Assembly (NCBI GenBank): GCA_039621445.1
Contig: CP154954.1
Span: 49,331,847-49,395,846 of the forward strand
DNA length: 64,000 bases
Direction: 5' to 3'
DNA from: Euglena gracilis
Lineage: Eukaryota
Positions 1 to 64,000 of the stretch are shown here, one piece after another; the first letter of the stretch is position 1; every line of letters begins with the position of its first letter. The notes under the pieces were generated by a model. The model did not search any database. It saw nothing but the letters and a program-made list of their open reading frames with translations, and had not been told where the DNA came from. The position numbers and the translations under genes were made by a program.

Positions 1-458
1 AATAAAGTTCGGGCCATCCCGGTGAAGCCGGGCTGGACCGAAAAAAAATTTGAAACGATTTTTGAAAAAGGGGGTCAATATTTGCCAAAAGTGGCCGTTT
101 TGGGTGGCTTCGGGGTCTTCACCCCCAAGTTTTGGCTGAAAAATGTCCACCCAGCTGGATTTTGGGCTTTTGGGGGCATTTTGGGGGGGGGGGCACCCGC
201 CGGGTCCAGCCCCCAGCCGGGCAGACCCCCCCCCCCTAGGGGGGGTCCAGCCAGCACCTGTTTCCCATCCAGCACTTTTTTCCAGCCGGCCCCCCCGGAG
301 TCCTTAAGAAAACCGACTTTGGTGCTCACGCCCAAGTCAATGCCAACAGGGGCAGAAATATGTGGTTTGTCCCGATGGAGTCTCCGCAGCCAAATCACGG
401 AAGCGGTGGGGCTGGATGCTGCTCCCTCCGGCCTGCCTGGTCGAGGGGCGGGGCCCCC

Positions 459-7967
<7,509 letters not shown>

Positions 7968-8336
7968 CAGTGAGAGGGTTTCCCCCTGTGCCCTCTTGCC
8001 AACCCAGGGCGCTGTGTCAGGGTCGTGACGGGCGAGTCCCTGTCCGGCCCTGCCTGAACCCTGTCCCCGGTGCTGGCGAAACCTGCTCCCGCCCCATCGT
8101 GGCAAACACAGCTTCTTTTCTTCTTGGGTGTCCTGATCATTTTTTTTTTGCTGCAGCACAATCAAGCCGCATATCCTTTCGACTTCTGAAGCTTTTCCGT
8201 TATTTTGGTTGGGCAAAAACAGACAGCCATAGATTCATGAAAGACTTGCCTAATCCCCCCCCCCCCGGCCTGCCCACCATCGGGGTGGGGGGGGGGTTCC
8301 CTTAAGGACCGCCTTTTGGCCAAAGGGACAGCCAAT

Positions 8337-8637
8337 AAAGCTTCTTTTTAAGTTACCTGACCCCCGGGGGGGAGGGGGGGTGGGGGGGTGGGTCCGGGCC
8401 GGACCCCCCCCCCGGGGGGGGGCCCGCACCGGACCCCCCCCGGGGGGGGGGGGTCCCGCGCCGGAGGCGCTGGGTATACCTTTTCGGCGCGAAGCGCCGA
8501 AATTTTTTGAAAATTGCCTTTAACGGGCCCGATTTTGGGGGGTCCCCCCCCCCGGGGGGGCGGGCCGCGCCCGCCTGGGTGGGGGGGGGGGGGGCTCCCC
8601 CCCTCCCCCCCCCCTGGGGGTCTTAAAAAGAAGCCTG
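8337..8637. mobile_element. hAT-like MITE (intergenic)
   Basis: TIR aaagcttctttttaag / cttaaaaagaagcctg; 8-bp TSD cagccaat at 8329-8336 and 8638-8645; central tttcggcgcgaagcgccgaaa hairpin. Related ends at about 9216-9464. Confidence 0.88.
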
Positions 8638-10030
8638 CAGCCAATGGCCAATCCTGGATGAATGGAGGCAAAAAAACAAAAAGTCCAAAAACACATTTTT
8701 TGACGTTTTGGGTAGCGGTGGTCCAAGGATGCCAGAAATCACTTTTTCCCCCGAAGTCGAACAATTTTTGCCAAAATATTATCATCTTTATCCATTTTTC
8801 TTATGAATTTTTCAGTGACTGTGCTGGGTCGGGAAGTTTCCTTTCCGTTGAGGACCGTCCTGGACTCCCCCCCCCCGGAGGGGTTCGCCATTGGTCGCCT
8901 GGGAATTTTTTTCAGGGTTTTTCCTCCGACTTTGGGTGGATTTTGGATGGGTGGGTGGGTGTTGGGGGTCGTTTGTGTGTGTCTTCGAAAAAAGTTGGGT
9001 GGGTGGATTTGGGCTTGGGGAAAACTGCCCCCCTCCCCCCTGGGGATGCTGGTCACTCAGTCTTTGGACACAGCCCAACCAACAGCCTCAAGCTTGGTGT
9101 GGTTTACCACCCGAAGGGCCTGTGCCAGGGGGGGAGCCCCGAAGAAGCGCAGGTTTGGCCAGCTGGCTTCCATGAATTGCAAACCGAAAGTCCTCCAACC
9201 TTGTGCATCCCTTGCAGGCTTCTTTTTAAGGAAGCCCCCCCCCCCCTGGGGATGCTGTGGACAGGCAGGGGGGGGTATGCACTTTCGAACCCAGGTCGGT
9301 TTTGGGGGGGGAGTGTTTTGCAGTGCACACGTCCGAGAATTGGGTTCAAGGGATGGGCAGGCACTGGGACCCAGAACCGCCTCCAAATGGGGGGGAGGGG
9401 GCCTGCTATGGGCAGGCACCCCACAGCACAAGACACCACCTGGCGTTGTTTAAACAGAAGCCTGGTCTGTTGCAGGCGAAAGGTTGGAAGGACCTTCATT
9501 TTGACCGTATGTGTCCCCAATGTGCATTCCCTCTCCCCACAGCTGCCGATTGGTCTGCTAACCCGCCTTCCTTTGTGTGTTTCATAAAATTGATTCCCCC
9601 TCCCCTTGGGTGTTCGGGTTAAGGATCAACCAGGGTTGCGCGATTTTCTATTGAGTGCCCCTCCCTGGTTTCCATTCGCCCAACCAATGCTCCCTGAGCA
9701 GAGAGCTCTTCTTTGAGGATTGTTATGGGAAATTTGTGTTCCTGCTACAAATAATTCTTTGCACCCACAAGGAAAGGGTGCCGCACAATACATTCATTGC
9801 CATCCCTGACCACCAGACAGGTCATTGCCAAGCGTTGGCGACCCCCCCCCTGGGAGTTCTCTCCTTGGGGCCCCTCCCAGCTGCTGTGTCACGCTTCCAA
9901 TGGGCATGACATTTGAAAAGGGCTCCCTGGGAAGCTGTCGCCTGAGCTTGGTTGGCCCGGTGGCAAACTTTGCTGATGCCTGCTGATCCCTGGTCAACAT
10001 CCCACGTATCAGGAAACTGAAAGGGATGCT

Positions 10031-10032
<2 letters not shown>

Positions 10033-10119
<87 letters not shown>

Positions 10120-10188
10120 ATGTGTGTGTGTGTGCATGTGTGTGTGTGTGTGTGTGTGCGTGCATGTGTGTGTGTGTGTGTGCATGTG
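10033..10188. repeat. (TG)n microsatellite
   Basis: Directly visible. Confidence 0.97.
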
Positions 10189-13100
10189 GGCACCTCACGG
10201 TTCGATATGAGGATGGTGTCTGGAGTGTAAATGGGAAGGGGTGCCCCCCACCCCGCCCCCTCTTCGATTGGGGGAGGGGGGCTAGTGGGTCCTTGATCGG
10301 GAGGGCACCCCCCCCAGATCAAACTGTCAAGGACCACGCCCACACCCCCACCTGGCTTGGGGTGTTGTGGTGTTTTTTTTTTTTTTTTTTCGTCAAATAG
10401 ATTTTGGGCCCACTGCTGGGCCCCTCAGCCTCAAGGCCAACGGCTGGGGCTCCATGGGTGCCCCCATATGCGCAAGCCTGCCCCACCCCTGCAGGGTTAG
10501 CCGCGGCGCTCCGCCGGCCAAGAGCACGCCACGAAGGCGCCTGCGCGCCACTGCGCCTCCTCCCCCCACCCGTCACCCGGTCCCAATTCGATTGGGGCCA
10601 GACCTTCGTCTCTTCCTGCTTGACCAATAGGTTTGGGGGTGGGTGGGTTTTTGGAGGCAGCTGAATGGGTGCGAGTCTGCTTTACATCCATCCAGAGTGT
10701 GCCAAGTGGTCCAGTTTAGTTGAGCTAATGCCCAGGGTGTCTGGGGGAAAAAATAAGGTAAAATTTTGGCCATTTCTTGGGAGAGTTTGGGTGTTGGTGT
10801 ATGTGATTCTCACGTGTATATTCTTATATTATATATTATAATATATTATATTGTATACATATTGTATATATAAAAAATATGTTGTAATGTATATAATATA
10901 TTCTTATACGGTATTGTGTATTCATATTTGCAGGTGTGTGAGCTTTTGAAAGCAAGTGGCTGGATTTTTTTTTCACCATAACGGCTTATCCAGGGCTTGG
11001 CAAAACTTTTTTTGTGCTGAACCACAAAGCGAAACAGCGAAACTTTGATGTACCACCGCTTTGTGCGGAATTGGTTCGCCCCCCCCCCCCATCAGGGCCC
11101 TTCCCACTCCGCTGGGACGGCGTGGGAAAGAGATCTTTCGGCGCCGTCGAACCACCTCGTGGACCACCGCACTGCTCCACTTCACCTGCTGCTCAAACCT
11201 CCTCCCTCGCAGACTGAAGGCAGTCCCGATACAGGGTGGATGGAGACCCAGCTGCCAACCGGCAAACCACTTCTTTAGGCAGATTTCTGACGCTCTGGGA
11301 TATTTTTTTTCCTTTCAACAAGGCAGTGGGGTGAAAGCACTCGCCGCCCTTCGGCACAAGTCTAGAACTCATGGGTCGGCAGGGGCGAAAATCTTCCTTT
11401 TTTTAATTTAGGGAGTAAATGCAACTTGACTTGGCTTCTAAAATCAAATATTTAAAAAGCACACCATTTCCGTTGTCAAATTTGGCTCTTTTTGGGGAAG
11501 CTTTTTTTTAAAAAAAACGCATCATCGTCCAGCCGCCCTTTGGGCAACGGTGGTTTTGGAGGTAACCTCATCACTACACTCTTTTTTGAAATCCCAAAAC
11601 ACAAACTTATGGATTAGTGCCATGATGTCCAAAATTGCCACATTTTTTTGTCACATGCAGTGCCATCTTTCAAAAAAAAACACGCCACTATCTCGCCGCC
11701 CGAAGTGCGGCAAAAAAAAAACTTGGCCAAGTCAAGGATCTCGCCCCCCCCAAAACCACTTCAACACCACCCTCCCCCATCGCCTACTCTCCCTTAAAAG
11801 AACCCTCGGCCACCATGCGGGGGGGGTCCATTTTCAATGTTGAGGGTCAAGGGGGGGTGCTGACCCAAGACCAGTTTTAAGGGGGATGGAAGGATCGAAG
11901 AAGTTAAAATGAGGAAGCCGTCAGAGTATTGGATAAGAAGGGAGAAACACACGCATTTTTCCATCAATTAAAAAGGTGAGGTGGGGTCAGAAGGGGAGAA
12001 CGAATGTTGAAGTTTCCATGAGGTTGAAAAATCCAGGACAGATGGCTTCCCAAAAAGATAAAAAATAAGGCAATTTTTTTGGGCCACATTTAAGTGTAAT
12101 GTTGCCGAATCCCTCAACATCCGGCCAGATGCACCTCCGCCTTCTTCAACCACGTTACACTGCGTATTTCCTAACAACAACCAAGCCAAAGCACTTGGAC
12201 GCTTTGAGAGCCCCAGGACATCTTGCAGGGCAAAGGCTGTGATGTTGGTGTATTCCCATGCGTCGTGGCGTTGGATCACCCCCAAAACTTTCGAATGAAT
12301 TTTTCATCCCTCGGGGGATGAAAAAATGACACCACATTTCTCGCCAAGATCGAAAGGGGAATCCCATTCTCGCAAAACATCACACCCCACCCCCCAACAC
12401 AAGATCTCCAATCTACATTTTCCAACCAAGATTTGGTGACATTAAATACAGCTCCAAATATCCCACTACTTTGCAAGACTGAGAGGTGTGGGACTTGTCC
12501 CATACCCGGACCAAGGGAATGGGTCAAGGGTGTGATAAAGGAAATTTGTTGACCCCCCAACTTGCCCCATACGCGGGCTGTGCTGGGCCGGGATGTAGGA
12601 CAAGATTGGTGGATGGTCAGGAGGTTTGGCTGGCACCCTGGCACCCTCCACAGACCGTGGCAGAACAAGAATTGAACACTCTTCTGGTGGTGGGATCGCT
12701 GCAAATATTGCCCGACCCGCAGCTGGGGCACCTCATTGTGTAAAAATTGAATTTGAACAACTTTTGACAATGTATTCTGTCTGCAGCTCCAATGTTTTGA
12801 AGGTATCTTTAAGAGAGTATGATCAAAAGAGAAGCCGCGAATCCATTTGCCAACCCAAAGTCTTTACCTTCTGTGGATGATGAAGAGGTTTCAGCATGGA
12901 CAACTCCGACAACTGAAAAGGGGCGTGCCGCGGCTGAGCGGAATCGAGGTGCAAGAGAAAATCGTGTTCAGATGGGTTCTTAGTTTCCACCCTGACTTGC
13001 ATGTCCACAAATCCCTTGTGGAGTGAAAATTCAGTATTGAGTAAGTTGAGTACGTTTGCTATGGCAACTGCCATGGAGGTTCAGGCTGGTTCGGTTGGTG

Positions 13101-13555
13101 GGAGGGATCCCAAGGGGGAGTATTTTTTGTTGGGAGGGAGGGGGGGGGCTGTCATGGAATGGGGAGGTCGGCCAGAGGAGACCAGGCAGAGGGGGGGGGG
13201 GTGCTGCGGCGCGCCGTTTTGAAGGGGGCTTCCAGCCGGGGCGCGCACGCAGTGCGCGGGCCATATTTTGGCAGAAAATTTGGTAATTTTTCGGGTGGAC
13301 AGCAAATTCTGGCCGCGTTTGGTGAAAATGGGGGTCCCCTTGCCATTGCTGCAACCCCCCTTTCCGAGGGCATGAAGGGGCAACAATGGAGACTAGGTGT
13401 GCCATTTGCCAAAGGCCCTGACCCCCCTCCCCCCTCGCGCCACGGCGCCGGGTAGCAGAATTTTTGACTCCGCTCAAAATGGAGATGCAGATGGCCACCA
13501 GGCTGTTTTTTTTTAGTTGCAATTTTGCAGTATGTGAACCAAAGAGGGTTCATTT

Positions 13556-13849
13556 TGGCACTTTAGGTGGCCTTTTGGGTCTAATTCGGTCGGTTAGTTC
13601 ATGGCCCATGGGAACAGTAGGGGGGGGGAGCTCGGCCCCCCCGCCTTACGGTTCCCCCCCCATACTGTTCCCATGGACCCAAAAGGGGGCCACGGGACGG
13701 GAACAGTAAGGGGGGGGCATGGTAGTCGGCCGACTACCACAACCCCCCCCCCAGTCTACCACCATGCGCCACCCCCCCCCCCCGTTGTCGTTCCCATAGA
13801 CCATGAACTGACCAACCAAATTAGACCCAAAAGGCCACCTGAAATGCCA
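13556..13849. mobile_element. Foldback/MITE with about 60-bp inverted arms
   Basis: aggtggccttttgggtctaatt...catggcccatgggaac vs gttcccatagaccatg...aattagacccaaaaggccacct. Confidence 0.8.
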
Positions 13850-13977
13850 AACAAAGCTTTTGAAAATTGCACCTGCACAACATCCATTTTGGTGTTGGTT
13901 TGGACCCAGGGGGCAGGGGGGTCCTGAGGGCCAGTACGCAGGCCGGGGGGGGGGGGGGGCCTGTTGCCGCCTCAGTC

Positions 13978-14228
13978 GGTCGACCGGTACTTGTCTGTTA
14001 TCGTACGACGGACCCCTTTTTGGTTATGGTACGACACCCTTTTTTTTGGGTTATTTCGGGTTATTAAGGAATAGGGTTAGGTGCGCACATGCACGTTTGC
14101 GCTACATGGCCACGTTGCGCAACATGCATGTGCGCACCTATTCCTTTAAATAACCCTAAAAATAAGTGTCGTACCATAACCAAAAGGGGGGGGTCCGTCG
14201 TACGATAACAGACAAGTACCGGTCGACC
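13978..14228. mobile_element. Near-complete 250-bp palindrome (foldback element)
   Basis: ggtcgaccggtacttgtctgttatcgtacgacggacccc vs its exact reverse complement at 14190-14228; pairing continues with indels to the centre (gtgcgcacatgc/gcatgtgcgcac). Confidence 0.9.
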
Positions 14229-14648
14229 CAACAATGGGTCGACCGACCCTCGGACGGCCAACAAGGGTCGACAAGACGGGGCTCCCTTGTGTTACCCTCT
14301 TCAGGGGGGGGAGACAAATCCCTTTTGTTGCTCAACTGTACGAGGGCCCCATAATCCCTTGTGTCACTTTTTGACCCATGAAATTTTCGAGACATGGGCC
14401 ATTTGTGTGTTGGACTGTTGCAGGGCAGAACCGGAAACGGCCAAACAGCCAGGGTGGTATGTGGGGGGGGGGGGCGACCACCCCCCTCAAAACGGTGAAG
14501 GTCACCGGGGGGGTCTGCAGCCCCCCCCTTTGTTGCACTAAGGCTTCTTGTCTGTTTATGGCCGGCGCTAACTTCTGCCGGGGGGGGGGGGGGTCTGCAG
14601 CCCCCCCCCCCCCCCCCGTGCTGCCTGACCTCCAAGGGCCACCCACCG

Positions 14649-14870
14649 GGTGAATCTTTGATGGGTGAAATTTTGCTCCTTTTCCTCTCAAAATGGTCAT
14701 TTTGAGGTTGATGCTTCATGGAATTTTATCGAAATTTCCGACAACTTGCCCAAAAAGTCATTTTTGGCCATTTTTTGGCCCAAAAAAGTGCTCTCGTGGG
14801 GAACTTCACCGGTGAAGTTCACCGTTGGGGTTGGCAGAGGGGGGGGGTTGGGACCACCCGGTGAACTTTC
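14649..14870 (+). repeat. Dispersed repeat with ggtgaa/ttcacc motifs; direct copy at about 17649-17855
   Basis: About 220 bp visibly alignable between the two copies. Confidence 0.85.
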
Positions 14871-14873
14871 TGA

Positions 14874-15691
14874 TACGAAAACTGTGTCCAGAACGCCGGT
14901 TTGGGCGTGAAGCCGTGTTTCAGAACGCTGGTTCGGGCTGCCGCCCGAACCGGCGTTCTGGACACAGTTGTTGAAACCAGGGGCTCTGGCTTCACGCCCG
15001 AACCGGCGTTCAAGGAATCACGGCCAATTTCGTCCTGAAAACCCAGTTTCTGAACATTTTTGAGCATTTTTGGGCTCCTTTGGGCTCATGGCCATGTCGA
15101 TCGGCCGATTGAAGTTTTCACAGGTCTGGTGCCTTGATACCCATCGATCAAAAGCTTTTTTCAAGGGCTTTTGACAGATGGCCACAGGATTCAGCCATTA
15201 TGCACACAGCGCTTATTTTCAGCAATTGTGCATCCAAAATATGACATCTTATTTGTGAAATCCCACACCTCAGGTGCTATACAGCATATCAATCGAAAGC
15301 TCTCCCTGAGACCTTTCGCTTGGTACCCACACTGCATAGCGCCCTGAAAATTGCTGATCGCATGTTCCGACCCTTTTCGCAAATTCCAAAATCCACTGTT
15401 CACCTGCCATGTTGCCCCTTGATCGATAGCCCTTCTCAAGGGCTTTCAGCAGATGGCCTTAGATTTCAGCCGTGCTATGGTACTCTATTTCACAAAATCG
15501 CCAAATTTGGCCAAATGGAAATTATTGCACAAAATACCTTAATTTCTGGCCAAATACCCTCAAAAACTGCTCAGATATGATTGCACATGCCTACAAAGCC
15601 TTTTGGACACTTTTTGGCACTTTTTGTTTTGGGTCCCTCGGACGCCGACTTCCCGCTCAAACCGGCGTTCTGGATGCCGGCTCGGCGCAGA
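14874..15691. mobile_element. About 0.85-kb repeat element, copy A; inverted diverged copy B at about 16436-17380
   Basis: Shared cgcccgaaccggcg subterminal repeats and alignable interior (cagcgcttattttcagc vs gctgaaaataagcgctg; ggacactttttggcac vs gtgccaaaaagtgtcc). Confidence 0.85.
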
Positions 15692-17997
15692 GTGCCATGT
15701 TGCCATGTTGCCCTAACCCTACTCCTTCAAATAACCCCATAGGACCAAAAATAGGGTGTCGTGTGATAACCAAAAGGAAGGGGTCGATCGTGCGATGACA
15801 GATAAGTACCCTAAAAACTACCAATTTTTAAACCTGAATTTTTTGAGTTATATATATATTTTTTTGTGAAAAAGGTGGTTTTCCATCAAAAAATCATGTA
15901 TTTTGGGTTCATTTTGCAAATAAAATTTCAAAAAAAATTTCCCGGCAAAAATTCCCGGTTTTTTTTTGCAAAATTGGTGAAAGTGCTGCCCCCCCCCTAT
16001 TTGTCACGGCTCTAGGTGGTAGACTGGGGGGGGGGGGTAGTGGGTGGTCGGCCGACTAGTCAGCCGACCAATTGGTTGGTAGCTAGTCGGCGAGACGGGG
16101 GGGGGGGGGGAGTAGTGGGTAGTCGGCGGACTAGTCGGCCGACTACCCACTCTAATGTACTAACGGGTCAAAACCGCCGACTTTTAAGCCCCCCCCATGT
16201 AGAAAATTAGTCGGTGGCTAGTCGGTGGTCATAAAAATGGTCTGTGGCAGGTCCAAATCACCCGGAAATGGTCCGGATGGATCCAAATAAGTGCCTTACA
16301 CCAACATAAACATCCCCAGATGGAAATCTTGGTCGGTGGGGTTCGGTGGGCCCTTGATGGGGGTCCGGAGTGGTAAAAACCAATGATGAAACAGGGATTA
16401 CATGAAAATCCTTTAGAAATGCAAGCATTCTGCATCACGACAGGCTGAAACCGTGTCTGGGGGCTCCGGTTTCATGCCCGAACCGGCGTCTGGGACGCCG
16501 GTTCGGGCGGGAAATTTCTGCGCCGAACCGGCGTCCCAGACGCCGGTTCGGGCGTGAAAACGGCGTCTCGGGGACCCAAAATAAAAAGTGCCAAAAAGTG
16601 TCCAAAAGGGCTTGTAGACAGGTGGCATTCATTTTTTAGCAGTTTTTGGGTGGTCTTGGGCAAAAAATTGTGGTTTTTTGAGCAAAAATTTCCTTTTGGC
16701 CAATTTTGGAGAATTTCTGAAATAGAATACCACGCAGCACGGCAGAAATCTAAGGCCATCTGCTGAAAGCCCTTGAGAAGAGCTTTCGATCGATGGGCAA
16801 CATGGCAGCTGAAAAGTGGAATTTCAGATATGCAAATGGGGTCCGAAAAATGCGGAAAAATGCGATCGCTGATTTTGAGGGCGCTTTGCAATCTGGCTGA
16901 GTTCTGTGGGTACCAAGCGAAAGGTGTTGGCGAGACCTTTCGTTTGATATGCAATATGCAACCTGAGCAATGGGATTTGACAAATTAGGATGTCAAATTT
17001 TGGAATACACGATCGCTGAAAATAAGCGCTGCATGCATTATGGCCGAATCCTGTGGCCATCTGTCGAAAGCCCTTTAAAAGAGCTTTCGATTAATGGGCA
17101 ACATGCTTTCATAAGTATGAAATCTGCCATTTTTGACCGGCCGCCCATTTGGGCCAAAAATGCCCAAAACTGCCCCAAACATGGGTATTTTGGGCGAAAT
17201 TGGCCGTGATTCCCTAGCCGCCGGTTCGGGCATGAAACCGGAGCCCCCTAGCCACGGTTTCAAAAACTGTGTCCCAAACGCCGGTTCGGGCGGGAAACCT
17301 GTGCCTAGGCTACCGCCCGAACCGGCGTCCCAGGCACAGGTTTCCCGCCCGAACCGGCGTCTGGGACACAGTTCTCGATATAGAAAACTCCCCCCTCCAC
17401 CCCCATCCGAGCCTCAGATAACAAAATCCCTTCTGTGTTGGCCACATACTCGGGGGCTAAGTCGTTTTGTGGCTCACTTTGGCATAGGCGGGGGGGGTCC
17501 CCCCCCCCCCCCCCCCCGGAGGTTAGGCAGTACGGGGGGGGGGGGGGTGGACCCCCCCGGTGAACTTCACTGGTGAACGTTCACTTGGGGGGGGGGTTAC
17601 TTTCGGCGGTGAAGTTCACCGGTGAACTTCACTGTTTTGATGGTTGGGGGTGAATTTTTCATGGGTGAAATTTTGCTCCTTTCCTCTTAAAATGGTCATT
17701 TTGAGGTTGATGGTTCATGGAATTTAATCGAAATTTCCGAAAACTTGCCCAAAATGTCATTTTCGGCCATTTTTGGCCAAAAAAAGTGCTCTTGTGGTGA
17801 AGTTCACCGTTGGGTTAGGCAGAGGGGGGGTCCGGGACCCCCTGGTGAACTTTCAAACGGTGAACTTCACCATAGGGGGGGGAGGGGGGGTCAAAATGAC
17901 CAAAGTCTACTGCCTGATCTCCCCCCCCCACCCCCCCCCCAAATAACAAAATCCCTTCTATGTTGGCAACATACTTGGAGGGCTAAGTCCTTTTTGT

Positions 17998-19298
17998 TAA
18001 AAACCTATTTTCTGGGCCCGACGCCTGTCTTGAAATTCTACTGACATTAACGGATTTCAGGCTGAAATTGTTTATGTCGGTCGATTTCCATTCAGGCGCC
18101 CGTTTATGTCAGTCAATTTCCATTCAGGCGCCCGTTTATGTAAGTCGATTTCCATTCAGGCGCCCGTTTATGACAGTCGATTTCCATTCAGGCGCCCGTT
18201 TATGAAAGTCGATTTCCATTCCATTGAAATCTGTTGCTAGTCAGATTGGGAATTTGTAGTGATTTTTTGGACATTTTGTATTTCCATTTTTTTCGACATT
18301 TTTGGTCCTATGGGGTTGTGGAGGAGTTATGGATCAGAAAAAAACCAAATTTTGTGGCCAGGTGATCACAGCTGGCTGAACTTTGGATGGAACAGACGGA
18401 AGGACGGTACTTAAGATTATTATTTTCTGGATCTTCAGAAAAAGCATTCGGCATATTTGTCCTGAACCAGTTGTCATCACTGGTCATCTAAAAGAAAAGC
18501 TTTCGGGTGAGGAGTTATTTGGCAATGTCAACCCTATTTTCTGGGCTCGACGCCTGTATTGCAATTATATTGACATCATCGGATTTCGGGCCAAGGCTGT
18601 GTTCATAGCAAAAGGCTGTGTTCATGGCTTTGGTCAAAATCTGTGTTTGTAATAAAACGCAGACTCTGGCCTGAGTCTCTGTTTCGAAGCGCTGAGTCTG
18701 TTATTCGGCCTGAGTCTGCGTTTCGAAACGCAGACTCGGGTCAGAGTCTGCGTTTAAGAAGCAGTTCTTGATATAGAGATTGAAAAAAAGAAAAAAGCAT
18801 TCCGAAAAAGAGACAAAATGTTGGTCGACATTAACAGGTTTCAGGCTGAAACTGAAAATGTCCCAAAACGGAACAAAAAGGCATTCAAAAAAGGAAACAA
18901 AAGGTTGGTCGATTTCCAAGACATCGGAAACCGTTTATGTCCGTCGATTTCCATTCAGGCGCCCGTTTATGACAGTCGATTTCCATTCAGGCGCCCGTTT
19001 ATGTCAGTCGATTTCCATTCAGGCGCCCGTTTATGAAAGTCGATTTCCATTCAGGCGCCGTTTATGTCAGTCGATTTCCATTCAGGCGCCCGTTAATGGG
19101 CCAAAAACCACTTTTTTGACCATATTTCCGTCCAGGCGGTTCGGTCGAATGAATATCAAGACAGGCGTCGGGCCCAGACAAAATAGGTTTTAGAAAAATC
19201 GACCGACACTAACAGATTCAGCAGGGGCGCCGGGCGGCTCGCTTCGCTCGCTCGCGCCCGGCGCCCCTGCTGATCTGTCAGTGTCGGTCGATTTTTGT
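17998..19298. mobile_element. Helentron/HINE-like non-autonomous element: subterminal IRs, 31-bp tandem arrays, 3' hairpin
   Basis: IR aaaacctattttctgggcccgacgcctgtcttga (about 18000) vs reverse complement (19156-19191); arrays at about 18069-18222 and 18933-19096; hairpin 19194-19296; interrupts a host repeat whose uninterrupted versions lie at about 17420-17490 and 19363-19425. Confidence 0.7.
18069..19096 (+). repeat. Two arrays (about 5 units each) of 31-bp unit gtcgatttccattcaggcgcccgtttatgNNN
   Basis: Directly visible; head-to-tail with no unique spacers. Confidence 0.95.
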
Positions 19299-20128
19299 AT
19301 AGAAATTTTGGCATAGGCAGGGGGGGGGTGGGCTCCCCCCCCCCCCCCGCACCCCCCCCTCAAATAACAAAATCCCTTCTATGTTGGCAATATACTTGGA
19401 AGTCCTTTTTGTGCAAATTTTGACTTATATTGAAAATCCAATGGGGAGAGGTGTTCTTTTGCCAAAAGTGGCCCAAAATGGACATTTTGCCCCCAGTTTT
19501 TTTGCATATTCACCCCCGATTGGGGGGGTTCTGGAGCCATTTGGGTGGGTTTTGACTGGTGATGAGGTGATTTGGACAAAGGTTTTTTTCGGGGGGGGGG
19601 GCTTAAAAGGCGGCGAGACTGGCCCGTAACTACATTAGAGTGGGTGGTCGGCCGACTACCCCCCCCCACCCCGTCTCGCCGACTAGCTGCCGACCAGGCC
19701 CAATCGGCCGACCAGTTGGGTGGTCGGCCGACCACCCGCTACCCCCCCCCCAGTCTACCGTCTGCCACAATTTGTCACCCCCTTTGGGCTCCTCTGGACC
19801 CTAGGTGACAATAAGAGGGGGGTGGCAATTGGGGGGGTGGGTTGCCAGTAATCCACCCCCCCCATTTGTTTTTGTTTTTTGGCACACATTCAGCACGCCT
19901 GGAAAAAAATACTCAGCGCGCATGTGGTTTCTTTAGGATTACCCCACCCCTAATTGTCACCTTTTGGGGGGACAAAGGGGGGAGGTGACGGTATGTGAAA
20001 ATGAGGATTTGTCACCAGAATTCCCTATCATTGAGTTTTTGACGTCCCCCCCCCTGCTTCCTTGTTTTCATATCTTGAAAGGTTTGTTGTATTCTAAAGT
20101 TTTCCACCCACCGAACCTTTCTGCTGCC

Positions 20129-23100
20129 GTCCAAGTTGCTGTTCGTATAAGACCCATGACAAAAGCTGAACAGCTCTCTTCTCTTCTGAATCCTTGTTGC
20201 CAGAAGAACTCCTGGTGAAAAACACCTTCTGACTCGTGAGTGTCTATTTGTGGGGGAAGTGCATTTCGAGTTGTGTTGTCTGTCAGTGTTGAGGTTCGCC
20301 CCAGACAGGTGGGTCATGCGTTTCTGGAGCCGTGCTGGGAGTTCCTGTTTTGCTCTGGACCAAAAATCGCTTCAAGGCCAAGCATTGTGGGGGTCTTTTG
20401 GGGGGGACCCCCAGGGCAGAACGGGAATCGGCCAAACAGCCAGGGTGGTGGGGGGGGGGGGGGTCGACCACCCCCCCACCCCCTGCATGGTGGGGGGTCG
20501 ATCAGCCCGCCCCCTCCCCACCACTTCTTCCCGTATTTCCGGGAGGACCAATTTTTGGACCCGAAAAAAAATTTCCAGCGCCTTCGGCGCCGGGTGTTTT
20601 TTTTGACCCATTTTGGGACCCATATAGGGGGTCCCCCCAAAAACCACCCAAAACCCCATTTTTTCACACCTTCCAAAAAATCGACATTTTCTCAAAATGT
20701 TGATTTTGAGAGGTTTTTGAAGCGAACAATGCCATTGAAAGTCCAAAAAAGTTCAACGAGAAAAAATGTCAGTAAAATTTGGCTGTGCCAAAATTTCGTC
20801 CACTTTTTTTTACCCCACCCCCCCCCTAAAAGTACCAGTTTTTAGGACGGAAAATTTTGAGTTTTTTTGTGAAAAAAATGTGGTTTTCCATCAAAAAATC
20901 ATGTGTTTTGGGTTCATTTTTCAAAAAATTTTCAAAATTTTTCTGGCCAAAATTCCCGTTTCCCCGAAATTGGTGAAAATGCTGTGGTGGGTGGGGGGGG
21001 TCGACCCCCCCCCCAGGCCTTTCCGTTCTGCCCTGTTAACCCCTCCAAAGAAGCGTCCCTCCTACAGCTGGTGCCCTCTGTTCTTGGAACAGTTTGACAA
21101 ACTCCACAAAGAAACAACAGCTTTTATGAAGTGCTTCAACAGAATTCCCCAACTTTTTGACAGGGTCGTTGGAACAAAACAACATATTGTTTGATAGTTT
21201 TGATATAATTCACAAAGCATCCTGAGTGCCAAAAACCGACATGTCTAAATTCTTTGTCAGTTTTATTTTTGAAAACATTTCAGAAACGCTGTCCAAAAGT
21301 TCCAAAAACCTCTTCTCTGGAGTTTCATTCAAAATCCCAATCCGTTTCAACAACAAGGGCATTAGCTGTAAGAAGTTGTTCAAATGGTGCAGGTCTTCCC
21401 TGCCCCCCTCCGAAGGGTTTTTTTTTGGCTTGTGCCACCCCCCACATTTTTGGGTTCTGCACCCCCACTTGGCATAATAGGGGGGGGGATGACCCGCGCG
21501 AAATAAGTGGGGATGGCTTATGTCGTGGGGATTGAACAACCAGTGGTCATTTTCCACCCAGAAATCACCAGTCTCCTCAATTACGCTGCAATTCTCCAGT
21601 TGGAAGTTTCAGGGGTTCCTTGTAGAGGAAAAGCTGCCCTGATGGTGGTATTGCAGAAGGTGCAATTGTTGCAGATGGCCATTTCGGTGTCAAAACAACT
21701 CGAGTTGGGGAACCCCCGAAAGAGTTTGTCTACAAGCAAGTCTCCATTTCTTTTGGAAAAAAATTCTTTTGTCCAATGTGACACCGACACACAGGGGAGG
21801 TCGACCCCCCGATGCCGGGGGAGGGGTCTGGGACCCCATACTCCCCCCCCCCAGGGCCCAGGGGGTGGGCAAGGTATAAGTGACCATCCCCCCGGCTGAG
21901 AGGGGATTCGACACCCCCCCTCAACTAAATTTTTTCTTCCCCGGCGCTCCGTATGTTTTTATCATCATTTTGTTGAAAAAAACTCCTGAAAACGCAATTT
22001 TGGACACTTTTTGAAATCCCTCAAAAATAGTTTCCGGCGCTTCCAATAAATTTTTGACATTGACATTTTTTGGGTCGAATCCTCAAATTGAGATTTTCAA
22101 ACTTTTTTTTAAATACGCCTGAAAATTCGGACTTTGGCACAAAAATTCGGAATATCCAGCATTTTTGTCAAAAAAGTCTTTTGCAAACCGTTTTTCCTAG
22201 GAACTTTGATGATGTTCTTTTTTTTTTTTTTAACAATACCAACTTTGATTTCGGGGATTCCCAAATAGCCCCCCCCCATATTGTTCCCATCGGGCATCGG
22301 CTTGGGTGAGGGCCATTATTCTTGGGCACTGTTTTGAGTCAGGAGTGTTATTTTAGGCTAGGTGGGCACTATTTTCATATGGAGATTGGAATTGTAAAAC
22401 AGTAGGATGGATGGAGGAGTTCAGATTTGCGGATATGAAATCTTATTACATTATTGTATTTTTTAGTTTCATTGTAATTTTTTTATCATTATTATCACAT
22501 CATCATCATCATTAATCATTGTTGTTGCTGTTGTTGTTATATTATTATTGTATTACTCCAGGAGATACCAGCACCTGCAAACGGACTTTTGTGAATATCA
22601 GATCCAAACAGATGGGATTGAGATGGTGCCAGAGGAGGGATGGAAAAGGGTTCCCAAATGACAATCCGTATTGTTGTGCACAATGAAACTTAGCCGAGGC
22701 AACCACGCTTAAATATATGAAGCTGGGGGGGGGGGGCGAGCTTTAAAACTGGGAGAAGAATTAAATTGGCCAGGCCACGGTCAGTTGCTGAAGAGCAAGG
22801 GCCCCCTGACCAATTTTTTTTTGAACGTCCCTGTTTCAAATGGAGATTTGGCAACGATTACGTCTTCGACAGCGGGCAAGAAGAGGTTTGGGATTGCATC
22901 GGAAAGCCAATGCTGGCAGATGCCTATGATGGCTATAATGTGACTCTCTTTGCCTATGGGCAAACAATCAAGGCTGTTCCATTTCTGCAATGTTTAATCT
23001 TTTCTTCTTCCTTTCTTTCCATCAGTCTATTCAGTCTGGATCATTTGGGTCAAAGTTCAACAGGATTGGATGGTTTCACCTCATTTGACACCAAAAATCA

Positions 23101-26100
23101 CCGTTTTCCCCCAAGGGAAACAGTTCTAAGCTTTGAGAAACGTGAGTGTTGTTTCAAAAACCTCTTAATCGCATTTCTTTGCCGTAGTTCTATGTCATTT
23201 TCATTTTTCAGAAAAGTTTTGGAGGATTTGGGGGGGATTTGGAGCCGGGGTGATTCTGTGGAATAAAACAGCACAGACGGATGGACCCAAAGTTTATGAG
23301 TGAAAAGGGAGCTCAGCAAGCTAAATTCAAAGAAGAAGTTGGGCTCAGCAAGCAAAAAATGTATGAAAATTCAAAATTCAACGGGAGGAAAAGGAGCGCC
23401 TGGGTGGTACATTAAATTGACAGCTTTTCGACATTGATTTGGTTTGGCTCGATCTGGGGCAGGTGCCTGCCAAAAGGCATCCCGAATACATACCACCAAC
23501 AACACCCCCAGTGATTTCCATCCGAAAACGCTAATTTTCCCGCTTTGGGGAAACTTCAGAGGCCCATCAAGCACTGGATTAACTTTGAGGAAAGAAGCAG
23601 GTGCTTCTGTGAAAATGAACACAAACGAGCCATCTGGCTTTCACAACAACACATATTTTTTTTGTTTTTGTTTTTTGATACGATATATTTCTTACGGGTA
23701 TGAATCCCCCAGTTCCCACCGGAATGGCCCTGCCCACAGGGTCTGGTAAGACATACAGCATTATGGGGGAGGAAGACAGGGTTTGACAAAAGGATCTTTT
23801 TACTCGGGACCTGCTTGGGGACACAATTGACCACAGAACTGGGTGCTGCCTCCCCAGGTCCAAAAAAACCCCAGGGCAGGTGATTGGGTATCCCCCCATG
23901 TACCACCCCCCCCATATTGTCCCCCCCCCCATATTGTCCCTCGGCCCGGCCGACGAGGGGTTTTTTTGGCTCGGTCAATGAAATTTCCTTTGGTACCCCC
24001 ATATTGTCCCCCCCCCCCATATTGTCCCGTCAGGCCTCCTGGGGAGAGGTCGGTGGGACAATATGGGGGGGGGGGGGTGGTAATTGAACCCCCCCCCTGG
24101 TCATTGACCCCCTGGGCTGTTGAGATTGCATCCCCATAGTTGGCTCCGTGCGGAATAATGGCCATGCTACTTCTGGAGGTCGGGCCGACCTAGGTCGGGC
24201 CGACCATTGGCCATGGCTTATCGACCTCTGGAGGTCAGGCCGACCAGGTCGGCCGACCCCCCCTTTTTGGAAATTTAAGGCCCCCCCCCCCTCAAAAAAT
24301 TTGATTCTCTTATTTCAATTCGAAATGAATGTAAACACATCTGAATGTCCTTAAAAACGTCAAAAAAACGTCCCAAATTCAAAAAAAATTGTGGAAAACG
24401 GCTAACTCAGGTGAGATACATGACCAATGACAAAAATTCCTTTGGTGTGCAATGCCCAAACCCTAACCCTGACCCTGACCCTAACCCTAACCCTAACCCA
24501 GCTCTTTCATCCCATATTGAAAAAAAAAATTGAAAAACGCGAACTTAGTCGGCCTACGGCCTCCTCCGGGGGGGGGGGGCGGCAGCCCCCCCCCCCCCGG
24601 ACCCCCCGGTTTAAAATAACAAAATCCCCTTGTGTGTGCAAGACAAGGATGGCCAAAACGCGCGTTCTTTGTGCTAACTTAGTCGGATTTCAGTGACGGT
24701 CGGATAGCAAACAAGTATCTTCTTTGAGGCCAGAAAAATTTTTGATGTGTGTAGCCGGCTGTTCAGAAACGTGATAAATTGGCCCCTTCAAGGTACCAGC
24801 TACCCCAAAGAGCCGCCCAACTAGGGTTAATACACATGGGGGGACCCTCGCTCGGCGCCTCGCTCGGGTCCCCCCATGTTTTTAACCCTAATTGGGCGGC
24901 TCTTTGGGTTCGCTGGGTACCTTGTAGAGACCAATCTAACAACGTTGAGCGGGAAATGTTCTGCTGTTTGGATAAGAATCGTAACCCTGACCCTACTCCT
25001 TCAAATAACGTCAGAAAATCTTTTTTACCACAGGTTGATGCCATCAGGAATTCTTTTTATGCTAAAATTGCACTTTTTATGCTCCACAGGGTTTGGCCAA
25101 GGGTTTGGATGCTTTTGAAAAGGAAAACCATTGAGGTCGTTTCTATCGACCTTGTGGTCGGCCCGACCTCCAATTGGTTGGGCCGACCATATGGTCGGTA
25201 ACCCAAACAGGTCGGGCCGACCAGGTCGGCCCGACCTACAGTCAAAAGTCCTTTGAAAAAGGGGGGGGGGTAATGCAGTACAGTGGTGTTTTCTGTCGAC
25301 CTCCAGAACTAGCATGGCCAATATTCTGCCCGGGGCCCCCATAGTTGGCCCCCTCTTCTGTTGGGCCAACCGACCGCGAAAAAAGTTACAGGTTCAAAAA
25401 TGCACTTTCAGGAATGTTTTCCCCACAGAAATGTGTTTTTTGACAGACGATTTTTTGATCAGACGAGCACACTTGAGGAAGTTGGGGACCCAGATGCTTT
25501 TTTTTGCTTTTTTGGATGATTCATCCAGATGTGGAATGTCAGCCCAAGTATGGGGAAAGTGACCCTCCTGAACTGTTGGGTCCAACTTGACCCCCGAGCT
25601 TGACCCCCCTCCGCTGTTAGGCCCAACTTGACCGGTCAATAACATGAAGGGGGGGGTGTTAACCCCCCTCCTCCCTGGGATATTACCATGCCTGAGAACT
25701 TGTCAGGGCCCTGCCCGGGAAACTTTTGGGTCCCCAGGAAGGGCCAATGTGTCATAATTTGGGATTTACTTAGCCGGACCCTCACGTGGGTCCAGCCAGC
25801 CAGCACCTTTTTTCCAGCCAACTGCAAGGCTGTACAGGAGCTCCTGAAACCCAATGTGGTGGGGGGGGGGGGTCGACCCCCCACCCCCATCCTCAGGTAT
25901 AGATGGAAAGCCCATCGGTTCATATTGAGTTTGGTGAAATGTGTGAACAAAAATATGCAAAAATCCGCTTACCCCCCCCCCTCAAAGAGCACCGTCCAAA
26001 GTGGCCAAAAAATATTGGCAAATTTGGGTTTACCCCCCCTCAAACTTTTTCCTTCGGCACCAAAAGCGCCAAGGCCAAAATTGCCCCAAGAAAGCAATTT

Positions 26101-29100
26101 TTTTTTTACCGACTGGTGCCCCCGGGGGGGGGGGGTGAGTTCGTGGGGACCCAGAAATTTTTCATTGAAAATGGCCTTTTCTGGGCCCCCGGCACCTTCG
26201 GCACCAGGGTCGAAGGGGGTGCCTGCCCAAAAACCCGACCCCCCCTGGGGGGGGGTTCGGATGGGTGCTCTTGGGTGCCTGGCACCCACCCCCCCGTGGG
26301 GTAGGCCCCAACGGAAAAAAGCCTGCCCCCCACAAAGTGTCCCCCCCCCAGCGTGGCCATTTTGGGTCCCACGGTGCCTCGAGGGTAGCCACTTTGGGGG
26401 TGAGGGCACATGCGCACTTTTCTTGAGACTTTTTTGAGACTTGGAAAACTTTCAGGAAGGCCTGGACCCTTGGACATTTCTTCAAACAGTGACTAAAAAA
26501 GAAATGGAAAAAGCGGCCCAAAGTGGCAAAAAATGGCTTGAAATGACCTCAACTTGCCAAAGAAAAAGGTAAAAAAAAGTTGGCCCAAATGGCCAAGAAG
26601 GTCCACAGCACTGAGGGGGTTCCCCCCAACCACCCACCCCCTGGGGGGGGGGGTGGGGGGGGGGGGCTGGTCCCGGAGGACAAGCAGCCCGACACGCCCC
26701 TCTCCCTGGGGGGCCAGGTGGGGGGGTATCTGCTGGGGTTCGATATGAGGAGGGTGTACGGGGTTTAGGTGGGGTGCCCTCCTGGGACCAGAGGAGGGGT
26801 CCGGACCGACCCCAGGGGCGTGCCCGGGACCCCCCCAAAAGGTCAATTTTTTCCTTCTGGCGCTTCGCACCGTAAAATTTTTTGGCCTTTCTGACAAAAA
26901 ATACTTGCCCAGAATGTGTCCAAAATGGCACATTTGCAATTTTGGGGGTCAAAAATCTCGGCCCAGCGCTTTATGCCAGACTGAAATCGGTCACCCAGAC
27001 TGTGCCACAATTAAGTCGGGACCCCCCCCCTGCTGGATCGGAGGGGGATCCGACCCACCGTCCCCTCCCTCCATGGCAAGTTCCAAAAATAGCTAATTTT
27101 TTTCTTCCAGTGCTGCGCGCCAATAAATAAACAAGAAATGCCATTTTCCCTTCACTTTTGAGAATATTCCTGTTTTGCTTTGGTGTTTTTCTGCATTAAA
27201 AGGTTTTGAAAACCGTTCAAAAATGAGCATCTTTGGATTTATTTTCAAAGAGGAATCAGGCTTCGGCCTGGTATCTGGCTGGCCCTTTGCCAGTCCAACA
27301 AAAATTTTCCTGGCCCCCTTCAGTTGGAGGGGGGGTGCGACCGACCCACCCAACCCCTCTGTGTTGGGAGGGGTGGTCAGGACCCCCCTCAAGGCTTCCC
27401 ACACATCCCTGCCCATCCTGCTGGGTGGGGGGGGACGACCCCCCCCCCTCACCAGGCTTTCCCGGGCTTCCGGGGGGTGCCCATTTAAAGTCAATTTTTT
27501 TCTTCGGCACCGAATAAATTTTCCCTTCGGTGCTGTAGTGGGTGGGTAGAGGTCAACCCCCCCCACCAGGCCTTCCGTACGGCCCTGGCCGGCTCCCCCC
27601 CGTGGATGAGGGGCTCGGGGGGTGTGGGCTATTGTGCTGGACCCGGGTTGTACCCCCCCCCCTCCCCCTTGACCACTGAACCACCCGTATTTGCCAACCC
27701 CCCCCCCCAATCGGGGGTTGCGTACAACCCGCGATTGGCGATGACCTCACAAAGCAGGGTTTTTTGGGGCATCGGGTCATACGACCCCGGTCGGGGAATT
27801 GCAGGTCAGGGGCTTTGTTGCTCCCCCCCCTAGTTTTTCACATTGGGTGTTCTTCTGTGAGCCCCAGTTCAGCAAGCGTCTCTGAGGAAAAGGGGTGCTT
27901 GCCAGCAAGCCCAGAATTCTACAGGAGCCAGCCCAAATTTCAAGCTCTGCCCAGCAGCCACTGGGTCGCAGGGGGCAAGGGGGGGGGTCGAATTACTGGT
28001 GATTTGACCAGGTCGCCATACCATGACCACATCATTGTCGCTATACCATGACCAATGGTCTCCAGCAACCATCAAAAATCCCATGGCCAATTTTTCTGTT
28101 CTGCCCCACAACCCCCCCCCCCCCGGATGAACGGGAATAAAAACAGGAATTGCTGCAACCGTATTTGCCCCCCCCCCCCAACCTGCAGTCAAACCCTGGA
28201 GGAGGGGTTCCCTGGCCTGATTCCCCGGTTCGTCAGTGCCATGATGGGGATGGCCCAGGACAAGCTTCAGGCAGACTCAACCCTCTCTGTGAAGAGCATG
28301 AACCTCCTTGGCATTTTTAATTTTTTGTTTTTTTCAAAAAGTTGAATTTTGAATTAAATAAATTAATTTTAAAACCACAAGATTAGTATTCAGTATTCCA
28401 CACCAGTGCCATGGAGGTTTATGGCCCGCTCACGATGGAGTACATTGAGATCTATAACGAAAAGATTCGTGATTTGCTTGAAAGAAGGAAACCAGGACAA
28501 GTTGAGTTAAGTGAGCTGTTCAAGAGACACCACAAGCTTATTTTTTCTAGTTTTTTTGTTAAATTTCTTATTTAATACTGTTAAAAAATAAGCTGCTGAA
28601 ATTATATACATATGTGTATTTTTTAAAAATAATATTTTCTTGTTGACAGCTTCTGGTCATTGCCGTGTCAGCCACATCATCACGCCCTGTTTTGTTTGAA
28701 GCGCATGGACCAGACTTATTTTCAGGAAGCCCCCCCGGGGGTGTGGCAGGGGGGTGGGGTGAGGCATTTTCGACCCTCCACCAGGGGTGGGTCACCGAAG
28801 GCACCAGGGCCCGAAAATGTCCATTATCAAGGGGGGAAATTGATTGGGTCGGCCTAGGCCAAGACCCAAAGGACCCCCCAGGGTATTTGCTATGCCGCCA
28901 CAGGGGTTGGTCAAAAGAAGCCTGCATGGACAATTTGACCTCAAGTGCCTCAAGTGCAGTCAACTGTGGCAATTTTTAGATAAAATCGAATTTGAAAATT
29001 GTGACCAACAAAAATGTTTGAAATAATGGGTGGTGCTTTCATGCCCAGCTTGATTTACCATGAACCCCCCTCTAAATGACCCCCCATCCCAATGACCATT

Positions 29101-29720
29101 TGGGGGGGGGTCCCTTTGGTGTGCGGAAGTCCCCCCTAAGTGAACCCCTTTCCCCTAGATGACTCTTTGGAGGACATGGACCAATATCAACAAGGTCAGA
29201 AGGGGTTGATGATAAATGAATAACATCCTCCCTGCCATTTGAGACGTTTTTTTTTTTTTTTTTTCTTTTTCGACCGGCCCTGCATGAAACAAAAGACCAC
29301 CGGGTTTTTGTGGAGGGAGTGTCGGTGCACACCATCTTGACACTTGAACGGGTGAACACACTGCTGGCCAAGGGTTTTGCACAGCGGCAGACTTCAGAAA
29401 CAAATATGAACGAAAAGTCTTCACGGTCTCATGCCGTTGTTATCTTTCGCTTGGCACAACTCAGGGAACGTTGCCCGTGTTCATTGGAAATTTGTGGTAT
29501 CAAGCCTCTATTTTGTCATCTTTTGATCTTTTCTGAATTTGCTTTTTTTCCAACTCGCAAAATTGGTCCCGACAGAACGAAATGATGGGGTGATATTGGC
29601 ACCTCCACCTCGCATCATAGATCCTCTAAGATTTTTGGATTTGGCAAATTAACAAACCAACCAACCAACCAACCAACCAACCAACCAACAAACAAATAAA
29701 CAAGCAAACAAACAAACAAA

Positions 29721-29804
<84 letters not shown>

Positions 29805-32800
29805 ACACCACACCACACCAAAGCCCATCCAGCGTCAAAAAACAAGCTTTGATGATAATTGCATGTGAATTGCGGAAGAACTTGTCGGCCAGGATCATTT
29901 ATTTCCTCTTGCGTTCTCGCGTCAATTTGTCAGCAATGTTGTTCACAAAAGTCTCGTGAAAAGATTACCCCTCCATTGTTTTGTGTCTGACCATCAATCC
30001 AAGCGTTGTGTGGGGCAGCAGTCCCTGGGGACAACCCACGACCCTCCCAACCCAGAAGCGCGCGACGTAGAGAGTACCATTTGTATTGTGGACCTTGCAG
30101 GCAGTGAGCGCCAGAGCAAGACTGGGTCCTCAGGAGACCGCTTTGAAGAGGCACGGAGGATTAACCTCTCCCTGTTGACCCTCAGCCAAGCTGTTCTTTT
30201 GAAGGTGAGGGCAACAACCCCCCCCCCTCCCCACAGGTGCGCAGGGTGGGGGTTTCATCCAGGGTAGGGGACCACCTGCCAGGTGTCCAGCCAGAACCAC
30301 GTGGGAATACCCGAAACCCTGCGGGTGGTGGGGGGATCAACCCCCCCAACCCCCATCCTGGTGGGGGGTCGGACCCCCCCCACCAGGCTTCCTTGTATTT
30401 CCGGGTGTGCATTTTTGGGTCAACGTTTTCTTTTGGTGCCAAAGGAATCTTTCCAGGGTGCATTGAAATGAAAATATCCAGTTTAACCAAGCTGTGTCCC
30501 TTGAAAAAAATTTCGGCACATAACCAAACGACTATGAAGCCCTGCGGTTGGTGGTGGGGCAACAGGTTTAATAGTATTTTCTGAGAAAGTTTGCCCAGGA
30601 AGTGTCGCAAAAAAATTCTTTTTGGGGTTTGTTTTTGTGGTACAATTTATTTCGGCTCAGTGACTCCCCCATGCCTAAAATGGCCCAATTTGGCTCCCTC
30701 CCCCCCCCCCCTCCCCCCTAGCCCCCCCCCCCCCCCGGCTGTTGGGGCCAACAGCCCCCCCCTCCCCCAGTTGCCCCCCCCCCCCCGGCTGTTGGGGGCG
30801 AAATGTACCCCCTTTTTTATTTTTGAGGCAATTTTGGCTTGGCGGCTTGTTGGCCCCCCTCCCCCCTTCGTGTCACCCAACCCCCTTTGCCATAAAGCAC
30901 CAGGGGGCACAAACCAGAAGGAAAATATAAAACCTGTTGTCGATGACAAGCTCACCCAGCCCCCAGGGTCCAGTACATGGCAGGTAGAGTGGGGGGCCTG
31001 CACCATGATTCACTTAGTTGACCCCAAAGCTGCCCAAGTTTTTCTGAAAATGCGCAACACTCCCCCATGAGAGGTTGACACACCCCCCCACCCATCCTTT
31101 TTCAAAAAAAAATAATTGTGCCCAGCATTCAGTGGGGAAGGCTGCACTGGCCCCAGGGTTGTATGGGAAGCTCCGCAGACATGAGGTAGGTGGTGGGGGG
31201 TCACCCCCCCCCTAGAGGGGTAAGGTGGTAGGGGGGGGGCCCTCCACCCCCCCCCCAGTTTCGGAAGGGGGGTCCCCCCCTCCCCCCTCCCCCCCTCCCC
31301 CTCCTATGCAGAGGAAAAAAAAAATTTCCGGCGCTTCGCGCCGGGGGTGTATTTTAGGACTTTTTTGGAGGCTCAACATGAAATTTTGGCAAAATGGCCA
31401 AAAATGACCACAAATCGGTATAGGTGGGGTTGCATGGAAATCAAAGCACTGTTAGATAAGGCATTTTAAGGGCTTCAATTTAGGTATTGGACATTTCTTT
31501 TGATTCCCCACCATTTTTGAGAAATTTCAGAAAAATTGACCTTTTGACTCCAAAAAGCGGTCGAAATTTTCGGCGACCGAAAACTGGAGGTAGGAGGGGG
31601 GTCCCCCCACCCCCCCCCTCCCAGTTTCGGAAGGGGGGTCCCCCACCCCCCCCCCTCGGAGATTCCCAAACAACCCTGACTGGCCCGGACCATGTTGGCC
31701 CCAACAGGCCAGGGAGCCTGCTTCGGGGGGGGGGGGGGCATGTTCACTCTAATTGGGGAACTTTGGGGGTTAAAAATGACAAACACATTCGAGCGTTTTG
31801 CGGATCCCACTGGGGTCACCCCGGCAGCCAGCATGACCGGAGCATGACCGGTTGCTTGAGAATTCCCATTGCCCTTCAAAATGGCTTTCAGAAAACGGAA
31901 AACCCCTCTGGGTTGGCCGAGGACAGCCTGCCTTGGGCCGTGCGCTGAACTCATTTTCTGAAGGCAAGGGGCCACCGGGCACTCCCTCTTTTCGGCACTG
32001 TCTCGAACCTTGTTTTCTTTTGGTGGAAAAAGATGTATGAATCAGATTTGAATGTGGTGTTCATCATTCATTGTATTGATGGAGTTCAGCCCACCAGCAG
32101 GTATCCAGTTGGTTTGATTTCTGAAAAATTTTGCGTTGCATGAGCAGGGTGAGGGGTCGCTGCCAATCATCAATAGCAGAAGGTTTCCACCATTTCCCAC
32201 CCCCCCTGGGGAGTATTTGCCTGGTTGCAAGGAGGGATAGCAGTAGATATTCATTTATCCAACTTTTTTTTAATGCGCTATGCATTCACCACATTTTGTA
32301 TGCATTCACAAATTCTTTTTCTTTTGTTGGTTATTTGCTCACCCACTGCACTGGCACTGGATAATGAGGGCAGTAGTGCAGGCAGATGGCATGGTTTTAG
32401 AAATGGACGGGTGCTGCCGTTGCGCGAGTCCAAATTGACGCGGTTGCTGTCTGAGAGTTTCGGTGGGAACTCGAGGACTTGGATGCTGGCCTGTGTCAGC
32501 CCCAGCATGTACAACTACATCGAGACCGTCTCCACTTTGTCCAGCAGGCTCCGCAAACAAAGCTCTCCGGGCACGCTGGGGGAAAATGGGAAGTTCTGCC
32601 CTGGTTTCAAAAGGCTTGGGTTCCTTCCGTATTCGTTGAGCTCTGCTGCGTGCAACGTACGCGTCTTCGGCAAAGAACATCATCAACCATGCAAAGGTCA
32701 ACGCTTTGCAGCAGAAGCTTGAGTTGCAGCCAGGCTGTTTTGTTTGAGGGCAAGAAGGAAGGCATTTCGGCCTCCATGTTCCAGAATGTGCTGGGGACAT

Positions 32801-35800
32801 AGACGTACCCCCCCCCCTTTGCCCACCAACCACCCCTGAATAACGACCACCCCCCGGTTGGGGGTTGCAGGTCAGGGGGTGCGTACGACCACCTCCCTGA
32901 TCGGGGGTTGTCGGTGGCTTTGGAAACTGGTTTGTTTTTGGCATCTAATCGTACGACCCCCTGGTCGGGGGTTGCAGGTTGGGGGGCGTGTACGCCCCCC
33001 CCCCCTGTTGGGGGAGTAACTTGGGTGGCTTGACTCGCACGTTGATTTTTGCACTGCTCCCAAGCGCAATGTTGCAATCTTTTTGAAACCCGGCGGTGAA
33101 ATCCACCCTTTTGCCCTTTGGTCCCACCGAGAACCTCTACAATGGCACGTTCATTTGGTGGTCTTTTTGGCCGGTGCACCATGTTGAAAAAAGTCCAAAA
33201 CCCCGGGTTTGAACTCTGGGGCACGTGATTTCTCCCAAAAAGGGCCGTTGTGATTCCCCCATTGTGATTCCCTTGTTTTGAAGCTTTGACTGTTTTCCCC
33301 AGATGGTGCTACGCAGGCTGGGTGAATTTTGGCCCTTTTTGTTGCTTTTTTTTTTAGGCTGTGCGATGTCCGTGTGGGGTTGCCTGCTGAGGCGCCCAGA
33401 GGGTGGACTCTGCACACACGTTGTGAAAAAGGTGGAAACCCGGTGTGCCAGGGAGTTGTGATCCCTGGGTGCTTGAAGCGCGAGGAGCGGTACACTGGGA
33501 ACCACCCAGGTAGAGGGGTTGGGGGGGTTGGATTGAGGGGAAGCACGTTCAAGCTCACCTATTGCGTATGTGCGCAATGGATAACTGTTGCGCATGTGCG
33601 CATGGTAAACGGAAGCCCCTGATCTTATGGGCCTCTCTCTGGCATGTTATGGTGTGTCAGGAGCAGCTTGTGCTTAGTCGGTGCCTCCCCCCACGGGGGG
33701 GTGCTAGGGGCAGGCATCCCATAGCACCCGATCCGACCCCCCCCCCGGGGGACGGTTTTGGAGGGTGCCTGCCCATAGCGGGCACCCCCTCCGACCCCGG
33801 CGCCGAACGCGCTGGGGGCCCGGAAAAGGCCTTTTTCAATGAAAATTTTGTGGGTCCCCCAGACCCTATCCCCCCCGGGGGGGGTGTGCCTGCTAGGGGC
33901 AGGCAACCCTATAGCACCCACCCCCCCCCATTGGTAAGCACAAGCATGGTCAGGAGACCCTCTCTGCACGGCCAGTGTTGGGCTTGGTGAGGAAATTCAT
34001 TTCGCCGATAGGAATGCACTCTTTATACATACACAAGCATGCCCATTGCGCAGATGCGCAATGAACATGTTAGCATATGAATTGTTATAACTGCCAAGTG
34101 CGCAATGATCACCCACATGTAGAATTAAAAAAGCCAACATCGCCGATGCGCAATGTGTTTTCATTTTTTTGCAATGAAAAGAATTGTTGTGCAACTGCAA
34201 CAATGGAGTCCCCTCGTTTCATTTCCTGGCGCTTTGGGTTCATGCACACTGGGCCTTGGCAGCCTGTGTCTTCAGACCATGGTGTGTTCCAAGTCGTTGT
34301 TTTCGCCCCAGTCCCGGGGGTGCAGGGTCACACCAATTCGGTGAAACCTGGGGCCTCGGTGTTTGAATACAGAATTTTTTGGGACATTGCACATCGGCGC
34401 AAGCTTACAGTCACTTTCACAGCTAAATGCGAGTTAGGCTGCCTAACTTGTAGGAACCCGGGGGGGGTAGGATGTATTGACACGCTGTCTTGGATGGGGG
34501 AGTAATGCATTTCCCTGCACTTTTATATCATCATCATTGGTCTTATATTTTAACTTTAACCCTTTTTGAGTAATAATTTTCATTTTCCTTTTTGGAGGTT
34601 GTTGTTTTCTGGAAACAGTTCCAAAATCATGCTGGGACAGCAAAAATTTTTGATTCATTCAATGTATTTGACTCCAGCTTATGACATTAAATGAATTTTG
34701 TTTCGAACTTGGCCTGGCTTGAGTCCGCCTTGAGCAGGGGCCTATTTATATTTAAGCAGCACATGATGGCAACCCTGGCCACCCACAAAATTTGGAGTGG
34801 CAGTAATCAATTCCCCCACTGTACGTGGTGTGTGTGTGTGTGTGTGTATAGATAGATAGGAAGATATGGATGTATTTGTGTGTTGGGGCCATATTTTTTT
34901 TCCATGGCAGGAAAAATCTGATATTGGAGATGTGGGTTGGTTACCAAAATGCCCTGATTGCAACAGTTGCGGAAGCAATATGCTCAGCTGGAAGAATTGT
35001 GGTCAAGGCGCACCCTTCTGCTTGCTGCATCTGATTTGTGGCCTCATTTAAAACAGTGCATTGCACAGGCCCATCAGTCCTGTTGCCGATCTCAAAAACG
35101 CGCTCTCAAAATTTGCTCAGCCAATTTTCATTTTTTTTTTCAGGATTTTGATGGGCAACCAGCAGTTCTGCGATTGGGAGGGGACAGGCTCTACGGGAAT
35201 CCCTGAAACCCCAAGGCGACCCCATGTTTCAGGCGAGCTGATTTTTAGGTCAAAAGTTTTCTTTGGCGCCGAAGGAATTTTCTTTTGCTCGGTTCTGCGG
35301 GGAGTCGCCCACCTCCCAAACCCCCAACCAGGCCTTCCCATTCCGCTGGAGGGGGGGGGCTTGTGCAAGCTCTTTTTCAGGAAGGTCGCACCCTCGGAGG
35401 GTGCTATGGGCAGGCAGGGGAGTACAACAGCATTTTTTTTAGGATTGGGACCCTGGGGGGATTGGGGGTGGCAAACAAAAAGAACCTGTGGCAAATGCAA
35501 AGAAAAAATTGTGTTGCAGAAAAGTGCTGTTAACACGGGGGGGGGGGTGTCAACGAAACGCCGCGCCAACAACAAGGCTGGGTAACCCCCCCCTCCCGGG
35601 AGAACCACTCAGCGGCTGGGTCATCGGGCTGAGTGGTTCTCTGGGGGGGTTACCCCTCCCCCTTGTTGTTGCCACGGGATGTCGTTGACACCCCCCCTGT
35701 GTCAACGGCACTTTTCTGCAACATATTTTTTTTGGTGAAATATGAGAGGTCCAATCATGGAGGCCATTTGCTGGTGCGGTCTGTTTTTTTTTTATGGGAT

Positions 35801-38800
35801 TGTGCCGTTGGCACGGCTATGTCGTTGACCCCCACCCCCGTTTCAATGGCACTTTCCTGGAACATTGGCGTGCCAACCAGGGAATTTCTTAAGCCAGCGG
35901 GCACCCTACCCCCCCGGGGGGGGGTCCAGCCAGCTGCTCATTTCCAGCCAGCAGCCCAAATTCGGGCTGGGAGCCCCCCCCCCCCCCGGAGGTCGCCTGA
36001 AATCGGGTCCAGCCCAGCCGGAGGCCGGGCCAGCTGGCCGCAGGCTTGGCCAGCCAACTGGGCTGCCCAGCTCACATATCCATGCATTTTTTCTCCTCAT
36101 CACAGTTTCCTACATCACAGGCCCCGAGCCTTGATCTAGCTCCATCCATCAAAATGTCGAAAATGGCAAATCTGTGTTAGAAAATTTTGGTTTTCATCGA
36201 CCCAGCCCAGCCCAGCCCAGCCCCCTCCAGCCCCGGACCCCCCCACCCCCCCCACCCCCCGGGGGGGGGGCCAGCCAGCTGCTCATTTCCAGCCAGCAGC
36301 CTTTTTGCCAGCCGGCGGCTGGACCCCCCGCCCCCCCCTGGGTGGGGGCTTTAAGAAATTCCCTGGTGCCAACGAAAGGGGAGGGGGCTCAACTTTCGGC
36401 GCAAAGCGTCGAAAACTTTTTTGGCCCCCAAAAGTTAACCCCCCCCCCCAAAAGTGGGGACGGGGGACCCTGGTGGGGGGCAAGGGGGCGTTCGATATTG
36501 ATTTGCCAGGTTCGATATCGATATCGTTCGATAATTGCTAGTTCGTTTTAGTTTCGATATTGATTGACCGTCGAATATTATTTTTTCGATATTCGTTATG
36601 ATTTGCCAGGTCCTACCCACTCATCTTCCCCTCGGCATGCTGCAACCCTGCAAGTCTCACCCCCACCACATTTTGCCTCCCCCTTGGGCTTGAATGTGCC
36701 ACTTCTGCCCCCCCCCCCCCAACGCCGGGCTGTGTCGTGGCGGCACCACACCGAGAAGGAGAAGTCGAAGCAGCAGCAGATGGAGCTGCAGGAGCGGGCG
36801 AAGCAGATCCAGACGCTGCGGGAGGAGGTGGAGGCGCTGAAGGCCCAACTGGAGGCCAGGGCGCGGGCGGGGGTTGCAGGTGTGTTCGGCGCGAGGGGCC
36901 GAATTGTTTTCCAACCCGCCTCCCCCAAGCAACCTCGAAAATTGAACCTGCAAAGGTTCAAAATTGCAATGAGTCCAAAATTAATTATCATCAAAATCCA
37001 CATCAAATCATGATGAAAATTCGACGGAGGCGGGAAAAAAAACATTTTTTTGGCCAACTTTCGGCTGCGCGTTTCACGTCGTGCAACCGACAAGAGGAGT
37101 TCAAGTCACAGGAGTTCAAGTCGCAGGTCAGGGGTCCAGGGCGAGAAAAAGACTGACCCCCACCGCAGGAATTGGTTCCCCTTGCAACGATCAAACTTTG
37201 GCAGCCTCCCACTATCCGGCCCGTGGGTCGTTAAGTACTTCCAGGGGGGGGGGATGGTGAAACCCGGGTCCGACTGTCGGGAAAATTCGGGGTTATTTTT
37301 TGGAATAGGGTTAGGTGCACGACCGGATTCCCGGAGGATTCCCCTGTTGGGGACTTTAGGGAAAAGTTCAGCCAGATTGCGGACGAATTTTGGGGGAATT
37401 TGGGTCGATTTTGGGCAATTTTGGCGGAAACATGTGATTCCAAAATCCTTCCCAGAACGGAACCGGCCGAACTTGGTCCCCAAAAAGTCCCAATTTTGGG
37501 CGCGCCAATCCTCACCCTAACGCTATTCCCAACATTAAGGGGGAACCCTCCCCGGGTCCGCCACCGGTGACCCGGAATCCGCGCGGTTTTCCGGCGCCGC
37601 GGGACCGAAAAGTCGAAAAGCGGGCCCGGGTCCCACCATCTGCCCCCCCCCCCTGGAAGTATTTAACGACCCGCGGGCCGGATAGTGGGAGGCTGCCCTC
37701 ACTTTATCTGGCACACACACTGGGTGCCACTTTACAGCTACCCGCTGGGCCAACTTTGCATTGTGGAAAACCCCACAACTGACCCCCTCAAGCAGGCCTG
37801 CTGACCTAAGTCTGGCAGGCTTGGTGGCCACAAACACAGCTACCCCCCCCCCCCATGCCAATGAACTCCCTTGCCCAATGAACAGGGGGATATCGGGACC
37901 GTCCAGCTTGTCACTTTTTACAGCAGTTCAAATGCCCGCGCAGCCTATGCCCCATGGACAGCTCGCCTGCACCGTGGAGATTGTCATTTTAGCGTTCATT
38001 GGGCTTGCGGGGCGGCACGCAGTGCAGGATGAAGGCACAGCCAGAGAAGCCAAATGCTGGGGAATGGTTCCTGGAAAGGGAGCATCCAGATCGAAAGATG
38101 AAAGATCAACGGCTCATGTCCACATGACCCCCACATGTGTGGGGCCCCTCCAACTTGTCCTATGTAATGTCTAATTTCACTAAAAATTTTTTTGGGGGGT
38201 TGCATCCCAGAAAATACCACGACCCCCCCTCAAATGACCCCCCCCCCTAAGTGGTCCTCCGGGGTCCGGTTGGAACATGAACATTTTTTTCAAAATCAAA
38301 ATGGGCATAAAACACTCATTTTGTTTGAAAATTTTCCGAAAAAAATTTTGATCTGATGGAAAAAATGGTGGGTTGCCTGTACTCGAGCTAAGTTGTGTCC
38401 TCATTGAGCGGATTTCTGCCGGGGCCGTACTGGCGGTGGGGCGGGGCTGGGGAGGGCGTCCCCCCCCCCCCGGCGCAGCGCCCTGCGGCTGGGCCGGCCC
38501 GCCCGGCCGCTGGAGAAGGGGGCCCCGCTGTTTGTGGGCCGCGCCAAGCTCAGCCTCCGCAACATCATCCAGCAGGTGAGCAGCTACAACACGCTGCCCC
38601 TCATGCCGAGGGCCGGGCCTGGCCAGGCCGGGCATCCATGCCACACCACAGCCCGACCCCCCCCCCCCCTGAGAGGCCCGGCCCTCCCGGCCAACGGACA
38701 ACCTGGAGAACGACGGGGCGGCGCTGATGGTGAACACGTTCCCGGTGGTGGACAAGGAGCGTGGGCACATCGAGTACGAGACAGTGGAGGAGGGGCTCGC

Positions 38801-38885
38801 CGCGCTGCTGGGGAAGCGGCTGGTCCAGGCGGCAGGCGGTGGAGTTTCCGTGACGCTGGGTGGGTGGGTGCTTGTGGGTGGGTGG

Positions 38886-38932
<47 letters not shown>

Positions 38933-40412
38933 CGTTACACGTTGTGTGTTGTGTGCGTGCATGCATGTGTTGCGTTTGTGTGCGCGCGCGTGACAATAAC
39001 CTGGGGTTCACACCCAAATGCACAATACACACACACAATCAGGCTGTATTTTAGTCGGGTGCCGACCCCACCCAGGGGGGGGGGGGTAGGGCACTCGGCC
39101 AAAAGTGCCCAGCAGGCATTCCGGCACCGAAGGCTCAAAGAAGGCCTAAACCCGCCCCCCCCCCCCCAATAGAAGCGCGGGGCCGCTTCAAGTGCAGGGT
39201 CCAAATAAAAGCGCACCCCCAGCTTCGAAGGCGGCGGTCCACTACAAGCGCACCCCCCATTTTGATGAGATTTTTAAAGGAAATAAACAAAAATCGGGCA
39301 GGAAGGGTCCAAATAGAAGCGCACCCCCCGCCGCCAGAGTCGGCAGTCCGCTACCGGTGGGGGGGGGGAATTGGATGCCGAAAAAATTGATTGGGAAAAA
39401 ATTGGCGTACAGAAATCCTGCGAAATTTTTCCGGCCCTTTTTTTGAAAATCCTGCCTCAAAATTTTCAAAATCGCCCCTTTTTCCAGTCATCTTGCAAAA
39501 AAAAACCTGCCAATTTTTTCCGGGCCATTTTCAGGGTTGGCACCAATTTTTTCGGCTTCCAATTTTGTCGATTCTAATCTAGCTTCAATCCCCCCCCCCG
39601 GTATAAGCGCACCTGCGCTTCCATTGGGGAGGGGGGGTTTATTTTCTAGGAAAATGGCCTATTCTCTGAGGAAAGTTCCTGGGCACAGGCCGAAATCCGA
39701 CCTCCCCCCCCAGGGGGAGGGTAGTGCCTGCCTGGGTAGGCACTCAAGGGCACTCCGGAACCCCCTGGGGTTGGTAAAAAAAAACAGAATACACACAACA
39801 CTCATACACACACAACAGACACAACCATACCATTCATTGCTCCACACCTGTCCCACCCCACCCCTGGGGGGGTGACTGACTGATTTTTCAGAGTGACTGA
39901 CTGGTTTTCTGGCCAAGAACCCCCCCCCCCCCGGGTGGGGGTGTGGGGTAGGCCCGAAAATAAAACAGTGGCCGGCCTGGTGCCAAAGGCGCGGAAATTT
40001 TTTGGATTTTTTGAGACTTTTTGGCAAATGTTCATTGCCTCTTCCTCATTATTCAAGAGTGGCCGATCCCCCCAGGGGAGGTAAAGTGACTGACTGGTTG
40101 TTGTTTTTTTTGAAAAAATGACTGACTGGTTTTTTCAGAGTGGAAAGTGACCCCCCCCCCCGGGGTCGTTAAGCAATGGTATGAACACAACACACACACA
40201 CACAACGCACAACTCACACAACACACAACACACATACACACAACACACATACACACACAACGCACAACACACAACACACAAGACGCACGCACACACACAA
40301 CACACAACACACACGCAAAAACACATATGATGCACAACACACACGCATCTCACATACACGCACACTCACACAATACACGCAAAACACGCACACAACACAG
40401 AAACACAAACAC

Positions 40413-40457
<45 letters not shown>

Positions 40458-42320
40458 GCACAACCCACCACCCACAGCCACACCCACCCACTCCCCCACC
40501 CACCCACCCCTGGGCGGGTGCGCCCCCCCCCCTGCCACCAACTGTTCAAGAAAAGAAACCTCTGGTGGGAAGCGTTTTGATTCCACGCCTGCAACCTCCT
40601 TGTAAACGGCTGGTCGGCGGGAGAATGAGATTTCTTTTTTATTTCTGGTGCAAAGTGTTGACATTGTCCTCTGGTCCTAAACCCATCCCTGCGTCCACGA
40701 CAGTTGCCGCGGCATGTGCCGCAGCCTGCCCCCTGCCCGGGACCTGGTGGTCCATGTGATCTCCGCCAAGAACCTGCCACAGCAGTACAGCTCCCGGGTG
40801 TACTGCAAGTACGTCTTCAAGTACAAGGAGCGGCAGGTGTTTCAGAGCGACATCAAACAGGACACATGTGGCTGGACAAATGCCTTTGTGGCGCCGCAGG
40901 CCGGAAAAGCTGGATTCACAGGTGTTGGATACAAGAAGGGTGTCATGGCGTTAGGATGGGGGCTGTCCCCCATCCTTTTTGGCATTGTGCAACAGAATTT
41001 TTTACGTTTCGGCCGCTTTTGGGCAACCATTTCTGGGGTGATTCTCACCACACAAACTGGGCCAGAAGCGAAAGTTAGCGCCGGCTATAAACAGACAAGA
41101 AGCCTTAGTCCAACTGCCCCCCCCCCCCCATGTCCAACGACCCCCCTATGTCCAACGACCACCCCCCCGGTCAGAGGACACCTTTTCGGAGGTTTGATGT
41201 TTTTTTTGTGGGTGTGTGAAAACCAGAGGTTTGCCAGCCCTGAAAGGCTTTTCTTCCGCCCTTGTCAAGGATGTCAGTTTTGGGTGCTATTTGAGTAAAT
41301 GTTTGTTGACAGGGCTGGAAATGGAGGCGCGAAGCGCCAGAAGGAAAATTTTGACCTGTTTGGGGAGGTTTCGGAAAACTTTTTTTTCCCGACCCCGTGT
41401 CCAACGACCACCCCCCCGGTCAGAGGACACCTTTTTGGTCAGTACCCTATGTCCAACGACCGCCCCCCCCCGGTCAGAGGACAGAGGTTACCGGTCATTG
41501 GACATTGGGGGGGGAGGGTAGGGGTGGTGGGTGATTCGAGAGTGGGTGGGTGGGTTGCGACCGCTGGACCCCCCCCCCCGGGTTGGGCTGCGCCATGGTC
41601 AGATTTTGGCGCTTTGGGTGGATGGGCGATGGTCCAAGGATGCTAGAAATCACTTTTTCCCCCGAAGTTGACCCGTTTTGGGGGGGGGTCAAAGTATGAC
41701 CAATTTTTTCGTCCATTTTTTGTGTGAATTTTTCATTAAATGTGCTGGGACGGGAGTTTTTTTCCCCGTTAAGGACCGTCCTGCAGCCAGCGAATTTGTC
41801 CAACCTTTTTTTTGCATTTCTGTCCCTCAAAATGGAAGGGGTGGAATGAGTTTCACATTTTGGTTTCGCATTTTTTGCGCATTTTTCCATTTTTTGCCGC
41901 ATTTTTTTTTGTTTTCTGGCGCATCTTTCGTATTTCACTCAATTTTTCGCATTTTTGACTGTTTTTTTTTGAAAAAAATTTGAATTGTTTTGTCACATTT
42001 TTCTTACAATTCCATATTTTTCTTGTAAATTTGGTGCCATGTTGCATGTTTTTGGGTACTTTTTTGTGTTTTATTTGCGGGTTTCCTCTCAGATCAACAC
42101 ATTTTGCACATTTTTTTCTGTGGCCGGGCTAGCGCACCCCCCCCCCCTCAAGATGTGGTTGTGGCATTTGTCCGGGGCTGACCCCGAGTTCGATTTCAAA
42201 AAACGGTTCGCGTGGAGCGATCTGACATCGGAGCAAGCTGACTACCTGATGAGCGACAATGTCCTGACGTTCGAGGTCATTGGCCATCCCGCCGGAGACA
42301 GCAGCACTGTGGTGGAGTGA
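20129..42320 (+). CDS. Multi-exon N-terminal kinesin motor protein, kinesin-3-like, with short coiled coil and C2-like C-terminal domain; start exon not located
   Basis: Inferred exons: 20129-20167 [10 protein letters not shown]; 21641-~21693; ~22791-22822; 22856-22965 [12 protein letters not shown]; 23738-23773 [10 protein letters not shown]; 28204-28293 GLIPRF; 28428-~28510 [13 protein letters not shown]; 29288-29458 [11 protein letters not shown]; 30033-30183 VDLAGSER...INLSLLTL; 31936-31976 GRAL; 32419-32538 [23 protein letters not shown]; 32654-32727 YASSAKNI; 34962-35000; 36745-~36858; ~37089-37126; ~38510-38604; 38690-38822; 40741-40869; 42180-42320 (TGA). One or more small exons are probably unresolved. 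Confidence 0.92.
20412..21035. mobile_element. MITE, CAGGGCAGAA family (partial copies at about 14421 and 46686)
   Basis: TIR cagggcagaacgg / ccgttctgccctg; degraded 8-bp flanks gggacccc/ttaacccc. Confidence 0.8.
22966..23737 (+). other. Nonconventional intron splitting the kinesin P-loop (GQT|GSGKT)
   Basis: aatCAAggctgttcc ... ggaatggccCTGcccac; 9-bp stem with G-U pairs; in-frame join. Confidence 0.9.
24150..25329. mobile_element. TIR element with ggtcgg(g/c)ccgacc subterminal repeats
   Basis: gaataatggccatgctacttctggaggtcg vs cgacctccagaactagcatggccaatattc. Confidence 0.8.
24459..24498. repeat. Interstitial telomere-like (CCCTAA/CCCTGA)n
   Basis: Six hexamers visible; degenerate similar tract at 53851-53900. 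Confidence 0.85.
29459..30032 (+). other. Nonconventional intron (kinesin)
   Basis: actCAGggaacgttgccc ... gggcagcagtccCTGgggac; in-frame join AQ|THD. Confidence 0.88.
29651..29820. repeat. Compound microsatellite (AACC)n(AAAC)n(CA)n(CACAC)n
   Basis: Directly visible. Confidence 0.97.
30184..31935 (+). other. Nonconventional intron (kinesin, LLTL|GRAL)
   Basis: agcCAAgctgttc ... ggacagcCTGccttg. Confidence 0.88.
31154..31678. mobile_element. hAT-like MITE in kinesin intron
   Basis: TIR cagggttgtatgggaa / ttcccaaacaaccctg; perfect 8-bp TSD actggccc at 31146-31153 and 31679-31686. Confidence 0.92.
32728..34961 (+). other. Nonconventional intron (kinesin neck)
   Basis: agcCAGgctgttttg ... 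caaaatgccCTGattgc; join ELQ|QLRKQ. Confidence 0.8.
33695..33930. mobile_element. Dispersed repeat (gctaggggcaggca..atagcaccc family); copies at about 43510-43755 and inverted at about 26110-26295
   Basis: Alignable ends and interior ttttcaatgaaaa. Confidence 0.75.
35512..35723. mobile_element. Small MITE with about 45-bp TIRs
   Basis: tgttgcagaaaagtgctgttaacac..gtgtcaacga vs tcgttgacac..gtgtcaacggcacttttctgcaaca. Confidence 0.85.
35878..36365. mobile_element. hAT-like MITE
   Basis: TIR cagggaatttcttaa / ttaagaaattccctg; perfect 8-bp TSD gtgccaac at 35870-35877 and 36366-36373. Confidence 0.95.
37200..37697. mobile_element. MITE with about 50-bp TIRs
   Basis: ggcagcctcccactatccggccc(g)tgggtcgttaagtacttccagggg vs near-perfect reverse complement. 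Confidence 0.9.
38823..40740 (+). other. Intermediate-type intron (GT start, nonconventional end)
   Basis: gtcCAGgcggcaggc ... gcctgccccCTGcccgg; join GKRL|DLVVHV. Confidence 0.85.
40185..40460. repeat. Degenerate (CA)-rich microsatellite
   Basis: Directly visible; a (TG)n tract also lies at 38890-38930. Confidence 0.9.
40870..42179 (+). other. Nonconventional intron without CAG/CTG
   Basis: ggctggacaaatgcc ... ggcatttgtccggggct; perfect 11-bp stem in the usual register; join QDTC|DPEF. Confidence 0.8.
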
Positions 42321-45300
42321 GGGGCTGACCGCTGTTTGCACTCTGCCTCCCGACGGCCACAGCACCCTCTCCCATCGAACGTTCCGCGCCAGGGGCTGTT
42401 GTGGGCCTGGTTCGGATTCAAACCGTCTCCCCGAGCACATCGCCCTCCCTGAAGTCTTGACCTGTTCTCCTTCCTGTTCGGAGACAGCTTCCATGTGAGG
42501 AAAGGAATTGAAGTCCACAGATGAGAAAACGAATGCAATGGCAGATGAGACATTTCCTACGAGAAAATGGTGGTGGGTTTTCTGTGGGGTCGGGGTTGAG
42601 TTGAAGACAAGCGGATTTGCCAACAATGTTTGGGGCCCCCGGGGCCCCGGCTCACCTCAAACCCAGAAGCGTGTTGTGGGCACCCCAGCGGCAAGCGCGC
42701 CAGGAGGCGGGAAAAAAACCCAACCATTTTTGTCTCAGCCCCGGGCCCACGGACTTGTGTTTTGACCGCACCCGATGGGTCTTCCACACCTCCTTCCCCC
42801 AGGCTTGGTCAGCTTCAACCATGCCTTCTTAAACGCAACTGAAAAAATCCAGATTTTATTTTGTCTGTGTGTGTTTTTTTTTCTTTGAAAAGTGAATAAA
42901 TGGAAAGGTTGGGGAGAGGGAACATCATTTTCCTGTCCCATGCACATCCGGAGGCAACACATTGGGTTCTGGATCAAACCAAAAAGGAACTGATTGAGGC
43001 TGAGGTGAACACAGGATTTTTTGTGTCTACACGTTGTGCATGGAGCTGCGTCTCTTCAATGGTGGTTCCTCCGAATGAATGCAGTCAACAACCTAGCTGT
43101 CCGCCACCACCCAACATGGTGCGTTGGCCGGACCGGTTGCACGGTTCGCCACCTGCCTCCCCATCGTAACGTCGTCGGCCATACCCTCCTTCAATGGAGC
43201 AGAAGTCGATTTCATGTGATTCCCTCTGTAGACTTAACACTTGATTTCCACTCCTGTGGTGACTCCTGTCTTGTTGCAGTTCTTTGAAAATTGCGAAATG
43301 CCTTTTTTTTTGCCCCAGTGGAGATTTCTTTTGGAAAAAGTGTCAGAGAGCGTTTCTGCGGGCTTGAAGGAGGGGTTTTTGGTGGCCAGATGCTCTTTTT
43401 TGAAGAACATTGTTTGGCATTTTTTGTGCAATTTCAGCTTCCACACAACTCAAGTGCCACTGGGGTCCAGCCCAGGCTTGTGCTGAGTCAGATACCTACC
43501 AAACGGGGGGGGGTGTGCTAGGGGCAGGCACCCCATAGCACCCGATCCGACCCCCCCCCCCCCCGCCGGGGGGACCGGGGGACCCCTGGGGGGGGGTTAG
43601 GGTTTTGGGGGGTGCCTGCCCCTAGCAGGCACCCCCCTCCAACCCCGGCAAGGCCATTTTCAATGAAAAATTTTTGGGTCCCCCCGGACCCCCTCCCCAG
43701 CGGGGTGTGCCTGCTAGGGGCAGGCACCCTATAGCACCCACCCCTATAGCACCTCCCCTCCGGAGAGGGGGCGTCCGGAGACCACCCCCTCTGGAACCAA
43801 AGGTGTTAATTTCCCTGGCGCTTTGCGCCGGAAATCTTATGTTTTTTTTATCTGTTCATTTTATGCCTTACCCCCCCCCCCAGGGTTAAAGGTTTTTCTG
43901 CGTGTACTTTGTCAACCCACCCACCCACCCACCCCCCCAGCCAAAGTCGACCGAATTCATTGGAAAAAATTTCCGGCCCGGCCTTCGATGAGGCAAAAGA
44001 CTGTCCCATGGCGCACCCCACCGCCCTGGGGTTGCAGACCCAACCCACCCACCAACTCTCGAAACCCCCCCTGGGTATCCCACAGGTGTCTATGTATCTA
44101 TCCCCCCCCGGAAGGATGCCGTCGATCCCCCTGCCAGGGGCTTCAAAAACTGACTCAAAATCGCATTTTCAGACCATCCAGACCATAGCTTCACTTCGTG
44201 GCCTCTGGGTGGCACTTTTTCCTGGGCCCGGAAAACCCACCCACCCACCCACGACCAGGGTGTGACGTAGAGCTGAGATCTTTGGGAGACCACCCCGGCC
44301 CGGCCCGGCCTGCCAGCGGCCCAGCGGCGCGGCCCAGCCCAGCCCGGCCGGCGGCCCAGCCCGGCCAGCGGCCGGCGCTCGTTTTCAGTTCAAAAAACAC
44401 TTTTTTTTAGGTCCGGGAGGTCCAAAAACATCGTTTTGGGCAAAAAAAAATTTTCGATGTTTTTCGACTTTTTTTTACCCGAAAATGACCCAAAATCCAT
44501 TGGTTTCAGGGCAAAAACGGGGGTCCGGGGATCAAAAAACGGTCATTTTTCGGCCGAAAAATACATTTTTCGGGTCCGGGAGGTCAAAAAACATGGTTTT
44601 GGGCAAAAGGTCGGGCCTCCCACCCAGGGGGGGCATGGGGGGGGGTCTGGGTCGGAATTTTTTTTTTCGCTCAAAAACACTTTTTTTGATGTTCAAAGTG
44701 TTTTGAGCGAAAAAATTTTTTCAAAATTTTGGGTCCCGACCTGCCTCCCGACCCGACCCCCCCTCCCCTCGCCCAGCCGCCCTCACACCCCTAAAGGGGT
44801 CCCTGAATACCCAAAAATGGCCCAAAATCGCACAACCAGGCCCCGGGAACCTCAAAAAACGGTTAACCCCCCCCCCCTAAACCTCATGATTGACCCCCTG
44901 GTTTGGGTCCCAACTCCCCGTCTAGCCCGAGATACGGCCAAATTACGGTTTCGGGCCCCGAACAGGCCCGAAATGGCCAAAACTGGCAAAACTGGCCCAA
45001 AACCACAAAACGGCCGTATCTTGGGCTGGGCGAGGAGTTGGCCCAAACCGCGCATACCGATCGATCGGGCGTCCCAAAGTTGTGGAAGGAGGTCCTCTTA
45101 CTTTTTCTCAACTCCGCAGCGTTTTCAAGATATTTTGAATTTTTCGATTTTTTGACCCCAAAATGACCCTGCAATTTCCCCGGAAAAAAAAAACGGTTTT
45201 TTTTTGCTCGGGCCATATCTCCGGACCGGCGGGGAGTTGCGGGTAACCTAAAGGCTCCGGAGATACTAGGGATCGTCCCCTAACCTGTGGGCTATTCACT

Positions 45301-45368
45301 TTGGGGGCCACAAAATCCAGTCACATCGATAATTCCGGGGTTTCCGGACCTACCCAGGGGCGGGGGGG

Positions 45369-45804
45369 CAGGGGGGGGGAAATGCAACTTGCATAATTTG
45401 CATTTTTTTTGCATAATCAGGCTTTCCCGAAATTTGCATTTTTTGCATTTTTTTGCATTTTTTTTCATAAAATATTTTTGTAGTTGGTTGCCGCCGTATG
45501 TTTGGATTTTTTTGCATTTTTTTTTGCATTTTTTACAAAAAATATTTTGCCCTTGAAAAAAAAATTGTAGTTGGTTGGCATATGTTTGGATTTTTTTGCA
45601 TTTTTTTGCGTTTTTTTGCATAAAATATTTTGCCCTGGAAATTTTTTTTGATTTTAGGCAGCAAAGCTCTGTCATATTCCAGCTTTTTCTCAAGGTTTTC
45701 ATGCAAGTTGCATTTTTTTGCATTTTTTTGCATTTTTTTGCATTTTTTTGCATTTTTTTGACTTGCATAATTTGAAGGCCCAAGTTGCATTCCCCCCCCC
45801 CCTG
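45369..45804. mobile_element. MITE with internal (tttttgca)n repeats
   Basis: TIR cag(g)n-aaatgcaacttg / caagttgcatt-(c)n-ctg; flanking direct repeat gcggggggg. Confidence 0.85.
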
Positions 45805-48800
45805 GCGGGGGGGCCCCCCACTCAGTACAGTTCGGGGAGCTCGCTTATTAAACCAAATTTCTGGCCAGCCCAGGAACGTCCAGGGGTCCTCAACGAACTT
45901 TCTGAGGCAAAGTTTTTGTCCGACAGAAGCCTGAAAAGTCAACTTAATTGTGCTTTTTTTTCCAGCAGCCCCAAGCACCAAGGCTGCAACGCTGGCATTT
46001 TTCAAGGTCGTTATTATTGGTCAGTTGGATCAACTGTGACAGTTCATTTGTCATGCACATTTATTTGTTTTTTGTGCTTCGGACAGGGCCCTCTCAGCCT
46101 TCTTATGTGAGCTCCACCATCATCTTTCCTCACCCTGCTCAACTCCAGTGCTTGTACATCCTAACCCAGCGTTCTGACAATCGGAGCACGCAACGCCCAT
46201 CTGTATAGCATTTTGGATTATGTATTTCGATTTTATCATGTATTGGTATTTTGATTTTGATTTTGGCTTTGATATTGATTTAATTTCTTCATTTGATATG
46301 TTTGAGTTGCATTGCAAGTCAAACGAATTTGAGCAAGTCAACTCATTGCCCCTCCCCAGGCACAACGTATCGTCGCTGTATTTTGGGCTGGCTTAATCAA
46401 TCACCATAATCCATCAACAAAATCACACTGGTTCGCATGGGCATTAGCGACTCCCTGCAATTGTCAGAGGTGCGAAAACCGAGATGCAAACATTGACAGG
46501 GGAGAAGTCAGCCTTATTTCCACCCCAAGGTTCTGCATCGGCTGCTGTCAGGCAAACCAGAGTTGGCCAAAGACAGGGGTGCCCCCGAGGGCAGGGTTTG
46601 ATATACGGCGGGTGTCCGGGGTTGAGGGGGGAGTCCCCCCCCCCTCGGAATGGAGTGGGTGGTCCGACCCCCGCCCCCCACAGGCAGGGCAGAACAGGAA
46701 TCGGCCAAACAGCCAGGGTGGTGGGGGGGGGGGGGTCGACCCCCCCCCTCCTCTCACCCCTACATGGTGGGTGGGGGGGGGGGGGTACCACTTCTTCCCG
46801 GTTTTCTGCTGGCACCAGTTTTTGGACCCCAAAAAATTTTCCGGGCGCCAAAGAGGAGGTCCCCCCCAAAACCGTATTTTTTTTCACCCTTCCAAAATTT
46901 CAACATTTTCTCAGAACTTTGATTTTTTTTTTTAAACTTGGAATTTTTGAAGTTTTTTTTGTGAACAAATGTGGTCCTGGCCAAATTCCTCGTTTTGTGG
47001 GGGGGGTCGACCACCGCCCCCACCAGGCCAGACACCTCAAGACAAGGTCTTTGTGCTTCGCCCTCGGTGTCCCTTCCTCCCTGGTCGGTTTTCCTCGAGG
47101 GAGTACGATTTTTGGCCAAATCGCACCCCCCTCAGGCAACAAGAGGCCCACCTGAAGTTGAGTGCGTTTTCCTGTCTGGTTCCAATCGGCAACGTTTGGC
47201 ATGGGCCATTTTGAAACAATTTCTCCCGCTTTTGGCCACGTCGGGCTGCGTTTTAAAATTTGGGCCACGCTGGGCTGAATTTATTTTTTTCTTCGTTTAT
47301 GCTCCCGATGCCAAAAATTTTCGTCCGGCACTCTGCGGCAGAAAATTTTTCAGATACTTGGTTTCCCCCTCCCGTCCGCTCTTGAAAACTTTTCTCAGGG
47401 GGGGGGGAAGGCCTTGGCCGCTGTGGCCCGATTGCGTGGCGGCTGATGTTTGGGGGCGGAGAACGCTGCCCTTCAGCACCGCGGCCTATTTTTTCACGTG
47501 GGACTTCGGGAAGCTAGGCTTTCAGGATGCCGGACCCCAAGAAAATAAAACGCCCAAGGTGCACCTCAAGGCTCCCCCTCGGTTCCCACCGTAAAATTTG
47601 GCTCCGCAAGGCCACGGACAGTCACCGCAGGAAGCAACGGCGCAGCCGTCGGGGAAATGCGGGACCCTTTTTGGCTCTGTAAAAATTCTTCGTCCGGGCA
47701 GTCGGGCCCCGCACTTCGGGATGGTGAGATCCTGCTCTTTCCGCTGGCTTTTTTGTTTTTTTGTGCGTCTTTGTTGCGGAGGTATTACCCACTTCGCTTC
47801 AGGCGCCGGGGCTGGCGATGTTGCTGACGCCTTGGTGAAGGCGAACTTTCGAAGGTGCCACAGGGGAATGCTGGTGCGGTGGTTTTCTCGCCAGGAGGAG
47901 GGGGCTGCTCCTGCTGGCTGGCCGCTTTTGGTTTCGGGTTGGCGTCCTGGGAAGGGGGGCGGGCTCACCTTCCTCGTGCGCTTTGCTTTATTTCTTTTTA
48001 CTGAAGCTTCTTGCGGCAGGCACCTTTGGTGGCGAAAAATTTCTAGAAACTCCGACCCCTAACCCCGCCAAAAGGCCAATCGCCCTTTATCACTGAAAAA
48101 ATTCCCCGCAAACTTTGCCCCTCAAAGGCAAAGTTCGGGCTGGGAGGCACTCCTTTTCTCCCGTTTTTTTTTGCGGCGCAAAGAAGCGGACTGGCAGTCG
48201 GAAATACGCTAAGGCCCTTCAGCAGATTGAGCAATGAAGGACCCAAAAAAATCGCACAAAAAGATTTTATCAACACTCAGTGGGCCTAGCCGTGCTGCCT
48301 GGCGGGGGGAAAACTTTAAAAAATCCATTCAGGATACTGGCTAAAAATTTGAACCCATTTCCGACGCGGTGGCGGTTTTCCTCGCAGAGCTAAAAGCCAG
48401 CGAGTCGCCGTGAAAAACGCAGCTAATCCCCCCAGGATGGGTCGGCACAGCCGCCCAACTGAATGAGCGCTGAATGAGCGCTGGCGAGGCACCAGAACTC
48501 CCAAAAATGCCCCCAAATCATGCCTTCAGGTATTGACAGAAAAAATACAGAAAACCCCAAAACTTTTCCTGTGCCTCCTCCCCTTGTCACCCTCTCACTT
48601 ACCTGCCTTCAGAATTAATGCGTGATGTAGTGAGAATATCAAGGCCAACTCGTGCAACAGACCCCAAGCTGGGGGGAGGTCTGCTCAAGGGCAATTGCAA
48701 ATTCGGCGCCCAAGAGAAGAGGGCTGAATTGGGGTAGTGTGTAGTCCACCGGTTCTTCCTTCCCTTCCTCTTTATGACCAATTAATGGAATCAAATAGGA

Positions 48801-49249
48801 TATGACTGGTACACAGCTCCAGTCGTCAATAAATCTGAACACAACGAGGAAAAATGCCCAATGAAAATGAAAATCCCAAACCTTATCGCAGTCTGTGAGC
48901 AACACACCTGTTCTGCCTTCCGGGAGGACAATGGCAATCCGAAGAACCAGTGCAAAAGTGCGTGGGAATGCCACTTTGTGAAACAAAGAATGATGAACAA
49001 CGCAAAAATGATTAGGAATGTTTCTGAGTGCATTGTGGAGTCAGTGTTGTGTTGTGTGAGTGCTGACTGTCGCTCGAGAACAAGGGGAACACCACCCTTG
49101 AGAGTGCGTGCTTGTTTGGACAGAAACCAATTCTTGCACGAAACACTGGGCGGTGAAAGAGTTAACGTGTTGTCTGCTTGTGTTGAGAAAATATATTTGG
49201 TACAACAAACACTGACCTACACACAAACACAAAATATGTGTTCACACAG

Positions 49250-49735
49250 CCACCACACACACACCCAACACACACACACACACACACATACACACACACA
49301 CACCACATCATATGAACATGCACGCACACACGTAACACAACACAACACAACACAAACACCACACCACACCACACCACACCACACCACACCACACCACACC
49401 ACACCACACCACACCACTTTCCTGGGACAGACTGCCCTTCCCATGGTTATTTCAGTACCCATTTTAGCCACTAGCAATTTCCCCATCGATGATCCTTCCC
49501 AGAGGTCTCAACGACCCTGGTTTGAGGGGGAAACACAATATTACCTGGTGTGTGTGTGCATGTGCATATGTGTGTGTGTATGAGTGTGCGTGCGTATGAG
49601 TGTGCGTGCGTATGAGTGTGCGTGCGTATGAGTGTGCGTGCGTATGAGTGTGCGTGCGTATGAGTGTGCGTGCGTATGAGTGTGCGTGCGTATGAGTGTG
49701 CGTGCGCGTGTGTGCGTGCATGCGTGCATGCGTGC
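49250..49735. repeat. (CA)n/(CACAC)n tract followed by a 16-bp minisatellite gtatgagtgtgcgtgc (about 8 copies, 49578-49706)
   Basis: Directly visible. Confidence 0.93.
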
Positions 49736-50399
49736 GGGCTTGCGTGTTCCCCCTTTTGCTGAAACTGTTGGTGGGCAAACGTGCCCTGCCAAAGCACCGC
49801 ACAGGGCGAACATTTCAGCCTCAGACGAACGGCAACAAGTGAACAGCTGGACGGAAGCTTCACAAACAGCTTGTCCTAAAGTGAGTCGGTGGCACACCGA
49901 GGCGCTCTTGTAAATCCCCCCAAAGAAGACCCCCCAAGAAATGACCCCCCAAAAATATCCAACATATTTACAACGTATTTGGGACTTTTGAAACCCAAAA
50001 ATAGCAGGGCAAATTTCAGTTTTGTTTTCAAATGAAGCGAAGCAGCGAACAAATTTTTTTTTCGTCTATTTGGGAACCCAAAAAATGATGATTTTTAATG
50101 CCTTGGTCGCCGGTCAAGGGAAAAAAACCCGAAAGAAATACCCTATCCCTAAAAAAAGACCCTGCCTCCTGATGTTCCACAACGTAACTAAAAATAACCC
50201 AGATCCCACCTTTGGGGGGTGGGGGCGGTGGACTCACGCTTCCCACCAGGGTCCTTCTGGACACTGCTAGCCATGCTCTCATGACTTTCCTGGCATCCTT
50301 CATGGCGTAGTGCCATTGTGTGGAAAAAGACAAAAATATGCCCGGGGAATGAAATACGACAAAAAAGGGCCAATTCTTCTGCATGGTTCGCGGGGGGGG

Positions 50400-53300
50400 G
50401 GGGAGGTGCTCTTGTAATGGACGCCAGCTGCTCTTGGGTCCGGCTCTCGTAAATGGCCCACCCCACCGTTTTGGAGGGGTTCAATCATTGAGTGTACTGC
50501 AAGGAGAACTGCCCATTATCCATCCCGTTTTCCATCTTCGAATTCCTTTTTGACTGCCAACCACATCCAAAATAACAATAAAATTGCACAATTTTGGTGA
50601 TCACACCGCCCCTGATATTGTAAGCTACCGGCTGCTTTGTTTGGGTTTCTGAAATTGACCCAAAGGTTGCCCATATGCCTATATTTGGGGATTGCCCGCA
50701 ATCCCCGACGTTGCTTCCTTCTGCTGTTCCAATGGGGAATCCACAGCACTATACATCACTCCGCACACCACACCACATCCACGGAATGAGAAAGAAAACA
50801 GCTCTCTTTAGGGGGATTACAAATTTTGTGATATATTCTAATTCTAATTTCTGATTCTAATTCATAAATTTGGTGGTCAATGTTCTTTACTTCTTTACAA
50901 TGACAAATTCTTAATCTGGATCATTTTTGTGGGAAAAAAAAATACAAAAAATTCGGGTCCAAAAGCTTTGCGACGAATTCGAAGATTTTGTTGCTAATTC
51001 CTGTTTAAGGTGACAAGTTCCTGCTGCCTGTCAAACTTATAAATTTCTTCTAAATCCGGAAAATTCTGGGAAAAAAACATGTGCAATTCTGTCTTGCACT
51101 GTGTAAAATTGATATCAAAAATGATATCCCAAATATGTGCACAGTGATTCTGCTGCACTTCACGATCCGCCGTGTGGCAGAATCACTGTGCACACCAGTT
51201 GGGATGCCATTTGTATCAATTTTACACAGTGCAAGACGGCATTACACAATATTTATTCATTAAATTCAGAAATTAGTAATAAAAAAACAATCTACTCACT
51301 GTACGGCACATACAATAGCAATTTTAATGAAAATAAAAATGAAACTTAAATTTATTTAAAATTTTAATGAAATTTAATGAAAAAATTCCTTCGGCATCCA
51401 ACCAGGGGTCGCTTGTTGTTGAGCCAAATTGCAACGGGGAGGTTATTCTGGGTTGGCTTACAGCGAGGGGTCGCTATATTCTATGTAGGGGGGGTTCAAA
51501 TTCAAATAACAAACGTTTTTAAACCCCCACTGGCTTAAAACTTCCAAGAACCCTGAGGCATTACACACCCGGACCAGGCACGTTGGGGGTACATTACCGC
51601 CCCCTTGTCCTTGACACGCCAAAGTGCAGGGAAATTGCGGTTGACGTGGGGGTGTGCCATGGGCACACCATGTCGTGTGCACTGCACCATAAAGCAAATT
51701 GTATTTTGGGCACAGGAAAAATGCCGCTGACACAAGGGGTGCGTCGTGGACCAGCCGTGTCAAGCACGGGGGAGGGGATGTAGGAAAGCACACAGATGTG
51801 GGTCCACCGGCAGGGAATTTCTTAAGGACCCCGGGGGGGGGGGGTCCAGCCTCCAGCTGGCAAAAAGGCTGCTGGCTGGATTTGAGCTGCTGGCTGGACC
51901 CCCCGGGGGGGGGGGGGGGGGGGGAGGGGGGGGACGGGGGTGGAGGGGGCTGGGCTGGGCTGGGTCGAGGAAAAACCAAAATTTTCTAACACATTTTTGC
52001 CATTTTCGACATTTTGATGGGTTGAGCTAGATCAAGGCTGGGGGGCTGTGATGGACGGGCTGTGATGAGGGGAAAAAATGCAAGGATAAGTGAGCTGGGC
52101 AGCCCAGTTGGCTGGCCAGCCTGCGGCCGGCTGGCCCGGCCTCTGGCCGGGCTGGACCCGACTTTATTTCACTCGACCCCCCGGGGGGGGGGGGCTCCCA
52201 GCCCGAATTTGGGCTGCTGGCTGGATTTGGGCTGCTGGCTGGCTGGGCCCCCCCCCCGGGGGGTAGGGTACCCTCCGGCTTAAGAAATTCCCTGTCCACC
52301 GCGCAAAGCTCGGGGACCAAGACATCCTGAACAAAAGAAAAAGGAACGAAGGAAGGGATGAGGGGTTATCGCTGCCTGCCAAAATTGGTGAAAGATGGCA
52401 CAGTCAAAAATTGTCCCCTGTGTGGAGGCCGGGGGGGGGGGGGGGCGGCTCAGCATGGACCCTCAGAAGGAGCGACACTACTAAAACAAAACAAATAAAC
52501 CAAACTTTCTATGTGCTCTTATAGGATCGAGGTGTGCCAAAAACTATCAGATTCTGTGTTTTGGGGGAAGTCGATTCAAAATGCAATTGTTTGGCGAAAA
52601 AAATAAAAAAAATGCAAAAAAAAGTTTAAGAGAAATTTTCATAATAAAGAATATGGCCAAAAATGCGCCTTTTTCAAAATTGAAATCATTCCCACATCAT
52701 TGAAGTCATGCCCAAAAGTGCAAAGGGAACATTCTAAGGCATTATGGAAGCTCAAACGTTACATGCCATGCATTCCACACCCAAATTCATCATATCAAGC
52801 ATCCACAATGTATGCTGGTGTGGAAGGGAGCATGACCCGTGGGAGTACCATACCCCCGGGAAACTGTATCCAGACAATTCAACGAGTACAGAGGGAGGGG
52901 ACAGGTCCCTAAAAAGGTACAGAGGGCCAGGGTACAGGTACAGGTACAGGTACAGGCACAGAGGGTTAAAAAAAACAGGATGGACTGGAGAGGGGGAATA
53001 CGTTGACATTTTCGACACCAAGACAAAAAATCTGGAAAACAATATTTTCAAAATTTTGAACCAGAAGCCCCAAAAAATGTTCGGATTTTTTTAATCCGGA
53101 AATTGCCATCTTTAAGTTTTTTTTAAATATTTTCTTAGGAGGCAGGTAGGCGGGAACAAGTGTAGGAGGACAGGTCAGTGGGTACGCGGGGAGGACAATT
53201 TCCTGGGGGGAAATAAAACCCATGAGGTGCCGACACACGGGGTGCACCTGCGCATCAGTGGATGCGTCAAAAATATTTGTATAATAATTAATAATAATTG

Positions 53301-56300
53301 AGAGCACCCCAAACACTCAACGACGCACAAGGTGTACAGGGTGCTGCCCTTGTGTGTCGGCACCCCCCACGCAGGATTTTCCCTTCAAAAGATCCACCAT
53401 TCACACTCACACCCATCAAATGGGAGGCAGAAAAGGTTGGGCGTGCTTTTCCTATCTCACCCGAAATGGCAGCCCAACACTTTGATAAGCTCCCAGATGG
53501 GGTATCTGCACACCGAAGGGACCACTCTCCACCAGAACGCCGAATTCCGGCAGAGTATCACGTCTATGAGCCCAGATGGATCCCGCTGGCCCGACGCGCA
53601 GAGAGGCCTTGGGAGGCGCTCCACGCTGGGGAACGCATCCCGGCGGCAGCCCACGCAAGCCTGCCTGGCGCAGGGCTGCGGGGCGCGCGGCGCGCGTTTG
53701 GTGCGTGGCCCGGGGTCGGCGGGGGGCCAGTGGCGAGGGCGACGCTTGCCTGCCTCCGGGCCGCCCCCCGAGCACGGAGCACAGGTCGGGAAACCGGGGC
53801 GGTCCACTTCGTACTCACAAAACCGTGGCGCTGCGGAAACCCTTACCCCCAACCCTAACCCAAACCCTGACTGGAACCGTCACCGTAACCGTAACCCTAA
53901 TCCCACCATCCAGACGTAGCACTTCCTCCACCCAGCCCAGCTCTGCGTTGAGCCCGTTGAACACGCCCGCCTGCCGTGCCCTGGGGGGCGCGCTCACCCA
54001 GAAGCTACGACGGGAGCTGTCCCAGGGGGCGGTTGTTGGGACCGGGGAAAAAAAAGTTGGTGGATTTTGGGGAGCCAGCTTTTCTCTAATCCATACATCG
54101 GCAGTTTCAACCAGCCGGAAGGTCGAATTCCGGGACCGCCCCGGGAAAAAGAAATAATTGAGGGGAAAAAATCTTGGACACCTCATTTGAATCCTTGAAA
54201 TGCTGTACAAAAGAGCACTTGTTCCAATCCCAACTATATCACTCTTATGACCAAGAACTCTAGCTTTGCAGCGGTTGAAAACGTCTCCATTCAACCCCCT
54301 TTTTCCAGAGTGAGTTTCGGGTGTTCACGCAGTTTGTCACTTAGTTGCCCATCTGGCTGGGGTTGTATGTTCTTTGATTTACGAAAGGGTGGCAAAGTTC
54401 CGGACAACTCCGAACCTGTCATTTCGATACCCCAGGGGGGGGGGGACTGGCTAGCCAATCGGCTAGACACTGGAAAAAATGGACTAGCTAGACCCCCCCT
54501 CCCCCCGGGGTCTGGGGGTCCCCCCGACTGGAAAAAAAATTTCCTCCGGCGCTGCCCGTCGAGGTGGAAATGAGGTTTTTAATAGGTTTTTTTTTTTGGC
54601 TGATTTAGTTCCAAAGATTCCCCAAAATGGCCAAAAACAGGCATTTTTTTTGGCCATTTTTGGGGGGTCCGAAAAAAAATTTCCGGCGCTTCGCGCCGGT
54701 CACTGGAATTTTTTTTTCCACTAGCTAGCCCTGCTAGCAGACCTCCCCCCCCCCCCGGGGGGTCTGCTAGAAATCCCACTAGCCAAATTTGGACTAGCTA
54801 CAGTCCAGCCCCCCCCCCCGCCCGGGGGGTACTGCAATCCCTTAAGCAAACGCCTGGTCCAGGCAATTGCTAAAAGGTTCGCAGTACCCCCCCCCCCCCC
54901 GGGGTTGGATTTCATCTTGGCCACCAAAAAAAACACATTAACCTCATTCCGGACAAAAAAATTTTCCAGTCAGGGGGACCAGCTGATTCATTCTTTCCAG
55001 TGTTCAGCAAAATGGCCAGCCAGTGGACCCCCTTGATTCCTCAAGCAATGGCCTGTTTCGGTCACAAAAGGGCATTCTGGCATCAATCATCACTGGGGGT
55101 CTACTTGCGAACTTGCCGAACAGCTCCCAGGTGGCAGAATTTGCAAGGCCACAAAGTCCTCAATTTGACAGGCTGCATTTTCAGAATTGTCCAATGCTGT
55201 TTGGATTGGAACCGATCATTATGGGCTGTTTTGCCCGTGACCTTTGAGGCACGCATTTTCATCCAAGAACTGCCCCCGAAAACAGCCCCAAACAGGCCAT
55301 GAATTCAGAAACGTCTTAGATCGCGCTTTGTTTTAACCAACCCAGCGTTTGTGCCCCCATTTCTCGATTAACCTCCTTCCGAGGTGGAAGGTGAGTCTTG
55401 TTCTGTTCCCCTCCCCCGCACCAGTCTCACAATGCCAAGGTGCCTTCAAGGGTAGAAATGGCATAGAAATACTTTCCAGATTTACACGGCGCTGATTTTT
55501 GTTCGAAAAAAAGTCAAAATGGACAAAAATGGGCATTTTTGCAAGTTTTGGGGTCGAAAAAATTTCGGCGCTTGCAACGGTCAGCAGACCCCCCGGGGGT
55601 CAACCAGGATTTCCACGTCATCAAATGTTAAACAACCATTCAAAGCCGCTGGCAGTGCTCAATGGGAATTCCTGGGTGGGAGAGTAGACCCCCCCACCCC
55701 CTTCCCCATTTCTGCGGGTGCTGTATTTAGACCAAACAATTTCCTTAAGGGGTTGTGAAGACTCCTTTTTTTTGTCAAGCTGAGAGACTTCTGAGAGACT
55801 TTGAAATCACATTGATGTCCAATGGGTGATGGGAAGTTGTGTAACAAGGTTGAAAATACATTTCAGGGGAACATGGCAGATGACACCAAATGTTTCCATG
55901 TCTGAAAAGCAGTAAAAATCATGTCTGGGAAAATTCCCAGTGAGAGTCGACTGTACCACCCGCACACTCGCTCCACAAAAGCCAAAAGTTACTTGCAAAC
56001 GTGCACAAACAAATGTAAATTTCAATTACTTGTGCAATTGAGTTCATAAATAAATTCATCCCTCCTCTGAAAAACGCAAATGCAAACGATCCTTCGTCTT
56101 CCACCACCGTGTCCCAGAGCCCTTCCCCGCTGGCCAGTTGCGAGCCCTGGAGCGGGTGCCTTCACCACTCAGTCACGCTGACACTCCAAAGATACCAGTG
56201 ACTCTTTCCCCATCTGTGGGACCTCTCCCAAAACCGCTGTGCCATATATTTTATTCACTGGTCCACATCTCCTTTTCTGAGAGCTAGACAGGGGGAGGCA

Positions 56301-59300
56301 AAAAAGAGGCTTTTGCAGAAATCTCTTTCACGAGGTTTCACCGGTTTGAAAAACAAAAAAAACGGGGGGGGGGGGCAGTTTTTCACAAGGTTTGGGCACG
56401 CTCCGAGGCTGGTTGCACCAAGAATAAAAAGTGGTCCCAGAAACTGCCAATCAGCCCCCTTTTCCGAGTTTGTTTTCACGTGCTTTTTCGCGACATTCGG
56501 GCTGCAAAACATCGTCTCTGTCGATCGCCGAAAACGTACCAGCTGCTGGAAAAAAAAACAGAAAAAGAGGGTTTTGGGCATCTCACTGGGGGCAGCACTC
56601 CCAACCGGCAGCACCCCGGCTGAAAACAGAAACAAGGGGGGGGGCGAATCTCACTTTTTGCAACGAGAAGTGAAGCACAAAAAAGTCTCCACATTTGCGT
56701 TTATGTGGGGAGCATACCACCTAACAAAAGGCGGTTTCATACAACCACGTCGAGAGGAGCCATACAATCTTTTTTTGAATTTGAAGTGGACCACCAGGAG
56801 AATGGGTCCGCAGGGGTCCACGCCACTCCTTGCAGCGGCGAGAACAGTTACCCTGCCTCGCAGGGGGGGGGGAGAGCTCCGGCGGCACAGACCCTTTGTG
56901 ATGACCTGTTGGGAGGGGCATCCCGGCCTCAGCGGCCTTGGTGTTGGGGGTTCCGAAAAGCACCACTTCTGTCGTCACTCCCGCAGTTTGGCCTTCCCCC
57001 CCCCCACTCATCCCCATCCCACCGTTCCGAGTCAAAGGCCTCCGTGGCCAGCACACACGGGGGTGTGCGAGGCCCGCCGGGGAGCTGACCGTGGGGCGGG
57101 CCCGACGGGCGACGAAGAGCCGGCGGCGGCGGCGGCGGTGGCCGGGGGGGAAGGAGGGGCAGCCCTCTGATCCAACGGAACAGAGGGAGGGCCGGCGCCG
57201 GGGTCGATTCGCCGGGGTCCTGGGGCTTCGAAGGGGGGGGGGGGCGCTGAGAGGGCAAAATAAACACCCAGACCCACACCCAGACCCCTCTGGGGAAAGC
57301 CACGGCATATGGCATGACCAGGGGGTGTGGTTGCGGGGCGGGGGGGCAGGAATGCCTAATGAGGGATGCATGCTGCGCCTTGCTCGCAGCATGGTGGGCT
57401 CGGGGGGAGAGGAGGGACCTCCGTCCAGCCATTCTCCCATTGAGGGGGTATCCTTGCAAACGCCGACTTTTTTTGCCCAGAAGGAAAGAAAACTCCAGGA
57501 AACATTGTGGGGTGAACCACAAATGAAATATGTTCAATTATTATATACATACATATGTATATATGTATACATATAATATTGTTTTAAAAAAGGCGTTCAA
57601 ATGTGCCAAAAACCTGTCCATTCCCAATGGTCAGACGTTCTCGTCCGGGGGGGGGTCATCAGGGGCAAGACCCAGCAGAATAGTCAAACACCAAGGCATG
57701 GCTTCTGGAGAGCAGAGGAGAGAAAGACAATCAATTCAAGCTTCACCTTCAGGCTTCACTGTTTTACCGAACGCTCATAGGGTATAGGGTGTGTCTTCTA
57801 CTATGGGAGGCCTGTCAATGGCAGCCCTCCACCCGCCCCAACCCTGACCCTGGGCACAATCTAGACGCATGCCCTTGAAGCACATCCCACCCCAGAACTG
57901 GAACCCCACCTGAAGGGGGGAAAATGCCTTCCAAAAGCACTCGCGGGGGAAGGGGACCTTCTTCAGAAAGAAGCCTGATCAACAACACATGCACACGGGC
58001 CTAACAGTCGACGCAACGCACCCGTCGTTCCGCCGGTTTTCGCGGTCAAACAAACACCACAAAATACGACTGAAACTAGAACATCTACTTAATTCAGTTA
58101 TTCAAAGAAACACTATTATCAGGAATTGACTTCAGAATTAACAAAAGAATGTTGTTGAGCGCAGGGAATTCCTTAAGGACCTCCTGGGGGTCCAGCAGGC
58201 TGGCTGGAAAAAGGTGCTCGGTGGAAAAAAGGTGTTGGCTGGACCTCCCCCCCCCGCAGGGGGTGGGGTCTAGGGGTGGGTCCTACCCAGCTGCCGGCTG
58301 GGCTGCAAAAGCCTTATCTGACGTTCAACCAGGGAATTTGTGAAGCCGGACCCCCCCCCCCCGGTGGGGTCCAGCCAGCGCCTCCTAGCCAGGCTGTGGA
58401 CCCCCCGGAGGTGGAGCAGTAAAACGAGACACAAACAAGGCAGCTGCCCTCTACTTGGCCCCCACCGGGGGGGGGGGCAAGTAAAGGTTCCGGGGGGGGG
58501 GGGTCATACGGGGGTGCCCGTTCCCACTTGCCAGAAAATCGGGGTTATTTTTGGGGATGAGGTTTGGGTTACGATGGGACTTCGTTACCGCCCCCAAAAA
58601 GAAGAAATTAGGCCGCATTTCCAACCAGGTTTGGCCAAATTAAGGCCGAATTTGGTCAAATTCAGGCAAAAGCGCAACCCAGAAATCTTCGCAGAGGGAA
58701 CCAAACCTAACCTAACCTTCCGGCCCTTTGTCCCTAAAAATGACCATTTTTGTTTCGCCGATCCTAATTTTGGCGTTTTTCGGCCAGTTTTGTATCTATA
58801 TGACCAGTTTGGATCATTTTAGGGCATCTTGGGGTCTTTGGAGGTTTCTGGGTCAGCCACTGCGGTGGGTGTGTGTGTCCACCATTATCCCCCCAAAGCT
58901 GATTCCCCATTTATAATCTCAAAAGTTGGGTAACGATCCGTTGTTATATTGAGGGGGATTACTGGCACGGATATCACACTGTGCTTGTCCTGCAAGCCCA
59001 ATCCAGTCCAACATGACTGTTGTACTCAAATTTAGAACGTGTTGGGGATTTGCTTGGCTCACGGTTTGTATGTACATGCCCACATGCACATGCATGTGTG
59101 CGTGTAGCGCACACATGGCTGGCAGCGCAGGAGGCAGGTCACGTGAAGACCTGGCAAGTCTTTGGAGGAGGCTCCTTTCTTGACCCATAATGGTGATGGC
59201 GGGCTGGACCAGTCTGGCTGGACCATAGCAGAAGGTGGACCGAAAACAATAATTGCTTTTTTGTTGATGGGGGGCTCTGGTGGAGCTTCATACCAAGATC

Positions 59301-61145
59301 CTGAAGCGCAAAAAATCTGCCACAAAATGCGATTTTTTTTTCAGCAACCCCTTTGAAAATTGACAGGTTTCCACTTTTTTTTTCCCATTTCCCCAATATG
59401 AGTCTCCCTGGTTCACTGGAGTTCCGATAAATGGCACCAATTTTTTTTTATGTGTGTTAGCTAATTATTCTGAAATTTTGGGTGAAAAAATGGGCATTTT
59501 AGGAATCAGTAAGAAAAATTCAAAATCATGTTTTGACTTTTGTTCCAAATGGCCCGCAGAATCACATAAATCCAACTCGCTACATGAAAATCACGCTATC
59601 TCGAAATGAGTCCCACCATGGGAGAAAAATTGCGGGAAAACCCTGGAAATATTTCACAAAAGTTAAAAAAAAATGCAGAAATTTGAGGAAATTGTGGAAA
59701 GCCGCAGAAATTGGGGGAAAAAATGCAGAAAATGCAATACCCAGAGGAAGTCCAAAACTGTGATACCCCCCCCCAAATAAGGCCCCAGGTCTCCTTTTTG
59801 GGTCCGTTGCCTAAAATCTCAAGGAGGGGTCTTATTTGGGGGGGGGTATTTTTGGGGGGATTTTTTTCTGTTTAAAAAAATGCCAATTTCGATCCCTGCA
59901 TTTTCAGCTTTAGCGGGGGAGTCTATCTTTTGGACTTCCCCCCAAAATCCCGAGGGGGGCTTATTTTTTGGGGGTCTAATTTTTTTGGGCTTTTGCTGAA
60001 AATTGACAGGGGAGGGTCTCGTTTTTTGGGGGGACGGGGGTAACAATACCATCATACATCTCTTTAAGGACCCAAGGGGGGGGTTGCTGGGCTAGGGCTA
60101 GAAATTTGGGCTGGCTAGAAATTTGGGCTGGCTAGCCCCCCCCCCCCCCCGGGGGTGGCTGGTTCCCGACCAAGGTGAAATGCGCCTCCGGCCGACAAAA
60201 CGCAAGCAACACGCTGGACACAAAGCATGGGAGAGGTGTTCGTGTTATCATTGTTCATCATGGGGGTCAGAATCAGAATGCTCCATGTTGTGAGGTGTGC
60301 AGGAAAAGCGGAAGAGCCTGCGAGAGGATGGCAGTGCTAGAGCGAAAGAAATGGGCTGGCTGGCTGGGCTAGCAGCACCCCCCCCCCCCCGGGGTGCTGC
60401 TGCGGCTGTGCTGGGCCCAAATCAGGGCTGGCTGCAGCTGCCTCCCCCACCGGGGGTGGGGGGTTCGCAAAACCTTAAAGAGATGTATGAATACCATGTC
60501 AAAAATGGGTTGCTGTTTTGGCGATAAAATTTGGATGCAGAACACAACGCCTCACCTTGGCCCTATGTGACCCTCGAAAGCAGCTTCTCAGAACAACCCA
60601 ATGAGGGATCAACGTGGAGTGGGTGGAGATAAATCCCCACGGACGAATCTCGAGCACCCCACCCTCGGGCGGGGTGCTTGTTTGTCCTGTACTGCGCTGC
60701 CAGGCATGCCAAACCGAGGGTTGGGCACGTTTTGTCCCATGGCCAGCGGCCTTGTCCTGGGAGTTGGATATGGTCCCTTCCATGGAAGGCAGGAAGGGAC
60801 TGCTGACGTTTGGGGGGGAGGGTTGAGGAGGTGGCCCCACCCTGACCCGCCTCAGTGCCTAGGGATCAACCGTTGACCCCCTCTGTCGCCCACCCGCCAG
60901 CCATCAGATCAATCCCCATGCGGCCTTCGACAGAAGCCTCAGACCGTGGGGCGAAGGGTCAAGGGATTGGGCTCGGTGGGGGGCTGCTTGTTGGCAGCGG
61001 CCGCCACCCAGTGGGCGCGGCCACGCAGGCTGTGACCCGGCGCAAACCCCACGACATCGCGGCTGGGGGCGAGGCTTGCGGGCTCGGGGGCCGCGGCCGG
61101 ATGGAGGGGTCGGGGCCATAGGTCCACTTGGTGACCGCCGTGGAC
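50400..61145 (-). CDS. Scattered candidate downstream exons of the - strand gene (about 61010-61145, 57070-57120, 56090-56165, 53907-54025, 53795-53816, 50405-50480)
   Basis: Short coding-like islands (VTKWTYG/MSWGLRRVTACVAAP; GSQLASGEGLWDTVVEDE; GVFNGLNAELGWVEEVLRLD; TVGWAIYESRTQEQLAS); junctions not resolved. Confidence 0.4.
51811..52294. mobile_element. hAT-like MITE, inverted copy of the 35878-36365 family
   Basis: Same TIR; TSD tccaccgg/tccaccgc (7 of 8); interior aligns in reverse orientation. Fragments at about 58162-58400 and 190-312. Confidence 0.93.
54432..54825. mobile_element. MITE-like repeat with ctagc subterminal motifs
   Basis: ggggactggctagcc...ggactagctacagtcc; central ccggcgcttcgcgccgg; related pieces at about 60075-60400. 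Confidence 0.6.
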
Positions 61146-62807
61146 GGGGGGGGGGGGTGCATAACCCTCCCCCCCCCCACTTATAAACCCCCCCGGGGTT
61201 TATAGGACCCGATTTGGTTGGTCGGCCGAAAAGGGGGTTTGTGGGTGGGGGGTTTATAAATCCCGCAATTGTTGGTGAAAATCCGACCCAAACCCCCCCA
61301 AATGGCCCCAAATTTGGCACTTTTTGGCAAAATTGGTCAAAAATGGCATTTTTGATGATGGTCGGTCTCAAACAATTGCCAAAAAAAATCAGTTTTTGGG
61401 TGGTTTGCGGCCGAAAAAATCGTCCCTGGCCGTCTTTCATTTTTCTTCCCCAGGGGGGGGGTGAGGGTTATGAGTCCCGGTTTGGTTGGTCGGCCCGAGG
61501 GGGGTTTGAAGTGTGAGTTTACATTTCCCCCGGCCACCCACCCACCCACAACCCGGGGGGGGGTCCACCTGCCCACTGAACCCACAGCAATCCGAAATCG
61601 GCCAAAAACCCTTTCCTTCCTTCAGCCCAGCCTCTGGCGGGGTTGGGCATCCCCGTGGCGCAGCTCCAGGCGAGGGGTCCAGCGGCCCAAACCCCCCGTC
61701 CCGGGGTCCGGAGTCAGATGGGGGTCAAGTGGGTCGATGGTCAGTACAGTGCAGGGGGGGGGGGTAGGTTGGGAGGAGAGGCGGGGTTGGGCAGGGAATG
61801 GGATGTACCGTCCGAGGCGCCAAACGCCCTCCCAGAATGATGGCCTGGAGACTGTCTTGGCTGGAGGGGACCCTTCCCCCAGGCAGCCAGAACCTCTCCT
61901 CCCCATCCAACTGGATTTTGGGGTTGGAAATCAAGGAAAAATCAAGCGTGTTGCCTTTCAAATAATTCCTCTTCATGACAAAATTTTTTAAATTTTTTTT
62001 TCGCTGAAAAAAAATGCAACCAAAGTGGATGACAGAAATCGTGCAAGAGTTTGCAAGACCACCACCCAGGTGGCTTCCTGGACCTCCTTGCACTGGGGCG
62101 TGGCCACCAACCCCTTTTGCCAGCTGGCTGGACGCCCAGGCTTCTCACTCTACCACCCTCATCCAGCAGCCAGAAGCTCTAACAAGTGAATCCAGCAGTG
62201 TATTTTGCAGGAATATGGAATGTACAAGGCAGACAAGAAATTGACCTTGGTGGCATTTTTGAGGCAAAATGGCCTTGATTTGCTCAGTTTCTCCAGTGGA
62301 AAGCAAGGCAAAACTGCTCGACACATGGCAAAAAAAAATGCTAAAATAACGGCTCAATTCTGAATTTTTCCAAAATTAAACTTCCCAAAAATTTACCATA
62401 AAGCTCAATGGGAAATTTTTGGAGCATATTTCTGTCTACTGTAATTTCTGGCAACCCTGGATGAGTTTTTACTGCACTAAACCACCACAAAAGAAAGCAA
62501 TATTTTGAATCATTCACCATGATTCTTCTTTGGACAGTTTTTAAGAAAATGGATGGGCCTGGCTGGAAAAACCCTGTGCAGCCCATTGCTGGGAATGGGG
62601 TGTGTTGTAATGCTACAAGAATGCACGTAAATGAGGCGACCAACAGGCTTGTGGCAGCGGCTGATCACACGTTGGAAATTACAAGGGATTCGGTGTAGTT
62701 GTGGGAGTGTGGATGGCACGAAATCTGCCAGGCACCGGCTCATCCCCTGAGGAATTGAGGCACCCCACTGGCAGCTGGTGGTGTGCACGTATGGACATTT
62801 GTGCATG

Positions 62808-62842
<35 letters not shown>

Positions 62843-63055
62843 GTTCTGTGCATATATGTGTGAAGTTGCGTGTGTGATTTTGTGCGTGGAGTTGTGTGTG
62901 TGTGTGTCTGTGTTGAGTCACGAGCATCCTGGAGAAAAATTATGGCCGGACAATTCGCCCCGTCCAGGCATTCCCGAATGTTGCTCACGGAACAGGGATC
63001 GGGGCCACGCCCTGCTTAGCCACTGCCTGGCCCCTGCAAGGAGCGGAGGCTGGCC

Positions 63056-63174
63056 AAGTCCTGCGGAGTGAGGGCCTCCGCGAACGCCTGCTGGATGCGG
63101 TGGACCTCCGCCAGGAGGGCGCTGCCAGGCTGGCCACTGCGTTGGGGCCTGGCCGCATGGGAGACCTCAAAGCG
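63056..63174 (-). CDS. Next exon(s) of the - strand gene (RFEVSH..ALLAEVHRIQQAFAEALTPQDL)
   Basis: Same frame; ends at ggcCAG donor-like motif. Confidence 0.65.
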
Positions 63175-63227
63175 CGGGGGGCTGCCGGCCCTGCTGCCCC
63201 CCCCGGGTTCTTTCTTAATCAGGCGAC

Positions 63228-63659
63228 CACGGTGTGACCACGGCGTGACTGCGGTGTGACTGCGGTGTGACCACGGCGTGACTGCGGTGTGACCACGGTG
63301 TGACTGCGGTGTGACCACGGCGTGACTGCGGTGTGACTGCGGTGTGACCACGGCGTGACTGCGGTGTGACCACGGCGTGACTGCGGTGTGACCACGGCGT
63401 GACTGCGGTGTGACTGCGGTGTGACCACGGCGTGACTGCGGTGTGACTGCGGTGTGACCATGGTGTGACCACGACGTGACTGCAGTGTGCCCATGGCGTG
63501 ACCATGGTGTGACCACGACGTGACTGCGGTGTGCCCATGGCGTGACCATGGTGTGACCACGACGTGACTGCGGTGTGACCATGGTGTGACCACGACGTGA
63601 CTGCGGTGTGACCACTGTGTGACTGTGGTGTGACCACGGCGTGACTGCGGTGTGACCAT
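63228..63659. repeat. 11-bp minisatellite (ccacggcgtga / ctgcggtgtga variants), about 39 units, intronic
   Basis: Directly visible. Confidence 0.95.
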
Positions 63660-63702
63660 CGACAGTGCAACTCACACAGGCATTCATTGCTGGCCGGGCC
63701 CC

Positions 63703-63891
63703 GGCACGGGCGAGGAGGAAGACCTCCTGGAGGGCGCGGCCCACGTCCTGGGCGGTGTCGTCCTCGTCCATGCGGCGGATCTGGTACATCCACTCGTCGT
63801 CGGTCTTGCACCCGCCGCGCTGCTCCACCGGCTCCCAGAAGAGGACGTCGCGGTACCACAGGCGTGGGGAGCACCGGAAGCCGTACTTCAC
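63703..63891 (-). CDS. Exon of an uncharacterised protein (VKYGFRCSPRLWYRDVLFWEPVEQRGGCKTDDEWMYQIRRMDEDDTAQDVGRALQEVFLLARA)
   Basis: Very high GC3, globular composition, preceded by ccccgacAG on the - strand; no family recognised. Confidence 0.75.
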
Positions 63892-64000
63892 CTGTCGGGG
63901 GGGGGGGTCGGTGAGGTGGTGGCGGTCAGCCCATCGGTGGTGGCCGATGGGCGATGGCGTGCACCCCAATACCAGCACATTTTGGTTCCGGACAGCTTCT

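Follow-up and report, generated by a model that had tools for sequence, protein, structure and literature searches.

The window analyzed here, a 64-kb stretch (64,000 nucleotides) of the Euglena gracilis nuclear genome, contains a kinesin gene (motor plus C2 domain; 12819..42320, + strand) with 18 exons and 17 introns, none of which (0/17) has GT..AG borders. The gene was found by tblastn with P0002 (EukProt EG_transcript_6461; precomputed Pfam matches PF00225, PF16796 and PF00168), and its spliced model comprises 611 amino acids followed by TGA, with 607/611 residues identical to P0002. RNA joints define 13 of the 17 junctions, a loose RNA end defines one and protein alignment defines three; the junction 28518/29277 was placed by protein alignment, and contig pieces begin at 29277. 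Twelve of the 17 junctions are slidable, that is, ambiguous in register. The window also includes an adenylyl-cyclase paralogue with a probable nonconventional intron (5781..5919, + strand), the junction of which is the best-scoring in-frame join against P0010 and was thus placed by paralogue homology, without RNA.

Splicing register of the kinesin introns

Euglenid nonconventional introns follow the splicing code N3-CDG/CH'G-N5-6|R, which combines 3-nt and 5-6-nt spacers, paired ends and a purine-first exon (Nomura 2025). The N3/N5 rule has been proven experimentally by knock-in (Nomura 2025; PMC12501133): N3 is strict, one extra nucleotide (+1) is tolerated beyond the preferred N5, and 50-bp inserts of entirely synthetic sequence are spliced when they carry the code features (PMC12501133).

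A first-pass annotation, made from the sequence alone, had stated that the introns of this window have CAG behind their first 3 nt and CTG ahead of their last 5 nt, and that 3 + 5 equals the 8-bp duplication of nearby transposable elements. In its strict form the rule describes 6/17 kinesin introns. When the ends CAA/CTG, CAA/TTG, CAC/GTG and CAA/GTG are also allowed, the register N3-CAx...xTG-N5, with the cuts lying 3 nt outside a terminal stem on the 5' side and 5 nt outside it on the 3' side, fits the junctions of 11/17. The remaining 6/17 are not of the 3+5 type: the two spacers add up to 7 in two of them, 9 in one and 6 or 10 in one, and a clear stem was not found in the other two. Among the four whose stems are clear, none has a repeat matching its own spacer length. 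In intron 21725-22846, RNA reads join 9 nt off the N3/N5 register. The downstream exon opens with a purine in all 15 canonical-register introns (15/15). Beyond short motifs, the ends of the 17 kinesin introns showed no similarity to one another, and no near-identical intron family was found in the 64 kb (two genes).

Free elements with 8-bp duplications

Seven free MITE-like elements lie in the 64 kb, with ends CA(G/T)...(C/A)TG and 8-bp target-site duplications (TSDs) in which 55/56 positions are identical; no strand is assigned to any of them. Family B includes a 525-bp element at 31154..31678, within intron 30184-31935 (ends CAGGGTTG...CAACCCTG; flanks ACTGGCCC/ACTGGCCC, 8/8), and a 486-bp element at 2649..3134 (flanks CACACCCC, 8/8), the 3' end of which reads ...CCCTA, the terminal G being mutated to A. 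Family A includes a 488-bp element at 35878..36365, within intron 35001-36744, with CAGGGAATTTCTTAAG ends, a 16-bp perfect terminal inverted repeat (TIR) and GTGCCAAC on both sides (8/8), as well as an element at 51811..52294 that has the same CAGGGAATTTCTTAAG ends, is 85% identical to the former and lies in the opposite orientation (flanks TCCACCGG/TCCACCGC, 7/8, or 8/8 once the element is shifted one base left). A 301-bp element at 8337..8637 has a mutated 5' end reading AAAG... and flanks CAGCCAAT (8/8). These five elements, their ends and their 8-bp duplications had been reported in the first-pass annotation and all stand; two more were added, a 285-bp element at 33664..33948 within intron 32728-34961 (duplication GTCAGGAG, 8/8) and a 437-bp element at 60053..60489 with a 17-bp perfect TIR, ends CAT...ATG and duplication AATACCAT (8/8).

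The length of the duplication was assessed by comparing the k bases before each element with the k bases after it, anchored on the stems. For the seven free elements, flank identity is 55/56 at k = 8 versus 0.23-0.36 at other k. Exact flanking repeats beside inverted repeats likewise peak at 8, with counts of 25, 10, 15 and 2 for lengths 6, 7, 8 and 9. A scan of the window for TIRs of at least 11/13 with CA[GA]G ends returned 66 candidate pairs, five of which have flanks matching at 6/8 or better: three MITEs, one G-run artefact and the kinesin intron at 23774-28203, hereafter intron e.

Intron e and its flanking octamers

Intron e (23774..28203, + strand) is a genuine euglenid nonconventional intron. 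RNA joins 23767 to 28198, skipping 4430 nt, with 6 ambiguous bases, so that 23774-28203 is one of the permitted registers, which run from 23768-28197 to 23774-28203. This joint is supported by 33 + 27 = 60 read pairs in RNA run X21 and by one contig each in X1, X2 and X5 (four runs), and the published transcript protein runs across it. None of the allowed registers has GT..AG borders; only in register +6 does CAG occupy +4..+6 and CTG -8..-6. In that register the intron agrees with the published code throughout: N3 is AGA, followed by CAG, an 11-bp stem, CTG and GAGGA as N5, and the next base is G (28204). The 5' TIR, CAGGGTTTGAC (23777..23787, + strand), pairs at 11/11 Watson-Crick positions with the 3' TIR, GTCAAACCCTG (28188..28198, + strand), and cofolding of the intron ends gives -23.8 kcal/mol for a stem that has CAG/CTG at its base.

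The stem is flanked by two octamers, the putative copies of a target-site duplication. The left one, GAGGAAGA (23769..23776, + strand), consists of 5 exon and 3 intron bases, and the right one, GAGGAGGG (28199..28206, + strand), of 5 intron and 3 exon bases. They are identical at 6/8 positions, both mismatches falling within the three intronic N3 bases, and the octamer found at the mRNA junction is the right copy. The perfect 11-bp TIR, the 6/8 octamers and the junction itself are therefore as the first-pass annotation had described them. By the usual marks of a MITE, a TIR plus a duplication of fixed length, intron e scores 11/11 and 6/8, versus 55/56 for the flanks of the free elements.

The annotation had also held that intron e has the ends of the local MITE family. 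A 7-base terminal motif is indeed common to both, but matches between intron and MITE ends stop at CAGGGTT or CAGGGAA, and no family shared by an intron and a free MITE was found in the window. Nor does a second copy of the terminal 200 nt of intron e occur within the 64 kb, a weak test confined to the window. The interior of the intron contains two degraded, nested copies of resident elements: one of the 2649-3134 family (27043..27418, + strand; blastn 68% over about 400 nt), with a 3' end that again reads ...CCCTG, and one of the 33664-33948 family in opposite orientation (26128..26301, - strand; blastn 76% over 188 nt).

Three other introns had been listed with partial octamer repeats, and their counts were reproduced. 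Intron l (32728..34961, + strand) has GTTGCAGC/ATTGCAAC (6/8; RNA joint 32723>34958, 5 ambiguous bases), and intron i (30184..31935, + strand), of the form CAA...CTG, has CCCTCAGC/CCTTGGGC (5/8; RNA joint 30183>31936, no ambiguity). The adenylyl-cyclase intron at 5781-5919 has ATCGCGCC/GCCGCGCT (5/8), at a junction based on homology only.

Across 15 introns (11 of them from the kinesin gene; four of the 15 placed by paralogue homology rather than RNA), stem-anchored identity peaks at k = 8 only, at 0.48 for the 11 kinesin introns (42/88) and 0.43 for all 15 (52/120); all other k in the range 3 to 13 give 0.15-0.35. Permutation with shuffled pairs gives p = 0.0029-0.0035 for the 11 kinesin introns and 0.0048 for the 15. 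Mismatching the same 15 introns yields an octamer match of at least 6/8 in 2/210 pairs; for any single intron a 6/8 match thus has a chance of about 1%, to be weighed against the 15 introns considered. The expectation of a peak at exactly 8 was thus borne out on this small scale. Low octamer matches (1-2 of 8) are seen in 5/15 canonical-register introns. The positional profile is noisy, with 6, 5, 7, 9, 8, 8, 5 and 4 of 15 introns matching across positions -5..+2 and 6 matching at -6; the best-scoring position windows are shorter than 8, and -6..0 is favoured about equally with -5..+2 (15 introns).

Origin of the introns

The most likely ancestor of intron e (probability about 0.6) is a non-autonomous DNA transposon bounded by CAGGG...CCCTG terminal inverted repeats, and splicing by the published code would remove this element together with one copy of its duplication. 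The ancestral element would have entered a kinesin exon, duplicating 8 bp of target as the surrounding free MITEs do, and the intron would later have expanded to 4.4 kb through nested insertions. Once transcribed, the two inverted repeats would pair within the pre-mRNA, and the splicing machinery would take the base of the stem as its measuring point: the 5' cut would fall 3 nt upstream of it and the 3' cut 5 nt downstream, before a purine, and the exons would be joined. Because 3 + 5 = 8, the removed piece would correspond to the element plus one duplication copy, and the mRNA would thus regain its pre-insertion sequence. Since CAG...CTG is its own reverse complement, splicing should work in either orientation. 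Selection for splicing alone could, however, be behind the 11-bp stem. The evidence from intron e supports, without proving, the published idea that nonconventional introns have transposon beginnings; the observation made in the first-pass annotation is confirmed and its interpretation is partly supported.

The same model may apply with a different kind of transposon. The free elements are provisionally regarded as hAT-like: in common with hAT non-autonomous elements they have an 8-bp duplication and short inverted repeats, and classic hAT ends open with the same few bases, which would speak against a non-hAT reading. The hAT target consensus is weak (T at position 2, A at position 7) and is not evident here, with a full fit in 2/7 duplications, only seven having been sampled. 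No hAT transposase, BED finger or dimerisation domain, nor any autonomous element, was found in the 64-kb window, and none of ten ORFs scanned had a Pfam match (0 of 7 in the interior of intron e; three in 16146-19646). Maize Ds, a non-autonomous hAT element, can reportedly be spliced from transcripts (Giroux 1994, as cited in PMC3935182). Excision of Ds from RNA relies on cryptic spliceosomal sites and tends to be imprecise. Merlin DNA transposons have been reported in E. gracilis, with near-perfect inverted repeats and two families in the assembly, both with 8-bp TSDs (PMC8101967). The 8-9-bp duplication typical of Merlin covers the 8 bp of the free elements, so the earlier label 'hAT-type by established criteria' was too strong and the hAT assignment is unproven. 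Compared by description, however, the inverted repeats of Merlin end in a conserved 5'-GG-3' (PMC8101967), whereas in the free elements CAG or CAT directly abuts the duplication. A tentative possibility is that the free elements belong to a different superfamily with 8-bp duplications (Merlin, P-like or Mutator-like).

It is unlikely that the introns are unrelated to the MITEs, with stems and CAG/CTG having evolved to serve splicing and the repeats reflecting a pyrimidine|purine preference at the splice sites. A consensus at both junctions does lift in-phase identity (0.31-0.32 in octamers of mismatched intron pairs versus about 0.27 at other offsets), the excess identity is concentrated at -3..0, and the small sample of 15 introns comes from a window in which introns and MITEs share no detected family. 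However, shuffled pairs retain the junction consensus and are still exceeded (p 0.003-0.005), three independent features (CAG, CTG and 8) agree with the resident MITEs, and a newly gained, strain-specific nonconventional intron of gapC has eight-nucleotide direct repeats (PMC4770533).

The authors who saw those repeats proposed that the gapC intron arose by repair (PMC4770533). Formation of the introns from staggered double-strand breaks repaired with filler DNA, instead of transposase-mediated insertion, is nevertheless improbable here: such repair would account neither for the inverted repeats at the termini nor for a length fixed at 8, nor for free elements that exist in multiple copies and share these ends and this duplication length. 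According to a review (PMC11282704), nonconventional introns form full-length circles on excision, and they have ends in common with the free elements, but a derivation of the MITEs from such circles re-entering the genome is highly improbable, as a re-inserted intron would bring the N3/N5 of its old site without duplicating the new one, whereas the clean 8-bp duplications of the free elements abut CAG and CTG directly and the N3/N5 bases of the introns resemble local exon flanks.

A transposon origin for intron e invites comparison with introners of Micromonas and other algae, which are likewise inverted-repeat DNA transposons with a target duplication enabling exact removal from mRNA, the element supplying one splice site and the duplicated target the other (PMC11282704). 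Introners differ in having 3-bp duplications, spliceosomal removal at GT/GC-AG and large near-identical families (PMC11282704), in contrast to the stem-distance cuts, non-canonical borders, 8-bp duplication and lack of such a family in the Euglena window. The MITE-derived introns of Fritillaria borealis and Amoebophrya are closer in having non-GT/AG borders, inverted repeats and border duplications, and have been read as the host adapting to transposon load; a modified spliceosome is thought to remove them, whereas euglenid nonconventional introns leave after conventional ones, as circles (PMC11282704).

Eleven kinesin introns, intron e among them, share the code of known euglenid nonconventional introns and do not differ from them in kind (Milanowski 2014, 2016; Nomura 2025). 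In 2014, transposable elements had not yet been identified in euglenids (Milanowski 2014). As the first-pass annotation had noted, a general transposon origin of these introns has been proposed before; a MITE origin is already in print, TIR and TSD labels included. The passages proposing it give no duplication length, superfamily or free elements, and nothing in print was found to link 3+5 explicitly with the 8 bp that resident CAG...CTG MITEs duplicate. What is added here is the presence of same-ended free neighbours with 8-bp duplications, together with the stem-anchored peak at 8.

Intron 23774-28203 and the eight-base signal at intron ends

The 4.4-kb nonconventional intron at 23774-28203 is one of 17 introns of a kinesin gene (12819-42320, + strand), and the first-pass annotation had singled it out as a likely former transposable element. 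It is a real intron: the RNA joint 23767>28198 that spans it, with six ambiguous bases, is supported by 33+27 read pairs and 47 start points in the sequencing run X21, as well as a single contig from each of the runs X1, X2 and X5. CAG occupies +4..+6 and CTG -8..-6 of the intron in the rightmost allowed register only, in which the cut sites lie 3 nt outside the terminal stem on its 5' side and 5 nt outside it on the 3' side. The terminal repeat matches at 11/11 positions. The flanking octamers (left, five exon and three intron bases; right, five intron and three exon bases), which are putative copies of an 8-bp target-site duplication, agree at 6/8. Both differences lie in the intronic N3, and the mRNA octamer GAGGAGGG consists of the left copy's first five bases and the right copy's last three.

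The intron is non-coding and carries later insertions, as it contains no long meaningful ORF, none of its seven scanned ORFs has a Pfam family, and two local MITE families are represented inside it by degraded copies (27043-27418 and 26128-26301). It is rich in G/C runs and internal inverted repeats, and a second copy of its terminal 200 nt is absent from the 64-kb window. Long G and C runs in MITE-like repeats at 26643-26666 and 30696-30722 draw many RNA reads with loose poly-G/poly-C ends, and yield an 'opposite strands' joint, 26643/30696, with 31 read pairs in X21. The probable source of these reads and this joint is an artefact of the repeats or of the library, or else transcription of other copies.

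The first-pass annotation had placed CAG after 3 nt and CTG before the last 5 nt of these introns in general. This holds in part: CAG/CTG stands exactly at this N3/N5 register in six of the 17 kinesin introns, and 11/17 fit once CAA/CTG, CAA/TTG, CAC/GTG and CAA/GTG are allowed, leaving six off register. The stems of the fitting introns are visible in cofolding.

The proposal that octamer identity should peak at exactly eight bases, above shuffled pairs, was borne out, with a peak only at k=8 and p values of 0.0029-0.0048 over the two intron sets. In the 11 fitting kinesin introns, the octamers agree at 42/88 positions (0.48) versus 0.317 for mismatched intron pairs (permutation p=0.0035; 0.0029 in a longer run). 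With four adenylyl-cyclase introns added, agreement is 52/120 (0.43) versus 0.314 (p=0.0048), in a sample of 15 introns that comes from two genes and includes four without RNA support. In a stem-anchored scan of k from 3 to 13, identity reaches these 0.48 and 0.43 solely at k=8, and ranges over 0.15-0.35 (11 introns) and 0.23-0.35 (15 introns) elsewhere. The signal is uneven. Matches per position among the 15 introns, from -5 to +2, are 6, 5, 7, 9, 8, 8, 5 and 4; position -6 has 6 and position +3 has 5. In this noisy profile the windows -3..0 and -6..0 score at least as high as -5..+2; five of the 15 introns show 1-2 matches only. The four kinesin introns with other spacer sums have no repeat at their own spacer length. 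A transposon origin of intron 23774-28203 is the favoured reading, with a probability of roughly 0.6.

Free elements with eight-base duplications

The five MITEs reported in the first-pass annotation (2649-3134, 8337-8637, 31154-31678, 35878-36365 and 51811-52294) are all present with the CAG/CTG-type ends and 8-bp flanking repeats ascribed to them, the repeats being identical at 8/8 in four and at 7/8 in one. The elements 35878-36365 and 51811-52294 are 85% identical and lie in opposite orientation, while 31154-31678 and 2649-3134 have common ends (77%). A window-wide scan for exact flanking repeats at inverted repeats, from which duplications with fewer than three letter types were excluded, returned 25, 10, 15, 2, 1 and 1 sites for lengths 6, 7, 8, 9, 10 and 12, respectively, with a bump at 8; owing to that exclusion, 2649-3134 is missing from the list. 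Two further convincing elements emerged from the scan, at 33664-33948 and 60053-60489. Several 8-bp matches, among them 11830-13329, 26210-28778 and 14809-17623, were set aside as spurious, since exons lie within them or no credible inverted repeat bounds them. The flanks of the seven free elements agree at 55/56 positions for k=8, versus an identity of 0.23-0.36 at other k from 3 to 13.

To look for families shared between introns and MITEs, the 200 nt at either end of each of the 17 kinesin introns (half the intron where it is shorter) were compared with the window by blastn, which gave short or self matches only. A scan of metagenomes for full-length MITEs of the 35878-36365 and 51811-52294 family gave no match.

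DNA transposons of the hAT superfamily are expected to show 8-bp duplications and a CAG start. The free elements, which the first-pass annotation had called hAT-type, have that duplication length and start, and are provisionally termed hAT-like here; the label goes no further because another superfamily that makes 8-bp duplications, Merlin, accounts for the DNA transposons described in E. gracilis in the accessible text of PMC8101967, and because the window holds no transposase (a Pfam family was found in none of the 10 ORFs scanned, from 16146-19646 and intron 23774-28203). Merlin repeats are said in the same source to end in GG, unlike those of these elements. Membership in a superfamily other than hAT is the less likely reading, though a substantial one.

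The first kinesin intron contains a 3.5-kb element (16144-19658) whose ends are inverted (..CCCACTCTAATGTA) and which shows a direct repeat of 10-12 bp (GTCGGCCGAC..); none of its three scanned ORFs has a Pfam match. It probably represents a transposon class other than the MITEs, because its duplication differs in length from theirs. Long CA/TG-type and ATAC/TATG-type microsatellites at 400-1100, 9800-10300, 49200-49800 and 62500-63000 appear as His/Thr/Tyr-rich or Cys/Val-rich pseudo-ORFs.

Spacer lengths and duplication length

According to the accessible text of PMC12501133, which contains the N3/N5 code, splicing is lost when the 5' spacer changes by one base, a 3' spacer of 5 is preferred and one of 6 tolerated, and a purine is obligatory as the first base of the next exon. 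The same text reports that E. gracilis splices wholly synthetic inserts of 50 bp that combine CAG/CTG and 3/5 spacers with complementary arms of 12 bp, and that 71.8% of E. agilis introns are nonconventional. All of the cis requirements would come with a transposon that has CAG...CTG inverted repeats and makes an 8-bp duplication. Along with the element, excision would take out extra bases amounting to exactly one copy of the duplication, and either orientation would be equivalent because the termini are mutually reverse complementary.

Nonconventional splicing may then be a ruler-type RNA excision in which the spacers of 3 nt and 5 nt are matched to the 8-bp duplication made by one CAG...CTG transposon class, so that exonic insertions before a purine, in either orientation, leave a scar-free mRNA; this reading is tentative, and we hold it at slightly under even odds. 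As a bolder, purely speculative extension, the putative nuclease could descend from the transposon's own machinery. Two published observations are consistent with the proposed mechanism, as far as the available portions of the sources go: a strain-specific, recently gained gapC intron of E. agilis has eight-nucleotide direct repeats (PMC4770533, whose authors read them as double-strand-break repair), and introns are excised as full-length circles (PMC11282704). The observation made in the first-pass annotation is confirmed, and its interpretation is supported in part.

The 3+5 idea is attractive and testable, and only incrementally new. A MITE origin of these introns is in print (PMC3935182, PMC12501133, PMC12621601 and PMC11170887, in the text accessible), the legend of Fig. 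3D in PMC11282704 labels CAG/CTG 'TIR' and the junction repeats 'TSD', and the eight-nucleotide repeat had also been published. Full-text literature searches outside subscription journals turned up no naming of hAT for these introns, no 8-bp duplication length for the parent elements, no description of free CAG...CTG MITEs in Euglena and no equation of 3+5 with the duplication length; figures and supplements may show the relation. The main text of PMC12501133, figures and supplements apart, lacks '8-bp' and 'eight', its lone '8 bp' being the -8 position of CTG.

The 3+5 link makes the loose 'MITE-like' hypothesis quantitative and falsifiable. If it is true, the parent transposons should have a duplication length equal to the sum of the code's two spacers, young introns should carry exactly eight duplicated bases and empty alleles one octamer, and resident CAG...CTG MITEs, put through the existing knock-in assay, should work as introns just as they are. 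The ruler reading would also account for the odd N3/N5 code and for the nonconventional majority among Euglena introns. As with introners, a target duplication would guarantee exact removal of a transposon-derived intron, and the introner mechanism would gain a non-spliceosomal counterpart.

The kinesin and adenylyl-cyclase gene models

The best named relative of the query 22721-22966 is a kinesin, the EukProt protein EG_transcript_6461 (P0002), which tblastn places on the + strand at 12819-42317 with 94-100% identity in HSPs not running into introns, which identifies the DNA as that of E. gracilis or a strain very close to it. Thirteen junctions of the model derive from RNA joints (15 of 73 joints being listed), one from a loose end and three from protein-guided placement; the RNA evidence comprises three contig runs (X1, X2 and X5), presumed to be RNA, and the raw RNA-seq run X21. 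The model translates into 611 aa and a stop, with 607/611 residues identical to P0002. GT..AG borders occur in none of the 17 introns in any allowed register, and junctions are ambiguous by 1-6 bases in 12 of them.

Outside the 3+5 register are introns 20166-21638 and 28294-28427 (spacer sum 7), 38605-38692 (9) and 40869-42178 (6 or 10), as well as 12972-20134 and 28518-29275, which are without a convincing stem. The last of these may be of an 'intermediate' type, since its 3' end, which is not AG, is preceded by a long T tract and its ends form no clear stem. Intron 32539-32653 has a GT start but a GC end.

An adenylyl-cyclase (PF00211) paralogue lies at ~447-7440 on the + strand, with 54-84% identity to EG_transcript_1910 and EG_transcript_2386. 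The protein collection lacks the exact transcript of this gene, the best matches there reaching 83% and 76%. At least four of its ~10 introns are compatible with the N3/N5 code, as placed by homology only from the best-scoring in-frame joins against the paralogue. The remaining ~6 stay outside the counts, their best-scoring junctions being ambiguous or off-code.

The mRNA octamer of kinesin intron 32728-34961, GTTGCAAC (32723-32730 / 34958-34965), is a perfect palindrome, and therefore the flanks can pair mutually besides being direct repeats; the cofolded stem continues through the splice sites. Another kinesin intron has two junctions 9 nt apart (within 21725-22855). The junction 21724>22847 is used by contigs of X1, X2 and X5 and by all 41 X21 reads loose-ended at 22847, giving the protein ...EFGNDY..., whereas P0002 reads ...EFVYDY... 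there, which corresponds to the N3/N5 register 21733>22856. Both junctions take out the stem-defined element (21737-22850) and 8 nt, and the pair could reflect nonconventional splicing that is alternative or differs between alleles. At exonic positions 30069, 30132, 32443, 32663, 38723, 40779 and 42203-42290, single-base differences are present in roughly half of the X21 reads, a sign that the kinesin may be expressed from two alleles or from near-identical paralogues; P0002 also differs at residues 174 and 192.
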